Of a stretch of 64,000 nt of DNA, positions 1-64,000 are shown in pieces. This stretch comes from an uncultured Chloroflexia bacterium (lineage in GTDB: Bacteria > Chloroflexota > Limnocylindria > Limnocylindrales > CSP1-4): the NCBI GenBank assembly GCA_963782715.1, contig CAWAKU010000008.1, positions 279,526 to 343,525 of the forward strand, read 5' to 3'. A program made the translations under genes and the position numbers. How positions within the stretch are numbered: the stretch's first letter is position 1; every line of letters starts with the position of its first letter. The notes under the pieces were generated by a model. That model was given only the letters and a program-made list of their open reading frames with translations, was not told where the DNA came from and searched no databases.

Positions 1-1
1 G

Positions 2-595
2 CTCGACTGGGAGGACGTGCGTCTCGATCGCCTCTTCATCCAGGTCGGCGGCGGCGCCCTGGCGTCGGCCGTCATCGAGGGCTTCGCCGAAGCGCGCACG
101 CTCGGGCTGGCGGTCCGCGAGACGAGCATCCACCCCGTCCAGGCAGCGACGGTGGCACCTCTTGCCCGGGCCTATGAGCGGCTCGCCCATCGACTCGATA
201 TGGACGCGCCCACCGATGAGGACTTCGCCTGGGCTGCACGGCACCGCTCGGCCTTCATGTGGCCGTGGGAGACGGAGCCGCACAGCGTGGCCGGCGGGAT
301 CCTCGACGACGAGACGTACGACTGGCTGGCGATCGTCCGCGGGACCATCACCAGCGGCGGCGCGCCCGTGGTCGTCGACGAGCCGACCCTCGTCGAGGCG
401 AACGATCTCGCCGGCTCGGCGACCGGCATCGACGTCGACCCGACCGGCAGTGCCGGCCTGGCCGGCCTTCTCCAGCTCCGACGTCACGGACTCGTCTCCC
501 CGAACGAGACCGTCGCCGTCCTGTTCACCGGCATCCGACGCGACATCGCCCCGGATCCCGCCATCCCGCACGACATCACCGGAGGATCACGATGA
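2..595 (+). CDS. PLP-dependent fold-type II enzyme (threonine synthase / diaminopropionate ammonia-lyase-like), C-terminal part; 5' end lies outside the window
   Basis: Frame-2 ORF open from the window edge. The C-terminal motifs GIDVDPTGSAGLAGLL and ETVAVLFTG match the Trp-synthase-beta superfamily C-terminus. Family call is from motif memory, not a search. Confidence 0.55.
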   Translation, partial: LDWEDVRLDRLFIQVGGGALASAVIEGFAEARTLGLAVRETSIHPVQAATVAPLARAYERLAHRLDMDAPTDEDFAWAARHRSAFMWPWETEPHSVAGGILDDETYDWLAIVRGTITSGGAPVVVDEPTLVEANDLAGSATGIDVDPTGSAGLAGLLQLRRHGLVSPNETVAVLFTGIRRDIAPDPAIPHDITGGSR

Positions 596-1545
596 GGAGT
601 TTCCTGGGCCGCGACATCCTGTCCCTGAAGGACTTCGGACGCGACGATTTCTTCCGCGTCTTCCAGGTCGCAGACGACCTCCGGCCCTTCGCGCGCGACC
701 GGCGCAACACCGACCTGCTCAAGGACAAGACGCTGCTGACGGCGTTCTACCAGCCGAGCACGCGAACCCGCCTGTCGACGGAAGCGGCGATGCATCGGCT
801 CGGCGGTCACGTCCTCGGCTTCTCGGACGCGAAGATGACCCGGGCGGGCGACTTCTACCAGGAGTCGATCAAGGACACCTTCCGGATGCTCGAGTCGTAC
901 GGCGACGTCATCGCCATCCGGCATTTCCAGGAAGGCGCGCCGGCCGAGGCGGCCAAGTGGTCGTCCGTGCCGATCATCAACTGCGGTGACGGCTGGGGCG
1001 AGCATCCCACCCAGGTCCTGACCGACCTGTACACGATCCTGCTGGAGCGCGGCACGCTCGACGGGCTCAGCTACCTGCTCGTCGGCGACATGCGCATGCG
1101 AACGATGCATTCGCTGCTGTACGCGCTGTCCCAGTTCGATGCCGAGGCGATCGTCGTCAGCCCGCCGGACATGGCGCTCCAGCCCGAGTTCAAGGCCGAG
1201 CTCGACGCTCGGAACGTCGCCTATCGCGAGGCGGCCACGGTCAGCGAGGCCATCGGCGAGGCCGACATCATCTACATGGAGCCGGTCGTCCAGGCCGACT
1301 ACACCCAGTCGCGCGTCGAGCGGTCCGGCGAGACCGGCCTGACCCCGGAGGCCTACCAGGTCACCCGGGAGCTCCTGCGCACGAGCGCGAAGCGGAGCTC
1401 GATCATCCTCCACTCGCTGCCGCGGATGGACGAGCTGCTGCCCGACGTCGACGAGACGCGCCACCAGCGCTACTGGGCTGAGGCGTTCAACGGCGTCGCC
1501 CTCCGGATGGCGCTCCTGTCGCTCGTCCTCGGCGCGGCCGAGTAA
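592..1545 (+). CDS. aspartate carbamoyltransferase-like carbamoyltransferase (PyrB-like paralogue)
   Basis: ATG at 592 overlaps the upstream stop. Motifs STRTR, HPTQ and HSLP (variant of HPLP) are present. The C-terminus HSLPRMDEL...YWAEAFNGVALRMALL matches ATCase HPLPRVDEI...YFQQA.NG...RMALL. Confidence 0.8.
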   Translation: MRSFLGRDILSLKDFGRDDFFRVFQVADDLRPFARDRRNTDLLKDKTLLTAFYQPSTRTRLSTEAAMHRLGGHVLGFSDAKMTRAGDFYQESIKDTFRMLESYGDVIAIRHFQEGAPAEAAKWSSVPIINCGDGWGEHPTQVLTDLYTILLERGTLDGLSYLLVGDMRMRTMHSLLYALSQFDAEAIVVSPPDMALQPEFKAELDARNVAYREAATVSEAIGEADIIYMEPVVQADYTQSRVERSGETGLTPEAYQVTRELLRTSAKRSSIILHSLPRMDELLPDVDETRHQRYWAEAFNGVALRMALLSLVLGAAE

Positions 1546-1553
1546 GGGCGGCC

Positions 1554-2531
1554 ATGCAGACGAACCTTCGCGGTCGCGACCTGATCAGCCTCCAGGAGTG
1601 GACGCGCGAAGAGGTCGACACCGTCCTCGACGTCGCCACGTACCTCAAGATGCAGCGCGCCCTCGGCCAGCCGACCCCGCTGCTGCGCGACAAGGTCCTG
1701 GCGATGCTGTTCTTCTTCTCGAGCACGCGCACACGCGCCTCGTTCGAGGCCGGGATGGCCCAGCTCGGCGGCCACGCCCAGTTCATCGAATCGCGGACGA
1801 CCCAGATCGCCCACGGCGACACCGCCCGCGAGATCGGCGAGATCCTCGGTCGCTACAACGACGGGATCGCCATCCGGAACGTGGACTGGGGCGTCGGCAA
1901 CCAGTACATCCGCGAGGTCGCCGAGGCGAGCCGTGTGCCGGTCCTCAACATGCAGTGTGATCTCTACCACCCGCACCAGGTCCTCGCCGACCTGCTGACG
2001 ATCAAGGAGAAGTTCGGCGATCCGCGCGGCCGGACCATCACCATCTCCTGGGCATACGCCGCGAGCTACCAGAAGCCGATCAGCGTGCCCCAGGACCTCC
2101 TGCTCCTCGCCACCCGGTACGGCATGAACGTCCGGCTGGTCCACCCGCCGGAATTCAGGCTGATGGACGAGGTCGTCGCCCAGGCGACCGACAACGCCCG
2201 CCAGTCGCGCGGTTCGCTCGAGTTCATGGACGACATGGACGCGGGTGTCCGAGATTCGGACGTCGTCTACGCCAAGAGCTGGGGGCCGCTGCTCGTCGCC
2301 AAGGACGACGCCGACGGCGCGGCGATCTCGGCTCGCTACAGCGACTGGATCACCGACGAACGCCGGATGGACCTGGCCGGTCCGGATTCGATCTACATGC
2401 ACCCGCTCCCGGCCGACCGCAACGTCGAGGTCGCCGACGCGGTCATCGACGGTCCGCACTCGGTCGTCTACGACGAGGCGGAGAACCGACTCCACGTCCA
2501 GAAGGCCGTCATGGCCCTCACGATGGCCTGA
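1554..2531 (+). CDS. ygeW: YgeW-type (knotted) carbamoyltransferase of unknown substrate
   Basis: Motifs SSTRTR, HPHQ and HPLP. Long stretches resemble E. coli YgeW from memory (TQIAHGDTAREIG, NMQCDLYHPHQVLADL, WAYAASYQKPISVPQ, DVVYAKSWGPL, IYMHPLPADR). Confidence 0.8.
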   Translation: MQTNLRGRDLISLQEWTREEVDTVLDVATYLKMQRALGQPTPLLRDKVLAMLFFFSSTRTRASFEAGMAQLGGHAQFIESRTTQIAHGDTAREIGEILGRYNDGIAIRNVDWGVGNQYIREVAEASRVPVLNMQCDLYHPHQVLADLLTIKEKFGDPRGRTITISWAYAASYQKPISVPQDLLLLATRYGMNVRLVHPPEFRLMDEVVAQATDNARQSRGSLEFMDDMDAGVRDSDVVYAKSWGPLLVAKDDADGAAISARYSDWITDERRMDLAGPDSIYMHPLPADRNVEVADAVIDGPHSVVYDEAENRLHVQKAVMALTMA

Positions 2532-2566
2532 CCCCGAGGCCCCGACGGCCCGAAGGAGCACGAACG

Positions 2567-3511
2567 ATGGACAAGACCCTGGTCGTCGCGATCGGCGGCA
2601 ATTCGCTCATCAAGGACGCGAAGCATCAATCCGTCCCGGACCAGATCGCGGCGCTGGCCGAGACGAGCGTCCATATCGCCTCGGCGATCCGAGATGGCTG
2701 GCACGTGGCGATCGGCCACGGCAACGGCCCGCAGGTCGGATTCATCCTGCGCCGGTCCGAGCTGGCCGCCCACGAGCTGCACGAGGTGCCGCTGGACGTG
2801 TGCGATGCCGACAGCCAGGGGGCCATCGGATACGAGCTGCAGCAGACGCTCGGCAACGATTTCCGACGGATGGGCTTCGACCGACGGGCGGTCACGCTCG
2901 TGACACAGGTCGAGGTCGCCCGCGACGACCCGGCTTTCCAGAACCCGACCAAGCCCATCGGCACGTTCATGGACGAGGAGCGTGCTGCGGAGCGTCGCGA
3001 CAAGGACGGCTGGACCGTGGTCGAGGATGCCGGTCGCGGCTGGCGCCGCGTCGTGCCCTCCCCGCGCCCGATCCGGATCGTCGAGGAGGACGCGGTCCAG
3101 GCACTGCTCCGCGAGGGGTTCGTGGTCATCACCGTCGGTGGCGGCGGCGTCCCGGTCGTCGCCGACGCCTCGGGCTGCCTGCATGGCGTTGCGGCGGTCA
3201 TCGACAAGGACTACGCCTCGTCGCTGCTGGCCACCGCCGTCGGGGCGGACGTCTTCGCGATCACGACATCAGTCGAACGAGTCGCGCTCGATTGGGGCAA
3301 GCCGAGCCAGACCTGGATCGATCACCTGACCGTCGCTGAAGCGCGCGGCTACCTGGCCGAAGGCACCCATTTCATGCCGGGCAGCATGGCTCCCAAGATC
3401 CAGGCTTGCCTGGAATTCCTCGAACGCGGTGGCGGCGAGGCGCTGATCACGGCACCGGCCGATCTGGAGCTCGCCCTCAAGGGCAAGGCGGGGACCCGGA
3501 TCACCCTCTGA
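2567..3511 (+). CDS. arcC: carbamate kinase
   Basis: Begins MDKTLVVAIGGNSL and carries the GHGNGPQVG motif. The 314-aa length is typical for carbamate kinase. Confidence 0.85.
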   Translation: MDKTLVVAIGGNSLIKDAKHQSVPDQIAALAETSVHIASAIRDGWHVAIGHGNGPQVGFILRRSELAAHELHEVPLDVCDADSQGAIGYELQQTLGNDFRRMGFDRRAVTLVTQVEVARDDPAFQNPTKPIGTFMDEERAAERRDKDGWTVVEDAGRGWRRVVPSPRPIRIVEEDAVQALLREGFVVITVGGGGVPVVADASGCLHGVAAVIDKDYASSLLATAVGADVFAITTSVERVALDWGKPSQTWIDHLTVAEARGYLAEGTHFMPGSMAPKIQACLEFLERGGGEALITAPADLELALKGKAGTRITL

Positions 3512-3527
3512 CCCCGCGCGGCGTCAC

Positions 3528-3552
3528 TGCCGCGATCGGTGACAGGCCGTTG
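3528..3552. terminator. inverted repeat GGTGACAggccgtTGTCACC between convergent genes; candidate bidirectional terminator
   Basis: A 7-bp perfect inverted repeat with a 6-nt spacer, immediately after the carbamate kinase stop and before the stop of the minus-strand gene. There is no clear T-tract, which is common in high-GC genomes. Confidence 0.35.
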
Positions 3553-3567
3553 TCACCCCGTCATCGG

Positions 3568-4317
3568 TCATCCGGCCGGGTCGAGGATGGAGGTCTGCTC
3601 GATGGCCTCCATGTGCGCCGCGTCGAGCGCCACGAGCAGGTCGTGGACGTGGCGCACCTCGTCCGGCGACGGTTCGGTGCCGACGAGCCGGTCGAGGGCG
3701 TCGAGCCATGTCGCGAATGCGACCCACGCCGCCTGCCAGGTCCCGCCGCGAGCGGCTTCCCGGCGCCCTTCGTGGGCGAGCTCGCGGATCGCCGCCTGTC
3801 TGGTGCCCTCATCGCCGCTGTCGGTGATCTGTCGGACGATCCCATTGGCCGCCACGAGCGACTCCTCGAAACGGGTCCACGACAGGCGGGCATCGAACCG
3901 CTCGCCCAGCAGCCGACGAGGCAGACGCGCGATCGACCGATCGCGGTTCGGAACGCACACGACGACCGAGAAGTAGACACAGGCGACGAGGTAGGTCGCG
4001 AAGGCGATCGAGGTCGGCACGTCAGACCACGTCGCGACGACCTGCGCGACCGCCGTGAGGATCGTCAGGGGCACGACGAGGAGCACGATGACGCGCCACG
4101 GATAGCGTTCCGCGATCAGGTACAGCGTCAGTCCAGATGGGAGGACGGTCCAGATGAGCGGGTGGACCCACACGTTCATCGCGACGGCATAGGCGAGCCA
4201 GGCGACGAAGAGCAGGAGCCCGACACCGGTCGGCCAGTTGAGCGGGTCCAGCCGGGAAAGGCGGGCGGGTCGGGGTTGATCGCTCACCTGAGACATGGTG
4301 ACCCTGGTGGCGGACAC
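3568..4317 (-). CDS. hypothetical integral membrane protein with cytoplasmic C-terminal domain
   Basis: 249-aa ORF. The N-terminal half has about 4 hydrophobic helices; the C-terminal half is soluble and Arg/Glu-rich. No recognisable family. Confidence 0.5.
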   Translation of the reverse strand: MSATRVTMSQVSDQPRPARLSRLDPLNWPTGVGLLLFVAWLAYAVAMNVWVHPLIWTVLPSGLTLYLIAERYPWRVIVLLVVPLTILTAVAQVVATWSDVPTSIAFATYLVACVYFSVVVCVPNRDRSIARLPRRLLGERFDARLSWTRFEESLVAANGIVRQITDSGDEGTRQAAIRELAHEGRREAARGGTWQAAWVAFATWLDALDRLVGTEPSPDEVRHVHDLLVALDAAHMEAIEQTSILDPAG

Positions 4318-4383
4318 GTCAAGTCAGGTGGTCGCGGCATCGCCGACTCTCGGTTTGCCGAAGCGGTTCCGGGACCTCCCAGA

Positions 4384-4755
4384 ATGGTGGTCAGGAGGGA
4401 CGTCTTGGAACTGCTTCTGTCTTCCGCTGGCATCACGAACACGAGCATCCGCGACACGCTGGTCGACCTCCTGGGCAAGCCCATCGCAGAATCCAGTGCC
4501 CTGTGCATCCCCACCGCGTCGTATGCCAACGTCGGCGGCGCCGCCCTGGCATGGCGGTTCATCAGCGGACAGGAACCGCGGACGCCCATGTGCGAATTGG
4601 GATGGAAGTCCCTTGGCGTGCTGGAGCTCACCGCGCTGCCCAGCATCGAGGCGGACGGCTGGATCCCCATGGTCCAGGAGACCGACGTCCTTCTCGTGAA
4701 TGGCGGCGACCCCATGTATCTGTGCCACTGGAAACTGTTCCCCGCAGCGGGCTGA
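4384..4755 (+). pseudogene. peptidase S51 (dipeptidase E, PepE)-like, 3'-truncated remnant
   Basis: The N-terminal 120 aa align in architecture with PepE (ELLLSS...ALCIPTASYA ... LLVNGGDPMYL, cf. GGGNTF). The ORF stops roughly 100 aa short of a full S51 peptidase and no RBS is evident. Confidence 0.35.
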
Positions 4756-4776
4756 CCGCGACGACGTCGCGCCGGC

Positions 4777-5353
4777 TCAGGCGGACTCGAGGCGTCGCAG
4801 CGCTTCGAGGACGGCCGCCTCGACCGTATCCATGTCCGCGAAGCCGAGGTCCAGCCGGAGCGTCGCCGACGCCGTCAGCATCGCGTTATACGGCATCCCG
4901 GGGTCGCTGGAGGCACGGAAGTCGGTGCGCACCAGCATGACCGGCCTCTTGCCATACGCGTAGCCGCACTCCCAGGCGGTGCCGGAATCCGGGTCCGCGC
5001 CATCCATGATCGCGACCAGCGCGTCCGACCAGTCGATCCCGCTGACGTCGGTGGCGAAGACACCGGCGGCGTCCCTGCCCTTTTCCTGCTCCTGCGGCAG
5101 GAAGACCTCGTGACCGGCGGCGCGCAGCCGGTCGGCCAGCGCCGCGTATTAGAAAGCGGCAGGAAGACCTCGTGACCGGCGGCGCGCAGCCGGTCGGCCA
5201 GCGCCGCGTTCCAGTCTCGTTCGGCGGGCTGAACAGCGGGCCGCCACGTAGAGCTTCACGGGTGAGTATGCGAAAAATCCAGTCTCGTTCGGCGGCGCTG
5301 AACAGCGGGCCGGCCACGTAGAGCTTCACGGGTCGAGTATGCCGGAACGCCAT
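4777..5353 (-). pseudogene. nucleoside 2-deoxyribosyltransferase-like gene disrupted by internal imperfect tandem duplications
   Basis: The N-terminus MAFRHTRPVKLYVAGPLFSAAERDW and C-terminus DGADPDSGTAWECGYAYGKRPV are in different frames. With the duplicated segments removed, one continuous about 150-aa Ndt-family protein is restored. Confidence 0.6.
5089..5345. repeat. two adjacent imperfect tandem duplications (about 54 bp and about 62 bp units), each joined by an 8-11 bp AT-rich filler
   Basis: Unit X gcggcaggaagacctcgtgaccggcggcgcgcagccggtcggccagcgccgcgt occurs twice around filler attagaaa. Unit Y ccagtctcgttcggcggcgctgaacagcgggccggccacgtagagcttcacgggtcgagtatgc occurs twice around filler gaaaaatc. 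One Y copy carries three 1-bp deletions. Confidence 0.75.
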
Positions 5354-5407
5354 GGGCTCCCGGGCGCGATCCTCTGCCCGTGCCCACGGGGGCTCCCGGT
5401 ATGGCGG

Positions 5408-5451
5408 TGGCGCCCCCGGACAGTGGCGCCCCCGGACGGACGCCGGGGCTC
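5408..5451 (-). repeat. tRNA-Arg 3'-end-like direct repeat, copy A (tandem partial and fuller copy)
   Basis: tggcgcccccggacag followed by tggcgcccccggacggacgccggggctc. It shares the 14-nt core gcgcccccggacgg with the 3' end of tRNA-Arg at 13790. The tail ends in palindrome cccggacggacgccggg. Confidence 0.5.
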
Positions 5452-5619
5452 ACGAAGCAAATCGTACGACCCTCTCGCGTGGTACGCGACCGCATAAGCC
5501 TGGGAGATCCCAGGCCGCTTCGTCGGCGAGACCCGTGACAGCCGCCATGGGTCTCGCCGGATCGAGGTGGCATGACGCCGCGTTCTCCAGCGCGTTGCGC
5601 AAGGTAGCGCGCACAGACG

Positions 5620-6876
5620 TCAATAGGTCGGATCCGTGCCACTGCGGGAGTACACGTGACTGGTGATGACGTCTACGACGTCCTTGTCGGAGCACTCGCC
5701 CGATCGGTCGACGCACTCGGTAAGGACGAGCGTGAGCCGGTCGCCGACGATGGTCCAGCGAAAGTTCGTGCGGACGCCCCCGCGATTGGTCATCGTCAGC
5801 TTGTCGCCGTCAACCGTCATGACGCCGCCGTCCCCCTCGGGAATGCCTTGGATCAGCCACAGCTCCCCGTCGAGGACGAAGCCCTGCCACCACTGGTCGC
5901 GGTCGAAGCCGAGCCGTAGGGCCACGTCTGCCCCCGACTTTCCGGCCTCCGCGGCGACATCCACCATCATCTTGCGAAGCGTCTCGGGACTGTCGTCCGT
6001 GACCGGGTAGTCCCAGGTTCCACGGAACGCCTCGAGGGCCGCGATGTCCTGGTCCGGGGTGAGCACCGGCGCGATCGCCGTAGGTCGGCTTGCGTCCCGC
6101 AGCTGCTCGATCCCATCGTCCGTCAACGCCGCCTGGTACACCGTTGCGGCGTCGATTGCCCCCGGCCAGAAGTCAGACGGGCCACCACGCGCCATGGAGC
6201 CACCGACCATCATCGCGCCGCGTGCCTGCCACGGCGCGTCGAAGGACGTCTCGGCCGCGCGCTTGCCATCGACGTAGAGACGGATCTGCCCAGCGGGCTG
6301 ATCGAACACGCCGGCGACATGGACCCAGGCGGCCGGATCGATTGCCGGACCGGTTGCTCGCGCACGGACCGTGTGCCCGGGGTCGTTTGTGTCGAGGTCC
6401 TTCATCGAGAAGGCCCAGTCTCCCTCGCCCAGACCGAGATAGAACGCGGAGGCTGTCTCGCCGACCTGACTGAGGACCGTCCCGAACGGCGACTTCTCGC
6501 CGACGGTCACCCAGGCCGCGACGGTGAAGCTGGCGGTGGTGTCGAGAGGGCCCGGCCCCGCCGTCGTTCCGTATCCCGTGACGCCGTCGAGCACGACCGC
6601 TCCGTGGTCGAACTCGTGCGTGCCGACGAACGTCAGTGGGTCGCCGGGTGACCCGTCGCCGTTGTTGTCAAGCTGCCATGCTGCCAGCGGCGTGGGCTCG
6701 ACGCTCGCTGCTGGTGTCGACATCGCCGAGACGGTCGGCGTGGGCTCGACGCTCGCGGAGGGCACCGGCGTCGTCGCCGATGCGGACGGCGTGGTGCCCG
6801 CGGTGCAGGCGGCGAGCAGGAGCGCGGCCGCGATTGCGGTCAGGTTCGAGGCGCGCGGGAACAAGGCACGTCGCAT
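5620..6876 (-). CDS. secreted lipoprotein with LamG/concanavalin-A-like lectin domain
   Basis: Start MRRALFPRASNLTAIAAALLLAACTAG with lipobox LAAC; RBS ggagac upstream. A Thr/Pro/Ser-rich linker is followed by a LamG-like region (FTVAAWV, IRLYVDG). Confidence 0.7.
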   Translation of the reverse strand: MRRALFPRASNLTAIAAALLLAACTAGTTPSASATTPVPSASVEPTPTVSAMSTPAASVEPTPLAAWQLDNNGDGSPGDPLTFVGTHEFDHGAVVLDGVTGYGTTAGPGPLDTTASFTVAAWVTVGEKSPFGTVLSQVGETASAFYLGLGEGDWAFSMKDLDTNDPGHTVRARATGPAIDPAAWVHVAGVFDQPAGQIRLYVDGKRAAETSFDAPWQARGAMMVGGSMARGGPSDFWPGAIDAATVYQAALTDDGIEQLRDASRPTAIAPVLTPDQDIAALEAFRGTWDYPVTDDSPETLRKMMVDVAAEAGKSGADVALRLGFDRDQWWQGFVLDGELWLIQGIPEGDGGVMTVDGDKLTMTNRGGVRTNFRWTIVGDRLTLVLTECVDRSGECSDKDVVDVITSHVYSRSGTDPTY

Positions 6877-6899
6877 CGGAGTCTCCTTGCGCGTTGGGT

Positions 6900-8207
6900 T
6901 CAGGGAGCGAGCCGCTGCCAGCTCCAGTACGCCTGGTCGGTCGACACGTCGTACGACTTGGGCACGACATGCGCGAGGACGGTCGGCTCGGCGGTCGGGT
7001 CGCGGGCATGCAGCGCCAGAAGCTCGCAGTCGGTGGCGGAGATGCAGCGGAGCGCGGTGATCTCCGTGCCGTCCGGCGACCAGGCGAGGCTGTCGGCGGT
7101 GGCGCTGAGGGGTGCCAGGACCGTCTCGGTACGGGTGGCGAGGTCGAGCACGACGACCTGCCACTGCCGGCCGCCCGTCGATCGCCAGTACGCCAGCCGT
7201 CCGCCGTCCGGTGACCACGCCGGCTGGGCCTCGTCCTTCTCGGTGCCGGCGATCACCTTCTCGTCCACGCGATCGGTCGCGAGGAGGAGGATGTCGCGAT
7301 CGAGTCGGCCCGAGTCGCCGTAGTGCACGGCGATCCGCTTGCCGTCGGGCGACCAGCGCGGCAGCTGCAGGAAGCCATTGTCGGCGTTGCTCGGCCGGTC
7401 GCTGAGCCGGACGAGGCCGCTGCCATCGGGCGCCGAGACGTAGAGGAAGCTCTCCGGGCGTCGCGTCGGCTCGCCGAGAAAGGCGATGCGATCACCCGAG
7501 GGCGACCAGGCCGGGTATTCGACCGCGAACAGCGACGGGGGCAGAAGCTCGGTGCGGCCGCCGGTATCGGCGTCCACGATCCAGATCTTCGCCGCTGTGT
7601 CTGCTCCGCTCGCGTCGACGATCGAGACGGCGATCCGCCGCGAGTCGGGGTTCCAGGCCGGAGCTTCCTCGCCCATCACGATACCGGCAGCCGAGTCGGT
7701 GGTGACAAGCTCACGGGCGCCGGAGCCGTCCACGTTCGCGACCATGAGTGACGTCTTCGTGCCCTGCTCGCGCAGGAAGGCGACCCGTTGGCCGTCGAGC
7801 GAGACGCTGGGCCGCGTGTCGGTGCCGAGCCCGGTCGACAGCGGGCGCTGGTCGTTCCCGTCCGGCTCGAGCGCGAGGATGTGGCTGCCGTCGTCGTAGA
7901 TGACGAGGCCGTTCGCCGCGATCCCAAAGGGGGCCGGGATCCGGGGCCGCGAGCCAACGATGCCTTGGACGACCAGTGCCGCAATCAGCAGCACGAGGAG
8001 GACGACCCAGGCCAGGCGCACCGTCGCGGCGGCGTGCAACTCGGGCAGGTCGAGCAGGATCCAGTTGCGCGGGAACGTCCAGCCGGGCCGCTGGCGCTCG
8101 GTGCGCGCCCGAGCCCGCACCTCGGGCAGGTAGTCCGGCACACTCGCCGGCGCGGCGTCGGCCAGGAGATCGGCGAGACGGCGGTCGAAGGGATCTCGGG
8201 CGTTCAC
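6900..8207 (-). CDS. membrane anti-sigma factor with periplasmic TolB/PD40-like beta-propeller
   Basis: Its start overlaps the stop of the upstream ECF sigma gene by 4 nt. It has one TM helix (VRLAWVVLLVLLIAALVV). Repeated W/YSPDG motifs are present (PAWNPDSRRIA, PAWSPSGDRIA, PRWSPDGKRIA, PAWSPDGGRLA, LAWSPDGTEI). Confidence 0.75.
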   Translation of the reverse strand: MNARDPFDRRLADLLADAAPASVPDYLPEVRARARTERQRPGWTFPRNWILLDLPELHAAATVRLAWVVLLVLLIAALVVQGIVGSRPRIPAPFGIAANGLVIYDDGSHILALEPDGNDQRPLSTGLGTDTRPSVSLDGQRVAFLREQGTKTSLMVANVDGSGARELVTTDSAAGIVMGEEAPAWNPDSRRIAVSIVDASGADTAAKIWIVDADTGGRTELLPPSLFAVEYPAWSPSGDRIAFLGEPTRRPESFLYVSAPDGSGLVRLSDRPSNADNGFLQLPRWSPDGKRIAVHYGDSGRLDRDILLLATDRVDEKVIAGTEKDEAQPAWSPDGGRLAYWRSTGGRQWQVVVLDLATRTETVLAPLSATADSLAWSPDGTEITALRCISATDCELLALHARDPTAEPTVLAHVVPKSYDVSTDQAYWSWQRLAP

Positions 8208-8764
8208 GCCTTGCCCTCCACGAGCTGGGTCCCAGATTCCTGCCGTGCGACCCCGAACGCTTCACGCAGCTCGTGTCGCGCGCGGTGCAGGCGCGATTTC
8301 GCGGTCCCGAGCGGGACGCCCAGAGCATGCGCCGCCTCGGGCAGCGGCATGTCGAGGTAGTAGAAGAGGACGACGATCGTGCGCAGGTCGGGATCCAACC
8401 CGCGCAGCGCCCGCTCGAGGACGTCGCGATCCGCCGTTCGCGACTGCGCGTCGGGCACGTCCAGGTCATGAATGTCGGAAATCTCGACCTCGATCGGGCG
8501 CGACCGGCGGCGACGCAGCTCGTCATAGCAGGCGTGCACAAGGAGCCGATGGAGCCACGCGTCGAACCGGTCGGGATCGCGGAGGGACCGGAGATCACGC
8601 CAGGCCTTGGCGAACGCCTCTTGGACAGCGTCCTTGGCCTGCTCGGGGTCTCGGAGGATCAGCCTGGCAGCGCCGTCGAGCCGGCCGATCGCGGCGAGCG
8701 CGAGCGCGTCGAAGGCGTCCAGATCGCCTCGACGTGCCCGCTCCACGAGTTCCCGCTGCGCCAC
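8204..8764 (-). CDS. ECF (group IV) sigma-70 family RNA polymerase sigma factor
   Basis: 186 aa with sigma-2 (DAVQEAFAKAWR) and sigma-4 (GTAKSRLHRARHELR) regions. Confidence 0.85.
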   Translation of the reverse strand: MAQRELVERARRGDLDAFDALALAAIGRLDGAARLILRDPEQAKDAVQEAFAKAWRDLRSLRDPDRFDAWLHRLLVHACYDELRRRRSRPIEVEISDIHDLDVPDAQSRTADRDVLERALRGLDPDLRTIVVLFYYLDMPLPEAAHALGVPLGTAKSRLHRARHELREAFGVARQESGTQLVEGKA

Positions 8765-8952
8765 GCTCTACCTCGTCTATCACGCGTCCTCAAGTCGCGC
8801 TTACAAGGTACGGCGGATGGAAGAGGGCATCGGTTCGCGGATGACGGCAACCGTTGTCGGTGACCAGGCTATCCAGCCCGACGACGTCGACGCCGCCACG
8901 TGAGACTTGACAGGCCCCGTGGCTCGCCAACACTCAAAGGTTGGGCAGGAAC

Positions 8953-9028
8953 TGGCGCCCCCGGACGGACTCGAACCCCTGGCAGCAACGCGGCGTCTTG
9001 GACTGGTACCTCGAGGTGGGCTGACGCC
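8953..9028 (-). repeat. pseudo-tRNA / tRNA-Arg 3'-end direct repeat, copy B
   Basis: The first 23 nt match the tRNA-Arg(CCT) 3' end at 13791-13813 exactly (gcgcccccggacggactcgaacc). The remainder is tRNA-length but cannot form an acceptor or T stem. Homologous to copy C. Confidence 0.5.
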
Positions 9029-9050
9029 CTGCCCTGCCCTGCCCTGCTGT
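9028..9050. repeat. pentanucleotide microsatellite (CCCTG)x4
   Basis: gccctgccctgccctgccctgc, immediately after pseudo-tRNA copy B. Confidence 0.5.
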
Positions 9051-9191
9051 GAGGAGACTCGAGCGCGGCGAGTTCAATGCCGACGGAAGCCGTTTCGCTG
9101 ACTCCGCGTTCGACGGTCCCGAGCGGAGTGGACCGTCACCTTCCAACGAGATCACCGATGAGACATCGCACGCGCAGATGTTTCCCTTCGA

Positions 9192-11540
9192 TCAGGGCAA
9201 CGGGAACCCGGCCTCGGCGAGGGCCTGTGGGCTGACCAGCGGAGACTTCTCGCCGAACGTGCGGCGGAGCAGAAAGTACTCGGGCAGCGGACGGTCGTCC
9301 GTGACGAGCGGACCTGAGCCCGCGAACGACGCAACCTGCGCACCCTTCAGCCAGGACAGTCTCGGAATGAGAGCCGCCCAGCCATCCGCGGTCTTCGCAG
9401 GAGAGTCGTACGCCCCGGAGATGTCCTCGAGAATGCCCGGCCGCGCGAGCACCTCGCGCACGCTCCGGTCTTCCAACACCATCGGCTGGTCGGAACCGAG
9501 CAGGAAGAACCCGTAGTTGCCCGGGCTGGCGAGCACCAGAACTTCGGGGAAGACGTCGGAGAAGGTCCGGACGTGCGCCTGAAGCTCATCGATCGTCATG
9601 CCGTACGAGACCCACTGCATCATGATCCCGCCGGGGGTCAGGCGCTCGTGGCCGGCCTGGTAGTACTCGAGCGACGAGATGACTGTGATACCCGACGCCT
9701 CGACCGGCGGCGGCGGGTCGGTCACGATGATGTCGTACTTCTTGTCGGTTAGCTCCATGTGGTTCCGGCCGTCGGCGACGATGACGTGGCCGTTCGGGTT
9801 CGCGCGGATCGCGGCGGCGTCCGGGAAGAAGTAGCCGAACATCGACGGCACCGAGGGCACCAACTCCACCGCATCCGTCGTCAGGCCCGCGATGACGCTC
9901 GAGCGGAAGCCCGAGCCCATCCCGAAACAGACGATCAGTGCGCTTTTCGATTCCGGTCGGGCGATGAGTGGCAGGGTCACCATCAGCCTCGCGTCGACGG
10001 TGAGGGCTGTCATCGATGCACCAGTGACCCACAGCTGCTTGAACCCGTTGACGCTGCCGGCCTGGACGGATGCGATCTCGTCCTCTCGACTCGCGAACAG
10101 CTCCCCATCCCGATTCGCGATGTTCGCAACGCTCGGGTCGACGAGGATCCCGCTGGTCGCCAAGGCCACGACGAGAACCACCGCGGTCACCGCTCCCACG
10201 CCATACGTGGTCACTCGCCCGACGGCAGATCTGATCGGCGCCGCGTATGCGAGGCAGAGACCCAGAGCGATGTTGATGAGGGCGATGACACCGATCGCGT
10301 CGGGCGCTCCGATGGCCGGGATGACGAAGAACGGCACCACGAACGTGCCGACGATGGCGCCGAGTGTGTTCGCGGCAAGCAGCAGGCCGGCGCTCGTCGC
10401 GACCTTGCCGCTGCGGCCCGCCACGAGGGCAGACGAAGCCGGGAAGCTGAGGCCCATCACGATGGTCGCGGGCAGCACGACGAGTAGGGCCTGCGAGAAC
10501 AGGACGCCGATGATGCCGTCGATCCGACCTTGCTGGACGGTGTATTGGAAGGGTTTCGAGAGGACGAAAACGACTCCGGCGAGGGCCAGGACGCCGATCA
10601 CGATGTTGGTCCGTGCCAACAGAGCGACCGGCTGCCGGATCCAGCGCCGGAGCAGGGTGAAGAGCACCGCACCGATCGCGATCCCGGTGAGGAATACCAC
10701 GAGGATCAGCGTGAAGACGTATGCGTAGTTGCCGCTCCCCGACGCGAGGAGCCGCGTCCAGAGGACCTGGTACGCGAGCGAGGTCAGGCCGGAGACGAAC
10801 GCCACGACCAGCGCGATCCGGGGTCGCGGGTCGGTATCTGCGGTCCCATCAGGGACCGTCGACGCCTCGGGGGCGGTGGCCGTCGAGACAGCCTGGGCGA
10901 CTGCATCGGACTCGGACGCTCGACGCCGTCGGTCGAGGACGACCGCGGTCAGGCCCGCGAGGGCAGAGCAGCCCGCGGCAACCACCAATGTCTCCGACAG
11001 GCCGAGGACCTCGATCAGCACCAGGCCGGCCGCCGCCGCGCCGATGATCGCCCCGATCGTGTTCGCGGCGTACAGGCGGCCGAAGGCCGAGCTCAGGTGG
11101 GTCGCGTCCCGGGAGAGATAGCGGGTGAGCGTCGGGAGGGTCGCGCCCATGAGGATCGTCGCCGGTGCGAGCGCCAGGAGCGCGAGCCCGAACCGAACGA
11201 GGCCGAGGACCTGCGGCGACGCCTCGAGAGATGTGAACGCGCCCTGGTAGACCGAACCGATGAGCCGGAACGTCACCGGCGTCAGGAGGACGACGACCAC
11301 GAGGATCGCCTCCAGGACGCCGTACAGCAGCAGCGGTCGCGGGACCCTGTCCGCGAGCCGTCCCCCACCCCACGAGCCGATCGCCATGCCGCCGAAGAAC
11401 CCGGTCAGGATCACCGAGACGGCCTGCGTGGTGTTGCCGAAGACCAGGACGAGTTGCCGCGACCAGACGACCTCGTACATCAGGCCGGCAGCGCCGGAGA
11501 GGATGAAGATGGCCAGGATCGGCCAGCGCCGAGACGTCAC
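9192..11540 (-). CDS. fused MFS-type membrane domain / spermidine synthase (aminopropyltransferase)-like protein
   Basis: About 12 TM helices in the N-terminal 500 aa. The C-terminal domain has PABS-like motifs (VADGRNHMELTDKKYDIIVTDPPPP, GGIMMQWV). The start is uncertain: GTG at 11540 or ATG at 11840. Confidence 0.7.
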   Translation of the reverse strand: MTSRRWPILAIFILSGAAGLMYEVVWSRQLVLVFGNTTQAVSVILTGFFGGMAIGSWGGGRLADRVPRPLLLYGVLEAILVVVVLLTPVTFRLIGSVYQGAFTSLEASPQVLGLVRFGLALLALAPATILMGATLPTLTRYLSRDATHLSSAFGRLYAANTIGAIIGAAAAGLVLIEVLGLSETLVVAAGCSALAGLTAVVLDRRRRASESDAVAQAVSTATAPEASTVPDGTADTDPRPRIALVVAFVSGLTSLAYQVLWTRLLASGSGNYAYVFTLILVVFLTGIAIGAVLFTLLRRWIRQPVALLARTNIVIGVLALAGVVFVLSKPFQYTVQQGRIDGIIGVLFSQALLVVLPATIVMGLSFPASSALVAGRSGKVATSAGLLLAANTLGAIVGTFVVPFFVIPAIGAPDAIGVIALINIALGLCLAYAAPIRSAVGRVTTYGVGAVTAVVLVVALATSGILVDPSVANIANRDGELFASREDEIASVQAGSVNGFKQLWVTGASMTALTVDARLMVTLPLIARPESKSALIVCFGMGSGFRSSVIAGLTTDAVELVPSVPSMFGYFFPDAAAIRANPNGHVIVADGRNHMELTDKKYDIIVTDPPPPVEASGITVISSLEYYQAGHERLTPGGIMMQWVSYGMTIDELQAHVRTFSDVFPEVLVLASPGNYGFFLLGSDQPMVLEDRSVREVLARPGILEDISGAYDSPAKTADGWAALIPRLSWLKGAQVASFAGSGPLVTDDRPLPEYFLLRRTFGEKSPLVSPQALAEAGFPLP

Positions 11541-11890
11541 GGGAGGCGGCCGGTCGAGCGCGATAGCGGCAAGGTCACTGTCCGGCCGAATCCACGACAG
11601 CAGTCTGCTCGATGGCGAGCATGCGCGCACGGCGATGTCAAGGTCACGCTGGCTGGAATCGGCATGTGAAGAAGATCCGCTCCGTGTCGTTCGGACATTG
11701 GTCGGCGTCGCCCCACCTCGCAAGTCCGGTCGGGCTCGGATGCGCCCATCCAGTCTGCGGCGTCGGACTGGTTCGTTCGGTGCGCGGGGCCTCCACGAAC
11801 ACAGGGCGCGAACGAAATCGTCGACGTTACCCCTTGACAAGGTAGCCGCCGGGTCTCAGGCCACACACTCCGACGTTGAACAGGCGCCTC

Positions 11891-11969
11891 CGGACGGACT
11901 CGGGCCCCCAATACCATCGCAGCGTTCTCGCCTGGTATCTCGAAGTCGTCTGAGCGTCCTCCCGCATTC
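11891..11969 (-). repeat. pseudo-tRNA / tRNA-Arg 3'-end direct repeat, copy C
   Basis: aggcgcctccggacggactcgggccc has 3 mismatches to the tRNA 3' end. The following about 50 nt are homologous to copy B (ctggtatctcgaagtcgtctgagcgtcc vs ctggtacctcgaggtgggctgacgcc). Confidence 0.5.
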
Positions 11970-12041
11970 CTGAGCGGACAGCACACGAGCGCCATACGGC
12001 ACTGGACAGGCGGATGCGGGACTCTGAGGCTGCAAGACGAC

Positions 12042-12440
12042 ATGACTCGGTTCACGTTGCGGGCGACGGTGACCACGACAGCACCCAGCGTGGACGCGCT
12101 CGATGCCGTCGAGTCGGCGCTCAGAGCCGCCGCTGCCGGTCCGCGACGTGACGCGACGGTCGTCACAGGGGCGCTCGGGTCGAACCTCAAGGCGCGCCTG
12201 TGGGGATCCAAGCTCGCCAAGTCTGAGTGGCTGCCGGTCACGATCACCGTCGCAGTCCTTGATCGTGGTGAGGACCGGTTGCTCTCCGTCGATGTGTCCG
12301 AGGACTTCGGCTTCGGCACCCTGACCGGCGCCGGGAACGAGTACCGACGCAGGTGCCAGCAGGTGGCTGCCACGATTTCGGACGACCTGGTCCGGCGGCT
12401 TCCTGCTGGCACGGTCACCCCGCCGGTGGAAGTCACCTAG
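12042..12440 (+). CDS. hypothetical protein
   Basis: 132-aa ORF sitting alone between repeat copies C and D. No recognisable motifs; coding status is moderate. Confidence 0.4.
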   Translation: MTRFTLRATVTTTAPSVDALDAVESALRAAAAGPRRDATVVTGALGSNLKARLWGSKLAKSEWLPVTITVAVLDRGEDRLLSVDVSEDFGFGTLTGAGNEYRRRCQQVAATISDDLVRRLPAGTVTPPVEVT

Positions 12441-12571
12441 CAGCGGACGTTCCGACCCGTCCCCGGGTGGGGCCCGACCGAGCCGAAGGCAGTTCCTCGA
12501 CCACACCCAGAGGAACCGCCGGACTGCCTCTCGCGGCCAGGCATCAGGCGCGATGGCAGCCGACAGGGATG

Positions 12572-12598
12572 TGGCGCCCCCGGACGGGCGCGGGGCTC
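12572..12598 (-). repeat. tRNA-Arg 3'-end-like direct repeat, copy D
   Basis: tggcgcccccggacgggcgcggggctc shares the 14-nt core with the tRNA 3' end. Its tail resembles copy A (ggggctc). Confidence 0.45.
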
Positions 12599-12801
12599 TA
12601 ACTGCAACGCTCGCCGGATACACGTGACAGCACCCCGTTGGTCCCGGGGGCGACTGCATGACGGATCACCGGTTTGGGATCGGCGCCGGGGCTGATTCGG
12701 GTTGGCCGCATCTTGGCGCAGCACCCGCTCCAGCTCCTTGGCCGTCATCGCTCGACCGGTCCGCTTCCGTCAACTCCTCCGCGGCGCCGTCTATGGCGCC
12801 C

Positions 12802-13647
12802 CTATTGCACGACGATGTCCTTGATCCCCAGGGTCGCGCCAGGGTCGAAATGCGTGACGTCGAAGACGAGGACGGCCTCCACGCGCTCCGAGCCCGCGTG
12901 CCAGCCGTGTTCGTAGATGTTCCGGATCGGCTTCCCGCCCTCATCGAGTGAGCGGATCTCGAGTCCGACGCCGCCATCGACGATGGAGACGCCCGTCGGC
13001 CAGGACTCGACGAGGGCGAAGTCCGCAGCCGTCAGGATGCCGTTGGGCAGACGCGCCTCGCCCACCGAGATCTCGTAGTGGCCGACGTGATCGATGGGGA
13101 TGTCCAGGCGACTGACGCGGAGCGGCGTCGCGTGCGCGAGCGCGTCGGGGGCGATGGACGGTCGGCCCCCCTGCAATTGGGCCTCGGTGCCGTCGTAATA
13201 CCCACCGTGCATCACCGATGACGCTTCGAGATGCGGATCGTCCGCGCACTGGACGCCGCTGACTCCCGGACAGATCTGGTCCAGCCTGTGGACCGATCCG
13301 TCCCGGAGGGTCACGCTGACGTCCACGGGTGGGCCAATCCCGTAGGCACCGAGCTGCGGGTTGGGCTGCGGTGTGGGCTGCGGGATCACGTCGAGGCTGG
13401 CGATCTGCTCCCGGGTCGTGCCGAGCTGGGCGGCCACCCAGTCCGTCATCGTCTGGCATCGGACGGCGTTGTAGACCTGGCTACACGGGATCCCAGCCGC
13501 CGCAGACGTGGTGGTTGCGGATGACGACGTGCTGGTCTGGGGCGCCGAGGACGCGGTCGGTGCCACCGGGGATCCGAGCGTCCGGCTGCAGCCAACCGCT
13601 AGCACCGCGACCGCCAGAGCCAATGTGAGGATGACAGTGCGTCTCAT
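12802..13647 (-). CDS. hypothetical lipoprotein (Cys-rich, Thr/Ser-rich linker)
   Basis: Start MRRTVILTLALAVAVLAVGCS with lipobox AVGC. Several conserved-looking Cys (IPCSQVYNAVRCQ, ICPGVSGVQC). It lies immediately downstream of tRNA-Arg. Confidence 0.6.
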   Translation of the reverse strand: MRRTVILTLALAVAVLAVGCSRTLGSPVAPTASSAPQTSTSSSATTTSAAAGIPCSQVYNAVRCQTMTDWVAAQLGTTREQIASLDVIPQPTPQPNPQLGAYGIGPPVDVSVTLRDGSVHRLDQICPGVSGVQCADDPHLEASSVMHGGYYDGTEAQLQGGRPSIAPDALAHATPLRVSRLDIPIDHVGHYEISVGEARLPNGILTAADFALVESWPTGVSIVDGGVGLEIRSLDEGGKPIRNIYEHGWHAGSERVEAVLVFDVTHFDPGATLGIKDIVVQ

Positions 13648-13789
13648 GACGCCATGATGGCCGGTCAGCTTTCCTCGCGCCCGAAATGACGGCACGTGTA
13701 GTCGAGCGTCGAGAGACAAGCGCTTCTGGTTACGGGACGGGCAGTGGAGGCGCGACCGATCTTCGCGGACTCCGCAACGGCATTTGCAA

Positions 13790-13866
13790 AGCGCCCCCGG
13801 ACGGACTCGAACCGCCGACGCAGGCCTTAGGACGGCCTCGCTCTGTCCACTGAGCTACGGGGGCGC
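13790..13866 (-). tRNA. tRNA-Arg (anticodon CCT)
   Basis: The reverse complement folds as a cloverleaf: acceptor GCGCCCC/GGGGCGC, anticodon stem AGGCC/GGCCT, loop GTCCTAA (anticodon CCT), T-loop TTCGAGT. CCA is not encoded. Confidence 0.85.
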
Positions 13867-14138
13867 GGACTCCATCGTACCGCGGCGCGATCCGCGACCT
13901 TTCCGTATCGGCATTCCTGCCTTGCGTTCGGCTGGTGGGCGTTCGACGCGATCGAGGGGCCGGAACGTGGATCTCGAGGGGTCCTCGCAGAGTCGTGCGA
14001 GCACGACTGCTCGTCAGGTCGCGCTCGAGCCAGCCTGAGACTTTGACTACCGTCCACGTCACGGACGCAAGGCACGAAACCAGGGCGGAGGGTCACTCAC
14101 CGGCCGTTTCGCGGGCCTCCCCTACAATCCCTCGCGAG

Positions 14139-14417
14139 ATGCACGACGCTCCCCTCCCCGACCTGTTCCTGTACGGCCGCGCGGGCTGCCACCTATGCGA
14201 GGACGCACACGAGGCACTGATCGCGCTATTCGAGGAGCGGGCGCGGTCGGGCCTGCCCAACCCGAACCTCGTCGAGCGTGACATCGAGACTGACCCGGAT
14301 TGGGAGCGGGCGTATTTCCCGTCGATCCCGGTCGTGGTCCTCGGCGACCGACGCCTCGAATTCGCGACGAGCCCGGCAAAGCTCCGTCGGCTCCTCGCCG
14401 ACGTCCTGGACGCCTGA
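14139..14417 (+). CDS. glutaredoxin-like / thioredoxin-fold protein (CxxC)
   Basis: 92 aa with active-site-like YGRAGCHLCEDA. TACAAT sits 10 nt upstream of the ATG, suggesting a possibly leaderless transcript. Confidence 0.65.
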   Translation: MHDAPLPDLFLYGRAGCHLCEDAHEALIALFEERARSGLPNPNLVERDIETDPDWERAYFPSIPVVVLGDRRLEFATSPAKLRRLLADVLDA

Positions 14418-14429
14418 GCCGACCGACCG

Positions 14430-15248
14430 ATGGACGGCACGAACCTCACGATCCTGGTCGCCCTCGCCGCCGGAGTCATCAGCTTCCTCTCGCCGTGCGT
14501 CCTGCCCCTGGTGCCCGCGTACCTTGGGCAGCTGACGGCCATCGCCGTCGCCGGGTCCGCGCCGGGCGCCAAGCCGTCGCGTTGGCTGGCGGTGCGGCAT
14601 GCGCTCGCCTACGTCGCCGGATTCGGGGCCGTGTTCACGGTCCTCGGCATCACTGCCACCTTCGCCGCGGGTCCTCTCGTTGACTACCTGCCGGCACTCC
14701 GAACCATCGGCGGCCTCGTGCTCATCGTCCTGGGGCTCGACCTGGCAGGGCTGCTCCACATCCCGGTCCTCAGCCGCAACTGGCGGCCGCTGGACGCAGG
14801 GGCGGCAAGCTCGCTGGCGACCGCCACCGGGACGACGTCGTTCGGCTCCGGGGCGGCCGCTCCCGGCGTCGGTGACCGGATCGGTGGGCACGTCGTGAGC
14901 TCGCGCGGCGGCTGGTTCGCGTCATTCGGGCTGGGGGCCATCTTCGCCATCGGCTGGAGCCCGTGCATCGGCATCATCCTCGGCGGCATCCTGACGCTTG
15001 CAGCGACGTCCGACACCGTCCTCCAGGGGGCCGTCCTGCTTATTGCCTACACGATCGGTCTGGGCCTCCCGTTCCTGATCCTGGCGGCCATCTTCGACCG
15101 CGCCCCTCGTGTCATGGCGCCGCTGGTCCGTCACGGCAAGACGGTCTCGCTCATCGGTGGCCTGCTGGTCGCGTTCATCGGCGTCGCGATGGTCTTCGAC
15201 TGGCTCGTCCTGCTGCCGCGCTACTTCAACTTCAACACCGCCATCTGA
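14430..15248 (+). CDS. ccdA: cytochrome c-type biogenesis protein CcdA (DsbD-family thiol-disulfide transporter)
   Basis: Multi-TM protein with two conserved Cys in membrane segments (FLSPCVLPLVP and GWSPCIGIILG). Confidence 0.85.
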   Translation: MDGTNLTILVALAAGVISFLSPCVLPLVPAYLGQLTAIAVAGSAPGAKPSRWLAVRHALAYVAGFGAVFTVLGITATFAAGPLVDYLPALRTIGGLVLIVLGLDLAGLLHIPVLSRNWRPLDAGAASSLATATGTTSFGSGAAAPGVGDRIGGHVVSSRGGWFASFGLGAIFAIGWSPCIGIILGGILTLAATSDTVLQGAVLLIAYTIGLGLPFLILAAIFDRAPRVMAPLVRHGKTVSLIGGLLVAFIGVAMVFDWLVLLPRYFNFNTAI

Positions 15249-15922
15249 TGACGGACCGGCCGCAGTTCGAACACAAGCGCGAACGCCACGGGGTCATCGG
15301 TCCGTTCAGCGGACGCCAGCTGGTCTTCGCGTTCGCGATCGTCATCGCTCTCGCGGTCATCCTGGTCGGGGTGACGACCCCGCTCGGCACGACGGCCGAT
15401 GGGCCTGGCGCGGTCGACCCACGAGCGACCGCCTACATCCTGTCGTCACCGCCGCCGGTCGGCCTGAAGGTCGGCGCCAGCGCCCCCGAGTTCAGCGTCG
15501 CGAACGACGACGGCTCGACATACCAGCTGACCGACCTCGACGGCAACCCCATCCGACTCGCGGATCTCAAGGGCAAGGCCGTCTGGGTCAACTTCTGGAC
15601 GACGTGGTGCCCGCCATGCCAGTCCGAGGTGCCGATCCTGCGCGACCTCGCGACTCGCTACAAGGATCGCGGCCTCGAGGTCGTCGCGGTCAGCGTCCAG
15701 GAGACGTCGCCGGCCGACGTCAAGGCGTATGCGACGAAGTACCAGCTGCCGTACACGATCGGTTTCGATGGTTCCGGCAAGATCTTCCACGCCTACAAGG
15801 CCTACGGGCTGCCGACCCAGGTCTTCATCGACCCGAATGGCGTCATCCGTTCGATCGTCGGGGCACCGCTCGACATGGCCGGAGCGACGGCCCAGATCGA
15901 GGCGATCCTTCCCCAGCAGTGA
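15248..15922 (+). CDS. resA: thiol-disulfide oxidoreductase, TlpA/ResA family (membrane-anchored thioredoxin)
   Basis: ATGA overlap with the ccdA stop. N-terminal TM anchor, then WVNFWTTWCPPCQSE thioredoxin motif. Confidence 0.85.
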   Translation: MTDRPQFEHKRERHGVIGPFSGRQLVFAFAIVIALAVILVGVTTPLGTTADGPGAVDPRATAYILSSPPPVGLKVGASAPEFSVANDDGSTYQLTDLDGNPIRLADLKGKAVWVNFWTTWCPPCQSEVPILRDLATRYKDRGLEVVAVSVQETSPADVKAYATKYQLPYTIGFDGSGKIFHAYKAYGLPTQVFIDPNGVIRSIVGAPLDMAGATAQIEAILPQQ

Positions 15923-15925
15923 CCG

Positions 15926-17185
15926 TTACGGCACCGGCTGGAGGCCCAGCCAGGTGGTGAACGTGCCGAACGGCAGGATCTTGACGGGCACGCCACCCGC
16001 CGCGTCCACGATCCAGGGCGAGACATCGACGGTGTCGCCCTGCGCAGTCGATCCGCCCGAGGCTTTCGCGAGGACGGTACGCGTGAAGGTGATCCGGCTC
16101 CCATCGGGGAGATAACGTGGATGGCTCGTGGCATCGGTTCCCGCCTCGATCAGAGCCTCCTCGCCGGTCCCGTCCGCATGGACGCGGGTCAGGCCCGTGC
16201 CGTCGGTGACGACGATCCACTGTCCGTCGGGCGACCAGTCGAGGTCGGTCAGCGTGCCCCCCGGTCGGCTCAGGACCACCGTCTCGGCCCGGGACGCGAG
16301 ATCGAGGACGACGACCTCTGACGATGCCACTGGGCCGCCACGGACCGTCTGATGCGTCCGCACGAAGGCGATCCGATCGGTCGTCGGCGACCAGCGCGGC
16401 GAGCGCTCCTCGATGAGCCCGCAGGTGCTCGACATCAGGGTCGTCGTCGCCCCCGGCGACGCCCCGACCAGGACACCGCCGATGTCCGCGACCCGCAGAC
16501 CGCACGTCGTCGGGATGGCCACGGTCTCGCCATCGACGACGACATCCTCGGTCGGCCCATCGGCGAAGAAGAAGACGACCCGACTGCCATCGCGCGACAC
16601 CGCCTGGAATTCCTGGTCGACGCATGGAGCGAGGCACGGCAGGAGCCGCGTACTACGACCACTCGCGATGTCGTGCGACCAGATGTCCCGGCCAGCGGTA
16701 GATGTGGCCGACGCGAGGAACGTGAACGAGCGCCCGGAGACGTCCCATTCCGGTTGCTCGTGGCGGGGGTCCGTGACATCGGTCGCGACGATGTGGTCGT
16801 CCGACCCATCGAGCCCGACGAGATGGATCTCGACGACCGAGTCGTCGATGTTCGAGATCTGGTACGACAGGAGGCCCGGAGTGCCGGCGAGGGGGTACGG
16901 CACGACGCTCGGGGTCGGCGACGGACTCGGAGTCGGCAGGACGACCACGGATGGACGCGAGCCGGCCACGCCGATCAGGCCGATGGCGGCGGTCGCCACG
17001 ATCGCCCCGACGAGGACGAGCCGTCCGGTCGGGCGAGACCATCGACGGCGCGCCCGCGGCCGGCCCCGGACTGCCTCGCGGGCAACGATCGCGGTCGGGC
17101 GCGGGTCGATCACGCCGCGCGTGTAGCGCTCAAGGTCATCGGCGAGGCGTCGCTCGAGGGCGGTCATCGTGCTGTCGCTATCCAT
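15926..17185 (-). CDS. membrane anti-sigma factor with TolB/PD40-like beta-propeller (second module)
   Basis: Start MDSDSTMTALERRL lies 2 nt after the stop of sigma gene 17178..17816. TM helix LVLVGAIVATAAIGLIGV. Cys motifs (LPCLAPC, TCGL x2) are shared with lipoprotein 17862..19013. Confidence 0.7.
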   Translation of the reverse strand: MDSDSTMTALERRLADDLERYTRGVIDPRPTAIVAREAVRGRPRARRRWSRPTGRLVLVGAIVATAAIGLIGVAGSRPSVVVLPTPSPSPTPSVVPYPLAGTPGLLSYQISNIDDSVVEIHLVGLDGSDDHIVATDVTDPRHEQPEWDVSGRSFTFLASATSTAGRDIWSHDIASGRSTRLLPCLAPCVDQEFQAVSRDGSRVVFFFADGPTEDVVVDGETVAIPTTCGLRVADIGGVLVGASPGATTTLMSSTCGLIEERSPRWSPTTDRIAFVRTHQTVRGGPVASSEVVVLDLASRAETVVLSRPGGTLTDLDWSPDGQWIVVTDGTGLTRVHADGTGEEALIEAGTDATSHPRYLPDGSRITFTRTVLAKASGGSTAQGDTVDVSPWIVDAAGGVPVKILPFGTFTTWLGLQPVP

Positions 17186-17816
17186 CGCCGAGGTCCTCGC
17201 GAAGTCGTGCCATGAGTCGAGACAGGCGAGCCCGGACCGAGGATGCATTCCGGCCGGTCGTCTCGGCGATCTCGTCGGATCCCAGACCGCCGAGGTAGCG
17301 CATGACGATGAGGGCTCGATCATCCGGGTGCAGCTTCAGAAGCGCCGCGATGAGGTCCGACCGGTCACCGCTCGGCTGGGGCACCGCGGCCGCATCGGCG
17401 TCGCGCTCCTCGTCGAGCGGTGCGACCTCGCGAACCCACCGCCGGCGACGCGAGCGGGCGGCCTGGCGAGCCTCGTTGCTGACGACGGCGATGAGCCATG
17501 GGCGAAGCTTGGTCGGCTCACGCAGCTTGTCGAGCCCTTGCCAGACCTTGACCCAGGCGGCCTGGGTCGCATCGCGGGCGAGATCGGCATCGCCACACAC
17601 GCCGTACGCGATCCGGACCAGCTCCGCATGATGCGCCGCCACGATGCCGGCGAACGCATCCTCGTCGCCCGAGCGGGCGCGTTCCACGAGGTCGGCACCG
17701 GACGACGCCCTCACGCTCAGGTTCATCTCCACGTATCGATAGATGCCGATCACGCCCGATCTGCTGCATGGTGACGAATCTTCGTCGGTCTGCAGCGCCC
17801 CACCGACAACCGGCAT
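17178..17816 (-). CDS. ECF sigma-70 family sigma factor (second module)
   Basis: sigma-2 (ATQAAWVKVWQ) and sigma-4 (SSVRARLSRLMARL) regions. Strong RBS aaggagg before the first ATG. Confidence 0.85.
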   Translation of the reverse strand: MPVVGGALQTDEDSSPCSRSGVIGIYRYVEMNLSVRASSGADLVERARSGDEDAFAGIVAAHHAELVRIAYGVCGDADLARDATQAAWVKVWQGLDKLREPTKLRPWLIAVVSNEARQAARSRRRRWVREVAPLDEERDADAAAVPQPSGDRSDLIAALLKLHPDDRALIVMRYLGGLGSDEIAETTGRNASSVRARLSRLMARLREDLGDG

Positions 17817-17861
17817 CTACCTCCTTGAGTCGCCACCCGGCGACCGGATGGAGGACTGACG

Positions 17862-19013
17862 ATGCGACCCTTGGCGAACCCGATGCGCGGTGTCGCGCTA
17901 GCCGGCGCTCTGCTGCTGGTCGCCGGCTGTGGCGGACAAGGCGCCAGCGGCCCGGCCCCGATTTCGAACCCGACGCCGTCGACGGCCATCGCGGCGCCCG
18001 TCTCGAGTGCCACACCCGTCCCGAACCGGCCATCGGTCGCCCCGCCGACCCCGACCGCCTCGCCGTCGCTGCCGCTCGCCGGGCTCGACGGCTGGATCGC
18101 GTACAGCATCGGCGACAGTCGTGCGGCCAAGGTCCGCCTCATTCGACCGGACGGCAGCGACAACCACGCGATCGCCGAGGACGCAGGCCCGCGTTCGATC
18201 CACCCGGAGTGGCTGCCCGACGGGCGAAGCCTCCTGTTCGAGCAAGTGGTCGGCCGCGATGACGTCAAGTCGATCTGGCGATGGGACATGGCGAAGGGGT
18301 CGTCCACCGAGATCGTGCCGTGTGCGGACCCGTGCGTCGCCCGCCAGGCGCCGGCGCCGTCGGCCGACGGGTCGAGGATCGCGTACGAGACCTACGACGG
18401 GCCGATCGATGATGTCACCGTGGGCACGGCGGTCGCCCAGATCCCGGCGCATTGCGGGCTCCAGGCGATGACCCTCGCGACGCACGAGACCAGCACCATC
18501 GCGACCGGCACATGCGGCCTCGTCGAATGGCATGGACCGCGCTGGTCGCCGACGGGCGACCTCGCCTACTTCCGGACCCATCAGGCCACGCGTGGCGGTC
18601 CGGTCGAGCTCGCCGAGCTCGTCGTCCATGACATGGCGTCGGGCAAGGACCGGGTGATCAACGAATGGCCGGCGTGGGACGAGGCGAACCAGCTCGAATG
18701 GTCACCCGACGGCACCTGGATCGTGTTCTCGACCCAGGGTCGGATCGATCGGATCCATCCGGATGGGAGCGGTGGTCACACCCTGGTCGAGGCCGGCGAC
18801 AAGGCGTTGAGTGCCAACCCGTACCACCCGCGATTCCTCCCGGATGGGAGCTCTCTTACCTTCAACTGGAGCATCGCGCCCCGCGGCGTCATCACCTCCG
18901 TCCGGTTCTTCGCGATGCCTGCCGCAGGTGGGGCCCCGACCGAGGTCCTGCCCGAGGGTGAGAACGGCACCGACGAGCACTACAACTGGGGCTCGCTCCA
19001 GCCCACACCGTGA
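17862..19013 (+). CDS. TolB/PD40-like beta-propeller lipoprotein, paralogue of the adjacent anti-sigma sensor domain
   Basis: Lipobox LLLVAGCGG, RBS ggagga. Long stretches align to the periplasmic domain of the 15926..17185 protein, for example FRTHQATRGGPVELAELVVHDMASG vs VRTHQTVRGGPVASSEVVVLDLASR. Confidence 0.75.
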   Translation: MRPLANPMRGVALAGALLLVAGCGGQGASGPAPISNPTPSTAIAAPVSSATPVPNRPSVAPPTPTASPSLPLAGLDGWIAYSIGDSRAAKVRLIRPDGSDNHAIAEDAGPRSIHPEWLPDGRSLLFEQVVGRDDVKSIWRWDMAKGSSTEIVPCADPCVARQAPAPSADGSRIAYETYDGPIDDVTVGTAVAQIPAHCGLQAMTLATHETSTIATGTCGLVEWHGPRWSPTGDLAYFRTHQATRGGPVELAELVVHDMASGKDRVINEWPAWDEANQLEWSPDGTWIVFSTQGRIDRIHPDGSGGHTLVEAGDKALSANPYHPRFLPDGSSLTFNWSIAPRGVITSVRFFAMPAAGGAPTEVLPEGENGTDEHYNWGSLQPTP

Positions 19014-19022
19014 TGCGCTCGA

Positions 19023-19889
19023 CTACCGAGCTTCGTAGCGGAATCGGTCCCGATCCCGCACGAGCCGACCGATCGGGTGCCGCGCCTCGTGCGACAGGAC
19101 GACGATCCAGTCCTCGTCGGCGGCCTGCGCGAACAGCTCCGCCTTGCGGTCGACCGAATCCAGCGGGAAGTCGTCGAAGGCGGTCACCCAGCGCGGGTTC
19201 GCCGCCCACGGCCGCATCATCAGGTCACCGAAGAACGCCAGCGTCCGGGCGCCGTCACCGGTGCCCCGGACGATGACGGCCTGGTGCCCGGTCGAATGGC
19301 CACCGGTCGGCACGACGCTGACGCCGGGCAGGATCTCGCGCTCGCCATCGACCCAGCCCTGCTTGCCCCAGGCCTCGACGAGCCGCAGCTCCGGCTGGAC
19401 ATACGACGCGACGAGGCGCGGGTTGTCGCCGAGGGCGACCTCCCACTCGGCCCGCTGCGCGACGATCGTCGCGTGCGGGAATGCCCGCTCGCCGTCCGCT
19501 CGGAGGAGCCCGCCGGCGTGGTCGAAGTGGAGATGGCTCATCGCCACGACATTGATCGACTCGGGCAGGAAGCCGGCCGCCTCGAGGGCAGACACGATCC
19601 ACGGCCCCTCGTACGACCGCATCGACCTGGTCTTCTCATCGACCCGGTCGCCGATTCCCGTCTCGACCAGGACGCGGCCGGACTTGGTTTCGATCAGCAG
19701 GCAGTTGAGCGCCTGCAGGAGGCGCCGCTTGTCGTCCACCTCGTCGGCGACCAGGTCACCCCACAGGACCCACGGGACGGGCCCGAACAACGTCCCGGCA
19801 TCGGACCGGAAGGTCCCGGCCTGGACCAACGCCACGCGCGTCCCACCACCGAGGTCCTGCGCCCAGTCAACCGCGTCGTTCATCGCCAT
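19023..19889 (-). CDS. MBL-fold metallo-hydrolase
   Basis: HxHxDH motif MSHLHFDHAGG plus downstream His/Asp ligands. 288 aa. Confidence 0.8.
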   Translation of the reverse strand: MAMNDAVDWAQDLGGGTRVALVQAGTFRSDAGTLFGPVPWVLWGDLVADEVDDKRRLLQALNCLLIETKSGRVLVETGIGDRVDEKTRSMRSYEGPWIVSALEAAGFLPESINVVAMSHLHFDHAGGLLRADGERAFPHATIVAQRAEWEVALGDNPRLVASYVQPELRLVEAWGKQGWVDGEREILPGVSVVPTGGHSTGHQAVIVRGTGDGARTLAFFGDLMMRPWAANPRWVTAFDDFPLDSVDRKAELFAQAADEDWIVVLSHEARHPIGRLVRDRDRFRYEAR

Positions 19890-19893
19890 CGGG

Positions 19894-20490
19894 TTATGAC
19901 CGCTTGGACTCCGTGGCGCGGCCGGCGTCGAAATCGCGGTGGAAGGCGGACGCGGTCGGCTCCGACTGGCCCTGGTACTTCGACCCGAGCTCGGGCGATC
20001 CGTACGGCCGCTCGACCGGACTCGACATCTTGAAGAAGCTGATCTGGCCGATCCGCATCCCGTAGTACAGCGCGATCGGCAGGTTGGCCACGTTCGACAA
20101 CTCGAGCGTCAGGTTGCCCTTCCAGCCCGGGTCGACATAGCCCGCCGTCGAATGGATCAGCAGGCCGAGCCTCCCAAGACTCGACTTGCCCTCGAGCCTG
20201 GCCACGAGATCGTCGGGCAGCTCGACCCATTCATGCGTCTGGCCGAGCACGAACTCGCCTGGGTGCAGGATGAACGGCTCGTCCTCCTCGACCGTCAGGA
20301 GCTCGGTCAGGTCGGGCTGTGGCGCCCGGACGTCGATGAACGCGTAGCGGTTGTTGCGGAAGACCCGGAAGCTCTTGTCGAGGTGCAGGTCGACCGACGA
20401 CGGCTGGAGATCGTGCGGGTCATACGGATTGATGGCCACCGTCCCGGCCTCGAGCGCCGCCCGGATGTCTCGATCCGACAGGACGCTCAC
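19894..20490 (-). CDS. dcd: dCTP deaminase
   Basis: MSVLSDRDI start, SSVDLHLD and KSSLGRLGL motifs. 198 aa. Confidence 0.9.
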
Positions 20491-20963
20491 TTGGCGAACG
20501 CTCCGGTTCCCCGCTCGGCGTACAGGCTATCCACCTCGCGTTTGAGCGCTTCGAGGTCCTCGAAGCTCTGGTAGACGCTGGCGAACCGGATGTAGGCGAT
20601 CTGGTCGATGCCGCGGAGCTGCTCCATGGCGAGGGCGCCGATGCGCGACGACGGGACCTCGGTCACGCCCGCGGCGCGAAGCTCGGCCTCGATCGCGTCG
20701 GCTGCGTGCTCCGCGGAGCCGTCCGGGACCGGCCGTCGGGTCAGCGCCTTGCGGAGACCGGAGACGAGACGGGCGTGGTCGAATTCCTGGCGAGTCCCGT
20801 CCCGCTTCACGACGATGAGCCGGGCCGCCTCGACGCGCTCGTAGGTCGTGAACCGCATCGCGCACGACGCGCACTCGCGGCGGCGGCGGATGGTCGCTGA
20901 GTCATCGAGATCGCGCGAGTCGACGACGCGGGTCTCCCGCTCGCCGCATTGGGGGCAGCGCAT
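20487..20963 (-). CDS. nrdR: transcriptional repressor NrdR
   Basis: MRCPQCGE...CASC zinc ribbon followed by an ATP-cone. 4-nt overlap with dcd. Confidence 0.9.
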
Positions 20964-21040
20964 CGCTCTCCTGTCGTCTCCGACCACTAGGGATGGTGGT
21001 GTGGGGCGAGGATACCACTAGATGGTGTGGTCTGGTGGGG

Positions 21041-21589
21041 TCAGGCGGCGGTCCGGCCGGTCGTCGACGTGCCCTCGGCCGTAAGCTCCTGGGCATCGAG
21101 CGCGCGCCGCGCGAATGCGTCTCGGGCATGGATCAGGTTCAGGTAGCCGCGCTTGATCGATGTCTGCGCCTCGAGCTCGCGCGGGCCGCGCCGGACCGTG
21201 ATCATGATCGTCGTGCCGTGCTCGACCATCTCGAGCGCTCGCTCGGCCCGCTCGAGCTCCGCGACGAGGTCCGATCGGATCTGACTCGCCTCACGCGGGC
21301 CGCGGAGGCCCTTCGCCTCATCCGTGTAGCGTCGGACGGCGTCGGCTGCGGCGGCGATCGTGTCGGCGATATGGTCGGGGTCCACTTGGCGACGGCGCAC
21401 CGCGTCGATCTGACCGGCGGCCCCGGCGAGCGACGCATCGACGCGCGCGGCGAGATCCTTGACCGAGCTCCGGAACTGCTCGAGCTCGCGGGTCCGCGCG
21501 ACGATCCTGCCTGTGCCGCGGAGCACGACCGCCAGCCCCGCCGCAAGGGCGATGAACGCCGCGATCGGCAGCAGGACGGCGATCTCCAT
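21041..21589 (-). CDS. hypothetical membrane-anchored coiled-coil protein
   Basis: N-terminal TM (IAVLLPIAAFIALAAGLAVVL), then an Ala/Arg/Glu-rich predicted helical region. No family assigned. Confidence 0.5.
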   Translation of the reverse strand: MEIAVLLPIAAFIALAAGLAVVLRGTGRIVARTRELEQFRSSVKDLAARVDASLAGAAGQIDAVRRRQVDPDHIADTIAAAADAVRRYTDEAKGLRGPREASQIRSDLVAELERAERALEMVEHGTTIMITVRRGPRELEAQTSIKRGYLNLIHARDAFARRALDAQELTAEGTSTTGRTAA

Positions 21590-21613
21590 GCGATCAGGTC
21601 CCCGGCCGCGAGT

Positions 21614-22591
21614 TCAGCCCGACCGGGCGCGCAGGCGTTCGACGAGCGCCGTACCGACCTCGAACAGGTCGCCGACGACGAACAGGTCAGCGAAGTCGGC
21701 GATCGGCGCGTCCGCGTCGCGGTTGACCGCGACGATCGTGCCCGACGTCCGCATCCCGACCTTGTGCTGGATGGCGCCGCTGATGCCGAGGGCGAGATAC
21801 AGCTCCGGCTTGACGATCTTGCCGGTCTGGCCGATCTGCTGGCTGTACGGGATCCAGCCCGAGTCGACCGCTGCGCGCGTTGCGCCGACCGCACCACCGA
21901 GAGCGTCGGCGATCTCACGGACGATCCCGAACCCCTCCGGGCTCCCGACGCCGCGGCCACCTGCCACGATGATCCGTGCCTCCTCGATCGGCGCGGCCGC
22001 GTTCGCCTCGCTGACCCGGTCGACGATCCTGACGGCGGGCAGGGCCTGGGTCACGGTCGTGGTCCGTGGCTCGATGCGACCAGGCGACGCTGCCGGTGTG
22101 GCGGTCGCGACGTTCGGGCGGACCGTGACGATGCCGCGGCCGCTCGTGAAACCCGACGTCGTGAGCAGCTTGCCGCCGAACACGCTCATCTCGACCGCGG
22201 GGCCTGCATCCGTCCAGGCGACGCCGGTGGCATTGACGAGGACGCCCAGGCCCGTGAGCGCCGAGACGGCACCGGCCAGGTCTCGGCCGTCAGCGCCCGC
22301 CCCGACGAAGACGGCATCCGGCGCGTCGGCGGCGAGGAGCGCGGCGATGTGTCCGGCCGCGACCGCCGACCAGGCATGGTCCGCGGCGGCCGGGTCTGCG
22401 ATGGCCCAGACGACGGGCAGGTAGGTCGCGAGGTCCGCTGCGGCCGACGCCGGGTCCGGCGCCACGACGATCCCGACAGCATCCCGGCCGGCCGTCGCGG
22501 CGAGGTCGCGAGCGAGCGTCGCGACCTCGACACTGATCCGCGCCAGACCGCCATCCGGACCGGGTTCGGCGACGACCCACAGCGCGCCCAT
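21614..22591 (-). CDS. etfA: electron transfer flavoprotein alpha subunit
   Basis: Begins MGALWVVAEP and carries the FAD-binding C-terminal motif PELYLALGISGAIQHKVG. Confidence 0.9.
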   Translation of the reverse strand: MGALWVVAEPGPDGGLARISVEVATLARDLAATAGRDAVGIVVAPDPASAAADLATYLPVVWAIADPAAADHAWSAVAAGHIAALLAADAPDAVFVGAGADGRDLAGAVSALTGLGVLVNATGVAWTDAGPAVEMSVFGGKLLTTSGFTSGRGIVTVRPNVATATPAASPGRIEPRTTTVTQALPAVRIVDRVSEANAAAPIEEARIIVAGGRGVGSPEGFGIVREIADALGGAVGATRAAVDSGWIPYSQQIGQTGKIVKPELYLALGISGAIQHKVGMRTSGTIVAVNRDADAPIADFADLFVVGDLFEVGTALVERLRARSG

Positions 22592-23382
22592 CAGATGATC
22601 CTCCGGGCGGCGAGGAACTCGACGATCCGGGCGGCGCCCTCGTCGGGCGTGCCCCGGACGATCTCCGTCGCGGCTCGAGCCGGTGGCATCCGTGCGTCGA
22701 GGAGCGCGGTGGTCGCCACGGCGCTGCCGACCGTGGTCGCGTCCACGCCGAGGTCGGCCAGCGAGCGCGTGACGATCTCCTTGCCACGCGCCGCCATGAT
22801 CCCCTTCAGCGATGGGTACCGCGGCTCACCGAGGGCTTGCGTGCCGGCGACGACGACCGGCATCGGCGCCTCGAGCAGGTCGTAGCCGGTGGCGCTGATG
22901 CGTCGAACACGGACCGTCCGGCCGGCCATGTCAGGCTCGATCTTCGCGGCGTAGGACAGGAACGGCAGTCCGAGGTGGGCCGCGATCGCCGCCGGGACGA
23001 TCCCGCCGACGCCATCGGACGCATCGATGCCGGCGAAGACCATGTCGAACTCGATCTGGCGGAGGGCCGCCGCGAGCACCGTCGCTGTCGAGACCGCACA
23101 CGATCCACCGAGCGCGACATCGGTCACGTGGACGCCGCGGTGGGCGCCCATCGCGAGCGCCTTGCGCAGCGTCTCGGGCGCGTTCGTCGGCGCCATCGAC
23201 AGGAGGGTGATCTCACCCTCGCCGGCGGCTTCCACGAGCTTGAGCGCCGCCTCGAGGACGTATTCGTCGTTGCCGTTGACGACCGCGGGCACGATGGCTC
23301 GATCGAGCCGGCCGTCCGGGCCGAGGCGCTCCCCGGCCGACGCCGGATCCGGAACAGGTTTGACCAGAACGACGATACGCAC
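22591..23382 (-). CDS. etfB: electron transfer flavoprotein beta subunit
   Basis: MRIVVLVKPVPD start and VVNGNDEYVLEAALKL motif. The stop abuts the etfA start. Confidence 0.9.
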   Translation of the reverse strand: MRIVVLVKPVPDPASAGERLGPDGRLDRAIVPAVVNGNDEYVLEAALKLVEAAGEGEITLLSMAPTNAPETLRKALAMGAHRGVHVTDVALGGSCAVSTATVLAAALRQIEFDMVFAGIDASDGVGGIVPAAIAAHLGLPFLSYAAKIEPDMAGRTVRVRRISATGYDLLEAPMPVVVAGTQALGEPRYPSLKGIMAARGKEIVTRSLADLGVDATTVGSAVATTALLDARMPPARAATEIVRGTPDEGAARIVEFLAARRII

Positions 23383-23409
23383 GAGCTCGCTATCCCTCTC
23401 CCTCTCGGG

Positions 23410-24595
23410 TCAGTCGCCCTTGCCGAGCAACGCCCGCGCGACGACCAGTCGCTGGATCTGCTGGGTACCCTCGTAGAGCTGGGTGATCTTCGCGTCGCGC
23501 ATCATCCGCTCCACCGGGAACTCGTCGATGTAGCCATACCCACCGAGTACCTGGACGGCATCGGTGGTCACGCGCATCGCGGTGTCCCCGGCCACGAGTT
23601 TACACATCGCCGCCCACCGGCTGGCGTCCGGCGCACCGGCGTCGATCTCGACACACGCCTTGTAGAGCAGCTGTCGTGCGGACTCGGTCGCGGCGTCCAT
23701 GTCGGCGAGCATCGCGGCGACCATCTGGAGGTCCCCGATGCGCTGGCCGAACTGGCGCCGATCGCGCGCGTAGGCCGTCGCCGCCTCGAGCGCGCCCTGG
23801 GCGATGCCGACGGCCTGCGCGGCGATGCCCGGCCGGCTCCGATCGAACGTCCGCATGGCGATCGCGAACCCATCGCCCTCGGCGCCGATCAGGTTGGCGG
23901 CGGGCACCCGCACGCCGTCGAACGCGAGCTCGGCCGTCGGGCTGCCTCGCAGACCCATCTTGTGTTCGATCCGGGCGACCTCGAAGCCGGCCGTCGGCAC
24001 CTCGATCACGAAGCACGAGAGACGGGTGCGGCGCGATGCGCCCGGGTCCGGGTCGGTCACCGCGAAGACCGTCAGGAGATCCGCCACCGAGCCGTGACTG
24101 ATGAACCGCTTGGAGCCCGTGATGACGTAGTCGTCGCCATCGCGAACCGCGCGGGTGCGGATCGCTGCGACATCGGAGCCGGCCTCCGCCTCGGTCATCG
24201 CGAAGGCGATGAGGTGCTCGCCCGACGCGAGGCGCGGGAGCCAGCGCTGGTGCTGCTCGGGCGAGCCGGCCAGGACGATCGGCAGCGACGCGAGCTCGTG
24301 CACCGCCAGGATCAGGCCGGTCGTCGCGCACGCCCGGCTGAGCTGCTCGACGGCGAGGCAGACGGTCAGCAGATCCGCATCGAGACCGCCGTACGCAGCG
24401 GCGAACGGCAGCGCCAGGATGTCCTGCGACGCGAGGAGCGCGCGGAGGTCCTGCGGGAACTCACCGGTCTGGTCGATGTCCTTCGCCCGGGGCGCCACCC
24501 GCTCGTCGGCGAGGGTGCGAACGGCGTCGCGGAGGAGCACCTGCTCCTCGGTCAGCCGGTAGCTGGGCTGCATCGACTCGGTCACCGTCGGCATC
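23410..24595 (-). CDS. acyl-CoA dehydrogenase
   Basis: ACAD motifs (EAGSDVAAIRT, GSKRFISHG, YEGTQQIQRLVVARALL). The start MPTVTESMQPSYRL is chosen over the long Arg-rich upstream extension. Confidence 0.85.
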
Positions 24596-24626
24596 GTAGC
24601 AGCGCGACCATGCCGGACTTCGGAGA

Positions 24627-24998
24627 TCAGCCCTGGCGGAGACCCAGCGTATTCCCGTCCGGGTCGCGGAACCAGGCGCCAAGGGCCGGGCCGATGGGCG
24701 CGATGTGGTTCGTCGTGATGAGCGGGCCCTCGGTGTAGTCGAGGAAGGCGACACCCTTCGCCTCGAGGTCGGCGACCGTCGCGGCGATGTCGGTCACCTC
24801 GAAATGGGCGACGGTGTGCGACGTCTCGGTTCCGGGGCGACGGAAGATCGACAGCTCGCTCGACTCGCCGCAGCGGAGCCGGACGGATGCCGGGTTCTCC
24901 CACAGCACGGTCAGACCGAGCGTCTCGCCATAGAACGCCTTCGAGCGCTCGAGGTCACTGACCGGGATCGTTGCCACCACCAGCGTCGCGCCGAGCAT
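24627..24998 (-). CDS. VOC (glyoxalase/bleomycin-resistance fold) family protein
   Basis: 123 aa with paired beta-alpha-beta-beta-beta modules (YGETLGLTV, WFRDPDGNTLGL). Confidence 0.8.
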   Translation of the reverse strand: MLGATLVVATIPVSDLERSKAFYGETLGLTVLWENPASVRLRCGESSELSIFRRPGTETSHTVAHFEVTDIAATVADLEAKGVAFLDYTEGPLITTNHIAPIGPALGAWFRDPDGNTLGLRQG

Positions 24999-25044
24999 CT
25001 CGTCCTCCTGTCAGCCAGCTGGAACGGGACGACGATACTCCGAG

Positions 25045-25692
25045 ATGACGATGGCGCACACTGCGGCGATGAGCGCCCTCGCGATGACCGGTCTGGCCTG
25101 CTTCGGGGCCGCGACGGCGATCGGCCTCGTCGCCTCCAGCACGGTGCCGACCGTCGCCGTCCGACGCGGCGCGCCATCGATCCGAGGGCTCGCCATCATC
25201 CTCATGGCGTTCTGCGAGGGCATCGCCGTGCTGGGCATCGTCGTCGGATTGCTCGCGATCGACTCGGGGCTCGTGCAGGATCCATCGAGCGGCATCCTCG
25301 CGGCCGGAGCTGCCATCGTCGGGGCGCTGGTCGGGATCGGCCTCATCCTCGCGAACTGGGGCCGGTCGGATCGTTCCGTGGCGGTCCCTGGCATCCTGTT
25401 CGTGGCCGGTCTGGCGATGCTCGGGATCGTCATCGCGGTCCTGGCGGACGTGATCGACCGGATCGGGACCGGCAGCGTCGCGGGCTGGCCGTTCGCGGTC
25501 CTCGGGACGGCGAGTGCCCTTGCCGCCCTGGCGATCGGTGTCACGGGTACCGCCGCGATCCGCTCGATGATCGGCAAGGACGAGGCAGACATGAAGGCGA
25601 TCGTCGCGGCCCAGATCTCGCGCTGCGCCCTCTTCCAGATGGTCGGCGTCGGCGCGTCGGTGATCGCGATCCTGTTGGTCTTCCGCGCCTAG
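25045..25692 (+). CDS. membrane protein with three tandem F/V-ATPase c-subunit (proteolipid)-like helical hairpins
   Basis: Gly/Ala-rich helix pairs. Hairpin 1 has MAFCEGIAVLGIVVGLL with a conserved Glu. Hairpin 3 has ALFQMVGVGASVIAILLVF with Gln in that position. No other ATPase genes are nearby. Confidence 0.45.
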   Translation: MTMAHTAAMSALAMTGLACFGAATAIGLVASSTVPTVAVRRGAPSIRGLAIILMAFCEGIAVLGIVVGLLAIDSGLVQDPSSGILAAGAAIVGALVGIGLILANWGRSDRSVAVPGILFVAGLAMLGIVIAVLADVIDRIGTGSVAGWPFAVLGTASALAALAIGVTGTAAIRSMIGKDEADMKAIVAAQISRCALFQMVGVGASVIAILLVFRA

Positions 25693-26057
25693 CGTTTCGC
25701 CGCCGCGGCGTTCTCCGCGACGCGGACCTCGACGATCCTGGTCACGAGCCCCAGTGGGATGGGACGGCTCGCCGGGAAGCGGATGGTCCCCTTCCCCGCC
25801 AGGTACGGAGTCAGCTCGTCGCCGATGGCCGCGACGACCACGTCGCTCGCCGGGAAGAGGCTGTAGTGGTTCTTGAACACGGCGTACGACACCAGGAACT
25901 GCCCGCCGTGCGAGCGCAATGCGGGCATCTGGTACGCGATCGACTCGGTCGCGTCGGGCGCGGCCGCATTGATCGTCGCACGGAGCGCCTCGACTACCGT
26001 GCGCCGCTCGTCCGGTAGCTCGGCCAGGTACTCGTCGACGGTCGCCGGCGTGGACAT
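25689..26057 (-). CDS. DUF1801 (YdhG/YjbR-like) domain protein
   Basis: 122 aa beginning MSTPATVDEYLAELPDERR, with a family-typical C-terminus. Confidence 0.7.
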   Translation of the reverse strand: MSTPATVDEYLAELPDERRTVVEALRATINAAAPDATESIAYQMPALRSHGGQFLVSYAVFKNHYSLFPASDVVVAAIGDELTPYLAGKGTIRFPASRPIPLGLVTRIVEVRVAENAAAAKR

Positions 26058-26331
26058 GTCGGTCTCCTTCGGGGCAGTCCCTGTGTCGACGCATCTTGCC
26101 CGACGCTGGCTCCCGGTGCATCGGTGCGCTCCCCCGGATTGCCCCGGGTCAGTGGCCGGATGGTCAGGGTCGCCATCAGGCGCCTCCCGAGTGATACTCG
26201 GACGGACCCCCAGGGCTGCGTCGAACCATCGACGCACGAGAGCCGCCGCACCCCAGCGGCCGGCCACAGACCACCGTTCGCCGCGCTCGTCGTGGCGTTC
26301 CGGCAGGGAGGAGAGACCGTTGCAGGTCCCC

Positions 26332-27168
26332 ATGAACGGCGCCCAGCGGGCGTCTGGCCATCGCTCCATCCGATTCGCGGCGCTCGCGATCCTCACCCTC
26401 ACCGTCGCATTCGGCGGGTTCGCCGCCAGGCCCGCTGCCACCGATGCCGCCGCCTCGGTCAAGGTCGTCATCGTCGTCGGCCCGGTCGAGAGCAGCACGG
26501 CCAAGGACATCTCGCACGCCAGGGAGTACGCGGCACTCGCCCGCTCGCTCGGGGCCTCCGTCACCGAGGTCTACAGCCCCAATGCCACCTTCACCCAGGT
26601 GAAGGCCGCGGCCAAGGGCGCGAACATCTTCGTGTACCTCGGCCACGGCAACGGCTCACCCAGTCCGCATGGCGCCTTCTCGGCGCTGCGCAAGAACGGG
26701 ATGGGCCTCAACAGCTCGGCCGGTCATGGCAACTCGAACGTGAAGTATTGGGGCCAGACCTACATGCGGACGGGCCTCGCGCTCGCGCCGAACTCGGTCG
26801 TCTTGCTCAACCACCTGTGCTACGCCTCGGGCAATTCCGAGGCCGGTCGACCCGACCCATCGAGATCGGTCGCGATGCAGCGGGCCGACGGCTACGGGAC
26901 CGGCTTCCTGCGCACCGGCGCCAAGGCGATGTTCGCGAACGGCAGCGGCAGCCTGTCGTCGATCATCACGGACCTCCTGACGACCGACAAGACGGTCGGG
27001 CAGATCTTCCAGGACGATCGGTCGTTCAACGGCGAGCGTGACTTCCAGTTCGCCTCGAAGCACACGCCCGGTTCGACCGTGTGGCTGGATCCGAAGGCGC
27101 CGGGTCGCTACTACCACGCGGTCAGTGGCAGGCTGACCCTGACCGCCACGCAGGTCCGAGGCGGCTGA
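26332..27168 (+). CDS. secreted protein, possible clan-CD (caspase/gingipain-like) cysteine peptidase
   Basis: Signal peptide after RBS gggaggagag. Beta-strand-GHG (IFVYLGHGNG) followed 47 aa later by beta-strand-HLC (VVLLNHLCYASG), the His/Cys dyad arrangement of clan CD. The peptidase call is inference. Confidence 0.55.
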   Translation: MNGAQRASGHRSIRFAALAILTLTVAFGGFAARPAATDAAASVKVVIVVGPVESSTAKDISHAREYAALARSLGASVTEVYSPNATFTQVKAAAKGANIFVYLGHGNGSPSPHGAFSALRKNGMGLNSSAGHGNSNVKYWGQTYMRTGLALAPNSVVLLNHLCYASGNSEAGRPDPSRSVAMQRADGYGTGFLRTGAKAMFANGSGSLSSIITDLLTTDKTVGQIFQDDRSFNGERDFQFASKHTPGSTVWLDPKAPGRYYHAVSGRLTLTATQVRGG

Positions 27169-27175
27169 CCGCCCC

Positions 27176-27631
27176 TCAGATCCGGCGGTCGCGTTCGATC
27201 GCGACCGCCGCCAGGTCCGCCACGGCCTCGAGGACGGGCCGGGCGTCGGCGTCGATCGGCCGGTCGTAGGCGAGCGCCAGGACGCCAACGACGCGGTCGG
27301 CCCCGTCCCGTCGGACGATCAGGGGCAGATGACTCCGAAGGGCCGGGCCACCCGGGTTCAGGGGCGCGACGTCGTACGTGGCGACCGGTGATCGGAAGGT
27401 CCGGACGATGGGATGACCCGGGTCTCGCATCGCCGCGGTGAGGCCGTTCGCGGCGGCGTCACCAAGGCCGATCGAGGCCGCGATCTCGAGACCGTCGGAC
27501 GATCCGCCGGGAACGATGACCGCGGCGGAGCCGATATCCAGCGGCGCGGCGATCGCACCGAGGATCGCCCTGAGCGTCGCGGCAAGACCGTCCTCTCGAG
27601 CCAGCGCCCGGGCGCAATCGACAAGGATCAT
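27176..27631 (-). CDS. GAF domain protein
   Basis: 151 aa with GAF-like topology, ending in a conserved VLALAYDRP-like segment. Confidence 0.65.
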   Translation of the reverse strand: MILVDCARALAREDGLAATLRAILGAIAAPLDIGSAAVIVPGGSSDGLEIAASIGLGDAAANGLTAAMRDPGHPIVRTFRSPVATYDVAPLNPGGPALRSHLPLIVRRDGADRVVGVLALAYDRPIDADARPVLEAVADLAAVAIERDRRI

Positions 27632-27800
27632 CCGCTGACCTCGTGATCCAGGCCACCTCGAGCGTTCGAGCGGGCACCGGTGTCTCGAGTATGCGCCCCA
27701 TCCCTGCGGCCGTCCGCCGCCCTCTTGGTCGCCAGGAGACGCCGATGTAGAGTGCGCGCCAACCGGCGCCAGCCGTCGTTGACGAGGCCGCTCGAGCCCG

Positions 27801-28472
27801 ATGAAGCGCGACGATCCCGCCTATAAGGGGCAGCGCGATTACAGCCGCGGATTCCTCGTCATCTACGACGCCTGGGTCCTTGGAGTCGCGGCACGGGCGA
27901 TCTGGCGTTGTCCGACGCCGCGGCTGGTCGAAGGCTATCGGCGGCACATCCGCGATCGACACCTCGACGTCGGGCCGGGGACGGGCTACTTCGTCCAGAA
28001 GTCCGGTCTTGGCAAAGGCAGTCGCGTGACACTCGTCGACCCGAACCGGAGCGTCCTGGCGCACGCTTCGAAGCGGCTCCGGACGTTCGACGTGACGGCC
28101 GTGGAAGCCGACGTCCTCAAGCCGCTGCCCGTCGACGGACCGTTCGACTCTGCGGCGCTCCACATGGTCCTCCACTGCCTGCCGGGACCCATGTCGCGCA
28201 AGGCCGCAGCGGTGGCCAACATCGCGGCGACCCTGGCACCGGATGGCGTCTTCTTCGGCGCCACGGTCCTCGGCAGGTCCGGGCCGCAGACCCGCCTGTC
28301 GCGGCAGGTGCTGGCTGCCTTCAACCGGCAGGGCGGCTTTGACAACCTCGATGACTCGGTCGATGGCCTGCGCGAGATCCTGGCGGCCTCATTCGAGCAT
28401 CAGGCAATCGAGATCGTGGGCTCGGTCGCGCTCTTCTCCGCAACGGCTCCGCGGGGGAGCCCGTCAGGCTGA
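27801..28472 (+). CDS. class I SAM-dependent methyltransferase
   Basis: Motif I LDVGPGTGYF, post-I acidic residue TLVDPN, motif II/III region. Confidence 0.75.
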   Translation: MKRDDPAYKGQRDYSRGFLVIYDAWVLGVAARAIWRCPTPRLVEGYRRHIRDRHLDVGPGTGYFVQKSGLGKGSRVTLVDPNRSVLAHASKRLRTFDVTAVEADVLKPLPVDGPFDSAALHMVLHCLPGPMSRKAAAVANIAATLAPDGVFFGATVLGRSGPQTRLSRQVLAAFNRQGGFDNLDDSVDGLREILAASFEHQAIEIVGSVALFSATAPRGSPSG

Positions 28473-28476
28473 CGGG

Positions 28477-29028
28477 TCAGGAACCAGCGGGAACGGGCTC
28501 GAGTTCGTCGGCGATCCCATCCGCCCACGCCTCGATGGCGGCCCAATCGCGGAAGTCTCCCGACGGGATCGCATCCTTGGCGGCCGCCGGCAGATGCCGG
28601 GCGAACCGCTCGGCCCAGCCGATCGGCGGGGCGTCGACGTCATACGCGCCGAAGAAGATCCGTTCACCGCGCGGCTGGATCGTGGTCCGCATCTCGGCGA
28701 ACTCCTTGGGCTCGGAGGTGACCATCACGTCGCGCCCCTTGGAGTCGACCAGATCCGTGCCGACCGGACCGCTGCTGAAGATCCAGGTGGGATGCGTGGC
28801 CAGCGCGACGTGGTTGCGCTTGACGAAGTCCCGGGCATCACCCAGCCAGTGGGTCAGATAGGCCGCACTGCCGACCACGTATGCGTCGTAGCCCTTCGCG
28901 TCGTGCACGTCCTTCGCCGGTATGGCCTCGGCGTCGAAGCCGGCCTGGCGCAACCGACCGGCGATCCGCTCGGCGATACCCTTCGTGGCGCCGTGACGGG
29001 TGGCATAGGCAACAAGAACGGACATGGC
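28477..29028 (-). CDS. flavodoxin-like domain protein (HemG/flavodoxin family)
   Basis: Begins MSVLVAYATRHGATKGIAE, the flavodoxin FMN-loop signature. About 183 aa. Confidence 0.75.
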   Translation of the reverse strand, partial: AMSVLVAYATRHGATKGIAERIAGRLRQAGFDAEAIPAKDVHDAKGYDAYVVGSAAYLTHWLGDARDFVKRNHVALATHPTWIFSSGPVGTDLVDSKGRDVMVTSEPKEFAEMRTTIQPRGERIFFGAYDVDAPPIGWAERFARHLPAAAKDAIPSGDFRDWAAIEAWADGIADELEPVPAGS

Positions 29029-29127
29029 ACACCTCCAGATGATCGAGCCCGCCATGGAGGATGTGCGCGCGACGCGGATGCGCCAAGAGCCGAACGTCCC
29101 GTTGCGCGCCCGGGTACGGTAGACGCG

Positions 29128-29463
29128 ATGCACGACGAAACGCCCGCAGCCCGACCGCCGACGCCCAAGGCAGATGCACCGCCCCTGCCCACCGAGGCCG
29201 AGCTGTCGCGGATCGCACGCGAGGCCGTTCATCAGCCGCCCGACGCGCGGCTGGACAAGCAGCTCGCCCGGATGGGCCTGCTGGACGATGCCGGGCCCGC
29301 CGGACCTCAGCCAGGGGCGCCGACGAGCGGTGGGGTCGCGATCGACCCGGAACTCGACCGCCTCCGCGACCAGCTCCGCCGCGCCCGGCTGTACGAGTGG
29401 CTGCTCGTCGGCGTCATCGTGGTGCTCACGATCGTCGTCGTGGTGTTGCTGCTCGCCCGCTGA
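29128..29463 (+). CDS. hypothetical C-terminally membrane-anchored protein
   Basis: 111 aa with a Pro/Ala-rich N-terminus and a C-terminal TM (LLVGVIVVLTIVVVVLLLA). Confidence 0.4.
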   Translation: MHDETPAARPPTPKADAPPLPTEAELSRIAREAVHQPPDARLDKQLARMGLLDDAGPAGPQPGAPTSGGVAIDPELDRLRDQLRRARLYEWLLVGVIVVLTIVVVVLLLAR

Positions 29464-29470
29464 GGCGGAC

Positions 29471-31588
29471 CTACAGGACGGGCAGCTGCCGTTCCGCCGG
29501 CACCGAGGCGATCCGCGCGGCCAGGACCTCGCTGATGTCCATCGCGGTCACGCTCGTGCCGCCCTCGACTCCGGCCAGCCCGTCGGACATCATGACCATG
29601 CAGAACGGGCATGACGTGGCGACCGTCTCGGCGCCAGTGGCCAGTACCTGCGCCGTCCGGTTCTCGTTGATGCGCGTCCCGCGCGTCTCCTCCATCCACA
29701 TGCGACCGCCACCGGCGCCGCAGCAGAACGTGTTCTTGCCCGACTTCGCCATCTCGGTGATGGACACACCGGCCGCCCCGAGGACGTCCCGTGGCGCTGC
29801 GATGACGTTGTTGTATCGGGCGAGATAGCACGAGTCGTGGACGGTGACGCTGCCCGGTCGGTGGTCGCCGGTCTCGGACTCGGCGTCCGCCGGGACCGTG
29901 GCCAACCGGCCCGACGACACGAGACCGGCCAGGAACGTCGAGTGATGGACGATCTTGTAGGTCCCGCCCAGCTGGCCGTACTCGTTGCCGATGGTGTTGA
30001 AGCAATGGGGGCACGCGGTCACGATCGTCCGCTCGCGCATCCCGTACCGGTCGAGCGTCTCGACGTTGCCCATGGCCAGCATCTGGAAGACGTAGTCGTT
30101 GCCCATCCGGCGCGCCGGATCGCCGGTGCACGACTCCTCCTGGCCGAGGACGGCGAAGCGCACGCCTGCGGCGTGGAGGCAGGTCGCGACCGCCCGGGCG
30201 ACCTTCTGGTTGCGCGTATCGAACGCCGCCGCACAGCCGACCCAATAGAGCACGTCGAGCTCGCCCAGCCGCCCGTCGGCTGCCATCTCGGCGACCGTCG
30301 GGACCTCGAACGCGAGCGGCCTGGTCCAGTCCAGCCTCGATGACGCCGGCTGGCCCCATGGGTTGCCCTGGTTCTCCATCGAGCGGAACGCGTTGGTCAG
30401 CTCGTTCGGGAAGCGCGATTCCTCGAGGACGAGGTTGCGCCGCAGCCCGACGATCTTGTCGACGTGCTCGATGAGCACTGGGCACGCCTCGACGCATGCT
30501 CCACAGGTCACGCAATCCCACACAGCGTCATACGAGATCGCATCGTCGACGATCGGCATGGCCAGCAGCTTGGTCGAGACGGTCGTGTCGTCGAGGCCGT
30601 AGGTGTCGCGCACGATCGGTGAGTTCGGGATGATGTCGATGCCGTGCTCCGCCTCCACCGACATGTGGCGGATGCCCATGATCAGTTCCTTGGGGTTGAG
30701 CGGCTTGCCGGTGTTGTAGGCGGGGCACGCCTCCTGGCAGCGACCGCATTCCGTGCAGGTGAAGCCGTCGAGCAGGTCCTTCCAGCCCAGATCCTGCAGC
30801 GTCTTGAGCCCGAAGGTCGCGTTCTCGTCCTCGAGGTCGAGCTTGGGCAGCTCGCCCCGCGGCGCGAGCTTGCGGAAGTAGATGTTCGGGAAGGCGGTGG
30901 CGATGTGGAGATGCTTGCTGAACGGCAGGTAGCACAGGAACGCCGCGACGAGCGCGATGTGGCCCCACCACAGGATGGCGAAGCCGGCGTCGAGGATCGC
31001 CGGCGAGAGGTTGGTCAGCGGGACGGCCAGGGCGTTCGCGACGAAGGCGCCCGGGATGTCGCCGTGTGCCGCGACGTCGAAGACCTGCGCGAACAGCTCC
31101 GTGGCGACCACGCCACCGATCATCGCCAGGATGATCAGGGCATCGCGGTTGAACGTCAGTCGGCGTGGTTTCGAGATCAGGCGACGGTAGAACGCCCAGG
31201 CGATCGAGGCGAGGACCGCGACTGCGACGACGTTCTGCATCGCGCTGATGAGCGTCCACAGCAAGCCGTCGATCGGGATCGACAGCACCCCCTGGATGAT
31301 CCCGCCCGTGACGATGTTGGCCGTGCCGACCGTCAGCAGCACGAAGCCCCAGAAGATGCCCGCGTGCATGACCGCCGCACCCGGGTCCTTGAACATCTTG
31401 ATCTGCAGGAACGCGTACTCGACCAGGCTGACGACGCGAACGGGCACGTTCGCGAACGGGCGCGACGGGCGGGCGACCGCGAAGACGCGGAGATGGCGGG
31501 CCATCGCCAGCAGGAAGAACGCGGCCGAACCCCAGAACACGACGAAAACGAGCGGATAGCCCGGGACCTCGGCGAACGGGGCGAACAT
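29471..31588 (-). CDS. membrane-bound (Fe-S)-binding reductase, NarI-like N-terminal domain fused to HdrD/GlpC-like domain with two CCG motifs
   Basis: Strong RBS aggagg before ATG 31588. Six N-terminal TM helices, two 4Fe-4S Cys clusters (CTECGRCQEACP, CVTCGACVEACP) and CCG domains (CCGAGGG). Confidence 0.85.
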   Translation of the reverse strand: MFAPFAEVPGYPLVFVVFWGSAAFFLLAMARHLRVFAVARPSRPFANVPVRVVSLVEYAFLQIKMFKDPGAAVMHAGIFWGFVLLTVGTANIVTGGIIQGVLSIPIDGLLWTLISAMQNVVAVAVLASIAWAFYRRLISKPRRLTFNRDALIILAMIGGVVATELFAQVFDVAAHGDIPGAFVANALAVPLTNLSPAILDAGFAILWWGHIALVAAFLCYLPFSKHLHIATAFPNIYFRKLAPRGELPKLDLEDENATFGLKTLQDLGWKDLLDGFTCTECGRCQEACPAYNTGKPLNPKELIMGIRHMSVEAEHGIDIIPNSPIVRDTYGLDDTTVSTKLLAMPIVDDAISYDAVWDCVTCGACVEACPVLIEHVDKIVGLRRNLVLEESRFPNELTNAFRSMENQGNPWGQPASSRLDWTRPLAFEVPTVAEMAADGRLGELDVLYWVGCAAAFDTRNQKVARAVATCLHAAGVRFAVLGQEESCTGDPARRMGNDYVFQMLAMGNVETLDRYGMRERTIVTACPHCFNTIGNEYGQLGGTYKIVHHSTFLAGLVSSGRLATVPADAESETGDHRPGSVTVHDSCYLARYNNVIAAPRDVLGAAGVSITEMAKSGKNTFCCGAGGGRMWMEETRGTRINENRTAQVLATGAETVATSCPFCMVMMSDGLAGVEGGTSVTAMDISEVLAARIASVPAERQLPVL

Positions 31589-31592
31589 CGGG

Positions 31593-32114
31593 CTAGCTTC
31601 CCTCCTCCTGGCCTCCGTCGGCCGTGATCGCGTGATCGTACGGTCCCGCGAGGGTGTCGAGAGCGTGATCCAGCACGGGCACGATCGCCTCGAGCGATTC
31701 GAGGGCGCCCTTCGGACTGCCGGGCAGGTTGACGATGAGCGCCCGGCCGCGGACCCCAACGACCGCCCGCGACAGGTCGGCCAGCGGTGTCATGGCGCGA
31801 CCGGCCGCGCGCATCGCTTCGGCAAGGCCGGGAACCTCGTAGTCGATGACAGCCTGCGTCGCCTGCGGGGTGATGTCGCGGGGGGTCAGGCCTGTCCCGC
31901 CGGTCGTGACGACCAGGTCATGGCCATCGGTCCCTTCCACCAGGGCATCCTCGATGGCCCACTGCTCGTCGGGCAGCAGACGACGGTCGACCCGGAAACC
32001 GAGGGCGACGAGGCGCTCCTCGACCCTGGCGCCCGAGGTGTCCTCGCGAACGCCGGCGGCGGCGCCATCGGAGGCGGTGATGACCAGGGCCGAACGCGGA
32101 CCGCGGTCGGTCAT
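31593..32114 (-). CDS. mog: molybdenum cofactor biosynthesis protein MogA/MoaB family
   Basis: ALVITASD...GEDTSG...VVTTGGTG motifs. 5 nt upstream of the Fe-S reductase gene. Confidence 0.8.
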   Translation of the reverse strand: MTDRGPRSALVITASDGAAAGVREDTSGARVEERLVALGFRVDRRLLPDEQWAIEDALVEGTDGHDLVVTTGGTGLTPRDITPQATQAVIDYEVPGLAEAMRAAGRAMTPLADLSRAVVGVRGRALIVNLPGSPKGALESLEAIVPVLDHALDTLAGPYDHAITADGGQEEGS

Positions 32115-32121
32115 CGGTCGC

Positions 32122-32715
32122 TCACCCGGCGCCCTTGCGCTTGGGGCCGACGCGACCGGCGACGCGTGCACCCGGACGCGGCTTGGGTCGCTGCGGGGCG
32201 GAGTCCGGCGGCGCCTGGCGGGTCCACGTCCCGCTCTTGCCGCCGGTCTTCGAGACGAGCCGGACAGCCTGGATCTCCACGCCGCGCTCGACGCCCTTGA
32301 CCATGTCGTAGATCGTCAGGGCCGCCACCGACGCGGCCGTCATGGCCTCCATCTCGACGCCGGTCTGGCCGGTGGTCGCGGCCTCGGCGCGGATGCGCAG
32401 GACGCCGGCGGCACGGTCCGGGGTGATGGCCACGACCAGGTCGGTCAACGCGAGCGGGTGGCACAGCGGGATGAGCTCGCTCGTGCGCTTGCCGCCCATC
32501 ACGCCGGCCAGCTCCGCGACACCGAGCACGTCGCCTTTCGTCCCGCCACCGTCGATGACGAGGCTCATGGTCTCGGGCGACACCGCGACGGCCGCCTCCG
32601 CCACGGCCCGCCGTGCGGTCACGGGCTTGTCCGACACGTCCACCATGCGCGGTCGGCCGGCTCGATCCATGTGCGAGAGCCGTCGCCGTTCGGCGCGGGG
32701 CTGGGGTCGTTCCAT
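32122..32715 (-). CDS. moaC: cyclic pyranopterin monophosphate synthase MoaC, with Lys/Arg-rich C-terminal extension
   Basis: RMVDVSDKPVT and IPLCHPL motifs. RBS ggagga. About 40 extra basic residues at the C-terminus. Confidence 0.85.
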   Translation of the reverse strand: MERPQPRAERRRLSHMDRAGRPRMVDVSDKPVTARRAVAEAAVAVSPETMSLVIDGGGTKGDVLGVAELAGVMGGKRTSELIPLCHPLALTDLVVAITPDRAAGVLRIRAEAATTGQTGVEMEAMTAASVAALTIYDMVKGVERGVEIQAVRLVSKTGGKSGTWTRQAPPDSAPQRPKPRPGARVAGRVGPKRKGAG

Positions 32716-32764
32716 CGGTCCTCCGGGGTCGGGAGTCGGGTCGGCGATCAGACGCTGGTGACCA

Positions 32765-34099
32765 TCATGCCCGGTCGAGCCACCACAGTGCGACCTCGGC
32801 GCCGGCCGGGAGGCTGTCATCGGCCTCCGGGATCACCGCGAGAGCATCGGCGGCGGCCAGGGCGGAGATGACGTGACTCCCCTGCCCTCCCGCCAGATGG
32901 ACGGCCACGCGGCCGCGGGCATCGCGCACCGGGGCGCCTGTGTCGTCGAGGTCCGCGACGACACGGATGAATGCGCGGCGGCCCTGGCTCTTGCTGACGG
33001 ATTCGCCGAGCACGGCACGATCGACCGGGCGGAGGAGGTCATGGCGGCCCGCGAGCGCGCGGATGGCCGGGCGGACGAAGAGCTCGAACGTGACCGCGGA
33101 CGAGACGGGATTGCCGGGCAGGCCGAACAGGAGGACGGGCACTCCGCCACCGGGCCGTGGCGCTGTCCCGAACGCGAACGGCTTGCCGGGTTGGACGGCG
33201 ACCCGCCAGAGGTCGATGCGGCCGATGGTCTCGATCGCGGTCTTGACGACGTCGTACGGTCCGACCGATACGCCACCTGAAACGATGATCGCGTCGGCGC
33301 CGGCCGCAAGGCCATCGCGGAGGCGCTCGAGCACGTCATCGAGGTGGTCGGCCGCGATCCCGAGATCAAGCGGCTGGCCGCCTGCGGCCGTCACGAGCGC
33401 CCGGAGGCCGGGCCCGTTCGCGTCGGGGATCCCAGCAGGCCCGAGGACCTCGCCCGGCGCGCGCACCTCGTCGCCGGTTGCCAGGACGGCGATGCGCGGC
33501 CGCCGGTGGACCAGGATGCGGTCCGCGCCGGCGCCCGCGACCAGGGTCACCGCCGCGGCGGTGAGGGCAATTCCCGGCTGCACCAGGACCGCCCCGGCTT
33601 CCAGGTCGCTGCCGGCCGTGCGGATGGAGTCGCCACGATCAACAGGTTCATGGACCAGACACGCGGCGGCGACAGGCCCGGTCGCATCGCGGCCACGTGG
33701 GCCGGGCCGGCCGTCGGCGTCCAGCGGCGTCGTGGCCTCGACCGGGATGACGGCATCGGCCCCGTCCGGGAGTCGAGCGCCGGTGGCGATCCGCGCCGCC
33801 GTGCCCGCGACGATCGCGACCGTGGGAGCGGCTCCGGCGGCGATGTCACCGATGACCCGCAGTTCGACCGGTCGATCGTCGGACGCGGTGACCGTGTCGG
33901 CGGCGAGGATCGCGTATCCGTCCATCGCCGAATTCGGCCAGGGCGGGAGGGACACCCGTGCCTTGACCGTTTCCCCGACCACGCGGCCGAGGGCATCTGC
34001 CGCGGCGACCTGTTCGGTCCCGACCGGTTCGGCGACGGCCAGGACCGCGTCCCGGGCCTGCTCGACGCTCAGGAGCTTCGATGGCGCCGCGGCACTCAC
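32765..34099 (-). CDS. moeA: molybdopterin molybdotransferase MoeA
   Basis: LLSVEQARDAVL start region and the SAMDGYAI motif. A GTG start at 34097-34099 is chosen from frame analysis. Confidence 0.8.
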   Translation of the reverse strand: MSAAAPSKLLSVEQARDAVLAVAEPVGTEQVAAADALGRVVGETVKARVSLPPWPNSAMDGYAILAADTVTASDDRPVELRVIGDIAAGAAPTVAIVAGTAARIATGARLPDGADAVIPVEATTPLDADGRPGPRGRDATGPVAAACLVHEPVDRGDSIRTAGSDLEAGAVLVQPGIALTAAAVTLVAGAGADRILVHRRPRIAVLATGDEVRAPGEVLGPAGIPDANGPGLRALVTAAGGQPLDLGIAADHLDDVLERLRDGLAAGADAIIVSGGVSVGPYDVVKTAIETIGRIDLWRVAVQPGKPFAFGTAPRPGGGVPVLLFGLPGNPVSSAVTFELFVRPAIRALAGRHDLLRPVDRAVLGESVSKSQGRRAFIRVVADLDDTGAPVRDARGRVAVHLAGGQGSHVISALAAADALAVIPEADDSLPAGAEVALWWLDRA

Positions 34100-34788
34100 G
34101 ATCCGGGCTCCGGCACCGCGGCGAGGTCCGGCGCGTGCTCGACAGCGACGGTCCGGGCTGCACGTCGCCCCGCCACGAAGGCGACGATCAGGGCGATCGC
34201 GATGATCACTGCCCCGACCGCCATCGCCGTCTCGTCCCAGAAGGCGAACGGGAAGAGCTGGACCAGTCGGTCGGTCGCGGGATCGAACAGGTACGACCCG
34301 GCCGGAAAGAAGATCTCGTGGAAGACGCTGAACAACTGGTCGAACGCGACGAGCCCGACGACCCCGAGGACCAGCGTGCCGACCGTGAGCCCGAGCGCGC
34401 CGCCCCGGACCGCCCGCCACGTCCGCGCACGATCACGCCGACGAGCGGCGGCGACGAGCACGACGAGCGAAACCAGGGCAAGGATCCATAGCCCTCGGAA
34501 GACCGTCCGGACATCGGCCATGTGGGTCTGCTCGCGCTCCTTCAGGACGGGCGTCCCGTCGATCCGGACGGAGAAGTCGCCGCCGAACGCGAGGTCGGAC
34601 AGGATCGCGTCGGTAGCGGTCCGCAACTGTCCCGTGCTGAACCCGGTCCACGCCGTCGCCTGGGCGCGGCCCTGCTCGAAGGCGACCCACTGGGGCGTCA
34701 GGAACGGCAGGATGCCGATGGCGACGATGACGATCGCGGTCGCGATGGCGGTGAGAAGGGATGCGGCCCGTCCCGCGGCGGAGTTCAC
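34096..34788 (-). CDS. integral membrane protein (TIGR01906/DUF1461-like)
   Basis: Four TM helices with an FAFWDET motif. 4-nt overlap with the moeA start. Confidence 0.6.
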   Translation of the reverse strand: MNSAAGRAASLLTAIATAIVIVAIGILPFLTPQWVAFEQGRAQATAWTGFSTGQLRTATDAILSDLAFGGDFSVRIDGTPVLKEREQTHMADVRTVFRGLWILALVSLVVLVAAARRRDRARTWRAVRGGALGLTVGTLVLGVVGLVAFDQLFSVFHEIFFPAGSYLFDPATDRLVQLFPFAFWDETAMAVGAVIIAIALIVAFVAGRRAARTVAVEHAPDLAAVPEPGS

Positions 34789-34819
34789 GGGCCAATCCTA
34801 GCCCGTCGAGGCTCGGAGG

Positions 34820-35209
34820 CTATTCGTCCTCGAGGGTCTTCGCCTGATCCCACCAGCCCTCGAGGGTCAGGTCCGTCGGCGGCTCCATCGCGATCTCGCC
34901 TGCAGCGCGTCGGACGCGCGAGCTGAACGTCGGCAGGTCGAGTTCGAGGATGTCGTGCAGACCCTCGATCCGGGCCTGGATCATCAGCTGGTGCTCGTCC
35001 GGCCCGAAGCCCGCGAGGTTGAGCATCAGCGCCTCGTCACGCCACATCAGGACGTCGGTCGTGTCGGCGGCGACCTGGTCGGCCAGCGTCTGGCGTCGGG
35101 TCGGCGTCTCGGACCGCTCCAGGAGAAGGCCCGTCGTGAAGATGCCCTGGCGGTCGAGTCGATCGAGATGGGCGGGCTCGATACGGGTCAGTTCGTCGAT
35201 CGGTGGCAT
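34820..35209 (-). CDS. DUF4332-like domain protein
   Basis: 129-aa acidic protein (IEGLHDILELDLPTF). Confidence 0.5.
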   Translation of the reverse strand: MPPIDELTRIEPAHLDRLDRQGIFTTGLLLERSETPTRRQTLADQVAADTTDVLMWRDEALMLNLAGFGPDEHQLMIQARIEGLHDILELDLPTFSSRVRRAAGEIAMEPPTDLTLEGWWDQAKTLEDE

Positions 35210-35259
35210 GTGCGGATGATGCCACGCCCGTCGGTCACGCGGGGCTGTGTGCCCGATGG

Positions 35260-37143
35260 CTACGGTGCCGGGCCGAAATCCTGCTCCTTCTGGATGACCC
35301 AGTCGCCCTTGCCGTCCGCCGCGGTCGGATCGACCCGGTACAGGGTGACGAACTGCTGGCTCGTGTCGCCGTTCGCATCGAAATGGAACGAGCCCAGAAC
35401 GGTGTCATACCGATGGCTCGGATCGACCGCGGACGCGCGAACGGCCTCGCGCACCTGATCCGGCCCGACACCCTTTGCCGCGACGTCTCGCAGGGCCGCG
35501 ATGACGACCTCCGCACAGGCATAGGCCGCAGCCGAGTACTCGTCGGGCTCGGAGCCGTAGGCGGCTCGATAGCGGTCCGCGAAGCCAGCCTTGGCCGGCG
35601 GCAGCGATGCGTGTGCCTGGTACGAACCGACCGCGGCCGCGCCGGCCTTCTTGATGAACGAGCCGTCCTCCGCACCAGACCCGCCGATCCCGTCCCAACT
35701 GACGAACGGCACCGCCGCAAGCCCATGATCCTCCATGGCGATGCGGAGCTCCGGCGCCCCCGTCTCGGCGAAGCCGCCGAAGAAGACCGCTCCTGGGGTG
35801 CCCGCGGCGCCGACCGAGCCGAGCACCGCCGACGGATCCGTGCCCGGGTTCAGGGCGCGCCGCACCACCGTCCCGCCGAGGGCGCGGAAGGCCGCCTCGA
35901 CACCGTCGGCGATGTCCCTACCATCGCCCGTGTCATCGACCACCAGCGCCGTCCGTGCGCCGAGGTCGTTGTACATGAACGACGCGATGGCCGGGCTCTG
36001 GATATCGTCGGCCGGCGCCGTCCGGATGAAGTTGATCCGCTCGGGCGCCGCCGATCTGAGGTCGAGCGCACCCGCCCTGGGCTTCGTCAGGCCGGTAGAG
36101 GTGTTCGCAGGACTGCATTGCAGGAGGCCTGCGGCGTTGGTGATCGGGATCTGCGACCGGGCCACATCGGACGCCGTGGGTCCGATCATCGCGACCACCC
36201 GTGGATCGGCCACGAATGCATTCGCGTTGGTCGCGCCCCGATCGGGATCCTGGTTCTTCGGCGGCGTCCCGGCGTCATCGCGACTGTCGAGTCGAAGCTG
36301 CGAACCACCGACCCCGCCATTCGCGTTCACTTCATCGATCGCCATCGTGACCGCGTTCTGGATCGGGACGCCACGGAACGCCGCTCTGCCACTCAAGGGC
36401 ACGTCGAGGCCGATCGTCCACGGCCCAGGTGGAAGACTCGGTGGCGGACGCAGGGCGATCCAGCCACCGCCAAGGACCAGCACCCCGGCGACGACGCCGA
36501 CGACTGCGACAGCCGCCCACCTCCGTCGACGCCGTCGAGCGCGGACATGATGCACCCCGGTCTGCCAGGCATCGGCGCCCTCTTCGAGTGAGATCACCGC
36601 GTACACCGCGATCGGCTCATCGATTCCCTTCAGGCGACGACGGCCGCGCGGGTCGAACATGACCGGCAGCACGGCCGCGGTCAGGGTCCGGACCGTGTCG
36701 CTCACGAGGACCTCACCGGGTCGAGCGATCGCGCAGATACGGGCCGCGACATTGACCGCTGATCCGACGTAGCCATCGGACGTGGCGACCGTTTCCCCGG
36801 CATGGATCCCGATCCCAACGCGGATCGGATCGTCGGGCTGGTCCGTCGATGCCCTGGCGGCCGCCTCTGCGATCGCGAGCCCGCAGGCGACGGCCGCACT
36901 CACAGCGTCGAAGACGACGTAGAAGCTGTCACCCTCGGTCTTGATCTCCGCGCCCCGGAAGCGGGTGACGGCCGTCCGAACGAGCCCGCGATAGCGCTCG
37001 ATCAGCTGTGATGCCCGGACCGCGCCATGCGCCTCACCGAACTGGGTATAGCCCCGAAGGTCGGCGAACAGGAAGCCGCGGGTGAAGGAGACGGTCGACA
37101 GGCGGCCCTCGTCAACCAACCCCGGGGATGCTGGATCGGTCAT
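35260..37143 (-). CDS. class III adenylate/guanylate cyclase fused via one TM helix to a periplasmic LivK-like (type 1 PBP) sensor domain
   Basis: Cyclase motifs FLFADLRGYT...EIKTEGDSFYVVF. TM WAAVAVVGVVAGVLVL. PBP1 region IGLDVPLSG...NAVTMAIDEVNANGG. Start codon uncertain (37143, 37209 or 37233). Confidence 0.75.
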   Translation of the reverse strand: MTDPASPGLVDEGRLSTVSFTRGFLFADLRGYTQFGEAHGAVRASQLIERYRGLVRTAVTRFRGAEIKTEGDSFYVVFDAVSAAVACGLAIAEAAARASTDQPDDPIRVGIGIHAGETVATSDGYVGSAVNVAARICAIARPGEVLVSDTVRTLTAAVLPVMFDPRGRRRLKGIDEPIAVYAVISLEEGADAWQTGVHHVRARRRRRRWAAVAVVGVVAGVLVLGGGWIALRPPPSLPPGPWTIGLDVPLSGRAAFRGVPIQNAVTMAIDEVNANGGVGGSQLRLDSRDDAGTPPKNQDPDRGATNANAFVADPRVVAMIGPTASDVARSQIPITNAAGLLQCSPANTSTGLTKPRAGALDLRSAAPERINFIRTAPADDIQSPAIASFMYNDLGARTALVVDDTGDGRDIADGVEAAFRALGGTVVRRALNPGTDPSAVLGSVGAAGTPGAVFFGGFAETGAPELRIAMEDHGLAAVPFVSWDGIGGSGAEDGSFIKKAGAAAVGSYQAHASLPPAKAGFADRYRAAYGSEPDEYSAAAYACAEVVIAALRDVAAKGVGPDQVREAVRASAVDPSHRYDTVLGSFHFDANGDTSQQFVTLYRVDPTAADGKGDWVIQKEQDFGPAP

Positions 37144-37183
37144 CAAGCCATTCTGTGTTCCGCTCGAGCGGAACACAATCGGA

Positions 37184-38323
37184 TCAATCGCCGAGACACG
37201 TCCCGACATGACGGGCGGTCTCGATCCAGTCATGGTCGACCGGGACCGTCTTCCGCCGGCCGGCGACCCGATCGAGCGGCACCGCTCGGATGCCCTCCCC
37301 GGCGGCAGCGACCATGACCCCGAACCTGCCGGCGGCCACGAGGTCGGCCGCGGCATTCCCGAGTCGGGCGGCCAGCAAGCGATCGACCGCCGACGGCGTC
37401 CCACCGCGCTGGACGTAGCCGAGGATCGTCACCCGGGATTCGAGCCCGGTGAGCGACTCGAGCTGGCGGGCGAAACGGAAGGCATGCCCGGTGTTCTCGG
37501 CATCGAAGGCGGCGATATCGGCGTCGGCGGCACGCTTCGCCTTCTCGCCCCGGGCGGCCACGCGGGTGGCGATCAAACGGTCGTAACGGCGCGCGCCGAC
37601 CTGGTCGCGAGCACCCTCGGCGATGGCCACGATGCTGAAGTTCGTGCCCTGGCGGGTCCGGCGCTTGATGGCGCGTGCCACGGCATCGATGTCGTAGGGG
37701 ATCTCCGGGATCAGGACGACATCCGCTCCGCTGGCGATGCCGGCCCCGAGCGCGAGCCAGCCTGCCTGATGACCCATGACCTCGGCGACGATGATCCGAT
37801 GGTGGCTGTGGGCGGTGCTGTGGAGCCGGTCGATCGCCTCGGTCGCGACCTCGAGCGCTGTGGCGAACCCGATCGTGGCGTCGGTCTCGGCCACATCGTT
37901 GTCGATGGTCTTGGGCAGGGTGACGACGTTCAGTCCGGCCTGGACGAGCCGAAGTGCGTTCTTCTGGGTGCCCCCGCCACCGATGCACAGGAGTGCGTCG
38001 AGACCGTGCTTCCGATACGTCCGGACGATCTCGTCGGTCATGTCGACGACCTGCCCATCGACCCGCATCCGGTGGGGCTTCTCGCGGCTCGTGCCGAGGA
38101 TCGTGCCGCCGATCGTCAGGATGCCGGCGAGCGTCGCCGAGTCGAGGCGCATCCGCCGGTCCTCGGCCAGACCGAGGAAGCCGTCGCGGAAGCCAAGGAT
38201 GCGCATCCCGTGCTTGCCCAGCGCCGCCTTGCCGAACCCACGGATGGCCGCGTTCAAGCCGGGGCTATCGCCACCGGCCGTGAGGATCCCGACTCGTATC
38301 GTCGCTGCCATCGCCGATGCCAT
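37184..38323 (-). CDS. pfk: 6-phosphofructokinase (ATP- or PPi-dependent)
   Basis: [31 protein letters not shown] and TIDNDV motifs. Confidence 0.85.
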
Positions 38324-38439
38324 GCCCCTTTGATCGAGCGATCGATGTCTCGACGATTATCTCGCCGCGGCCGAGGGCAGGTTCAGCCACCTTCTCGTTC
38401 GAAGGCGGCGGCGAGGGACTCGCTCGGGTGGCGATTCGC

Positions 38440-38814
38440 TCAGGCGGCGCCGAGACGAACGACCTTCGACCCGCACGATGGGCACAGCCCGGCGATGGCC
38501 GGCCGGCCGTTCGTGAGCACGACCGCGTGCGCACCGCCGATGGCGACCCGCTGTCGATCCTTGATGCAGTAGGCCATCGGTGCGTCCGTTTCGCCGGCCG
38601 GCCCCATCGCGCGTGCAAGCCTGGCCGAGATCGATGCGCGGCGCGTCGAGGCGGAGTGCAGTTGCGACCGACGCTTCTCGATCAGCCGGTCGGCCGACGC
38701 AAGCTTCGCCTCGAGGGCGGCCCGGCGGCGCGTCGCGCGCTTGGCCGCGCGCTTGGATCTGTGATCACGGTCCGCTGCCGGGGCAGCGTCCTCGCGGGCT
38801 TTCGACGACATCGT
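38440..38814 (-). CDS. small basic zinc-ribbon protein (DUF5679-like)
   Basis: Lys/Arg/Ala-rich N-terminal part, then C-terminal CxxD...CPSCGSK. Confidence 0.45.
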   Translation of the reverse strand, partial: TMSSKAREDAAPAADRDHRSKRAAKRATRRRAALEAKLASADRLIEKRRSQLHSASTRRASISARLARAMGPAGETDAPMAYCIKDRQRVAIGGAHAVVLTNGRPAIAGLCPSCGSKVVRLGAA

Positions 38815-38904
38815 TCGACTCCTATCGGGTGGACGTTCCCGAAACGGTGGGCCCCCGCGCACCGGGTCCGCGATCCCCCGAAAGTCATCTCCCGCAGGAT
38901 CCAG

Positions 38905-40425
38905 CTACTCCGCGGGCCTGTCGCCGAAGATCGTGTAGTGCCAGCTTTTCTCGGGCTCGCCGGTCAGTTCCAGCATCACGTGCTTGACCTGGGTGTACTC
39001 CTCGAACGAGTAGGTCGACATGTCCTTGCCCGAGCCTGACTGCTTGAAGCCGCCGTGGGGCATCTCGGAGGTGACCATGAGGTGGTCGTTGACCTGGACG
39101 TGCCCGAAGTTCAGGGTCCGGGCCGCCTCCATCGCCGTGAACACGTCACGCGTCCAGATGCTCGCGGCGAGGCCGTAGCGGGTGTCGTTGGCCATCGCCA
39201 GCGCCTCGTCGACGGTGTCGAAGGGCAGGACGGCGAGCACCGGGCCGAAGACCTCGTCCTGGACGATCTCGCTGTCCTGGGCGCAGTCGGCGACGATCGT
39301 CGGTCGGTAGAACGCGCCATCCGGGAAGCCGGGCACGTCCGGCCGGTATCCGCCGGCGACGACCCGGGCGCCCGCAGCGACCGCCCGCTCGACGAAGCCT
39401 TCCGCGCGGGATACCTGCGCCCCGGAGATGAGCGTGCCGAGATCAGTCGCAGGATCGAACGGATCGCCCACACGCACGCCATCGAACAGCTCCGCCGTCC
39501 GCGCCAGGAACGCGTCGTACAGGCTGCGATGGACATATGCGCGCGTCGCCGCGGTGCAGTCCTGTCCGCCGTTGATGAGCGCCCCTGCGGTCGCTCCACG
39601 CGCCGCCGCCTCCAGATCAGCGTCGGCGCAGACGATGAACGGCGCCTTGCCGCCGAGCTCGAGGTGGACGCGCTTGAGGTTCGACGACGCGAGCGCCTGG
39701 ATCTGCTTGCCCGTCTCGGTGTCGCCGGTCAGCGAGATGAGATCGACATCCATGTGCGCCGCGAGCGCGGCCCCGACCACGTCGCCACGCCCGGTGACGA
39801 CGTTGAAGACCCCGGCCGGGACACCGGCCTCGATCGCGAGGTGCGCCAGGCGGATGGTCGTCAACGGCGTGGCCGAGGCCGGCTTGAGCACGATCGAATT
39901 CCCCGCCGCCAGGGCCGGGCCGATCTTCCAGATCGCCATCCACATCGGATAGTTCCACGGACTCACCTGGCCGACGACCCCGAGCGGTTCGCGCCGGACG
40001 AAGCTCGTGTGCGTTCCCGTGTACTCGTAGGCGGCCTTGCCCTCGAGGTTCCGGATCTGCGTCGCGAAGAAGCGCAGGTTGTCACTGGCGAACGCGAAGT
40101 CGGACTCCCGCCGCAGCTTGTAGGCCGTCCCGGTCTGGAGCGTCTCGAGGCGGGCGAGATCGTCCGCGTCACGGTCGAGCAGATCGCCCAGGCGGTTCAT
40201 GATCGTGACCCGTTCAGGCATCGCCATCCGCGCCCAGCGGCCGTCGCGGAACGCCGCGCGCGCCGCCACCACGGCACGATCGACGTCGGCCGCCGTCCCC
40301 TCCGGCACCCGCCCGACGAGCTCGCCGGTGGCCGGACTGTGCACCTCCAGCCAGCGGCCGCCATCCGACGACGTCGAGACGCCATCGATGAACATCGGGT
40401 AGTCGGTGGTGACCTGGACGGCCAT
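38905..40425 (-). CDS. NAD(P)-dependent aldehyde dehydrogenase
   Basis: ALDH motifs (VSPWNYP, ELGGKAP, GQDCTAATR). RBS ggaggc before ATG 40425. Confidence 0.85.
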   Translation of the reverse strand: MAVQVTTDYPMFIDGVSTSSDGGRWLEVHSPATGELVGRVPEGTAADVDRAVVAARAAFRDGRWARMAMPERVTIMNRLGDLLDRDADDLARLETLQTGTAYKLRRESDFAFASDNLRFFATQIRNLEGKAAYEYTGTHTSFVRREPLGVVGQVSPWNYPMWMAIWKIGPALAAGNSIVLKPASATPLTTIRLAHLAIEAGVPAGVFNVVTGRGDVVGAALAAHMDVDLISLTGDTETGKQIQALASSNLKRVHLELGGKAPFIVCADADLEAAARGATAGALINGGQDCTAATRAYVHRSLYDAFLARTAELFDGVRVGDPFDPATDLGTLISGAQVSRAEGFVERAVAAGARVVAGGYRPDVPGFPDGAFYRPTIVADCAQDSEIVQDEVFGPVLAVLPFDTVDEALAMANDTRYGLAASIWTRDVFTAMEAARTLNFGHVQVNDHLMVTSEMPHGGFKQSGSGKDMSTYSFEEYTQVKHVMLELTGEPEKSWHYTIFGDRPAE

Positions 40426-40475
40426 GCGCTGCGCCTCCGGCGTTTCGGGGAGTGTCGTGGTCGCGAGTCTAGCGC

Positions 40476-40805
40476 TCAGCCGCCCGCCGGTCGGAGGTGG
40501 GTCGTGACGCCGTAGGTCTCGCCCGACTCCGGGTCGCGTCTCGGGGCGACCACCAGCCGGCGCGGACCGGCCGTGGTCGCCAGGTTGCAGGCGCCAGGCT
40601 TGCCGGTCGAATAGACCAGATCCATGAGTTCGAATGCCTTGGCTGGCAGCTCGAGCATCGCCTCGCGAGCCGGCTGACCGACGGTCGACGGGCCGAACGC
40701 CTCGATGAACGCAGCGTTGCCGTGGACGATCATGTGGCCTGGCCCGTAGTGGAACGCGGCAGGCGATGGCGGACCGGCCGACGATCCCGCGGTCTCGGCG
40801 CTCAC
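40476..40805 (-). CDS. hypothetical protein
   Basis: 109-aa ORF in the gap between the ALDH and ACAD-like genes, overlapping the next start by 4 nt. No family recognised. Confidence 0.35.
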   Translation of the reverse strand: MSAETAGSSAGPPSPAAFHYGPGHMIVHGNAAFIEAFGPSTVGQPAREAMLELPAKAFELMDLVYSTGKPGACNLATTAGPRRLVVAPRRDPESGETYGVTTHLRPAGG

Positions 40806-41965
40806 CGGTGGCGCCCTTCACGTTCGAGAACGGCACGTGCGAACCCCGCCAGCGCGACGTCCTGGAGAGGCGGATTGATGAGCCCGGCGCGCGCGTCGCG
40901 GAACGCTCGCTCGAGACGACCGGCCAGGAAGCCCGGCCCGCCGGCGATCCGGAGAGCCTCGTCCGTGGCCACCACGGCCGCCTGCGTGGCGACCACCTTG
41001 GCGAGACCGACGTCCGCGGCCGCATCGGCCATCCCAGCCGCATCCCCCGCCGCGACCGCAGCGTCCCAGCGGCGGGCCACATCGAGCACCACCATCCGCG
41101 CCGCCCGCAACTCGGCGTCCAGCCGGCCAAGCCGAAGCTGGACGCTCGGGATGTCCGCGACCGCGGTCGAACCGTCCCCGGGCCGCCGGTCGAGCGCCCA
41201 GCGGGCGACGTCCGCGCGGGCACCCTCCCCCACCCCGAGGTACGTGGCGGCGATCGCCAGGCCGAACCACGTCGACGGAACAGGGCCTCGCGGGTCCGGC
41301 GCGTCACCGAGCCGGCGCATCAGGACGGACCCGACCGGAACGACGACATCCTCGAGGACGAGCCGGCCCGACGCCGAGCCGCGCATGCCCAGCGCCTCGA
41401 ACCCGGGCAACCGCTGGACACCATCGCTCGAGAGGTCGACCAGCCACGAGCCGACTTCGACCGGATCACTGCCGTCGACCTGCGCCGAGACGAACGCGAA
41501 CGAGAGGTTCGGCAGCCAGGTGGTCCAGGTCTTCTCGCCGCTGAGCCGCCACGAACCGTCAGCGACGGCGACGGCCTGCGTCCCGGGGATGGCGCCGCGC
41601 GACGGCGAGCCGCCGCCTTCCTCCGTCCCAGCGTTGTTGTACAGGGCGCCGTCGTCGACGATCGAGCGGTAGACGCGCTCCTGCAGGCCCTGGTCGACGC
41701 CCGGGGACTCGACGAGCGCCCCGATGGCATGCACCTGCATCGCGAAGCCGAGCGCGGTGGACCCGTCGATCGCGCCCATCGCCGCGAGGACGCCGACCGC
41801 CTCTGACGTGCGCCCGCCGAGACCGCCGGCGGCTTCGGGAACCACCAGTCGATGGAGCCCGGACGCCACGATCGCCTGGGCCGCGCGCGGTTCGAACCCA
41901 TCGCCGAAGTCGATCTCGCCCGATCGCCGAGCGACGTCCGCGATGGCGTCGTCGATGGCGGTCAT
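40802..41965 (-). CDS. acyl-CoA dehydrogenase-family protein
   Basis: ACAD-like middle and C-terminal helical domains (LGMRGSASG, IAGGPGFLAG). Start MTAIDDAIADVAR chosen. Confidence 0.7.
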   Translation of the reverse strand: MTAIDDAIADVARRSGEIDFGDGFEPRAAQAIVASGLHRLVVPEAAGGLGGRTSEAVGVLAAMGAIDGSTALGFAMQVHAIGALVESPGVDQGLQERVYRSIVDDGALYNNAGTEEGGGSPSRGAIPGTQAVAVADGSWRLSGEKTWTTWLPNLSFAFVSAQVDGSDPVEVGSWLVDLSSDGVQRLPGFEALGMRGSASGRLVLEDVVVPVGSVLMRRLGDAPDPRGPVPSTWFGLAIAATYLGVGEGARADVARWALDRRPGDGSTAVADIPSVQLRLGRLDAELRAARMVVLDVARRWDAAVAAGDAAGMADAAADVGLAKVVATQAAVVATDEALRIAGGPGFLAGRLERAFRDARAGLINPPLQDVALAGFARAVLEREGRHR

Positions 41966-42564
41966 CCGTCCTTGCGCCCCCAGGTGTACTGCTTGAGCAG
42001 GCGGCCGGCGCGCGAATCCTCGATGAGCATCGACAGTCGCCGCTCGCGCGTGGCCGCTTGCTTGGCGCTCGTCACCCATCCTGTGACGGCCCGACGATAC
42101 GACGGGGGGCGCTTCTGCCAGTCCATCCACGCTGAGTCGTCGGCTTGGAGCCTGGCGAGCTCCGCCTCGCTGAACGGCTCGATCTCACGCTCATACGAGT
42201 AGATGGCGGTGTTGGCGCCGGTCCGCGCCTCGAACGCTGCGAGTCCGGCTGCTCGTATCCGGCCCTCGGCGATGAGCCGCTCGACGTTCTTGACGTTGAT
42301 CGCGCTCCAGGTGCTGCCTTTCCGGCGCGGCGTGAACCGCTGGGCGTGGGTCGCGTCATCGAGGCGCTTGACGATGCCGTCGATCCAGCCGACGCACAGG
42401 GCCTCGTCGACCGCCTGCGCCCAGACCACGCTCGGTCGCCCGGTCCCCTTCTTGTGATAGCCGAGCCACAGCTCCGGGGCGGTCGCATGGTTCGCGTCGA
42501 ACCAGGCGCGCAGGTCGGCGGGCACCGGAAAGAAGCGGACGTCGGTCGGTTCGAGCTTCACCAC
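41962..42564 (-). CDS. YdeI/OmpD-associated family protein
   Basis: Family-typical WLGYHKKGTG...VGWIDGIVKRLD motifs. Confidence 0.7.
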   Translation of the reverse strand: MVKLEPTDVRFFPVPADLRAWFDANHATAPELWLGYHKKGTGRPSVVWAQAVDEALCVGWIDGIVKRLDDATHAQRFTPRRKGSTWSAINVKNVERLIAEGRIRAAGLAAFEARTGANTAIYSYEREIEPFSEAELARLQADDSAWMDWQKRPPSYRRAVTGWVTSAKQAATRERRLSMLIEDSRAGRLLKQYTWGRKDG

Positions 42565-42577
42565 CGTCGGACCATCC

Positions 42578-43480
42578 TCAGACCGACTCCCCGATCTGTC
42601 GCATGATGTCCTGGAGTTGCGGCCCCGCGACCACGAGCAGGGCCAGTGGCAGGACCAGGAACAGAAGCACGACGATCACGAGGCAGGTCGCGATGGCGGC
42701 GCCGGATCCGCCGGGCGCCGGCTGGACGACCACCGACCGCGCCCATCGGTCGTGCAAGCCCTGGTGGAGCGGATGGGTCGCCGTCGTGATGAGCAGGACG
42801 ATGACCCACAGGGCTGAGATGAGTCCGAGCGTCCCTGTGGCCCTCGGGACCAGCGCAAGGATCGCCACGGCGCCGCTCAATGCGATCCAGCGCAGCAGGG
42901 CGTCGTTGAACGACAGCGTTGCGGCTGTCGCCGCGGTCAGGACGCGCAGGCCGAGCAGGCGCATGCCCAGGGTGGCGTGCCAGCCGCTCGTCCAGAGGCC
43001 GACGAAGTACAGGAAGTCCACCACGACGAACGCGATGCTGATGACGAGGTCGAGGGACGTGTCGCGGTCGGACGTGAACAGCCCGAGGGCGCCAAGGGCC
43101 GCGAGGTTCAGCAGACCCAGGAAGAGAGTATCGATGGAGTAGCCGACGAGACGAGTGAACGTGCCGGCGATGACGAGCCCGTTCACGACCTGCGCCGCGA
43201 CCGGACGAACGGGTGGTGCCCAGGCGACCTGCGGGCCGTCACCCGAGGGAGTGCCGGCCGGCCCGTCGTTCGGGCCTGTCCAGCCGACCGGGTCGGCCGA
43301 GATCAGTCCGGCCGCCGGGGGTGGCGGCGGTGAAGGCGGGGCGACGTCCACCGGCGGGGTCGGGTCGCCCGGCAGGATCGGGACGCGCGTCGTCTCGGAG
43401 TCGGGCGACGGTGCCGCTGGGTCCGCCGCGGGATCCGTCGACTCTGACGGCCCATCCTTGCCTGGCGTCTGCCAGCTCAT
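42578..43480 (-). CDS. RDD-family membrane protein with Pro-rich N-terminal region
   Basis: Strong RBS gggaggag before ATG 43480. Pro-rich N-terminus, then an RDD domain. Confidence 0.7.
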   Translation of the reverse strand: MSWQTPGKDGPSESTDPAADPAAPSPDSETTRVPILPGDPTPPVDVAPPSPPPPPAAGLISADPVGWTGPNDGPAGTPSGDGPQVAWAPPVRPVAAQVVNGLVIAGTFTRLVGYSIDTLFLGLLNLAALGALGLFTSDRDTSLDLVISIAFVVVDFLYFVGLWTSGWHATLGMRLLGLRVLTAATAATLSFNDALLRWIALSGAVAILALVPRATGTLGLISALWVIVLLITTATHPLHQGLHDRWARSVVVQPAPGGSGAAIATCLVIVVLLFLVLPLALLVVAGPQLQDIMRQIGESV

Positions 43481-43564
43481 GAGCTCTCCTCCCTCGTCAC
43501 GCTGTCGGGCCATCGTATCGGAGCGGACGCCGTCGGTTCCCCGCAACCCGGATATCCTCGCGGC

Positions 43565-44338
43565 ATGGACATGAGGCCGACTCCCAGGTCGACCGGTGCC
43601 GACGTCGCGACCGACCCGGCTGCCGCGGTCGTGGCAGAGCGCCTCGTCCATGCCATCGATCGGCTCGATCTGCTCGACCTCCAGGGCGGCGACCTGTCCG
43701 ATTGGACCTTGACCGAGGGCGAGTGGATCGCCGACCACCTGCCGGCCTCCGCCATCGGGGAACCCGCCGTCCGGGCATACGCAGACGCCGTGGTCCTGCT
43801 GCTGAGCGTGCTCAAACGTGACGCCGACACGGGCAGCGCAGTCGCGGCGGTCATCGCGACCCGCACGGCGATGGTTGCTCTCGCGGGCAGACGTGCCATC
43901 CCGGGCCGATCGACGATCGAGTCGATGACGGTCACCCACCAGGTGGGTCAGACGATCCCGTTCAGCATCTCCGACGCGACCATCGATGTCACCGTCGCAT
44001 CGATCGACGGCTGGAGCGGATCCTCGTACGACACGCCGCGGGGCGGCCACCGATGGGTGACCATCGAGGTCCTGGTCACCGGCGTCGCGGGGACGCTCGA
44101 CGGACCGCCCAGCTACACCGACTTCACCGTCGCCGATGCCTCCGGTCGCGTGTTCGAGCCTGAGCCGGCGTGGCGCGAGCCGCAGCTCCCGTTCGGCTCG
44201 GACTTCGAATCCATCCGGGAAGGCCAGACCGTTCGAGGCTGGATCACGTTCGAGCTGCCGAGCACGGTCGACGTGGGGACCATCCAGCTGACCGAGGTCG
44301 ATGGTGGCGCGTGGGCGTTCGCCGGGATCAACGGATGA
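43565..44338 (+). CDS. hypothetical protein with DUF4352-like C-terminal beta-sandwich
   Basis: 257 aa. C-terminal RGWITFELP pattern is typical of DUF4352. Confidence 0.5.
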   Translation: MDMRPTPRSTGADVATDPAAAVVAERLVHAIDRLDLLDLQGGDLSDWTLTEGEWIADHLPASAIGEPAVRAYADAVVLLLSVLKRDADTGSAVAAVIATRTAMVALAGRRAIPGRSTIESMTVTHQVGQTIPFSISDATIDVTVASIDGWSGSSYDTPRGGHRWVTIEVLVTGVAGTLDGPPSYTDFTVADASGRVFEPEPAWREPQLPFGSDFESIREGQTVRGWITFELPSTVDVGTIQLTEVDGGAWAFAGING

Positions 44339-45635
44339 CGGCAGCTCGGCCGGGTTCGTGGTCGGACCGAGCGAACCGGCACTTCCCACAGGGCTCCAAC
44401 GGCGAATACGACTTCCCCGACGGCCTGGCACCCGTCTTCCAGCGTGCGAACGGCTGCCGCGTCTGGGACACGGACGGACGCGAGTACGTCGACTACACGA
44501 TGGCCTGGGGCTCGGCCCTGGTCGGTCACGCGGCGCCGCAGCTGGTCGAGGCGGTCACGCGCCAACTCTCGTCCGGCATCAACCTCGCCGCATTGAGCAC
44601 TCAGCTGGTCGAATTGGCGGAGCGCCTGAACGACCTCGAGCCGTGGCTGGACAAGGTCCGTTTCGTCTCGACCGGCACCGAGGCCACGATGACGGCCATC
44701 CGCATCGCCCGCGGCGCCACCGGCCGGTCGAGGATCCTGAAGTTCATCGGGGCGTTCCACGGCTCGTCGGTCGAAGGCGTGGCCAACTTCTTCTGGTCCG
44801 ACCCGGCCCGCACGCCCGCTGCGGAGGCGACGGGGACCGGCGGTGCGCATGCGGTCGATGACCTGCTCGTCGCGCCCTACAACGACCTGGCCACGGCCGA
44901 GGAGCTGATCCGTGCCCATCGGCACGAACTGGCGGGGGTGATCATCGACCCGGTCCAGCGCTCCGTCTTCGCCGATCCCAGCTTCCTGCACGGCCTGCGG
45001 CGGGTGACCGCGAATGCGGCGTCCCGCTCATCTTCGACGAGGTCGTCTCGGGCTTCCGGATCGCGCTTGGTGGCGCGGCACAGTACTACGGCGTCCGGCC
45101 GGATCTCGTGGCCTATGGAAAGGCGCTTGGCGGCGGCTTCCCGATCGCGGTGGTCGGCGGCCGGGCGGAACTCATGGACGAGGTCCGCGAGGACCGCCAT
45201 CACACCTCGCGGTACGTGTGGGCGGCGTCGACGACGGGCGGATCGCCGTTGACCTCGACGGCGGCCCATGCAGTGCTCGACATCCTCGAGTCGCCCGGCG
45301 CGTACGAGCACATGTTCGCGATGGGCCAGCGGTTGCGCGACGGGATCGCCGCGGCGTTCGATGGGACCGGTCTCCCGGTCCGGGTCTACGGGGATGGACC
45401 GTTGGCCCAGTTCCGGATCACAGGTGAAGCGGTCACCGACATGGCCTCGGAAGCGCGGGCCGACAACGACCTACGCCGCCGGCTCGATCTCGCGCTGCTG
45501 GGTCGGGGGCTGTTCATCAATCCGATGCTGACCAAGGTCTACGTCTCGCTGGCCCACCAACCGGCCGACATCGACCGCTACACGACGTCCCTTGCCGAGG
45601 AGGTCCACGCGCTCGCCGCGGCTCGCGCGGGCTGA
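44335..45635 (+). pseudogene. class III aminotransferase (glutamate-1-semialdehyde aminomutase-like), frameshifted
   Basis: The N-terminal part (frame 1) has FVSTGTEATMTAIRIARG. The remainder (frame 0) starts at ECGVPLIFDEVVSGFRIALGGAAQYYGVRPDLVAYGKALGGG. A 1-bp deletion is inferred at about 45010-45012 (accgcgaatgc). Confidence 0.7.
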
Positions 45636-45642
45636 ACGGCGG

Positions 45643-46317
45643 TCAGCGATCCGTCGGGTCACGCCTCGGCAGGTCTCGCTCCATCGCGCCCGTCATCCGG
45701 ATGAGCGTCGCAGCGAGTGCGACCAGCGCGATGCCCGCGAGCCAGCCACCCAGGACGTCGCTCGGGTAGTGGACACCGAGGGCGATCCTCGACAGCCCGA
45801 TGAGCACCGGCAGCGTGATGCCGATGACGACGGCAAGCCGTCGCACCGAGAGCGGGAGCTCACTCCGCCAGACCACGAGGGCGATCAGGCCATAGGTCGC
45901 CGCGCTATTCAGGGAATGGCCCGATGGGAAGCTGTACCCGGAGGCGACCACGAGTGGATCGACACCGGGTCTCGGTCGCGCGATGTAGTCCTTCACAAGA
46001 TCCGTGAAGAGGGTCGCGGCCAGGAGCACGACCCCGACGATCAGCGCGAGGCGCAGCCGGCGGCTCGCGAGGATCGCGAGCACGAACACGATGGCGATCG
46101 GGATGAGGATCAGCCCGCCGAGCGCGGTGATCGCCTCCCAGACACCGACCGGGATCGGCAGAGCCTGGACGGCCGCCACGAGCGGCTCGTCGAAGCCGAG
46201 GCCTCGGTTCTTTGCGACGAGTGTGGCGAGGCCAAGGAAACCGAGCGCCGACGCGAGGCCCACCCATGGCCACGGATCACGGCCGGCGGAGCGGCCCGCG
46301 GGCGAGGTTCGGGCCAT
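45643..46317 (-). CDS. PAP2-family phosphatase (undecaprenyl-diphosphatase-like)
   Basis: KDYIARPRP...SFPSGHS...HYPSDV PAP2 motifs with 5-6 TM helices. Confidence 0.8.
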   Translation of the reverse strand: MARTSPAGRSAGRDPWPWVGLASALGFLGLATLVAKNRGLGFDEPLVAAVQALPIPVGVWEAITALGGLILIPIAIVFVLAILASRRLRLALIVGVVLLAATLFTDLVKDYIARPRPGVDPLVVASGYSFPSGHSLNSAATYGLIALVVWRSELPLSVRRLAVVIGITLPVLIGLSRIALGVHYPSDVLGGWLAGIALVALAATLIRMTGAMERDLPRRDPTDR

Positions 46318-46320
46318 CCG

Positions 46321-46431
46321 GCTATCGAGAGACGACGGCGATCACGAGGACGACGACGGCAATGAACGCGAAGCCCCCCAGAACGACCCAGCTCGTCCAT
46401 TTCGCCAGGGTTCGCGAGCGCCAATTCGTCA
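46321..46431 (-). CDS. possible 36-aa single-TM small protein (MTNWRSRTLAKWTSWVVLGGFAFIAVVVLVIAVVSR)
   Basis: Short ORF not in the supplied track. Its stop lies 3 nt upstream of the PAP2 gene start. The only support is operon position and a clean TM helix. Confidence 0.25.
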
Positions 46432-46524
46432 TCGCCCCATCGTACTAGGCGCGATCACCTGGCGATCCTTCGCGAGACTCTGATCTTCGACCAAACCACG
46501 CTCATCACCGGAGCGTCGGTCATC

Positions 46525-47130
46525 ATGGGGAGAAGCGGAGGTTCGGTGGCCCAGGGAACGGCGACCGCAGTCGTGATGACCGGCTCGAGTGAGGCGGTCC
46601 TCGTTGCCCGCGCGCAGCGGGGCGACCGTGTGGCATTCGAGGCTCTCGTTGAGCCACGCATCGACCGCCTCCTCCGTCTCGCCGACTCGATCGTATCCAA
46701 CGATGCCGACGCGTCAGACGCGGTCCAGGAGACGTGCCTGCGAGCCTGGCGCCAGATCACGCGACTTCGGGAAGCGGACAGGTTCGAGGCCTGGCTTTGG
46801 CAGATCGCCATCAACGCCTGCCGGAGCGCCCTCAGGACGCGACGGCGGGTCAACGTTCGCGAGATCGCCATGGAAACCATGCCCGTCGGGTTCGATCTCC
46901 CCGCGCCAGGCCGGGGGATCGGCGACGACCTGTCCGCCATCGACGTCGTCCAGCGCGCTTTCCGACGGTTGGACGCAGACAAGCGCGCGATCCTGGTCCT
47001 GCATCACGTGGAGGAGCGCTCGATCGCCGAGATCGCGGAGCTCCTGGGCATCCCCGGTGGGACGGCCAAGTGGCGGCTGTTCGCAGCACGCCAGGCACTT
47101 GAGCGAGCGCTCGAGGTGGAACGACGATGA
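46525..47130 (+). CDS. ECF sigma-70 family sigma factor (third module)
   Basis: sigma-2 (DAVQETCLRAWRQ) and sigma-4 (GTAKWRLFAARQALERAL) regions. ATGA overlap with the downstream gene. Confidence 0.85.
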   Translation: MGRSGGSVAQGTATAVVMTGSSEAVLVARAQRGDRVAFEALVEPRIDRLLRLADSIVSNDADASDAVQETCLRAWRQITRLREADRFEAWLWQIAINACRSALRTRRRVNVREIAMETMPVGFDLPAPGRGIGDDLSAIDVVQRAFRRLDADKRAILVLHHVEERSIAEIAELLGIPGGTAKWRLFAARQALERALEVERR

Positions 47131-48467
47131 ACGACTCCTTGCCGCCCATCCTGTCCGACGACCTGCTCCGGGTGGCCCTCACGCGGCAGCCACCGGCTCC
47201 GGTCTCCGATGCCCTCTGGGACGATCTGCATCGCGCGCTGGCGAGCACGACGCAGCAGCGACGACGGGTCATCGTCTGGCCGTGGACTCCCAGCCTGCCG
47301 GGTCTTCCGCCCACGACCGCTCGTCGACGCCTCCGTGCGGTGGCGGTCCTGGCGACCCTCGCGCTCCTCATCGCGCTCTCTCTCGGGGCCATCGCCATCG
47401 TGGGGAGCATCCACCGGGTGCCCCCGCCCTTCGGGCTCGCCGGGCCCGGCCTGATCGCGTTCGATTCGGGCGGCGACATCTTCGTCTCGAATGCCGATGG
47501 CACCGACCGCCGACAGCTGACATCGGGGCCGGCGATCGACCTCATGCCGGTGTTCTCGCCGGACGGGACGAAGTTGACCTATGTGTCCCTGATCGATCCC
47601 ACGGACCCAGCGAACTACGCCATACCGATCGAGCAACTCGTCGTCATCGACCCTGACGGGACGCATCGCGTCGTCATTGCCACGAAGCACGCCACCGGTT
47701 CGGCATACGACGACCCATACCACTACAGTGGCAGTGCCTCCTGGTCCCCCGATTCCACGCGATTGGTCTACGCCGGTCCGCCCGACGGAAAGAACGATCG
47801 CATCTTCGTGGCCCAGGCAGATGGCTCCGCCTCACGCACTGTCGGTGATGAGACTGTCAGGGGCCAAGATCCGATCTGGTCGCCCGATGGCAAGCGCATC
47901 GCGTTCCACGGCGGCTCCAATGACAGCGAGCGCGGGATCTACGTGATGAACGCCGACGGCTCGGATGTGCGCCGTCTCGTCGGGTTGAAAGCGACGTATT
48001 CACCGATCGTGTGGTCACCGAACGGAAGCGCGATCGCCTTTGTCGAGCGGCCGGGGCCGACAGGGCAGGAGATCTGGATCGTCGGCGTGGAGGATGGCGT
48101 CCCTCGTCGTGTCTCGAATACGACCGACATCAACGACGCTCCGGCGTGGTCACCCGACGGGAGCTGGCTGGCCTATGACACGACCCCGAAGGGATACCTT
48201 CCGAACTTGCAATTCGTCGTCGTCCGGCCGGATGGCTCGGGCACGACCGTGTTTGCACCGCCCGTGGCGAATGGTCCCACGTGGTCGCCGGATGGACATC
48301 ACCTCATGGGCACCGCCTTCGAGGACCCGGCCACGCCGTTCCAGCATTCGATCGCGATCGTCGACATCGCTGATGGGACAGTGGTCGTCCTGCCAAGGAA
48401 CGGGACGAGCGGATCGGCCAATGACGACGTCAAGGGCATCCCTGGCTGGCAGCGACGGGCCGACTGA
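47127..48467 (+). CDS. membrane anti-sigma factor with TolB/PD40-like beta-propeller (third module)
   Basis: TM helix LRAVAVLATLALLIALSLGAIAIVG. Repeated xSPDG motifs (VFSPDGTKL, ASWSPDSTRL, PIWSPDGKRIAF, IVWSPNGSAIAF, PAWSPDGSWLAY, PTWSPDGHHL). Confidence 0.75.
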   Translation: MNDSLPPILSDDLLRVALTRQPPAPVSDALWDDLHRALASTTQQRRRVIVWPWTPSLPGLPPTTARRRLRAVAVLATLALLIALSLGAIAIVGSIHRVPPPFGLAGPGLIAFDSGGDIFVSNADGTDRRQLTSGPAIDLMPVFSPDGTKLTYVSLIDPTDPANYAIPIEQLVVIDPDGTHRVVIATKHATGSAYDDPYHYSGSASWSPDSTRLVYAGPPDGKNDRIFVAQADGSASRTVGDETVRGQDPIWSPDGKRIAFHGGSNDSERGIYVMNADGSDVRRLVGLKATYSPIVWSPNGSAIAFVERPGPTGQEIWIVGVEDGVPRRVSNTTDINDAPAWSPDGSWLAYDTTPKGYLPNLQFVVVRPDGSGTTVFAPPVANGPTWSPDGHHLMGTAFEDPATPFQHSIAIVDIADGTVVVLPRNGTSGSANDDVKGIPGWQRRAD

Positions 48468-48568
48468 CGGTCGCCTCGGAACGGCCGGACCGGACTTTCA
48501 GCCGATGGACGGCGGCGCAATGGCGGGTAATCCTCGCGACCGGAGGCGTCCGACCGGGGAACCGACAC

Positions 48569-49060
48569 GTGAGCACACTCGACCTCGCCATCCTGCTCGT
48601 CATCGGGTTGATCGCCGTCATCCTCTTCCTCAGTGCAGATCGCTTGGGGCTGTCGCGCCGACAGGTCGCGTTCCTGCTGATGATCACCAGCGCCGGCCTG
48701 GTCGGCGGCCTGGCCGTCGTCGATGGACTCCCCGGGCAGCCGGTCGCGCTCCTGACCGACGCAGAGGATGGCATGCACGGCGCGTGCTTCCTGAGCTTCA
48801 TCGAGGGCGAGCTTGTGACCGATCCCGTCTCGGGAACCGCGATCATCGGCCGAAATGGCGGGAGCACCGAAGAGCGGCTCCCGGTGATGTGGCCCCTCGG
48901 CTGGACTGGCCGCCGGACGTTGTTCTCAGACGTCGAGGTCCTCGACCCGACCGGGAGAGTCGTCGTTCGGACCGGGACGCGCGTCCACCTCATGGGCGGT
49001 GGCTACGGGCCATCCGGACGGCCATGGCTGACCTGCGATGCGGCCTACCCGCTCCCCTAG
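48569..49060 (+). CDS. hypothetical membrane-anchored protein
   Basis: GTG start. Two N-terminal TM helices, then a soluble domain. No family recognised. Confidence 0.45.
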   Translation: MSTLDLAILLVIGLIAVILFLSADRLGLSRRQVAFLLMITSAGLVGGLAVVDGLPGQPVALLTDAEDGMHGACFLSFIEGELVTDPVSGTAIIGRNGGSTEERLPVMWPLGWTGRRTLFSDVEVLDPTGRVVVRTGTRVHLMGGGYGPSGRPWLTCDAAYPLP

Positions 49061-49091
49061 AGTCGCGCTCACGCGCCCGGTTGGCTGGCGC

Positions 49092-49655
49092 CTACTGCGA
49101 CAGCTTCCAGAATTGTCTGTTGTTCGTGATGTCGCACGCTTCGAGGAAGACTGCGGCGCCCGCGGCCGCCCTGGGGAACGAGAGGCAGCCCTTCGCGAAC
49201 TCGATCTGCCCAGTCAAGGTGAAGGTCGACTTTTGCGCCTTGGTGTTGTCGCAGAAGGTGACCGGGACCGCGAGGCCGTCGCCGCGCTTCCGGCTGCTGA
49301 CGTCAACGCACATCCCCTGGGTCTCGATCAGCTGGTTCAGGCCGGTCGCCAGCCACGAGAATGTCCATCGCTGAGCGGAGATGGCGCTGCATGGCTCCAG
49401 GGTGACCGATCGCAGATCGGCCGCGCCGCCATCGACCTCTGCACAGAAGCTCGTGTCCAAAGCACTGTGGAGCTGGAAGCCGACCCCGTGCGCGGTGGTC
49501 GTCGGGAGCACGACGGGAGCGGCGACCGCCGGCGTCACGGTGGCTGTCGCTCCGACGGTCACCGGGGCGACCGTCGCCGCCAGGAGTGTGGCCGCCCCAA
49601 CGAGGGCGAGGAAGGCGGCCCGCGTGCCGCGCCGGGGTGGACGGATCGAGCGCAT
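49092..49655 (-). CDS. secreted ricin-B-type (beta-trefoil) lectin domain protein
   Basis: Signal peptide MRSIRPPRRGTRAAFLALVGAATLLAA. QxW-type repeats (QRW, QFW) spaced by Cys pairs, as in R-type lectins. Confidence 0.7.
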   Translation of the reverse strand: MRSIRPPRRGTRAAFLALVGAATLLAATVAPVTVGATATVTPAVAAPVVLPTTTAHGVGFQLHSALDTSFCAEVDGGAADLRSVTLEPCSAISAQRWTFSWLATGLNQLIETQGMCVDVSSRKRGDGLAVPVTFCDNTKAQKSTFTLTGQIEFAKGCLSFPRAAAGAAVFLEACDITNNRQFWKLSQ

Positions 49656-49854
49656 CCGACATCGCTCCCTTCGCGGCGGCCGTGGCGGACGGGAGATCAG
49701 CGTCGGTAGGCCCGGCTGGCCGCGTCCGACCAGTGTGGGGGCACGGCGGGCCGATGCAAGACCCCAGGACCATCGGATCGCGGTGCCGCCGGACACAGTG
49801 GTGCCTCGACGCTCGGAGCGTCCCAGAACGGACGAGCGTAGGGACCACTCGAGA

Positions 49855-49882
49855 CGAAGAAACCGGCCCGAAGGCCGGTCTC
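49855..49882 (-). terminator. stem-loop downstream of tRNA-Pro
   Basis: gaaaccggcccgaaggccggtctc forms a GC-rich hairpin (ccggcc/ggccgg, loop cgaa) directly 3' of the tRNA on the minus strand. Confidence 0.4.
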
Positions 49883-49894
49883 ACGCTCGAGAAA

Positions 49895-49971
49895 TGGTCG
49901 GGGCGGCGGGATTCGAACCCACGACCACCAGTCCCCCAGACTGGTGCGCTACCAGACTGCGCCACGCCCCG
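49895..49971 (-). tRNA. tRNA-Pro (anticodon GGG)
   Basis: Reverse complement CGGGGCGTGGCGCAGTCTGGTAGCGCACCAGTCTGGGGGACTGGTGGTCGTGGGTTCGAATCCCGCCGCCCCGACCA folds as a cloverleaf. Anticodon loop CTGGGGG. CCA is encoded. Confidence 0.85.
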
Positions 49972-50028
49972 ACGAACCCGGAGTCTAGCACCGGGGCCAG
50001 CCGGACCTAGGGTGCTCGTCTTCGGGCT

Positions 50029-51081
50029 TCAGCCGGCGTCGGTGTCCGACTCCAATCGGGCGACCCACCGGCCGTAGTCGGCGAGCTCGTCCTTGGATTC
50101 GCGGGCGAGCAGGTCGACCAGGCAGCGCTGGACGCTCTTGCCCTCGAACAGGGCCTTTTCGACCTCGCGGGCGATCGGCATCTCGACGCCGAAGCGTTCG
50201 GCCAGGGCGAGCGCCGCCCGGACCGTGTAGGCACCCTCGGCGGTGCCCGGGAGCGTGGCCTCGATCTCGGCCCACGTTCGGCCCTTCGCCAGCTCCTCCC
50301 CGAGCCGGTGGTTCCGCGACAGGTGTGAGCCGCAGGTGGCGATGAGATCGCCCATCCCGGCCAGTCCCGCGAACGTCAGCGGGTTCGCGCCGGCGGCGAT
50401 CCCGAGCCGGGTCATCTCGGCCAGGCCGCGGGTCAGCAGCCCTGCCTTGCCGTTATCACCGAACCCGAGGCCGTCCGCCGCGCCGGCCGCGATCGCCACG
50501 ATGTTCTTGAGCGCGCCGCACAGCTCGACGCCGAGGATGTCCTCGTTGACGTAAAGCCGGAGCCGGCGCCGAGCGAGCCGCGCCACGACGCGTTCCGCGA
50601 GCGCCAGGTCCGCCGCCGCGACGACCGCCGACGCCGGCAGGTTGCGCGCCACCTCCGCCGCGAGATTCGGTCCCGACAAGGCAGCGACGCGGGCGATCGG
50701 GACCCCGGCCGCCTCGGCGATCACCTCGCTCATCCGCAGCAGGGTGCCGCGCTCCAACCCCTTCACGACCGACAGCAGGTCCGCGCCGGGGTCGAGGAAG
50801 GGTGCCACGGCCCCGACCATCGAGCGCAGGTGAGCCGACGGCGCTGCGAACAGGACGAGATCGGTCGCGGCGGCCAGCGCAGACGGGTCGGCGGTCGCGA
50901 CGACTCCCGTCGGCAGGTCCACGCCCGGCAGTCGCGCCTCGTTGCGCCCGGTCTCGCGGATCCGTGCCGCCGTCTCCGGGGAGTGGCACAGCAGCGTCAC
51001 CGGTTCCATCCGGGCCACGACGCGCGCGAGCGTCGTCCCCCACGCGCCGGCCCCGACGACGGCGACGCGCGGACCGTCCAT
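50029..51081 (-). CDS. gpsA: NAD(P)H-dependent glycerol-3-phosphate dehydrogenase
   Basis: [19 protein letters not shown] Rossmann start. GpsA motifs (GALKNIVAIAAG, GMGDLIATC). Start overlaps the der stop. Confidence 0.9.
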   Translation of the reverse strand: MDGPRVAVVGAGAWGTTLARVVARMEPVTLLCHSPETAARIRETGRNEARLPGVDLPTGVVATADPSALAAATDLVLFAAPSAHLRSMVGAVAPFLDPGADLLSVVKGLERGTLLRMSEVIAEAAGVPIARVAALSGPNLAAEVARNLPASAVVAAADLALAERVVARLARRRLRLYVNEDILGVELCGALKNIVAIAAGAADGLGFGDNGKAGLLTRGLAEMTRLGIAAGANPLTFAGLAGMGDLIATCGSHLSRNHRLGEELAKGRTWAEIEATLPGTAEGAYTVRAALALAERFGVEMPIAREVEKALFEGKSVQRCLVDLLARESKDELADYGRWVARLESDTDAG

Positions 51082-52709
51082 CAGCGCTTGCGAGCGGGCT
51101 TGGCGGATCCTCCGCGACGTGCGCCCTTGGCGGAGCCGGCCGGGGCGCTGCGCAGCTTCTTGCGGCGCGGCAGCTTGACCGATGAGCGGTCGCGGAAGAT
51201 GAGCCGCACGGGCGTTCCGTCGAAGCCGAACTTGGCGCGCAACTGGTTCTCGAGATAGCGCCGGTAGCTGAAGTGCACCGACGACGCGTCCGAGGCGAAG
51301 AACACGAACGTCGGCGGCGCGACCGCGGCCTGCGTCGCGTAGAACAGCTTGGGTCGGTGGCCGCGGACCGGCGGCGGCGGCGTCCGTTCCGTCGCGGCCA
51401 TCAGGACGCGGTTGAGCTCGCCCGTCGAGATGCGCTTGCGCCGCTCGCCCCAGATGTCGATGGCGGCTTCGAGGACACGCCCGACGCGCTGGCCGGTCTT
51501 GGCGCTGATCGACAGGATCGGCGCGAAGTCGAGGAACGGCACCTCGTTGCGGATCCACTCGACGTACTGGTCGAAGGTCTTGTCGGTCTTGTCCTCGACC
51601 AGGTCCCACTTGTTGATCGCGATGACGAGGCCCTTGCCCTCTTCCACGACATAGCCCGCGACGTGCGCGTCCTGCGAGGTCAGACCCTCGACAGCATCGA
51701 CCACGAGCACCGCGACGTCGGCCCTTGACAACGCATGCAGCGCCCGCAGCGTCGAGTAGCGTTCCGCAGCCGCGCCACCGGCGACCTTGCCGCGTCGCCG
51801 GATACCGGCCGTGTCGATCAGGATGACCTCGCTGCGGCCCCACTCGAGCCGCGTGTCGATCGCGTCGCGGGTCGTGCCCGGCACGTCGGACACGATCGCC
51901 CGGTCCTCGCCGAGCAGCGCGTTGAGCAGGCTCGACTTGCCGACGTTCGGCCGGCCGACGAAGGCGATCGCGGCGGGCTCGCCGTCCTTCTCGGCGGCCA
52001 TCGCGGCGTCCCAGCGCGCGGCTTCGGCATCGACGCCGTCGAGATCCGGCCCTTCGAGGCCGTCGCCATCGGGCGCGTCGCCCGCCTCGGGCTCGCCGAC
52101 GACGAACGGGTCGAGATGACCGGCGGCGACATCCTCCGCCCAGGCCTCCGCTTCGGCCTCGCGCGCCTTGCGCGCTAGCTCCGCTTCGGTCTCGGGCGGC
52201 AGCGACCAGACGATGACATCGAGCAGGTCGCCGGTCCCGCGTCCGTGCGTCGCCGAGATCGCGTGCGTCTCCTCCCAGCCGAGCTGGTGGAATTCGGCGC
52301 CTTCGAGCTCGCGCTTCTCGTTGTCGGCCTTGTTGACGACGACGATCACGGGCGCCGTCGCGCGGCGGAGGATCCGGGCCGCCTCGAGGTCCGCCGGTGT
52401 CAGCCCGGTCGTCGCGTCGACGAGGAACAGGATGACGTCGGCCTCGGCGATGGCCAGCCGGGCCTGTTCCTGGACGCGCGCCTCGATCGGATCGTCGGGG
52501 TCGAGCTCGAGCCCACCGGTGTCGACGATGACGAAGCGGCGGCCGTTCCACTCGGTATCGCCGTAGAGACGGTCACGGGTCGTCCGGGCGCGGTCCTCGA
52601 CGATCGCGGTGCGCTGGCCCAGGAAGCGGTTGAAGAGCGTGCTCTTGCCGACGTTCGGTCGCCCGACGATGGCGACGACCGGGATGGTCCCGCGTCCGCT
52701 GATCGCCAC
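51081..52709 (-). CDS. der: ribosome-biogenesis GTPase Der (EngA), with basic C-terminal extension
   Basis: Two G domains ([12 protein letters not shown] and [12 protein letters not shown]) plus a KH-like domain. C-terminal Lys/Arg-rich tail. Confidence 0.9.
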
Positions 52710-52711
52710 GA

Positions 52712-53695
52712 TCAGGCCGCGCCCGCCGCGGCGACCGAGTCGGGCGCACGTGGCGGAGTCGGCAGCGATGTGGTCCGGCCGGCGGGCGTCGCGGCGCGCT
52801 CGAGCGCGGCGTGGGCGAGTTCGGCGGCGCGCGCCTGCGCCTCAGGCGTCCCGGCCATCTCGAGGATGCGTTCGGTGACGTCGCGCAGGTCCTCGATCGG
52901 CGTCGAGGTCCCACCGGTCACCCCGACGATGCGGGCATCGCCGAAGACGGCCGGGTCGGTCAGGTCGTGGACGCTCTCGATCTGGATGGCCGCGGTCCCG
53001 GCGATCTCGCACAGGCGCGTCAGTTCCTTCGTGTTCGCGCTCGACCGTCCGCCGACCACGACCATCAGGTCCACCTCGCCGGCCGCCTCGAGCGTGTCCT
53101 GCTGGCGGCGGATGGTGACCGGGCAGACCGTGTTGACGATCTTGAGCTCGTGGGCCCGCGAGACCATGAACGAGGCGAGCCGCTCGAACTTCCACGGTGG
53201 CTGGGTCGACTGCGAGATGAGCGCCATCCGCTTGCGCCGCGGGATGGCCGCCTCCCACTCCTCTTCCTCGTCGACGACGATCGCGTCCGGGGCGAAACCG
53301 AGCAGCCCGACGACCTCGGGGTGCTTCGGGGTGCCCAGCAGGACGATCGTGTAGCCGTCCTCGACAAGGCGGACGAGCTCGCGCTGCTCCTGGATCACCC
53401 AGGTGCACGTGCCGTCGATGACCTCGAGGCCGCGCTCCTCGGCACGGTGCATGACGTCCGGACGAACGCCGTGGGCACGGATGACGACCGCCGCACCATG
53501 GTCGACGTCGTCGAGCAATTCGACCGTCTGGATGCCCAGATCCTGGAGGTCGCGGACGACGCCCTCGTTGTGGACGACCTGGCCCAGGGTGTGGGTCGAC
53601 TTGCCGGCGGCCGACGCTTCCTTCGCCTTGTCGATCGCCTCGCGAACGCCATAGCAGAAGCCGGTGCGCTTCGCGATACGGACCTCTTCGATCAT
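52712..53695 (-). CDS. ispH: 4-hydroxy-3-methylbut-2-enyl diphosphate reductase
   Basis: Begins [17 protein letters not shown] with conserved Cys ([13 protein letters not shown]). Confidence 0.9.
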
Positions 53696-53708
53696 TCCCA
53701 CGCGGCGA

Positions 53709-54437
53709 TTATCGCACGGGGTCCTCGTGACCCCCGTACACGCCACGCTGCGACGGCGGCAGCAGGGCGGCGATCCGCTCCATGATCATCCGCGTCACGA
53801 GCGGTTTCGCGGTCCGCCGGTCGGTGTTCGGGGGCAGCTCGTCGGCGGGCCGGAATGGGCGCCCGACGCGGGCCGTGACGTGCCCGCCGGGGTGCGGCAG
53901 CTTCTGGCCCTTGGGCCAGACGCGGTTCGAACCGGCGATCGCGAGCGGGACGATGGGCGCGCCCGTACGGATGGCGAGGACGGCGACTCCATCCTGGGCC
54001 TCCTGGAGGCCTCCATCCGGGCTGCGGGTCCCTTCCGGGAAGACGAACAGGATGTGACCCTCGTCGAGGATCCGTTTCGCGAGTCTGAAGGCCTCGACGT
54101 CGGCCGCTCCCCGGTCGACCGGGTGGACGCCGCCGTTGGCCGCCGCCCAGCCCACCAGCGGCCAGTCGAACAGCTCCTTCTTGCCCAGCCAGTGGATGCG
54201 CCGGCCGAGCTTGGGCATCAGCCACGAGCCGAGCACGACCGCATCGAGGTTGGAGGCGTGATTGGCGGCCAGGATGACCGGACCCTCGCGCGGGATCTCG
54301 TCGACGGCGCCCTCGACGGTGATCCGGCTCATGGCGCGAGCGAAGATGCGACCACCAAAGGTCAGTGTCGAGATGAGCGGGGTGATCGAATCCTCGATCG
54401 GCGGGGGTGGCGCGGCCGGCGGGGCCGAGTCGGTCAT
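53709..54437 (-). CDS. plsC: 1-acyl-sn-glycerol-3-phosphate acyltransferase
   Basis: HxxxxD motif (NHASNLD) and FPEGTRS motif. Confidence 0.8.
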   Translation of the reverse strand: MTDSAPPAAPPPPIEDSITPLISTLTFGGRIFARAMSRITVEGAVDEIPREGPVILAANHASNLDAVVLGSWLMPKLGRRIHWLGKKELFDWPLVGWAAANGGVHPVDRGAADVEAFRLAKRILDEGHILFVFPEGTRSPDGGLQEAQDGVAVLAIRTGAPIVPLAIAGSNRVWPKGQKLPHPGGHVTARVGRPFRPADELPPNTDRRTAKPLVTRMIMERIAALLPPSQRGVYGGHEDPVR

Positions 54438-55168
54438 GCGCCGGTCCCCGACCCCGCGAGCTCGTCGGCGCGCCTCGCGGCCGCGTCCCGGATCGCGTTG
54501 ACCACGGCATCGACCGTGTCCTCGAACCGGTTTCCGTCGGTCGAGATCACCCGGGCGTCAGCGGCGATCCGGAGCGGCGCGACAGCACGGCTTGAATCGA
54601 GCGAGTCGCGGCGCCGCAGTGCATCGAGGATGGCTTCCGCCTCGGGGCCGTTCGGGTCCAGGCCGCGCTCGCGGGTGCGCCGCCGGGCGCGCTCCTCGGC
54701 GGATGCGTCGAGGTAGATCTTGAGGTCGGCGTCGGGCAGCACCACCGACCCGATGTCCCGGCCGGCCATGATGATCCCGCCGGTCGCGGCAAGGTCGCGC
54801 TGGCGCTGGAGCAACGCCGCACGCAATTCCGGGATCGCAGAGATGGCCGACACGGCCGCGTCCACCATCGGCCCGTGGACGTCGTCGGTGTGGTCGACGC
54901 CGTCGACGAGGACGCGAGCGAGCCGGCCCTGTGCGTCCGGCGCCAGCTCGACCTCATCGACCAGCCCGCGCATCGCGTGCGGGTACGACGCGGACACGTT
55001 CCGGGCGAGCGCGAGCCAAGTCACCGCGCGATAGAGCAGGCCGGTGTCGCAGAACCGATAGCCGACCTCGAGCGCTGCCGCCGCCCCGACGCTGCTCTTG
55101 CCCGACGAGCCAGGCCCGTCGAGCGCGACGACCAGTCGCGGGACCGCCTCGGTTCGTTCTGTGCCCAT
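54434..55168 (-). CDS. cmk: cytidylate kinase
   Basis: P-loop LVVALDGPGSSGKSS and YLDASAEERARRR motif. Confidence 0.9.
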   Translation of the reverse strand: MGTERTEAVPRLVVALDGPGSSGKSSVGAAAALEVGYRFCDTGLLYRAVTWLALARNVSASYPHAMRGLVDEVELAPDAQGRLARVLVDGVDHTDDVHGPMVDAAVSAISAIPELRAALLQRQRDLAATGGIIMAGRDIGSVVLPDADLKIYLDASAEERARRRTRERGLDPNGPEAEAILDALRRRDSLDSSRAVAPLRIAADARVISTDGNRFEDTVDAVVNAIRDAAARRADELAGSGTGA

Positions 55169-55190
55169 GCCGGCAGGATACCCGTCGGCG

Positions 55191-57186
55191 TCAGCCGCCG
55201 AGCCGCGCCACGACGCCGGCATAGTCCACGAAGAAGTCGAGCGCTCGCGGGTCGGCGACCGCGCCGGTGGCCGCGACCTCGGACAGCGGCCGGCCGAGGA
55301 GCAGCCGCTTGACAGGGACCTCCATCTTCTTGCCGGTCAGCGTCCGCGGCACGGCCGGGATCGCCACGATGTCGTCGGGCACGTGCCGTTGGGACAGCGC
55401 CGACCGGATGGCGCCGTTGATCTGGGCGCGAGTCGTGTCGTCGAGCGCCACGCCGTCGGCGAGGACCACGAACAGCGGCATCCAGTACCGTCCGTCCGGC
55501 AGCTCGAGGCCGATGACGAGGCTGTCCGCGACCTCCGGCAGCCGCTCGACGACGCTGTACAGCTCGCTCGTCCCGAACCGGATGCCGCCACGGTTGAGGG
55601 TCGAATCCGACCGACCCTCGATGACCGCGCTCCCCCGCTCGGTGATCCTGATCCAGTCGCCGTGGCGCCAGACGCCGGGGAACATCTCGAAGTAGCTCTC
55701 GCGATAGCGGGCACCGTCCGGGTCGTTCCAGAAGAAGAGCGGCATGGACGGCAGCGGCGCGGTGAGGACCAGCTCGCCGGTCTCGCCGACGACGGACCGG
55801 CCGGCCGGATCGAACGCCTCCACCCGAGCGCCGAGCGCCCGTGCCTGGAGCTCCCCGGCATGGACCGGCAGCCACGGGCAGCCGCCGACGAACGCGCTGA
55901 CGACGTCGGTCCCGCCGCTCATCGACACCAGCCAGACGTCGGGCTTGACCGCGTCATAGACCCAGCCGAAACCGTCCGGCGACAGCGGCGAGCCCGTCAC
56001 GCCGATGGAGCGGAGCGCCGACAGGTCCCGACCGTCGCGCGGTCGGATCCCCGCCTTCATGCACGCGCCGACGAACGCCGCGCTCGTCCCGAACAGGCTG
56101 ACGCGGGCCTCGGCGGCGAGGTCCCACAGCGACGTCGAGCGTCGGGTAGCCCGGGCTGCCGTCATACAGCACCGGCACGCCGCCGACCAGCATCGAGCCG
56201 ACGAGGAAGTTCCACATCATCCAGCCGGTCGTGGTGAACCACGACATGCGGTCGCCCGGTCGGACATCGAACTGGAGACCGACCGCTTTCGCGTGTTCCA
56301 GGACGACGCCGCCGTGGCCGTGGACGATCGCCTTCGGCAGGCCGGTCGTGCCCGATGAGTAGAGCACCCACAGCGGATGGTCGAACGGGACGGGTTCGAA
56401 GGTGAGCGGTTCGGCGGGACCCGAAGAGAGATCGGCCCAGGCCATCTCGCGTGGGTCACCCGGCGCGGCCTCCGGGTCGAGATATGGGATGAGGACCGTC
56501 CGCCGGAGGGACGGAAGGGCGGCCCGGAGCTCCTCGATGACCGGGCGGCGATCGAACGGCTTGCCGCCGTAGGTGTAGCCGTCGACGGCGATCAGGACCG
56601 TCGGTTCGATCTGGGCGAAGCGATCGACCAGGCTCTGCGTCCCGAAGTCGGGCGAACACGACGACCAGATCGCCCCGATGCTCGCGCAGGCGAGCAGCGC
56701 GACGACGGCCTCGGGGATATTCGGGATGACGGCCGCGACCCGATCGCCGCGACCGACCCCCAACCGTCGCAGGCCGGTCGCGACCGCCGCGACCTGGTCC
56801 GTCAGCTCCGCACCCGACACGGCTCGCAGTGGCTGCCGCTCGGACTGGAAGAGGAGCGCGGGTGCGTCGAGATCGACGCGGCCGAGGAGCGCCTCGGCGT
56901 AGTTGAGTCCGGCGCCGGCGAACCAGCGTGCACCGGGCATCACCGTGGGTTCCACGGCGTGATCCCATTGCCCGTGCATCGGGATCCGGTAGTAGTCCAC
57001 GACGGACGTCCAGAAGCCCTCGAGGTCGTCGACCGACCAGCGCCACAACGCGGCATAGCCGTCGAAGGTCAGCCCGCGTTCGCGTTCGAGCCAGCGCCGG
57101 TAGTCGGTCAGAGTCGTCGCCTCCTGGAAGGCAGCGGGCGGCTCCCACAGCAGCGCGCCTTCGGCGGACTGCGCCTGGTGGCTCAC
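55191..57186 (-). pseudogene. acetoacetyl-CoA synthetase (AMP-forming acyl-CoA ligase), frameshifted
   Basis: The N-terminal 390 aa (YSSGTTGLPKAIVHGHGG ... VLYDGSPGYP) and the C-terminal 320 aa (SLWDLAAEARVSLFGTSAAF ... TLTGKKMEVPVKRLL) are in different frames. The join lies around 56125-56150, consistent with a single 1-bp indel. Confidence 0.75.
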
Positions 57187-58388
57187 TGGACCGGTGTCCC
57201 GCCTTGGAGGACCGACCAGATCCGCGCCGGATCCAGGAGGATGGAGGGATCGGCCAGTGGATCGCCGTCCACGACCACCAGGTCGGCTCGCTTCCCGATC
57301 TCGACGGTGCCGATCTCGTCGCCCATGCCGAGTGCCTGTGCCGACCCCCAGGTGGCGGCCCGGATCGCCCTTGCCGCACCCAGCCCGCTCGCCGCGAGTC
57401 GGACGAGCTCCGTCGCACTCGCGCCGGGCGGGCCGCTGTCGTAGCCCATCGCGATCGGGACTCCGGCGGCCTGAGCGGCCAGCAGCGTCCGTCGCGCGTC
57501 GTCCGCCTGTCGCTTGGCCTGCTCGACGAGACGTGGCGCGAACTCGCCCGCGAACCGCTCAGCGAGATCGTCGAAGGTGGACAGCGTCGGGACGAGGACG
57601 ATGCCGCCCTGGGCCATCAGGTCCAGGTGCCGCGGCGACCGATGGAGCGACAACCCGTGCTCGATGGTGTCCACGCCCTCCTCGATCGCGATCGTCGCAC
57701 CGCCGAGCCCTTCGGCGTGGGCAGCTACCCGGAACCCCATCCGATGCGCCTCGTCGATGACCGCGGCGATCTCCTCCCGCGTCATCTGCGCCGGTTCCGG
57801 GTCCTCGCGTTCCACCGAGCGCGCGCCGGTCGCCATGATCTTGATGAAGTCGGCGCCGCCCCGGATCTGCTCGCGGGCCGCCTTGCGCATCTCCCAGGGC
57901 CCGTCCGCCTCGCGATACATGGTGCCGAAGATCCGCCCGCCGGGCGCGGTCGCGCTCAGGATCCGGCCGCACGACAGGATCCGCGGACCTTCGACCAGCC
58001 CGAGCTCGATGCCGCGGCGGAGAACGATGGCCTCGCCGTCGTAGCTGCCGACATCGCGGACGGTGGTGATCCCGGCGCGCAGCATGGCCCGGGCAAGCCG
58101 GACGAGCACGAAGTAGCCGAGCTCGCGCGGCCGTGGGTCGTCACCGTGGAGCGGCGGAGGGGGGCCGAACCCGGGACTCCGCTCCGTATCGCTCGAGACG
58201 TGGGCGTGCGCGTCGATCAGGCCCGGGAGCAGCGTCCGGCCACCGGCGTCGATGGCATCTTCCGGCCGATCTCCGGTCGCCTGCGCGATCGAGCGGATGT
58301 GACCGTCGTCGATGGTGACTGCCGCGCCATCGACCGGCGTGCCACCCAGGCCATCGACCAGCCGGACGTTCCAGAGCGTCCTGGTCAT
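57183..58388 (-). CDS. amidohydrolase-family protein (metal-dependent hydrolase)
   Basis: PGLIDAHAHV metal-binding start of the TIM barrel, with further His/Asp ligands. Confidence 0.8.
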   Translation of the reverse strand: MTRTLWNVRLVDGLGGTPVDGAAVTIDDGHIRSIAQATGDRPEDAIDAGGRTLLPGLIDAHAHVSSDTERSPGFGPPPPLHGDDPRPRELGYFVLVRLARAMLRAGITTVRDVGSYDGEAIVLRRGIELGLVEGPRILSCGRILSATAPGGRIFGTMYREADGPWEMRKAAREQIRGGADFIKIMATGARSVEREDPEPAQMTREEIAAVIDEAHRMGFRVAAHAEGLGGATIAIEEGVDTIEHGLSLHRSPRHLDLMAQGGIVLVPTLSTFDDLAERFAGEFAPRLVEQAKRQADDARRTLLAAQAAGVPIAMGYDSGPPGASATELVRLAASGLGAARAIRAATWGSAQALGMGDEIGTVEIGKRADLVVVDGDPLADPSILLDPARIWSVLQGGTPVQ

Positions 58389-59224
58389 CGCTGGCGGCGG
58401 ACCGGTGGCGGATCGGGCTGGGCAACGGCCTTGTTGCGAACGCCGGCGCGACTCGTCCCGGCACCGGCTCCGAGGCCGCGGACTTCCGGAGCCCGGAGAC
58501 GCCGCGCCCGGCCGCTCTTGAGCTCGTCGAGCCGGACCGGTCCGATGCGGACCCGCACCAGCCGGTCGATCGGCGCCCCGACCGCGCCGAACATCCGGCG
58601 CAGCTGCCGTTTCCAGCCCTGTGCCAGGATCGCCCGGTACCAGATGAGATCACCTGGCGGCGGCGCGAGGAGGTCCACCAGCCGGCGGGTCTCGATCTCG
58701 GTCGTCGGGCGCAAGCCGGTGAGCGTGGCGAGTCCCTCGTCGAGCGCGATCCCGGCCTTGATCGCGGTGACCTGGTCGGCAGTGAGCGGGGCGCGCAGGC
58801 CGATGGCGTACTCACGCTCGATGCCGTGGCGCGGATGGAGCACCCGGTCAGCCCACGCGCCGTCGTTGGTCAGCACGAGCAGGCCTTCGGAATCCTGGTC
58901 AAGACGGCCGACCGGGTAGAGCCGCCCACCTTCGGGCAGCATCGCCGTCGGGATCATGTCGAGGACCGTCTTCGAGGCGTGGCGATCGCGGACCGTGGAG
59001 GTCACGCCGCCGGGCTTGTGGAGCAGGATGTACTCGGGCGCCGACGCGGCGCCGATGACCCGACCGTCGACCGCGATGACCGCCGTGTCCGGATCGACCT
59101 GCATGCCGAGCTTGGCCGGCTTGCCGTCGACGGTGACGCGGCCGTTCGCGATGAGGACCTCGCTCGCCCGGCGCGATGCGACCCCGGACGCAGCCAGGAC
59201 CTTCTGGAGGCGTTCGACGGCCAT
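58385..59224 (-). CDS. rluB: pseudouridine synthase, RsuA/RluB family
   Basis: S4 domain RLQKVLAASGVASRR. Catalytic GRLD motif (YPVGRLDQDSEGLLVLTNDG). Confidence 0.85.
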   Translation of the reverse strand: MAVERLQKVLAASGVASRRASEVLIANGRVTVDGKPAKLGMQVDPDTAVIAVDGRVIGAASAPEYILLHKPGGVTSTVRDRHASKTVLDMIPTAMLPEGGRLYPVGRLDQDSEGLLVLTNDGAWADRVLHPRHGIEREYAIGLRAPLTADQVTAIKAGIALDEGLATLTGLRPTTEIETRRLVDLLAPPPGDLIWYRAILAQGWKRQLRRMFGAVGAPIDRLVRVRIGPVRLDELKSGRARRLRAPEVRGLGAGAGTSRAGVRNKAVAQPDPPPVRRQR

Positions 59225-59883
59225 CAGACGTCCGGTCCATCGGTCGGGAAGAGCGGCTCCGTGATCGGTTCCCCACCCTCCTCGGCCAGGCGCGCCGCGA
59301 CATCCGCGTCGAGCGGCGGCAGCTCGTCGAGGCTGGTCAGCCCGAACCGCTCGAGGAATTCGAAGCCGGTCCCGTACAGGAACGGCCGGCCGGGCGCGGA
59401 TGATCGCCCGAGTTCGGCAAGGAACCGGCGGTGGAGCAGCGTCCGGATGGTGTAGTCCGAGTCCACGCCACGGATGCGCTCGACGGCAGACTTCGTGACC
59501 GGCTGGCGGTAGGCGACGATGGCCAGCGTCTCGAGCGACGCAGGCGAGAGCCGGACCGCGTCTGCGCCGACATATCGAGCGACCAGCGCGCCACCCTCCG
59601 GCGCCGTCGCGAGCTCGACCCGATCGCCGTCGATGAGCAGGCGGATGCCACGATCGCGGAGCGAGACCTCAAGGTCGCCGAGACGCGCGTCGACGGTCGC
59701 CCGGTCCGTGCCCGCGAGGGACGCGATCTCTCGGCGCGACAGGGGCTTCTCGGCGACGAACAGGAGCGCCTCGAGGGCGGCCTCGGTCAGCTCGATCGGC
59801 GCGGGCGCAGGCGGCGCCTCGGTGGCGGTGGTGGCGGGTGCCACCGTCTCGGGGGCCTCGATCGGTTCGGTGGCGTCGGTCAT
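59224..59883 (-). CDS. scpB: segregation and condensation protein B
   Basis: ALEALLFVAEKPLS start and paired winged-helix organisation. Confidence 0.9.
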   Translation of the reverse strand: MTDATEPIEAPETVAPATTATEAPPAPAPIELTEAALEALLFVAEKPLSRREIASLAGTDRATVDARLGDLEVSLRDRGIRLLIDGDRVELATAPEGGALVARYVGADAVRLSPASLETLAIVAYRQPVTKSAVERIRGVDSDYTIRTLLHRRFLAELGRSSAPGRPFLYGTGFEFLERFGLTSLDELPPLDADVAARLAEEGGEPITEPLFPTDGPDV

Positions 59884-60767
59884 GCGAACGACTCCAGCGT
59901 CTCATCGATCGGCGCGTCGGCGTCCGCGGCGTCGACTCCGGCCGCTGCCTTCTCCGCGGCGGTCGTCTCGCGCGCCACGATCGGACCCCAGGGCAACGCC
60001 TGTTCGACCACGATCTCGCGCCGCTTCATGAGTTCCAGCATGGCGAGGAAGGTGATGGCGATGACGACACGGTCGCGCACGCCCGTCAGCAGGTCCTGGA
60101 GGACGACGCGCGGTGCGTCGCGCAGGGCCGACCGGATGATCTCCGCGCGCTCGGTGATGCTGATCGCGCGACCCATCGCCTCGGGCGGCGGCTCGGGCGG
60201 TGGCGCGATGGCGGCGAGGTGGGCGAGAGCTCGCGCAAGGCGCATCGGGTCCAGGGCGACCGGTTCGGGCGGTCGGGCGCCGGCCATCCCGGCCGCGCGG
60301 GCCACCGATGGTTCGCGCCGGAAGATGCCGATCCGCTCCAGTGCGTCCTCGGCGAGGCGCAGGCCGGCGTCACGGTAGGCCCGGTAGAGCAGCAGGCGGG
60401 CGCGCAGCTCGGCTTCCGGGTCCGTGCCCTCGTCGGCCAGCGCCGCCGGGTCGGTCGGGTCGGTCCGGCGCGGCAGCATCGCCCGGCTCTTGATCAGGAT
60501 CAGCTGGCTGGCGACGGAGACGAACGCGCTGATGTTGCCAAGCCGGTCGGCATCGAGCCGGCCGAGCGCGTCGAGGTACGCGTCGGCGAGTGCTCCGAGC
60601 GGCACCGTCAGGACGTCCAGCTGGCGCGCCTCGATGAGCGACAGCAGGAGCGCGAGCGGTCCCTCGAACTCGGCCATCTGGACCTGTGTCTGGCTCTCTG
60701 GCCGGCGGCCCTCACCGAAGGTGACGGCTGGACTCGTGGCCGAGGGTGGCGGCTGGGTCACGGCCAT
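59880..60767 (-). CDS. scpA: segregation and condensation protein A
   Basis: FEGPLALLLSLIE...LDVLTVPL kleisin N-terminus. Start MAVTQPP chosen in frame. Confidence 0.8.
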   Translation of the reverse strand: MAVTQPPPSATSPAVTFGEGRRPESQTQVQMAEFEGPLALLLSLIEARQLDVLTVPLGALADAYLDALGRLDADRLGNISAFVSVASQLILIKSRAMLPRRTDPTDPAALADEGTDPEAELRARLLLYRAYRDAGLRLAEDALERIGIFRREPSVARAAGMAGARPPEPVALDPMRLARALAHLAAIAPPPEPPPEAMGRAISITERAEIIRSALRDAPRVVLQDLLTGVRDRVVIAITFLAMLELMKRREIVVEQALPWGPIVARETTAAEKAAAGVDAADADAPIDETLESFA

Positions 60768-60796
60768 GACCGGGATGCCCGGCCCGCCGGAGGGCA

Positions 60797-61233
60797 TCAA
60801 TTGGCCTCGTCCGCGAGACGCAGCATCTCGCCGAACTCGGCATCGGTCGGGGCGTCCTGGTTGCGGATCAGCGCGACCGTCCGGGATGAGCATCCGGCGG
60901 CCCCGGCCAGAACGGCCGATGTCTCGGCGTGCGTCCGGAGCCGGGCCAGGGCGGCGCGCCAGCCGGGCAGGAAGGCGGTGATGTCCCAGACCCATGTCCC
61001 GTAGCGCTGGCCAAGGGTATAGGCGACGCGCGGCCCGACCCCGGTATCGCCCTTGCCGGCGTCATGGAGCAGCCCGGCGATCAGGACGTCGGGGTCGGTG
61101 GCGCCATCGGCGCGCAGTGACGCGACGACGTCGACGCCGTGGCGTCGGTCGGCGACGTGCATCGAATCGAACAGCCGTCGCTGTCCGGGGGTGGTCCAGG
61201 CCTCCAGCGCCGCACGCTCCGCGGGCGCCACAC
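60797..61233 (-). CDS. HD-domain phosphohydrolase-like protein
   Basis: HD motif LIAGLLHDAGK and upstream His (MHVADRRHG). The start is ambiguous: GTG at 61233, or ATG at 61297 overlapping the site-2 protease gene by about 30 nt. Confidence 0.5.
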
Positions 61234-61265
61234 GGGCCCGCAGGTGCGCCCGGAACTGGCGGGTC

Positions 61266-61940
61266 CTAGACGCCCACCAGGAGGCTGAAGAGCGCATCGA
61301 GGATCGGCAGGATGATCCGGCTCCCGATCGAATTCCCGAGCGGGAAGAACAGGAGCGCGAGGAGGATGATGAACCCGTACTGCTCGAGGAACGGGCGGAC
61401 CTGGTACTCGGTCCGGCGGTCCATGAACGCGAACAGCACCTTCGATCCATCGAGTGGCGGGATCGGGATGAAGTTGAAGATCATGAGCAGCAGGTTGATC
61501 TGGACGAACTGGGCCAGGATCTGGACCGGCAGGCTCCCGACGTCGAGGCTGTCGCTGGCGAGGATGAACCGCAACGGGAGTGCGGCGAGCGCCGCCAACA
61601 CGAAGTTCGATAACGGTCCCGCGGCCGCGACGAGTGCCTCACCGCGACGACCGCCCTCGAGGTTCATCGGGTTGACCGGTGTCGGCTTGGCCCAGCCGAA
61701 GCCGATCGCTCCGCCCGACGCGGCAGAGCCGATGAACGTCAGCGCCAGCAGCGTCCCGCCGACCTGGTCGAAATGGGCGATCGGGTTGAGCGTCAGGCGC
61801 CCGAACATCTTGGCCGTCCCGTCGCCCAGCCGGTACGCCGCCAGCGCGTGGCTGAATTCGTGGACCGGCAGACCGACCAGCAACATGATGGCGACGACGA
61901 TCGCGGCGGGGATGACTCGATCGAGTGTCTGCGGATCCAA
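61266..61940 (-). CDS. site-2 protease family (peptidase M50) membrane metalloprotease
   Basis: HEFSHA zinc motif in the first TM region and an LDG motif. Confidence 0.75.
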   Translation of the reverse strand: MDPQTLDRVIPAAIVVAIMLLVGLPVHEFSHALAAYRLGDGTAKMFGRLTLNPIAHFDQVGGTLLALTFIGSAASGGAIGFGWAKPTPVNPMNLEGGRRGEALVAAAGPLSNFVLAALAALPLRFILASDSLDVGSLPVQILAQFVQINLLLMIFNFIPIPPLDGSKVLFAFMDRRTEYQVRPFLEQYGFIILLALLFFPLGNSIGSRIILPILDALFSLLVGV

Positions 61941-62009
61941 ACGGCACCTTGGCTACGGGTCGAGGTCGGCGGTAATCGTAGCGGGCCTGCGCCCGGGGGT
62001 GGTCGGCCG

Positions 62010-62786
62010 TTACAGGCGCGCCAGCAGGTCCGCCTTCTTCCGCTCGTATTCCTCGGGGCTGATCGCGCCGCGGTCGCGCAGGTCGGCCAGGCTCGCCAGG
62101 GTCCGGGTGACCTCGTCGGGGTTGCTCGTCGGCCGGGCCGGCGCAGGTGCCGGGGCCGGGGCGGGCGCGGCAGGGGCTGCCGGCACCGTCGGAGTCGACG
62201 AGGTCACCGTGGCGCCGGCAGGATCGGCGGCGGTGTCACGGAGTGGCGGCGACGGAGCCCAGCCCGAGCGCTCCATGTCGACCTCGTACTCGTGCTTGGC
62301 GTCGAGCATCTTCTTCTTGAAGACGATCGGGCTGCGCATCATCCGCATCTTCTCGATGCCGCCCTCCGACGCAGTCAGCACCGTGAGGTCGCCGAAGTCG
62401 AACATCCGCCCGAACACCGACTGGCTCAGCAGGGCGTCGTTGATCTTCTCGAGCGAGCTGTCGGTGGCGGTCCGGTTGAGCACGCCTTCGACCTGGATGA
62501 CGCGACGGTTCGTGAGCACGTATTCCTGGTTGACGTAGCGAAGCGCCGTCCAGCCGGCGACGGCCAGGCCGCCGAAGAACAGGATCGCGGTCACCAGACC
62601 GAGGATCGTCGCGAGCGTCCCGCTGACGCCGTCGGATCCGAGTCCGCTCCGGAGGACGAACAGCAAGAACGCGATCACCAGCGCCAGGATCGTGTAGCGG
62701 GCACCCCAGATGAAGATGAAGGGGTGCTGCTTGTTCCGGTAGAGGATCCGCTCCCCCGTGGACAGCAACCCGTCGGCGTAGCTCAT
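62010..62786 (-). CDS. bacterial PH (YdbS/YdbT-like) domain membrane protein with C-terminal SHOCT domain
   Basis: Two TM helices, then a bPH fold. Ala/Pro-rich linker. C-terminal SHOCT-like LADLRDRGAISPEEYERKKADLLARL. Confidence 0.7.
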   Translation of the reverse strand: MSYADGLLSTGERILYRNKQHPFIFIWGARYTILALVIAFLLFVLRSGLGSDGVSGTLATILGLVTAILFFGGLAVAGWTALRYVNQEYVLTNRRVIQVEGVLNRTATDSSLEKINDALLSQSVFGRMFDFGDLTVLTASEGGIEKMRMMRSPIVFKKKMLDAKHEYEVDMERSGWAPSPPLRDTAADPAGATVTSSTPTVPAAPAAPAPAPAPAPARPTSNPDEVTRTLASLADLRDRGAISPEEYERKKADLLARL

Positions 62787-62804
62787 GTGGCAGGTGCCTC
62801 CCTC

Positions 62805-63710
62805 TCAGGCCCGCGGATGGGCCCGGCTGTAGACGTCCCGGATCCGTTCGCCGGTCAGATGCGTGTACAGCTGCGTCGTGGAGATACTCGCATGCCCGAG
62901 CAACTCCTGGACGACCCGCAGGTCGGCTCCGCCTTCGAGGAGGTGCGTCGCGAACGAGTGACGGAGGGTATGCGGGCTGACCCGCTCCGTCAGGCCGGCG
63001 GCGGTCGCGGCACGTTTGACCGCGGCCCACGCCTGCTGGCGGGCCAACCGGCCGCCGCGATCGCCGAGGAAGAGCGGCCCACCGTGGATCGGGGCGACGT
63101 GGTGCAGGGCGATGAGCGTCGCCCGCGGGCCGTCGATCCAGTCATCGAGCCAGTCGAGGGCCACCTCGCCGACCGGCACGAGCCGCTCCTTGTCGCCCTT
63201 GCCGATGACCCGCACGAACCCGCCGTCGGTGTGGAGGTCTTCGCGATCGAGGTTGATGGCTTCGCTGATGCGCAGCCCGGCGGCGTACAGGAGTTCGAGC
63301 AGCGCGCGGTCGCGCAGGTCGGTCGCGGCCTCCAGCAGGCGCCCGGTCTCGTCGACGGTGAGCGTCTCGGGCAGCAGTCGCGAAGGCCGCGGCAGATCGA
63401 GATGGGCGGCGATATCGACGCCGATCAGGCCCTCGCCGTATGCGAAGCGGTAGAACCCCTTGAGTGCGGCAGCCCGGCGTCGGAGAGAGCTCGGGGCAAG
63501 GCCCGGGTCGTTGCGCCGGCCGCGTCGGGTGCGCGCCGCCAGGTAGCCGACGGCAGCATCGGGCGACGTGGCCCATGCCCGGCTGACGCCACGCGACGCC
63601 TTGTAGTCGTGGAGGTCGGCGCGGTAGGCCCGGATCGTCGCCGGGGCGAGACCGCGCTCGACGTGGAGATAGGTCAGGTAGCCGTCGATCGCCGCGTCGA
63701 GGTCCGGCAT
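62805..63710 (-). CDS. xerD: tyrosine recombinase XerD/XerC
   Basis: Catalytic R...HxxR...Y residues (LRISEA, HTLRHSFATHLLEGGADLRVVQELLGH, TQLYTH). Conserved position next to scpAB and recN. Confidence 0.85.
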   Translation of the reverse strand: MPDLDAAIDGYLTYLHVERGLAPATIRAYRADLHDYKASRGVSRAWATSPDAAVGYLAARTRRGRRNDPGLAPSSLRRRAAALKGFYRFAYGEGLIGVDIAAHLDLPRPSRLLPETLTVDETGRLLEAATDLRDRALLELLYAAGLRISEAINLDREDLHTDGGFVRVIGKGDKERLVPVGEVALDWLDDWIDGPRATLIALHHVAPIHGGPLFLGDRGGRLARQQAWAAVKRAATAAGLTERVSPHTLRHSFATHLLEGGADLRVVQELLGHASISTTQLYTHLTGERIRDVYSRAHPRA

Positions 63711-63716
63711 ACGGCG

Positions 63717-64000
63717 TCAGCCGGCGTGCGCGACCCCGACGCGCCAGGCCTCGGCACGGTCGAGGAGCTCGCGGGCGCTCGCCAGGGTCGCCGCGCCGCC
63801 CACATCCCCGCCGAGCATCTGGGCGAGCTCGACGATCCGGCCCTCACGGTCGAGATGCTCGATCTCCGTCACGGTGCGGCCATCGCGTTCGCGCTTGGCG
63901 ATGCGGAAATGGGCGTCGGCGTGCGCCGCGATCTGGGGCAGGTGGGTCACGCACAGGACCTGGTGACGACGGGCCAGCGCCCACAGGCTGCGTCCGATCG
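63717..64000 (-). CDS. recN: DNA repair protein RecN, C-terminal part; 5' end lies outside the window
   Basis: C-terminal signature VCVTHLPQIAAHADAHFRIAKRER...ELAQMLGG. The ORF is open to the window edge. Confidence 0.8.
   Translation of the reverse strand, partial: IGRSLWALARRHQVLCVTHLPQIAAHADAHFRIAKRERDGRTVTEIEHLDREGRIVELAQMLGGDVGGAATLASARELLDRAEAWRVGVAHAG

Follow-up and report, generated by a model that had tools for sequence, protein, structure and literature searches.

What would a bacterium do with an operon that sets two different carbamoyltransferases beside a carbamate kinase? This question is raised by the first genes of the window, the whole stretch of 64 kb of DNA from an uncultured Chloroflexia bacterium that was analyzed here. 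The original prediction saw in these genes a catabolic cluster linked to ATP formation through carbamate kinase, and this view is supported.

A packed operon and its counterparts in relatives

Four co-directional open reading frames on the forward strand, encoding a PLP enzyme, an ATCase-like protein, a second transcarbamylase and a carbamate kinase, are found exactly where the original prediction had placed them. The first (2..595, + strand), called PALP-B, is a fragment comprising the last 198 codons of a ThrC-like PLP fold-II enzyme of ~470 aa whose start lies beyond the window. Its product matches Pfam PF00291 (PALP) with 49 bits, the matches to ThrC and cysteate synthase being weak, and aligns to the C-terminal part of full-length genes of 467-478 aa in the related loci L001, L002, L004 and L005. 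These full-length genes are located just upstream of the ATCase-like gene and retain the PLP lysine (SGSHKGR) and an N-terminal CxxC...CP zinc ribbon. The following genes encode the ATCase-like protein with an HSLP motif, hereafter pATC (592..1545, + strand; 317 aa), the transcarbamylase TC2 (1554..2531, + strand; 325 aa) and the carbamate kinase CK (2567..3511, + strand; 314 aa). CK scores 386 bits with NF009007 (cutoff 266) and 357.1 bits with TIGR00746 (cutoff 358.25), and is 47% identical to E. coli YqeA. Carbamate kinase converts carbamoyl phosphate and ADP into ATP, NH3 and CO2. The four genes form one tightly packed operon: the PALP-B stop codon and the pATC start codon overlap within the tetranucleotide ATGA, GGAGG lying 6 nt upstream, the spacers measure 8 nt between pATC and TC2 and 35 nt between TC2 and CK, and AAGGAG precedes the CK ATG by 8 nt. 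The overlap and the short spacers indicate co-expression by translational coupling. As had been stated from the sequence, the genes are not accompanied by genes of arginine or pyrimidine biosynthesis, pyrB and argF included, none of which was found in the 64 kb window.

The four window genes correspond to the 3' part of a conserved eight-gene cluster, the upstream half of which we infer from relatives. Nine loci with 78-96% identity (L001, L002, L004, L005, L007-L010 and L039) all contain PALP-A, PALP-B, pATC, TC2, CK, an XDH homologue and an SsnA-like gene; the closest to the window is L004, whose TC2 is 96% identical. PALP-A is CysK-like and, like the ThrC-like PALP-B, a divergent PLP fold-II enzyme. 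In seven of the nine loci, XDH and SsnA form a divergent operon, which includes a DHO_dh/Fer4 (UacX-like) gene in five loci and a YgfK-like gene in L008 and L009. In L010 and L039, XDH and SsnA lie downstream of CK on the same strand and the reductase gene was not found. Genes flanking the cluster vary among the nine loci. The XDH homologue scores 947 bits with TIGR03311 (cutoff 830), and the SsnA-like amidohydrolase, which aligns to E. coli SsnA with 38-41% identity along the full length, reaches 428 bits with the SsnA model (cutoff 444).

A wider census covered partners within 10 kb of pATC orthologues in 35 species-representative genomes. TC2 is present in 27/35 (directly downstream in 23/35). 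CK and PALP-A are each encountered in 22/35, PALP-B in 19/35, XDH-like genes in 18/35, SsnA in 15/35 and HyuA in 10/35. YgeY occurs near pATC in only two genomes (L012 and L038), and a YgeX-like gene in only 2/35. PALP-A and PALP-B stand directly upstream of pATC in ~16 loci, and L017 and L037 carry the PALP-A/PALP-B/pATC trio without TC2 or CK nearby. In several Anaerolineae loci, pATC-TC2-CK is found but XDH is not, and SsnA is mostly missing as well; L025 possesses an 8-oxoguanine deaminase homologue instead. The pATC-TC2-CK trio is evidently able to serve other entry routes. A HyuA-type hydantoinase is absent from the window and from all nine closest loci, and a search started from the HyuA of a related cluster returned no match labelled by its source as Limnocylindria; yet the proposed route to diureidopropionate would need such an enzyme to open the hydantoin ring.

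Two different carbamoyltransferases

pATC possesses both the OTCace_N and OTCace domains (Pfam), scores 261 bits with TIGR00670 (cutoff 237) and 220 bits with NF002032, under the cutoff of 263, and finds its best PDB match in the P. abyssi ATCase (241 bits). Its orthologues, 60-85% identical and present in the 35 species-representative genomes from several phyla, form a monophyletic clade that is sister to the true ATCases in a rough neighbour-joining tree. The carbamoyl-phosphate binders are all kept (STRT, R110 and HPTQ), and so is R170, the invariant equivalent of Arg167, which binds the alpha-carboxylate in ATCase. Other segments are remodelled. An altered '80s loop', T83-R-A-G-D87 (838..852, + strand), stands where true ATCases carry S-x-x-K-K with Ser80 and Lys84; TRAGD[FW]YQE[ST] is found in 34/34 orthologues and R84 is invariant across 27 diverse pseudo-ATCases. 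Alignments to the P. abyssi ATCase and to 92 representatives place P231-V-V233 (1282..1290, + strand) at the position of Arg229-x-Gln231, the residues that bind the aspartate beta-carboxylate in ATCase, and YMEPVVQ is nearly invariant among the 34 orthologues. Finally, H274-S-L-P277 (1411..1422, + strand) replaces the HPLP of true ATCases, as had been noticed from the start, in all 33 orthologues covering that region. The near-invariance of these signatures in 34 orthologues across several phyla indicates strong purifying selection on pATC. H[ST]LP is the signature of pseudo-ATCase group 2 (Barba 2013, PMC4016543), and by its sequence pATC is a member of this group. The residues kept and lost would fit an N-alpha-carbamoyl amino acid substrate with a non-carboxylate side chain. 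In the loci scanned, pATC never adjoins pyrC or pyrI. The 35-46% identical matches of the same scan lack the cluster partners, and many of them adjoin a weakly HyuA-like amidohydrolase gene taken to be a putative pyrC.

The second transcarbamylase had been called a clear YgeW homologue, a description that goes too far. TC2 fails both YgeW models (195 and 180 bits; cutoffs 453 and 500) and remains below every NCBIfam cutoff, with 257 bits for AOTCase (cutoff 288) and 255 for OTCase. Its sequence identity amounts to 34% with E. coli YgeW, 40% with Xanthomonas AOTCase and 38% with P. furiosus OTCase, its overall similarity to YgeW being no greater than to the other two. In a motif table comparing 28 TC2 homologues with YgeW, AOTCase and two OTCases, the loop I164-SWAYAASYQKPISVPQ-D181 (2043..2096, + strand) agrees in length and pattern with the E. 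coli YgeW loop MTWAYSPSYGKPLSVPQG; both proteins share WAYxxSYxKP[IL]SVPQ and the HxLPAD motif, and the TC2 gene stands in a YgeW-type gene context. A rough neighbour-joining tree groups TC2 with AOTCase and YgeW and not with the OTCases. The best Foldseek matches of a medium-quality TC2 model are AOTCases; with pLDDT of 61 and 68, confidence in the structure models is low to medium, and they add little. AOTCase (PDB 3KZC), which also provides the best NCBIfam score, shares with TC2 the YAKSWG motif and, following the central strand, an extended loop; however, the loop length and pattern of TC2 match YgeW, TC2 has HPLP where AOTCase has HCLP, and arginine-biosynthesis genes are not nearby. Judged by the curated models, TC2 is a short relative within the YgeW/AOTCase branch, ~70 aa shorter than E. 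coli YgeW, rather than a canonical member of the YgeW family. It is the probable counterpart of YgeW, the diureidopropionate carbamoyltransferase.

Relation to characterized pathways

The reductive urate pathway was described in E. coli and Clostridium by two studies (Li et al. 2025, PMC12507026; Liu et al. 2025, bioRxiv 10.1101/2025.04.24.650524). YgeW phosphorolyses one ureido group of 2,3-diureidopropionate, one of the studies showing that it makes ATP together with YqeA, and the second group is left to the hydrolase YgeY. The two studies disagree on the ureido group that YgeW removes, and Li et al. observed weak product formation in the phosphorolysis direction. The earlier statement that the YgeW substrate is still unknown is therefore outdated. 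The two-step carbamoyl removal proposed for the present cluster remains the best reading of the data, but the pathway as a whole can no longer be called unassigned. The E. coli ygeW-ygeX-ygeY-hyuA-yqeA / ygfK-ssnA-ygfM-xdhD cluster has in common with the relatives of our locus the fused Fe-S/Mo XDH homologue, a YgfK-/UacX-type reductase, SsnA, a YgeW-like transcarbamylase followed by carbamate kinase, and one or more PLP fold-II enzymes at the end. In contrast, the present cluster is devoid of YgeY, YgeX and, in this lineage, HyuA, and contains an additional ATCase-like transcarbamylase and two divergent PLP enzymes.

In Nocardioides sp. JS614, a pseudo-ATCase paired with a ygeW homologue beside xdh and hyuA genes had been described as early as 2013 (PMC4016543). 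This group 2 protein and pATC both keep STRT and HPTQ, carry H[ST]LP and have lost the aspartate RxQ; the gene neighbours reported for it recur at pATC loci, and the Nocardioides loci L016 and L052 display exactly the published gene order. At the RxQ position, GX[SC] was given in 2013, whereas our alignments show PVV. Known at that time from one genome, the group now has orthologues in 35 species-representative genomes belonging to several phyla; neither Barba 2013 nor the literature since has assigned a function to it. A different pseudo-ATCase of group 1, the ureidoglycine carbamoyltransferase Rxyl_2847 of Rubrobacter xylanophilus, converts allantoate (diureidoacetate) into ureidoglycine and carbamoyl phosphate. 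It is also an ATCase paralogue without RxQ, adjoins carbamate kinase in a purine-catabolic cluster and, by phosphorolysing a diureido acid, sets a precedent for the reaction proposed for pATC; a 2025 commentary found the structure of diureidopropionate reminiscent of allantoate. Its motifs (HPLA and AIA/AIS/SIA against HSLP and PVV) nevertheless differ, and it belongs to an oxidative route (uricase, allantoinase) with a substrate one carbon shorter. The arginine deiminase module, with its catabolic OTCase and carbamate kinase, likewise couples ureido phosphorolysis to substrate-level ATP, but with one transcarbamylase acting on the single ureido group of citrulline, and arc genes are absent here.

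A candidate route and its alternatives

Because the five-gene operon adjoins XdhD-like, SsnA-like and UacX/YgfK-like genes in close relatives, we propose, with confidence no better than even, that the cluster encodes a variant of the reductive urate (2,8-dioxopurine) pathway in which both ureido groups would be removed by phosphorolysis, yielding two ATP. The fused Fe-S/molybdopterin XDH homologue (XdhD/XdhAC-like), the PydA-like reductase (UacX-/YgfK-like) and the SsnA-like amidohydrolase would convert urate through 2,8-dioxopurine into a ring-opened ureido compound, and opening of the second ring would give 2,3-diureidopropionate. TC2 would phosphorolyse one of its ureido groups, and pATC, in place of the hydrolase YgeY, is predicted to phosphorolyse the remaining one, for which the 2-ureido (N-alpha-carbamoyl) group is the most likely candidate. 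CK would turn both carbamoyl phosphates into ATP, two per purine instead of one, while PALP-A and PALP-B would replace YgeX in converting 2,3-diaminopropionate into pyruvate and ammonia. We infer the substrates of pATC, TC2 and the PLP enzymes from what was observed, namely gene identities, synteny, active-site residues kept or lost, and the absence of YgeY and YgeX. Since the two 2025 studies disagree on the YgeW ureido group, the choice of the 2-ureido group is drawn from the likeness of pATC to ATCase only. As L012 and L038 carry YgeY together with pATC, the latter is no strict YgeY substitute and may do something else.

One such possibility, which we consider doubtful, keeps the pathway and moves pATC to another step: either it would act before the ring is opened, on the exocyclic ureido group carried by ureidomethyl-hydantoin or 5-ureido-dihydrouracil, or it would belong to a PALP-A/PALP-B/pATC side branch, the enzyme for the YgeY step being encoded elsewhere. 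It draws on the two PLP genes directly 5' of pATC, on the trio standing alone in L017 and L037, on YgeY in L012 and L038, on the lack of HyuA in the closest loci and on the two products of E. coli SsnA, UMH and 5UDU. However, the invariant Arg167 equivalent suggests a substrate with a free alpha-carboxylate, a group missing from the ring compounds, and TC2 is the commonest neighbour of pATC. It is rather unlikely that the substrate is not urate but another N-heterocycle or carbamoyl compound, such as 8-oxoguanine or another oxopurine, a pyrimidine-like ring or hydantoin-derived N-carbamoyl amino acids, from which both transcarbamylases would release carbamoyl phosphate. The XDH, SsnA and reductase homologues are just 26-41% identical to the E. 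coli enzymes, Anaerolineae couple pATC-TC2-CK with the 8-oxoguanine deaminase homologue without XDH, and other pseudo-ATCase groups are found in allantoin or hydantoin contexts (Barba 2013, PMC4016543); yet the fused XDH, PydA-/YgfK-type reductase, SsnA, YgeW-like transcarbamylase and CK together constitute the signature published for the 2,8-dioxopurine pathway, and two transcarbamylases suit the two urea units of a purine.

A synthetic role, in which pATC would carbamoylate an amine with the carbamoyl phosphate that TC2 releases, for salvage or a ureido metabolite, instead of feeding the kinase, appears very improbable. Transcarbamylase thermodynamics favour carbamoylation, YgeW phosphorolysis gave little product (Li et al., PMC12507026) and CysK-like and ThrC-like enzymes are usually synthases, but CK belongs to the same operon, the conserved partners are catabolic, biosynthetic neighbours were not found and the characterized pseudo-ATCase runs in the phosphorolytic direction. 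Hardly credible at all is an ordinary biosynthetic aspartate carbamoyltransferase (PyrB), the name given to pATC homologues in public database annotation, in spite of the TIGR00670 score above cutoff and the best PDB matches to ATCases. Because the aspartate side-chain binders are lost and pyrC or pyrI is never adjacent, we conclude, in agreement with the original prediction, that pATC is not a biosynthetic pyrB; the substitutions of Arg229/Gln231 by Pro/Val and of HPLP by HSLP and the remodelled 80s loop hold across the 34 orthologues, the NF002032 score is under cutoff, the clade is separate from true PyrB and the context is always purine-catabolic.

The cluster is unusual in that an ATCase-like enzyme and two odd PLP enzymes stand in place of the E. 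coli hydrolase and lyase. If the urate reading is true, the cell could gain ATP from each of the two urea-like groups in the purine.

Gene content of the cluster and its surroundings

Four co-directional genes occupy positions 2-3511 in this genome of 69% G+C. The first contributes the last 198 codons (2-595, +) of a PLP fold-II (PALP) protein with weak threonine-synthase-like matches, called PALP-B here. Its stop codon overlaps the ATG of the next gene as ATGA, and a GGAGG lies 6 nt upstream of this ATG. The gene so initiated (592-1545, +) encodes a protein of 317 aa, the pseudo-ATCase or pATC, which carries both aspartate/ornithine carbamoyltransferase domains and whose closest solved relatives are archaeal and bacterial ATCases (the best being that of P. 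abyssi, 241 bits). A second transcarbamylase of 325 aa, TC2, starts 8 nt after pATC (1554-2531, +), and 35 nt farther, with AAGGAG upstream, comes a carbamate kinase of 314 aa (CK, 2567-3511, +). CK scores 386 bits on NF009007 (cutoff 266), is borderline on TIGR00746 (357.1 against 358.25), contains the amino-acid kinase domain PF00696 and is 47% identical to E. coli YqeA. The four-gene arrangement described in the original prediction is borne out, with corrections detailed below, and so is its statement that pyrimidine and arginine biosynthesis genes are missing: no pyrB, argF, hyuA, ygeY or ygeX was found in the rest of the 64-kb window. A promoter and terminator scan of positions 1-4500 returned nothing.

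The gene that follows CK is convergent and unrelated, and housekeeping genes are found in the remainder of the 64 kb. Four PD40 (TolB-like beta-propeller) proteins are encoded at 6900-8207, 15926-17323, 17862-19013 and 47127-48467. The first shares an overlap with the stop codon of the ORF upstream (8204-8764), ECF sigma factor-like by eye, and is followed by a Laminin_G_3 protein (5620-6900); together these may constitute a sigma-factor-linked envelope module. An 882-aa membrane protein (9192-11840, -) matches MFS_1 over its N-terminal half and presents, by eye, a putative spermidine-synthase-type methyltransferase fold in its C-terminal part. An acyl-CoA dehydrogenase gene, ETF alpha/beta genes and, in their vicinity, the gene of an HdrD/GlpC-type CCG/4Fe-4S protein of 762 aa (21614-24903 and 29471-31759, -) may form an electron-transfer module. 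MoaC is encoded at 32122-32820. The longest ORF of an aminobutyraldehyde-dehydrogenase-like gene (38905-41307, -; 627 bits) has an apparent N-terminal extension of ~300 aa, and its start codon is probably over-called. An acetyl-CoA-synthetase-like gene (55191-57186, -) appears to be split in two overlapping ORFs, one with ACAS_N and AMP-binding domains (55954-57186) and the other with AMP-binding_C (55191-56165, -), which may stem from a frameshift or an assembly error, or mark a pseudogene. The sole RNA genes found in the window are tRNA-Arg(CCT) at 13791-13864 and tRNA-Pro(GGG) at 49895-49971 (-).

Conservation and distribution in other genomes

Since the window starts inside the operon and an exact look-up of its TC2 protein matched no contig, its context was taken from relatives, namely four contigs carrying proteins 85-96% identical to those of the window. 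All four harbor the same eight genes. One strand encodes PALP-A (~500 aa), a further PLP fold-II protein, followed by PALP-B (~470 aa), pATC, TC2 and CK; the divergent strand encodes a fused 2Fe-2S/molybdopterin XDH homologue of ~900 aa, an amidohydrolase of ~450 aa and a PreA/PydA-like DHO_dh+Fer4 protein. Because the flanks differ on both sides among relatives, these eight genes form a conserved unit. On TIGR03311, whose cutoff is 830 bits, the XDH homologue reaches 947 bits. The amidohydrolase falls short of the SsnA cutoff (428 against 444 bits) and aligns with E. coli SsnA from end to end at 38-41% identity. An XdhD/XdhAC-type enzyme, a YgfK/UacX-type reductase and an SsnA-like protein are all present in the related loci, outside the window. 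In the sister genomes L008 and L009, positions 1-3000 encode a reductase resembling YgfK (35% identity with the E. coli protein), and in loci L001, L002, L004, L005 and L007 a UacX-like DHO_dh+Fer4 gene takes this place, the cluster being identical apart from this exchange of reductase module. No purine/xanthine riboswitch was detected near the cluster when seven loci and the window were scanned with Rfam. A c-di-GMP-II riboswitch (66 bits; L005:19789-19873, -) located ~8 kb from the cluster of Chloroflexi bacterium RBG_16_69_14 is unrelated to it.

In a scan of one genome per species, 35 genomes carry a pATC orthologue at 60-85% identity. They belong to the Chloroflexota (Limnocylindria-like, Anaerolineae and Thermoflexus), the Actinomycetota (Acidimicrobiia, Gaiellales, Nocardioides and Streptosporangiaceae), the Sysuimicrobiota, the Spirochaetota, the Phycisphaerae (Planctomycetota) and the Eisenbacteria. 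Matches at 35-46% identity come mostly from archaea, from Chloroflexota and from a few other phyla. They look like true pyrB, as they are devoid of any cluster partner and many of them adjoin a weakly HyuA-like amidohydrolase gene, a putative pyrC.

Partners were counted among the genes located up to 10 kb from the 35 orthologues. The co-occurrence of the two transcarbamylases, which the original prediction considered informative, is well conserved: TC2 accompanies pATC in 27 of the 35 loci and lies directly downstream in 23. Carbamate kinase and PALP-A are each found in 22 loci, PALP-B in 19, an XDH-like gene in 18 and SsnA in 15. HyuA (37-43% identical) occurs in 10 loci of other lineages, YgeY in two, and a YgeX-like gene also in two, the latter being a weak match (23-27% identical) with similarity to ThrC-like genes. 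In a Pelolinea sp. metagenome-assembled genome, pATC-TC2-CK is preceded by an 8-oxoguanine deaminase homologue (L025:7843-9225; 688 bits, cutoff 532) and a GntR regulator. Downstream lie a ThrC-like gene of more canonical type and homologues of PALP-A and HyuA; neither XDH nor SsnA was found within 10 kb. Here the same end module would seem to be reached by another entry route.

Two atypical transcarbamylases

The carbamoyl-phosphate site of pATC is intact, with PSTRTR, R110 (Arg105 of ATCase) and EHPTQ invariant in 34 orthologues. Arg167 of ATCase binds the alpha-carboxylate, and its equivalent R170 is retained. By alignment, the binders of the aspartate beta-carboxylate, Arg229-x-Gln231, are replaced by PVV, and YMEPVVQ is nearly invariant among the orthologues. 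The 80s loop reads TRAGDFYQES with a 2-residue insertion, whereas true ATCases have SSxKKGE[ST] with Ser80 and Lys84. HSLP, already pointed out in the original prediction, is present at residues 274-277 where a true ATCase has H-P-[LG]-P. Across 34 orthologues, all these signature motifs show little or no variation. Among 1.84 billion cluster representatives scanned, a wide range of such paralogues carry the TRAGD-type loop, and within this set the HSLP/PVVQ subfamily is tight (at least 65% identity, the next relatives being at ~47%). The AlphaFold2 model of pATC is poor (pLDDT 61, from a shallow alignment).

By definition, pseudo-ATCases are paralogues of ATCase in which STRT and HPTQ persist and HPLP and RxQ have changed; those of group 2 carry H[ST]LP and were known from Nocardioides sp. 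JS614, where the gene adjoins a ygeW homologue and is accompanied by xdhABC and hyuA (Barba et al. 2013, PMC4016543). pATC shares the group 2 features (the STRT, HPTQ and H[ST]LP motifs and the loss of RxQ) and the group 2 neighborhood as well, TC2 being its direct downstream neighbor in the majority of loci (23/35). The replacement of RxQ differs, as GX[SC] was published for group 2 (Barba et al. 2013) and PVV appears in the present alignments. In the Nocardioides loci L016 and L052, the order pATC, TC2, ygfM-like, XDH and HyuA fits the published group 2 context. A role of pATC as the biosynthetic PyrB was rejected in view of its active-site residues and its gene context: no pyr gene (pyrC, pyrI) adjoins it in the window or in the 35 orthologous loci. 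Family profiles gave a divided answer, pATC scoring 261 bits on TIGR00670 (cutoff 237) and 220 bits on NF002032 (cutoff 263).

TC2 had been presented as a clear YgeW homologue, which is not upheld. It remains well under both YgeW models (195 bits on NF005538, cutoff 453; 180 bits on TIGR03316, cutoff 500), obtains 257 bits as an AOTCase and 255 bits as an OTCase, and thus lies under every family cutoff. Its BLASTP identity amounts to 34% with E. coli YgeW, 40% with Xanthomonas AOTCase and 38% with P. furiosus OTCase. The E. coli-type YgeW, of ~396 aa, carries specific insertions, in contrast to the 325 aa of TC2. On the other hand, the TC2 loop ISWAYAASYQKPISVPQD equals the YgeW loop MTWAYSPSYGKPLSVPQG in length and pattern (WAYxxSYxKP[LI]SVPQ), AOTCase and OTCases being different there; the HxLPAD motif is HPLPAD in TC2 and HCLPAD in YgeW; and intermediate sequences, 40-42% identical to YgeW and 46-50% to TC2, bridge the two proteins. 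The loop, the HxLPAD motif and these intermediates tie TC2 to YgeW. A rough neighbor-joining tree, built with few references and no bootstrap and used for coarse placement only, sets the TC2 family with AOTCase and YgeW, apart from the ordinary OTCases. Foldseek retrieved knotted AOTCases first (TM 0.74), YgeW being outside the best 50, from an AlphaFold2 model of mean pLDDT 68 (shallow alignment) whose putative knot-forming loop regions are below 50. The YgeW-type context of SsnA, XDH homologue, reductase and CK is seen in relatives, with CK alone inside the window. TC2 was rejected as an ordinary OTCase or AOTCase given its loop of YgeW type and the lack of arginine genes nearby. It is predicted to be a short member of the YgeW/AOTCase branch.

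A putative variant of reductive urate degradation

The reductive urate pathway has been reconstituted by Li et al. (Life Metab 2025, PMC12507026) and Liu et al. (bioRxiv 2025). Urate is reduced to 2,8-dioxopurine by XdhD or XdhAC and dearomatised by YgfK or UacX; SsnA opens one ring to give ureidomethyl-hydantoin, whose hydantoin is opened by HyuA into 2,3-diureidopropionate; YgeW phosphorolyses one ureido group of this compound, YgeY hydrolyses the second, and YgeX turns diaminopropionate into pyruvate (PMC12507026; Liu et al. bioRxiv 2025). ATP is formed by YgeW with YqeA (Liu et al. bioRxiv 2025). As to the ureido group that YgeW removes, the two studies reach different answers, and a commentary counts this point among the open questions. 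The substrate of YgeW, regarded as unknown in the original prediction, has therefore been established as 2,3-diureidopropionate (PMC12507026; Liu et al. bioRxiv 2025). The catabolic, ATP-linked and probably two-step character attributed to the cluster stands; the view of YgeW on which that interpretation was built was outdated.

The presence of XdhD/XdhAC, UacX/YgfK and SsnA homologues with a YgeW-like enzyme and a YqeA-like kinase argues, on sequence grounds, for the cluster being a variant of this reductive urate (2,8-dioxopurine) pathway; the substrates of its enzymes are those that we infer. The E. coli-type cluster possesses YgeY and no second transcarbamylase, whereas YgeY is hardly ever encoded in clusters of the pATC type. 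pATC and the two PALP proteins would then stand in for YgeY and YgeX. In the most economical reading, pATC would carry out a phosphorolytic version of the YgeY step, with both urea units yielding carbamoyl phosphate and then ATP. Beyond the rarity of YgeY, two arguments favor this activity. The carbamoyl-phosphate site and the alpha-carboxylate binder are kept and only the binders of the aspartate side-chain carboxylate are lost, which would suit an N-alpha-carbamoyl amino acid bearing another side chain, for instance 3-amino-2-ureidopropionate or diureidopropionate. There is also a precedent in Rubrobacter Rxyl_2847, a different pseudo-ATCase adjoining a carbamate kinase, which phosphorolyses allantoate, a diureido acid one carbon shorter.

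PALP-A is CysK-like, with its lysine in SHKV, a GSAGT loop and a C-terminal extension of ~100 aa; PALP-B is ThrC-like, with a zinc-ribbon N-terminus and its lysine in SGSHKGR. Their best family matches are weak (CysK 74 bits, ThrC 74 bits), all solved enzymes are very remote from them (43-69 bits), and the diaminopropionate ammonia-lyase model does not match the Limnocylindria-type PALP-A or PALP-B at E <= 1e-5. With the PLP lysine retained, both look catalytically competent, and their gene context would assign them to diaminopropionate disposal.

Less probably, pATC and the PLP pair might run a different step or a side branch. This alternative draws on the absence of a HyuA hydantoinase from the window and the nine closest loci, though other lineages have HyuA in the cluster. 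A search with the HyuA of locus L012 gave no Limnocylindria-labelled match among the 120 matches listed, and an amidohydrolase at 57183-58388, considered as a hydantoinase, was rejected as Xaa-Pro-dipeptidase-like. Gene co-occurrence points the same way: YgeY and pATC are found together in two genomes (L012 and L038), the trio PALP-A, PALP-B and pATC lacks a nearby TC2 in L017 and L037, and some Anaerolineae loci combine pATC-TC2-CK with an 8-oxoguanine deaminase homologue without XDH, most of them also without SsnA. The phosphorolytic reading as a whole is tentative, with a probability somewhat short of even. It would make pATC an undescribed carbamoyltransferase acting on ureido-aminopropionate (or on the 2-ureido group of diureidopropionate), converting with TC2 both purine urea units into carbamoyl phosphate and doubling substrate-level ATP, and PALP-A/PALP-B a new type of PLP enzyme for diaminopropionate.

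It was not until 2025 that reductive urate degradation was elucidated, and then in gut bacteria only. The present cluster is a newly seen variant of this recently described pathway, with an uncharacterised and widely misannotated transcarbamylase family. It represents an environmental version, encountered in Chloroflexota, Actinomycetota, Sysuimicrobiota, Spirochaetota, Planctomycetota and other phyla, in which other enzymes would take over the hydrolytic and lyase end. In public records of many metagenomic proteins (P0001-P0240), pATC homologues are called aspartate carbamoyltransferase, which is explained by pATC passing TIGR00670 though failing NF002032, and TC2 homologues ornithine or N-acetylornithine carbamoyltransferase. 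With pATC above the TIGR00670 cutoff, this naming looks like systematic misannotation and would mislead metabolic reconstructions; surveys relying on high-identity cutoffs for YgeW, YgeY and YgeX would miss pATC-type clusters. If the reading is true, the pairing of an ATCase-like (N-alpha-carbamoyl) enzyme with a YgeW-like one would settle which ureido group YgeW-type enzymes attack. Should pATC phosphorolyse the second ureido group, a pseudo-ATCase family left open since 2013 would receive a function, a new transcarbamylase activity would be added, and the energy yield of purine fermentation would change.

Follow-up and report, generated by a model that had tools for sequence, protein, structure and literature searches.

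A 130-nt self-copied block disrupting a nucleoside 2-deoxyribosyltransferase-family gene of an uncultured soil Chloroflexota: evidence leaning towards a long-read technical error

We examined a 64-kb stretch of DNA from an uncultured soil Chloroflexota (hereafter, the window). A gene of the nucleoside 2-deoxyribosyltransferase (ndt) family was found to be interrupted there by a 130-nt block, which consists of a copy of the gene's own sequence and two short A-rich fillers. The evidence leans to an artefact over a repair footprint. With modest confidence, we attribute the block to a technical error, that is, a local insertion that reads would not support or that polishing missed, in a long-read metagenome contig probably of Nanopore and Flye type. 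The coordinates of the relevant features are collected in Table 1.

Table 1 The disrupted gene, the parts of the repeated block and the tRNA-Arg remnants, in window coordinates.
Feature	Position	Strand	Remarks
Disrupted nucleoside 2-deoxyribosyltransferase-family gene	4777..5353	-	577 nt; 447 nt (148 codons and stop) without 5148-5277
130-nt insertion (single-event reading)	5148..5277		Removal equivalence (see text); orthologues L001 and L002 uninterrupted across the junction
A1, outer frame-preserving copy of unit A	5094..5147		Encodes residues ~27-43 (NAALADRLRAAGHEVFLP)
Filler 1, ATTAGAAA	5148..5155		No other 8-mer of the window has 7 or more A/T
A2, inner copy of unit A	5156..5209		54/54 identity to A1
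B1, inner copy of unit B	5210..5271		Against B2, three single-base deletions and no substitution
Filler 2, GAAAAA	5272..5277		Overlaps the sole A/T run of at least 6 nt in the window (5273-5278)
B2, outer intact copy of unit B	5278..5342		13 nt upstream of GTG, the GTG, codons through W25, first base of N26
tRNA-Arg 3'-end remnants	12567-12610, 11877-11953, 8948-9024, 5407-5447	-	Core CCGTCCGG(G/A)GGCGCC

The repeats were confirmed on the + strand. The two copies of unit A are identical, and the inner copy of unit B (62 nt) departs from the outer one (65 nt) by the loss of a C, a G, and a C. These results agree with the initial annotation, which had described head-to-tail copies of two consecutive segments of the gene and three single-base deletions in one copy of the second. 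Its limits, however, had to be corrected: the whole repeated block covers 5094-5342 and not 5089-5345, and the fillers, given there as 8-11 bp, are 8 and 6 nt long. The second filler had been read as 'gaaaaatc', which is two bases too long, since the TC belongs to the repeat unit. Between the inner and outer copies, no substitution was found over 116 aligned positions; accordingly, the inner copy is a self-copy without evolutionary age. Its three single-base deletions amount to 2.5% of 119 nt, whereas the outer copies and the remaining gene are clean.

Deletion of 5148-5277 gives the same sequence as excising A1 plus its filler together with B1 plus its filler. Because B1 directly adjoins A2, and A precedes B in the native order as well, the arrangement L-A-f1-A-B'-f2-B-R can be regarded as the product of one 130-nt insertion. 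Between its two terminal fillers, this insertion at the A|B junction repeats first the 54 nt on its left and then the 65 nt on its right, of which 62 remain in the copy. It is more parsimonious than the two consecutive duplications that had been proposed, although the latter formally yield the same sequence. No microhomology was found at the junctions, and the bases bordering the copies mismatch. Read on the + strand, each of the two fillers is rich in A and lies 3' of a segment (A1 and A2-B1, respectively). The k-mers diagnostic of the junctions are GCCGCGTATTAGAAAGCGGCAGG and GTATGCGAAAAATCCAGTCTCG.

Nowhere in the window, the GC content of which is 0.70, is the DNA as AT-rich as in the two fillers, in keeping with the earlier claim that they are highly atypical for this DNA. 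In the 64 kb, an A/T run of at least 6 nt occurs once, whereas shuffles predict about 35, and an 8-mer with at least 7 A/T occurs at 5147-5155 and nowhere else. Exact direct repeats that are 16 nt or longer and lie within 200 nt were confined, in the whole window, to those of the block and to a PT-rich protein repeat in the LamG gene. Neither Tandem Repeats Finder nor a k-mer scan revealed a similar local repeat elsewhere in the window. The repeat structure and the fillers are far beyond chance. Furthermore, no second structure of the filler type was found in approximately 850 kb of related loci, about half of which come from Nanopore MAGs. In one of these loci (L007, an MFD Nanopore MAG), a 110-nt tandem duplication was observed at 7183-7402 over the 3' end of a gene (ending in HWWTLASPENHGVDIAAWPDFEDDEED and the stop); with one mismatch and a GC-rich 20-nt difference, it is ordinary-looking and not of the filler type.

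The idea that the fillers are a degraded continuation of the copied sequence was rejected, as the matches (2/8 and 2/6) were not above chance. With Nanopore adapters, the fillers share a TTTTTC hexamer only, which we take to be meaningless. Inverted repeats were absent from 4800-5700 except for an unrelated 14-nt pair (5524-5559), and no unusual DNA fold was predicted at the junction (z -1.5). No Rfam match was obtained in 3000-7000, and no promoter-like site was found.

The assignment of the gene as nucleoside 2-deoxyribosyltransferase-like was borne out by a profile search. The restored 148-aa product matched PF05014 (Nuc_deoxyrib_tr) over the complete profile (1-117/117) with an E value of 7.9e-23 and a score of 81.3 bits, the curated cut-off being 28.8 bits. 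The restored ORF is 148 aa long when started from ATG and 140 aa from the GTG (5329-5327) that the homologues use. Thus, excising the extra copies does give the clean ORF collinear with homologues that had been expected, but not the length of 150 aa that had been stated. The restored protein was aligned without gaps to 10 homologues at 71-88% identity. E85 in the AWECGY motif, presumably the catalytic residue of the family, was invariant in all 11 aligned sequences. In spanning the full profile and in its gapless alignment to 140-aa homologues from Chloroflexota MAGs, the restored protein resembles the PF05014/PF15891 family; the difference is that the gene here is interrupted and the full protein cannot be encoded. 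As deposited, the gene loses its reading frame after residue 26, and the whole PF05014 domain is not encoded uninterrupted. In the orthologues L001 and L002, by comparison, the DNA is single-copy and continuous across the A|B junction.

The best match to the restored protein in the protein search showed 89% identity, and its N-terminal 75 aa had no protein match above 81%. GTDB genomes contained orthologues at up to 85% identity. When the 23-mers of the filler junction and of the intact junction were compared with JGI metagenome contigs, no exact match was obtained. Since the only matches are at or below 89% at the protein level, the record offers no allele from the same population, whether intact or disrupted.

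The public record of this genome was then compared with the window. The LamG-domain lipoprotein of the neighbourhood is 100% identical to a protein (P0121) on an 818,652-bp contig recorded at NCBI and ENA. A contig of that same length also carries the sigma factor, the PD40 protein, the 410-aa N-terminal half of a frameshifted AMP-ligase as a separate protein, and, for the ndt gene, the C-terminal ORF of 76 aa (4777-5007). No full-length ndt product is on record for that contig. The deposited record therefore already holds the broken gene, and tampering with the window is excluded. The relatives are soil Chloroflexota/Candidatus Limnocylindria MAGs, many of which were obtained in the Microflora Danica Nanopore project, and the closest long relative (L081; ENA ERZ25039550 contig_2680) has a Flye-style contig name. 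The Microflora Danica MAGs were assembled with metaFlye and polished with one round of Medaka (PMC12313526). In view of these relatives, the source contig probably consists of the same Nanopore metaFlye-type data.

Consensus quality was examined by segmenting the window by third-position GC and by checking each same-strand frame change against stop codons. The gene boundaries were clean except at two places. In the aminotransferase class-III gene at 44170-45635 (+), the frame changes near 45010-45020 and the Aminotran_3 profile is split over two ORFs (12-221 and 255-357; Pfam); to judge from the bases there, this frameshift looks like one missing C in ACC(C)GCG. In the acetoacetyl-CoA-synthetase-like AMP-binding gene at 55191-57186 (-), the frame changes near 56125-56135, and the AMP-binding profile is likewise split (10-241 and 243-377; Pfam). 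The consensus is otherwise good, with sporadic single-base indels at roughly one per 30 kb. Two frameshifting indels in the other ~64 kb are to be compared with three deletions in the 119 nt of the inner copy. The inner copy has read-level rather than consensus-level accuracy; a genuine error-prone repair copy would look identical.

Frameshifts were also observed in the related sequences. In L081, which is 72-81% identical, etfA is frameshifted into two ORFs at about 1200-1228, and the etfA gene of the window is intact. Of the ndt homologues on long ENA contigs (20-80 kb), many measure 84-117 aa, as against ~140 aa, which suggests that indels commonly truncate this small gene in metagenome contigs built from long reads.

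At the corresponding position, L081, L082, and the JGI contig of P0123 lack the DNA in which the ndt gene is found. Starting at 7281, collinearity between the window and L082 (87% nucleotide identity) extends down to 5424, where the two diverge; with L081 it reaches down to 5616, and in the JGI contig an ABC transporter follows the LamG gene. The point of divergence from L082 corresponds to the last of the tRNA-Arg remnants (core CCGTCCGGGGGCGCC). This remnant contains a perfect 16-nt tandem duplication (GTGGCGCCCCCGGACA twice), and the ndt gene begins 54 nt beyond it. A tRNA-Arg(CCT) at 13791-13864 (-) is followed by the four same-strand 3'-end remnants, none of which was called as a tRNA. 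In L081, the tRNA directly precedes the sequence that lies in the window after the remnant at 8948-8991; accordingly, approximately 4.8 kb (8992-13790) looks like a degenerate island array inserted at the tRNA. This segment contains an MFS/spermidine-synthase fusion and two ORFs without a Pfam match, and no integrase was found in it.

Next to the ndt gene, a Peptidase_S51 fragment (4384-4755, +) comprises about the first 110 of 200-227 residues. Its homology stops at ...YLCHW, 21 nt separate the end of its ORF from the stop codon of ndt on the opposite strand, and no continuation was seen in other frames. The ndt gene sits in a variable, decaying island. Genuine pseudogenes are therefore expected there, and it is also in such a place that strain heterogeneity or haplotype mixing disturbs metagenome assembly. 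Synteny outside the ndt gene was searched by tblastx against 80 loci, which gave noise only. At 220-3511 (+), two paralogous aspartate/ornithine carbamoyltransferase genes and then a gene of the amino-acid (carbamate) kinase family were observed; their arrangement is like that of the arginine deiminase pathway, and all of their Pfam matches are full-length.

If the block is a technical error, a locally duplicated stretch of single-read quality would have entered the draft contig, and consensus building or polishing would have failed to remove it. The true gene of the organism would then be an intact homologue of nucleoside 2-deoxyribosyltransferase of 140/148 aa. The block may have arisen from a read glitch, from graph-edge stitching, or from a minority or damaged molecule taken as the draft, and the reads would presumably give it no support. 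This explanation is consistent with the read-like error density limited to the inner copy, with the A-rich junk at both of its ends, and with the absence of substitutions. The A-A-B-B order with fillers is unlike an ordinary duplication by slippage or unequal crossing-over, and the locus lies in a segment that is variable among close relatives. The probable data type, as judged from the 818,652-bp soil contig and the Nanopore MAG relatives, points in the same direction, as do the isolated indels in the Aminotran_3, AMP-binding, and L081 etfA genes and the truncated Ndt homologues on ENA contigs. The deletion density of the inner copy is also close to the per-base error of 1-2% given for current Nanopore reads (PMC13087279).

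Precedents for such an error have been published. Long-read bacterial assemblies commonly hold errors of tens to hundreds of bp (PMC8442456), and metaFlye and other long-read metagenome assemblers produce false duplications, indels, and sequences with at most one supporting read (bioRxiv 10.1101/2025.04.22.649783). The block resembles long-read false duplications in that a local direct duplication breaks an ORF, the copy is of raw-read quality, and other indels occur on the contig. The published cases, however, mostly concern longer repeats or rely on read clipping for their definition, and they include neither A-rich flanking fillers nor a copy inserted into its own centre. Several further points weigh against a technical error. 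We could name no specific assembler, basecaller, or polisher step that gives a copy with A-rich filler at both ends, and the ~850 kb of related loci offered no second example. With Flye, errors on isolates are usually 10 bp or less (PMC6966772). The clean consensus and intact ORFs on either side indicate adequate coverage, which should have polished out a single-read glitch. Moreover, the truncated Peptidase_S51 gene adjoins ndt in the variable island, where genuine pseudogenes are expected.

The block could instead be a genuine and very recent mutational scar, in which a break at the A|B junction was end-joined with an error-prone self-copy inserted, leaving a pseudogene in a dispensable gene. 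We consider this possible, though rather less likely than a technical error. The copy, which takes in 54 nt on the left of the break and 65 nt on its right, would have been derived from the sister chromosome or from an excised single-stranded patch, and a few non-templated A-rich nucleotides would have been added to each + strand 3' end before ligation. Indeed, both A-rich fillers are located at 3' ends of segments on the + strand, as would be expected if a polymerase had added non-templated nucleotides to one strand, and the errors are found only in the copy that would have been newly made. The insert is a near-break copy with untemplated nucleotides at junctions free of homology, as an end-joining scar requires. 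The clean consensus around the block also favours a scar, as does the variable island, where ndt has the truncated Peptidase_S51 gene and an att-like tRNA remnant as neighbours and selection on it may be relaxed.

Synthesis-dependent end joining with templated insertions has reportedly been documented in eukaryotes. To our knowledge, its footprints are well known there but hardly documented in wild bacterial genomes. A partial bacterial precedent is found in NHEJ by Ku/LigD, which gives short non-templated insertions and captures fragments (PMC6379672). The block shares with such end-joining insertions, and with those of eukaryotic synthesis-dependent MMEJ, a copy of the flank and a few non-templated nucleotides; the recorded bacterial cases, however, are additions of a few nucleotides or foreign cassettes and not a 116-nt self-copy spanning the break. 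For a break-spanning copy that sits in its own centre between an 8-nt and a 6-nt filler, we found no bacterial precedent. The deletion-only errors, a copy without evolutionary age, and the other technical-looking frameshifts on the same contig argue against a scar as well, and the junction did not appear in any second dataset searched. Neither Ku, LigD, nor an equivalent was seen among the scanned ORFs of the 64-kb window. The specific claim that the block is a natural templated-insertion end-joining footprint with A-rich 3' tails in an uncultured soil Chloroflexota (Limnocylindria-like) is accordingly offered as a tentative one.

Two independent tandem duplications, produced by slippage or template switching over backward distances of ~54 and 62-65 nt, with a filler left in each case, seem improbable. 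They would formally give the same sequence with jumps alike in size, but two events would have to share the A|B boundary to the base. Slippage is normally filler-free and uses microhomology, whereas fillers without microhomology are present here, and the junction offers no hairpin or other structure (no inverted repeat; z -1.5). In being direct head-to-tail repeats of tens of nucleotides inside a gene, the copies do resemble slipped-strand or unequal crossing-over duplications; they differ from these in the order A-A-B-B instead of A-B-A-B, in the fillers, in the lack of microhomology, and in the clustered deletions.

It is still less credible that cDNA from the ndt mRNA 5' end was captured at a break, with GAAAAA as a non-templated addition to the cDNA 3' end. 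The gene-strand copy begins 13 nt upstream of GTG, which is a conceivable transcript 5' end, and the A-rich tail is at the matching end of the antisense (+) strand. However, the search for a promoter-like site was negative, no reverse transcriptase was seen among the scanned ORFs of the window, the 5' filler is not accounted for, and the proposal is purely inferential. A deliberate or synthetic modification of the sequence or strain, which the initial annotation had listed among its candidates, is effectively excluded: the 116 nt of homology and the deletion-only errors presumably resemble a synthetic oligonucleotide, but the source is an uncultured soil MAG, and both the 76-aa fragment and the frameshifted AMP-ligase half are deposited on the 818,652-bp contig.

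Three further origins were considered and rejected. A transposable element or MITE does not fit an insert of local sequence, and relevant terminal inverted repeats are absent from 4800-5700. For a diversity-generating retroelement, substitutions at adenines would be expected, whereas the copies differ by the C, G, and C deletions only, and no reverse transcriptase was present among the scanned neighbours. Off-target integration of a CRISPR spacer was dismissed in view of the local insert, the deletion-only differences, and the wrong sizes of duplication and insert.

Under either of the two main readings, the block is no new genetic element or function. If real, it amounts to one pseudogenising event of no selective relevance, mechanistically curious yet unremarkable as a fresh mutation; beyond that, it would be of value only as a footprint left in nature by error-prone break repair, in a phylum of which little is known. 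If the block is an artefact, a local self-copy that combines the error density of raw reads with terminal junk of atypical composition would be an easily recognised signature for screening long-read MAGs, and the gene would deserve annotation as an intact nucleoside 2-deoxyribosyltransferase homologue.

Follow-up and report, generated by a model that had tools for sequence, protein, structure and literature searches.

The 64-kb stretch of DNA analyzed here, referred to throughout as the window, comes from a soil member of the Chloroflexota (Limnocylindria) and carries three modules in which the gene for a stress-type ECF sigma factor overlaps the gene for a membrane-anchored beta-propeller protein. 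We consider it probable that each module is an autoregulated pair of an ECF sigma factor and a membrane anti-sigma factor. When all six-frame open reading frames (ORFs) of the window were searched with phmmer, exactly three ECF sigma genes and four PD40 proteins were found, and all seven adjoined one another. Since the window held no others, the association of sigma genes with PD40 genes is not due to chance. The first-pass annotation had described three sigma/propeller modules of one architecture. This was borne out by the ORFs, whose coordinates agreed in all three cases, by Pfam and NCBIfam matches, and by a single strongly hydrophobic segment in each membrane protein (Kyte-Doolittle 19-residue maximum of 2.6 to 2.8). 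We refer to these membrane proteins as partners 1, 2, and 3. Each sigma gene is translationally coupled to its partner gene, and where the genes had been said to overlap or abut, we found overlaps of 4, 8, and 4 nt in modules 1, 2, and 3, respectively.

All three partners are PD40 beta-propeller proteins, with Pfam PD40 scores of 75.6, 38.4, and 100.7 bits for partners 1, 2, and 3 against a gathering score of 20.9. The W-S-P-D-G-like repeats and the PD40/TolB-like propeller read from the sequence at first were thus upheld, with 4, 1, and 6 exact-pattern repeat matches in partners 1, 2, and 3. A search of the partners for HxxxCxxC, Hx3Cx2C, or another zinc motif found none, and their true N-termini are free of Cys, in agreement with the reported absence of a ZAS motif. 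The propeller had also been called periplasmic; for a Chloroflexota cell, extracytoplasmic is the proper term.

The sigma factors are 186 to 212 aa long, match both Sigma70_r2 and Sigma70_r4_2 in Pfam, and score 77 to 88 bits against the ECF superfamily model TIGR02937 (cut-off 42.9). ECF (group 4) factors are recognized by possession of sigma regions 2 and 4 only, a length of ~170 to 220 aa, and a match to the ECF superfamily model. Judged from their sequences, sigmas 1 to 3 are ECF (group 4) sigma-70 factors with regions 2 and 4 only. All three fell below the cut-offs of the specific NCBIfam equivalogs (SigE-fam_strep, SigM, SigW, and others); the best specific model for sigma 1 was TIGR02983, at 117.7 bits versus a cut-off of 141.55. 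Several longer sigma homologs (P0479, P0471, and others) were considered as fusions and rejected, as their starts were mis-called.

In module 1, sigma 1 (186 aa; 8204..8764, minus strand) matched Sigma70_r2 with an E value of 6.9e-14 and Sigma70_r4_2 with 1.7e-13, and scored 87.5 bits against TIGR02937. Among proteins of known structure, it is closest to ECF sigmas of the AlgU, SigH, SigE, and SigW type, and its orthologs in related MAGs are 91 to 92% identical. Partner 1, a putative anti-sigma factor of 435 aa (6900..8207, minus strand; PD40 E 2.3e-21), begins with a GTG that overlaps the sigma 1 stop codon by 4 nt (GTGA). It consists of a cytoplasmic N-terminal module (residues 1-58; 8034-8207, minus strand), a transmembrane helix (residues 59-84; 7956-8033, minus strand), and a PD40/TolB-like beta-propeller (residues 98-433; 6909-7916, minus strand). 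AlphaFold2 modeled the protein with a mean pLDDT of 89.6, exceeding 90 in the propeller, and placed two N-terminal helices at residues 6-18 and 27-36 ahead of the membrane helix (59-84) and the propeller (98-433). A LamG-type (Laminin_G_3) lipoprotein gene (5620..6876, minus strand; Pfam Laminin_G_3 E 3.2e-24; lipobox LLLAAC) starts 23 nt downstream of partner 1 and is probably the third gene of the operon. The order sigma-partner-LamG recurs in the orthologous locus L059, with a gap of 24 nt. More generally, the module arrangement is kept in the orthologous loci L059 and L060 for module 1 and L061 for module 2. A sigma-70 promoter scan gave no promoter-like site, and a search for intrinsic terminators gave two hits, both on the plus strand, opposite to module 1.

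Module 3 lies on the plus strand. The ORF of sigma 3, which has matches in both Pfam and NCBIfam, opens at 46525, and by sequence context GTG 46546 is more likely to be its start than ATG 46525, so that the gene would span 46546..47130. The GTG is preceded by a conserved GGAGG, and the promoter motif described below ends 7 nt ahead of the ATG. Partner 3 (446 aa; 47127..48467, plus strand; PD40 E 3e-29; one transmembrane segment) overlaps sigma 3 by ATGA and carries an N-terminal QRRR...WPW motif that is conserved in its orthologs in L063 and L064. Sigmas 1 and 3 share 43% identity and partners 1 and 3 share 30% over 317 residues, and on these alignments modules 1 and 3 are clear paralogues.

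All three modules had been called paralogous, a description that holds for modules 1 and 3 and fails for module 2, which by sequence is a separate, rare subfamily. Partner 2 (419 aa; 15926..17185, minus strand; PD40 E 1.1e-9) combines a short N-terminus and a single transmembrane segment with a divergent PD40 propeller, in which four Cys are conserved. It was not recovered by phmmer with partner 1 or partner 3 as the query, its similarity to either being at the level of the repeats (BLAST E 8e-9), and only three orthologs of the module were found, at 60 to 62% identity. Its start is most likely ATG 17185, as in the database gene call P0121 and the ortholog in L061, and not 17323; this would set the overlap with sigma 2 at 8 nt. 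This start and the N-terminus are conserved in orthologs P0122 to P0124. Sigma 2 (212 aa; 17178..17816, minus strand), which likewise matched Pfam and NCBIfam models, has an N-terminal extension of ~35 aa. Its ATG at 17816 has an AAGGAGG 5 nt upstream, and the start region is kept in L061, for which the gene call has the same length of 212 aa. Divergent from sigma 2, in the window as in L061, is the gene for a PD40 lipoprotein of 383 aa (17862..19013, plus strand; lipobox LLVAGC). This protein is a paralogue of the partner 2 propeller, with 40% identity over 354 residues (E 1e-72).

ECF-type promoter-like motifs were found upstream of two of the sigma genes. The motif at sigma 1 (8807..8838, minus strand) reads GCGAACC-N16-CGCCGTACC, and this block is kept in L059 and L060, where the partners are 78% and 50% identical to partner 1, while the flanking intergenic DNA diverges. 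At sigma 3 (46492..46519, plus strand) the motif is CAAACC-N15-GCGTCGG, both elements and spacing of which are kept in L062 (partner 62% identical) and L063 (43%). The two sites share the consensus AAC-N17-CG(C/T)C. Across related loci, a family-wide motif, GGAAC-N~17-CGCCATAC, was present in 39 of 56 sigma upstream regions, and the sigma 1 motif has the same layout. When the window was scanned with the family PWM, which is dominated by one orthologous subtype, the sigma 1 site came 4th with a low score. The ECF-type promoters that the first-pass annotation proposed to look for upstream of the modules were found as conserved motifs at sigmas 1 and 3 and not at sigma 2, for which none was callable from one ortholog and a 45-nt divergent intergenic region with little conserved beyond the start region. 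No such motif was found upstream of the neighboring lipoprotein genes, where a search had also been proposed; the LamG gene instead lies downstream of partner 1. The degenerate AAC-N-CGYC pattern gave 8 hits in the window versus 7.5 expected, and because it is not enriched, no regulon can be called.

The first-pass annotation had regarded the cytoplasmic N-terminus as unremarkable. In module 1 it proved to be the most diagnostic part of the protein, carrying a conserved motif, FDRxL...PDYL...RQRPxW...RWLP, that defines a family without Pfam annotation. Partner 1 scored 83 bits against the family profile. Modules of the partner 1 type form at least 2,110 clusters at 50% identity; full-length proteins among the members listed are ~400 to 460 aa long, and 7 of 10 mid-length members scanned had PD40 matches. 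At loci found through the N-terminal motif, an ECF sigma ORF ended -4 to +62 nt from the partner start in 55 of 56, with a 4-nt overlap in 36. Control loci chosen by propeller similarity alone had an upstream sigma in 5 of 53. This difference ties sigma linkage to the N-terminal module rather than to the propeller. In a published scheme, a putative anti-sigma factor is recognized by position +1, a conserved neighborhood, and transmembrane helices or anti-sigma similarity (PMC7826278). The partners occupy position +1 with overlap in 3 of 3 modules and are likewise placed in 55 of 56 loci, and they have one transmembrane segment; by this operational definition they count as putative anti-sigma factors.

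The family is heavily expanded in the Limnocylindria in a lineage-specific manner, as had been suggested from the three copies in the window. Limnocylindrales, "Chloroflexia", or Chloroflexota MAGs accounted for 56 of 58 loci, and further sigma-like ORFs were present in 16 of the 58, in addition to the cluster count given above.

What kind of domain the N-terminal module might be was approached through profile searches and models. It gave no match in Pfam, including zf-HC2 and RskA, at E values up to 10, and its profile had no similarity to any solved anti-sigma domain among PDB sequences. Class I (ASDI) domains are helical, ~100 aa long (101 +/- 33 aa; PMC7406223), and found by the ASDI, zf-HC2, or RskA models, with Hx3Cx2C in the case of ZAS. 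The cytoplasmic part of partner 1 has ~58 residues, comprising two short helices and then a basic stretch rich in Trp, with no Pfam or PDB match and no Cys, and so it falls outside class I as defined in this way. In size and helix count, the modeled module resembles the short two-helix anti-sigma segment that wraps the sigma factor in the class II protein CnrY, meeting region 4 with helix 1 and region 2 with helix 2 (PMC7406223). The two have no sequence similarity, and CnrY itself lacks a large sensor domain and depends on CnrX for signaling, whereas here the sensor is fused to the partner. The N-terminus was considered as a mimic of sigma region 4, with which MAFFT twice aligned it; this was rejected at an hhalign probability of 0.4%. 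Three apparent natural sigma-partner fusions (P0112, P0254, and P0286) were rejected as frameshift artefacts in which the sigma part is garbled. The N-termini of partners 2 and 3 gave no significant match to the partner 1 family profile, and to assume one mechanism for all three modules is therefore an extrapolation.

We compared the evolution of the sigma factors with that of the two parts of the partner. In a mirror-tree analysis of 35 pairs, sigma distances correlated more strongly with those of the N-terminus (PCC 0.76) than with those of the propeller (0.52). Partial correlations were 0.68 and 0.26, respectively (permutation p 0.001), a signal that may be inflated by saturated propeller distances. 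For class I anti-sigma domains and ECFs, the published value is 0.82 (PMC7406223). Mean p-distances were 0.36 for the sigmas, 0.47 for the N-terminal 58 residues, and 0.70 for the propellers. Conserved sigmas with fast-diverging propellers would be expected if the paralogues had diversified in what they sense.

These data bear on a different reading of the modules, in which the sigma factor has the membrane propeller not as its inhibitor but as a co-transcribed target or effector in envelope maintenance or binding, and is controlled elsewhere, for example through transcription, a soluble anti-sigma factor, or phosphorylation. The lack of similarity between the N-terminal module and known anti-sigma domains would fit such a role, as would the model of P0308, in which a natural frameshift joins sigma region 4, still in frame, to the N-terminal module. 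There, region 4 had a pLDDT above 90, the N-terminal module had 57 to 78, and the pTM was 0.48, which is no confident docking; the model was a weak test, because its fragment is missing sigma region 2 and the alignment for the N-terminal part had six rows. It has also been cautioned that some putative anti-sigma factors at position +1 will not act as such (PMC7826278). We nevertheless regard a target or effector role as unlikely, because the cytoplasmic residues are better conserved than the propeller and co-vary with the sigma factor, which is not expected of a mere membrane anchor. The gene overlap is, moreover, nearly invariant, sigma linkage tracks the N-terminal module, and the overlaps leave no space for a further regulator to be encoded between the two genes.

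The synteny and co-variation would be explained equally if the partner were a positive transducer that activates or stabilizes the sigma factor without sequestering it, for instance by bringing it to the membrane to be modified, and non-canonical ECF activation through protein-protein interaction is known (PMC8999054). Against this, no kinase, response regulator, or other activator was conserved in the neighborhoods examined, and the sigma factors, like sigma 1 with its 186 aa, have no regulatory C-terminal extension. We find this arrangement improbable. The anti-sigma role is plausible and has good, though indirect, support from the synteny, the control loci, the co-variation, and the promoters of sigmas 1 and 3, while physical binding of the sigma factor is a step that we infer.

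The propeller, six- or seven-bladed, is itself of a well-known fold. In Foldseek searches of the PDB, partner 1 was matched best by TolB (E 5e-14) and by S9-peptidase propellers, with E values for these folds of 5e-14 to 1e-11, and PD40 repeats are a further common feature. TolB is periplasmic, has an N-terminal TolA-binding domain, and is encoded in a tol-pal operon, whereas the partners have a transmembrane anchor in place of that domain and no signal peptide, and no tol-pal genes were found in their neighborhood. Against the TolB equivalog TIGR02800 (cut-off 343.15), partners 1, 2, and 3 scored 93.5, 32.4, and 124.5 bits, and only profile positions ~173 to 418, the propeller part, were matched. 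S9 peptidases (prolyl-oligopeptidase, DPP-IV, and acylaminoacyl peptidase) have an alpha/beta-hydrolase domain after the propeller, and this too is absent; partner 1 ends with the last propeller strand (C-terminal WQRLAP), and the partners had no Peptidase_S9 match in Pfam, only partial matches to DPPIV_N, a propeller model. It is thus extremely unlikely, given these scores, the replaced N-terminal domain, and the missing peptidase domain and tol-pal genes, that the partners are orthologs of TolB or peptidases of the S9 type that only happen to adjoin sigma genes, even though these are their best structural matches and sources label homologs "Tol biopolymer transport system component" or "dipeptidyl aminopeptidase/acylaminoacyl peptidase".

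The general design, an ECF sigma factor with a membrane partner, is familiar and ordinary. In RpoE-RseA, SigW-RsiW, SigV-RsiV, and the Mycobacterium tuberculosis pairs SigD-RsdA and SigK-RskA, as here, the sigma gene is followed by a co-transcribed gene for a single-pass, N-in membrane protein. Sigma binding is presumed to reside in the cytoplasmic N-terminus, the C-terminal domain outside the cytoplasm serves as the sensor, and the promoter is autoregulatory and of the AAC...CGT type. The modules described here differ from these canonical pairs in having a ~58-residue two-helix module, with no zf-HC2 or RskA domain, and a PD40 propeller as the sensor. A literature search returned no characterized anti-sigma factor with a PD40/TolB propeller; an earlier in-silico description of a similar group is possible.

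Some ECF systems have accessory proteins, such as RseB, which acts with RseA, and CseA in the Streptomyces sigE-cseABC operon. These are secreted proteins or lipoproteins encoded in or near the operon, as are the LamG protein of module 1 and the PD40 lipoprotein of module 2 and L060. They belong to different protein families from the LamG and PD40 lipoproteins, and a modulatory role for the latter is speculation. Propeller-type repeats coupled to an ECF sigma factor are also seen in ECF57 of Planctomycetes, where WD40-like repeats in a C-terminal extension of the sigma factor are presumed to receive the signal (PMC8999054). In ECF57 the repeats form part of the sigma polypeptide itself and there is no separate anti-sigma factor, whereas here the repeats are PD40, not WD40, and belong to a separate membrane protein.

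Under the anti-sigma reading, the cytoplasmic N-terminal module would bind its own sigma factor and keep it at the membrane. The propeller would face outward, a topology suggested by the conserved Cys pairs and by the export of the lipoprotein that is paralogous to the partner 2 propeller. There its ligand could be a molecule derived from the envelope, probably a peptide or protein, or else the co-encoded LamG or PD40 lipoprotein; the propellers of TolB and of the peptidases bind peptides or proteins, and a similar kind of ligand is therefore expected here. Once the ligand is bound, regulated proteolysis or a change of conformation would release the sigma factor, which could then drive its own operon through the AAC-N17-CGYC promoter, together with a further regulon. 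We would go beyond this only tentatively, to a bolder scheme that we think rather doubtful. In it, the ~58-residue module would be an undescribed structural class of ECF anti-sigma domain that, joined to a fast-diversifying PD40 propeller, gave rise to an array of parallel sigma/sensor pairs in soil Limnocylindria, each tuned to a different peptide or protein ligand from the envelope or environment and with the adjacent lipoproteins as co-receptors.

Pairs of ECF sigma and anti-sigma factors rank with the most abundant signaling devices of bacteria, and for most groups the input signal is unknown. The family described here is large and uncharacterized, with its at least 2,110 partner clusters and thousands of sigma relatives, and is concentrated in an uncultured class of soil Chloroflexota. 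If our reading is true, it would add a new type of sensor, and perhaps a new class of anti-sigma domain, to the ECF catalogue, and it would supply closely related sigma, anti-sigma, and promoter parts for orthogonality tests in synthetic circuits. High sigma-factor counts have been reported for soil Limnocylindria (PMC13212565), and such pairs would help to account for them.

Pfam matches to Sigma70_r2 and Sigma70_r4_2 were present in all three sigma ORFs (sigma 1, 8204-8764, minus strand; sigma 2, 17178-17816, minus; sigma 3, 46546-47130, plus), and PD40 repeats exceeded the Pfam gathering score in all three downstream ORFs, which encode the partners (partner 1, 6900-8207, minus; partner 2, 15926-17185, minus; partner 3, 47127-48467, plus). 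The ECF superfamily model TIGR02937 was the sole NCBIfam placement of the sigmas, the specific NCBIfam sigma models all scoring below cut-off. As the first-pass annotation had described, each sigma gene overlaps that of a single-pass membrane protein; each partner has one strongly hydrophobic segment. The shared bases are GTGA for module 1 and ATGA for module 3. For module 2 the overlap measures 8 nt, and the partner start at ATG 17185 agrees with the database gene call and the orthologs. The description of propeller partners without an HxxxCxxC motif also held, as the motif is absent from all three and their true N-termini contain no cysteine. A phmmer search of all six-frame ORFs showed the window to contain three ECF sigmas, four PD40 proteins and no others of either kind, all at the three module sites. 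The G+C content of the window is 68-72%, and its proteins have their closest homologs in MAGs that carry the labels Candidatus Limnocylindrales, "uncultured Chloroflexia" or Chloroflexota, which assigns it to the class Limnocylindria of the phylum Chloroflexota.

The reading of these pairs as three paralogous modules was only partly right. It stands for modules 1 and 3, whose sigmas are 43% identical and whose partners share 30% identity across 317 aligned residues (E 4e-27). It does not extend fully to module 2, because partner 2 resembles partner 1 at the repeat level only (E 8e-9) and falls in a rare subfamily (only three orthologs, at 60-62% identity), whereas the partner 1 subfamily is very large (5,320 significant matches among 8,000 scored candidates). 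Partner 2 is 40% identical (E 1e-72) to the lipoprotein encoded at 17862-19013, divergently from sigma 2. The sigma family is very uniform, the best 120 matches being 58-92% identical to sigma 1 and mostly ~185 aa long; sigma 1 and sigma 2 share 33% identity. Sigma 2 carries an N-terminal extension of ~35 residues ahead of region 2 (17726-17816), its ATG at 17816 is preceded by a strong AAGGAGG, and the extension is retained in the 212-aa ortholog at the related locus L061.

The cytoplasmic N-terminus, which had been called unremarkable, proved otherwise in the partner 1 family, where we found a conserved motif, roughly (D)xFDRxLxxWLxxxAxxxVPDYLDxVLxRTxxTRQRPAWxxPERWLP. A 60-residue profile of this N-terminal module retrieved 2,110 representatives at 50% identity among 1.84 billion proteins, 1,177 of them at E <= 1e-10, and all full-length members among the matches listed were ~400-460 aa long. 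Ten mid-length members were scanned; seven had PD40, three had no Pfam match, and none had another sensor domain, which ties the module to the PD40 propeller architecture. The module itself matched nothing in Pfam or among PDB sequences, and a relationship to sigma region 4 was rejected when the comparison gave no relation. Partners 2 and 3 have N-terminal sequences of their own, each conserved among its orthologs and without significant match to the partner 1 family profile. Common to all three is a basic, Trp-containing stretch ahead of the membrane (RQRPGWTFPRNW, RARRRWS, QQRRRVIVWPW).

Structure prediction, which had been proposed as a check, gave an AlphaFold2 model of partner 1 (mean pLDDT 89.6, 79-sequence alignment) in which two N-terminal helices (residues 6-18 and 27-36) and a short turn region (42-48) precede the transmembrane helix (59-84), and residues 98-433 form a propeller of ~28 strands. 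In a Foldseek search against the PDB, TolB was best (E 5e-14) and S9 peptidase propellers came next. The partners are not peptidases, since nothing follows the last propeller strand, where a conserved WQRLAP forms the C-terminus. Nor are they TolB orthologs: TIGR02800, whose cut-off is 343 bits, gave them 32-125 bits and covered them with the propeller part of the profile only.

To examine co-occurrence, also suggested in the first-pass annotation, we scanned one genome per species (185,579 species) with the N-terminal motif only and recovered 58 loci, 56 of them in Limnocylindrales, "Chloroflexia" or Chloroflexota MAGs. Upstream DNA was present for 56 loci; in 55 of them an ECF sigma ORF lay before the partner, ending -4 to +62 nt from its start, and 36 of those 55 had the 4-nt overlap. 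As a control, we took 80 metagenome loci by propeller similarity to partner 3; among the 53 evaluable, an upstream sigma gene was present at only 5 and the motif at none. Linkage to a sigma gene therefore tracks the N-terminal module, not the propeller. Across 35 intact pairs, mean p-distance rose from 0.36 (sigma) through 0.47 (N-terminal module) to 0.70 (propeller), and distances correlated with those of the sigma at a PCC of 0.76 for the module versus 0.52 for the propeller. Partial correlations were 0.68 and 0.26 (permutation p 0.001), a contrast that saturated propeller distances may inflate. The published correlation of class I anti-sigma domains with ECFs is 0.82 (PMC7406223). A model of a natural frameshift-fused fragment, sigma region 4 plus N-terminal module, gave no confident packing, though this is a weak test. 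We consider it likely that the partners act as anti-sigma factors. By their +1 position behind the sigma gene and their transmembrane helix they fit a published working definition of putative anti-sigma factors, whose authors caution that assignments of this kind are unverified (PMC7826278).

Frameshifts interrupt many genes in the nanopore MAGs of Microflora Danica (MFD), and apparently short partners there (L001, L002, L004, L007, L009, L010, L012-L014, L019, L025, L039, L043, L044) are artefacts that continue in other frames; database sigma-partner "fusions" such as P0112 and P0308 are likewise artefactual. At three metagenome loci from other lineages (L076, L122, L138), unrelated PD40 membrane proteins with different short N-termini lie behind an ECF sigma gene, so ECF sigmas may have acquired partners of the propeller type on more than one occasion.

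The search for ECF-type promoter motifs upstream of the modules gave candidates for sigma 1 and sigma 3; no motif was callable upstream of sigma 2. Of 56 sigma upstream regions examined at N-terminal-motif loci, 39 had GGAAC(G/C)-N~17-CG(C/A)CATAC, ~65-75 nt ahead of the sigma start. For sigma 1, the upstream block GCGAACC-N16-CGCCGTACC (8807-8838, minus) is kept, amid diverging flanking DNA, at orthologous loci with partners 78% and 50% identical. Upstream of sigma 3, CAAACC-N15-GCGTCGG (46492-46519) is kept in loci with partners 62% and 43% identical. This block ends 7 nt before the first ATG of the ORF, which opens at 46525, so the true start is probably GTG 46546, itself preceded by a conserved GGAGG. 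The two sites have AAC-N17-CG(C/T)C in common, which is typical of ECF promoters in its layout, and their positions suggest that sigma 1 and sigma 3 are autoregulated. A degenerate pattern was not enriched within the window, and we therefore propose no further regulon members.

The long intergenic region upstream of sigma 1 also holds a (CAGGG)4 microsatellite (9026-9046) and, 190 nt upstream of the gene, a copy of the 3' end of tRNA-Arg(CCT) (8953-8977, minus), which over its first 23 nt (GGTTCGAGTCCGTCCGGGGGCGC) exactly matches the end of the intact tRNA-Arg(CCT) 4.8 kb away (13791-13864, minus). Between these two tRNA sequences lie a gene for an MFS/spermidine-synthase fusion (9192-11840) and one for a lipoprotein (12802-13719). 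We saw no integrase, and the related genome L059 has at the corresponding spot tRNA-Arg and only a small acetyltransferase gene. The stretch looks like a remnant island or variable site at the tRNA.

Module clustering as in the window is typical of the lineage. Additional sigma-like ORFs matched in 16 of 58 8-kb loci, a second partner-like gene lay <=4 kb upstream in at least 7 of 14 loci inspected, and L060, which like L059 matches module 1, carries another PD40 protein gene behind the partner and, 5 kb off, a second sigma-PD40 module. The gene next after partner 1, across a 23-nt gap, encodes a LamG-type lipoprotein, an order also seen in L059. Module 2 and its adjoining PD40 lipoprotein gene (15926-19013) are missing from this close relative (compared at L059:1757-2454), which has a YCII gene between its redoxin and Lactamase_B genes, and present in the same arrangement and redoxin/DsbD/glutaredoxin-like context in L061 (L061:215-3294); module 2 is thus a presence/absence polymorphism. 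It abuts a thiol-disulfide oxidoreductase cluster (13935-15922; glutaredoxin-like, DsbD_TM/CcdA, TlpA-like redoxin), and four conserved Cys are common to the propellers of partner 2 and the lipoprotein, making a link through disulfide formation or redox sensing possible. Around module 3, a gene for a 163-aa membrane protein without Pfam match (48569-49060) lies 101 nt beyond partner 3 and may belong to its operon; a secreted Ricin-B-lectin domain protein gene (49092-49796, minus) adjoins tRNA-Pro(GGG) (49895-49971, minus). Envelope lipid phosphatases are frequent ECF neighbours, and a PAP2-family membrane phosphatase gene (45643-46317, minus) is divergent from sigma 3, with no shared promoter motif found.

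The overall design follows the classical scheme in which an ECF sigma is paired with a single-pass membrane anti-sigma factor. Unlike classical pairs, the partners combine a short unannotated cytoplasmic module with a PD40 propeller sensor. The N-terminal module, two helices in ~58 residues, differs from class I anti-sigma domains (101 +/- 33 aa) and resembles the two-helix class II factor CnrY in size and shape (PMC7406223). The nearest described case is ECF57, in which the sigma factor itself carries fused WD40-like repeats (PMC8999054). In the searchable literature we found a PD40 or TolB-like domain in no characterised anti-sigma factor; such pairs may already have been mentioned in an in-silico study, the ECF Hub group descriptions lying outside the search. 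The general design is thus already known, and the N-terminal module and propeller sensor are its variant features. Higher sigma-factor counts have been reported for soil Limnocylindria than for freshwater relatives (PMC13212565), and these counts fit the module expansion seen here.
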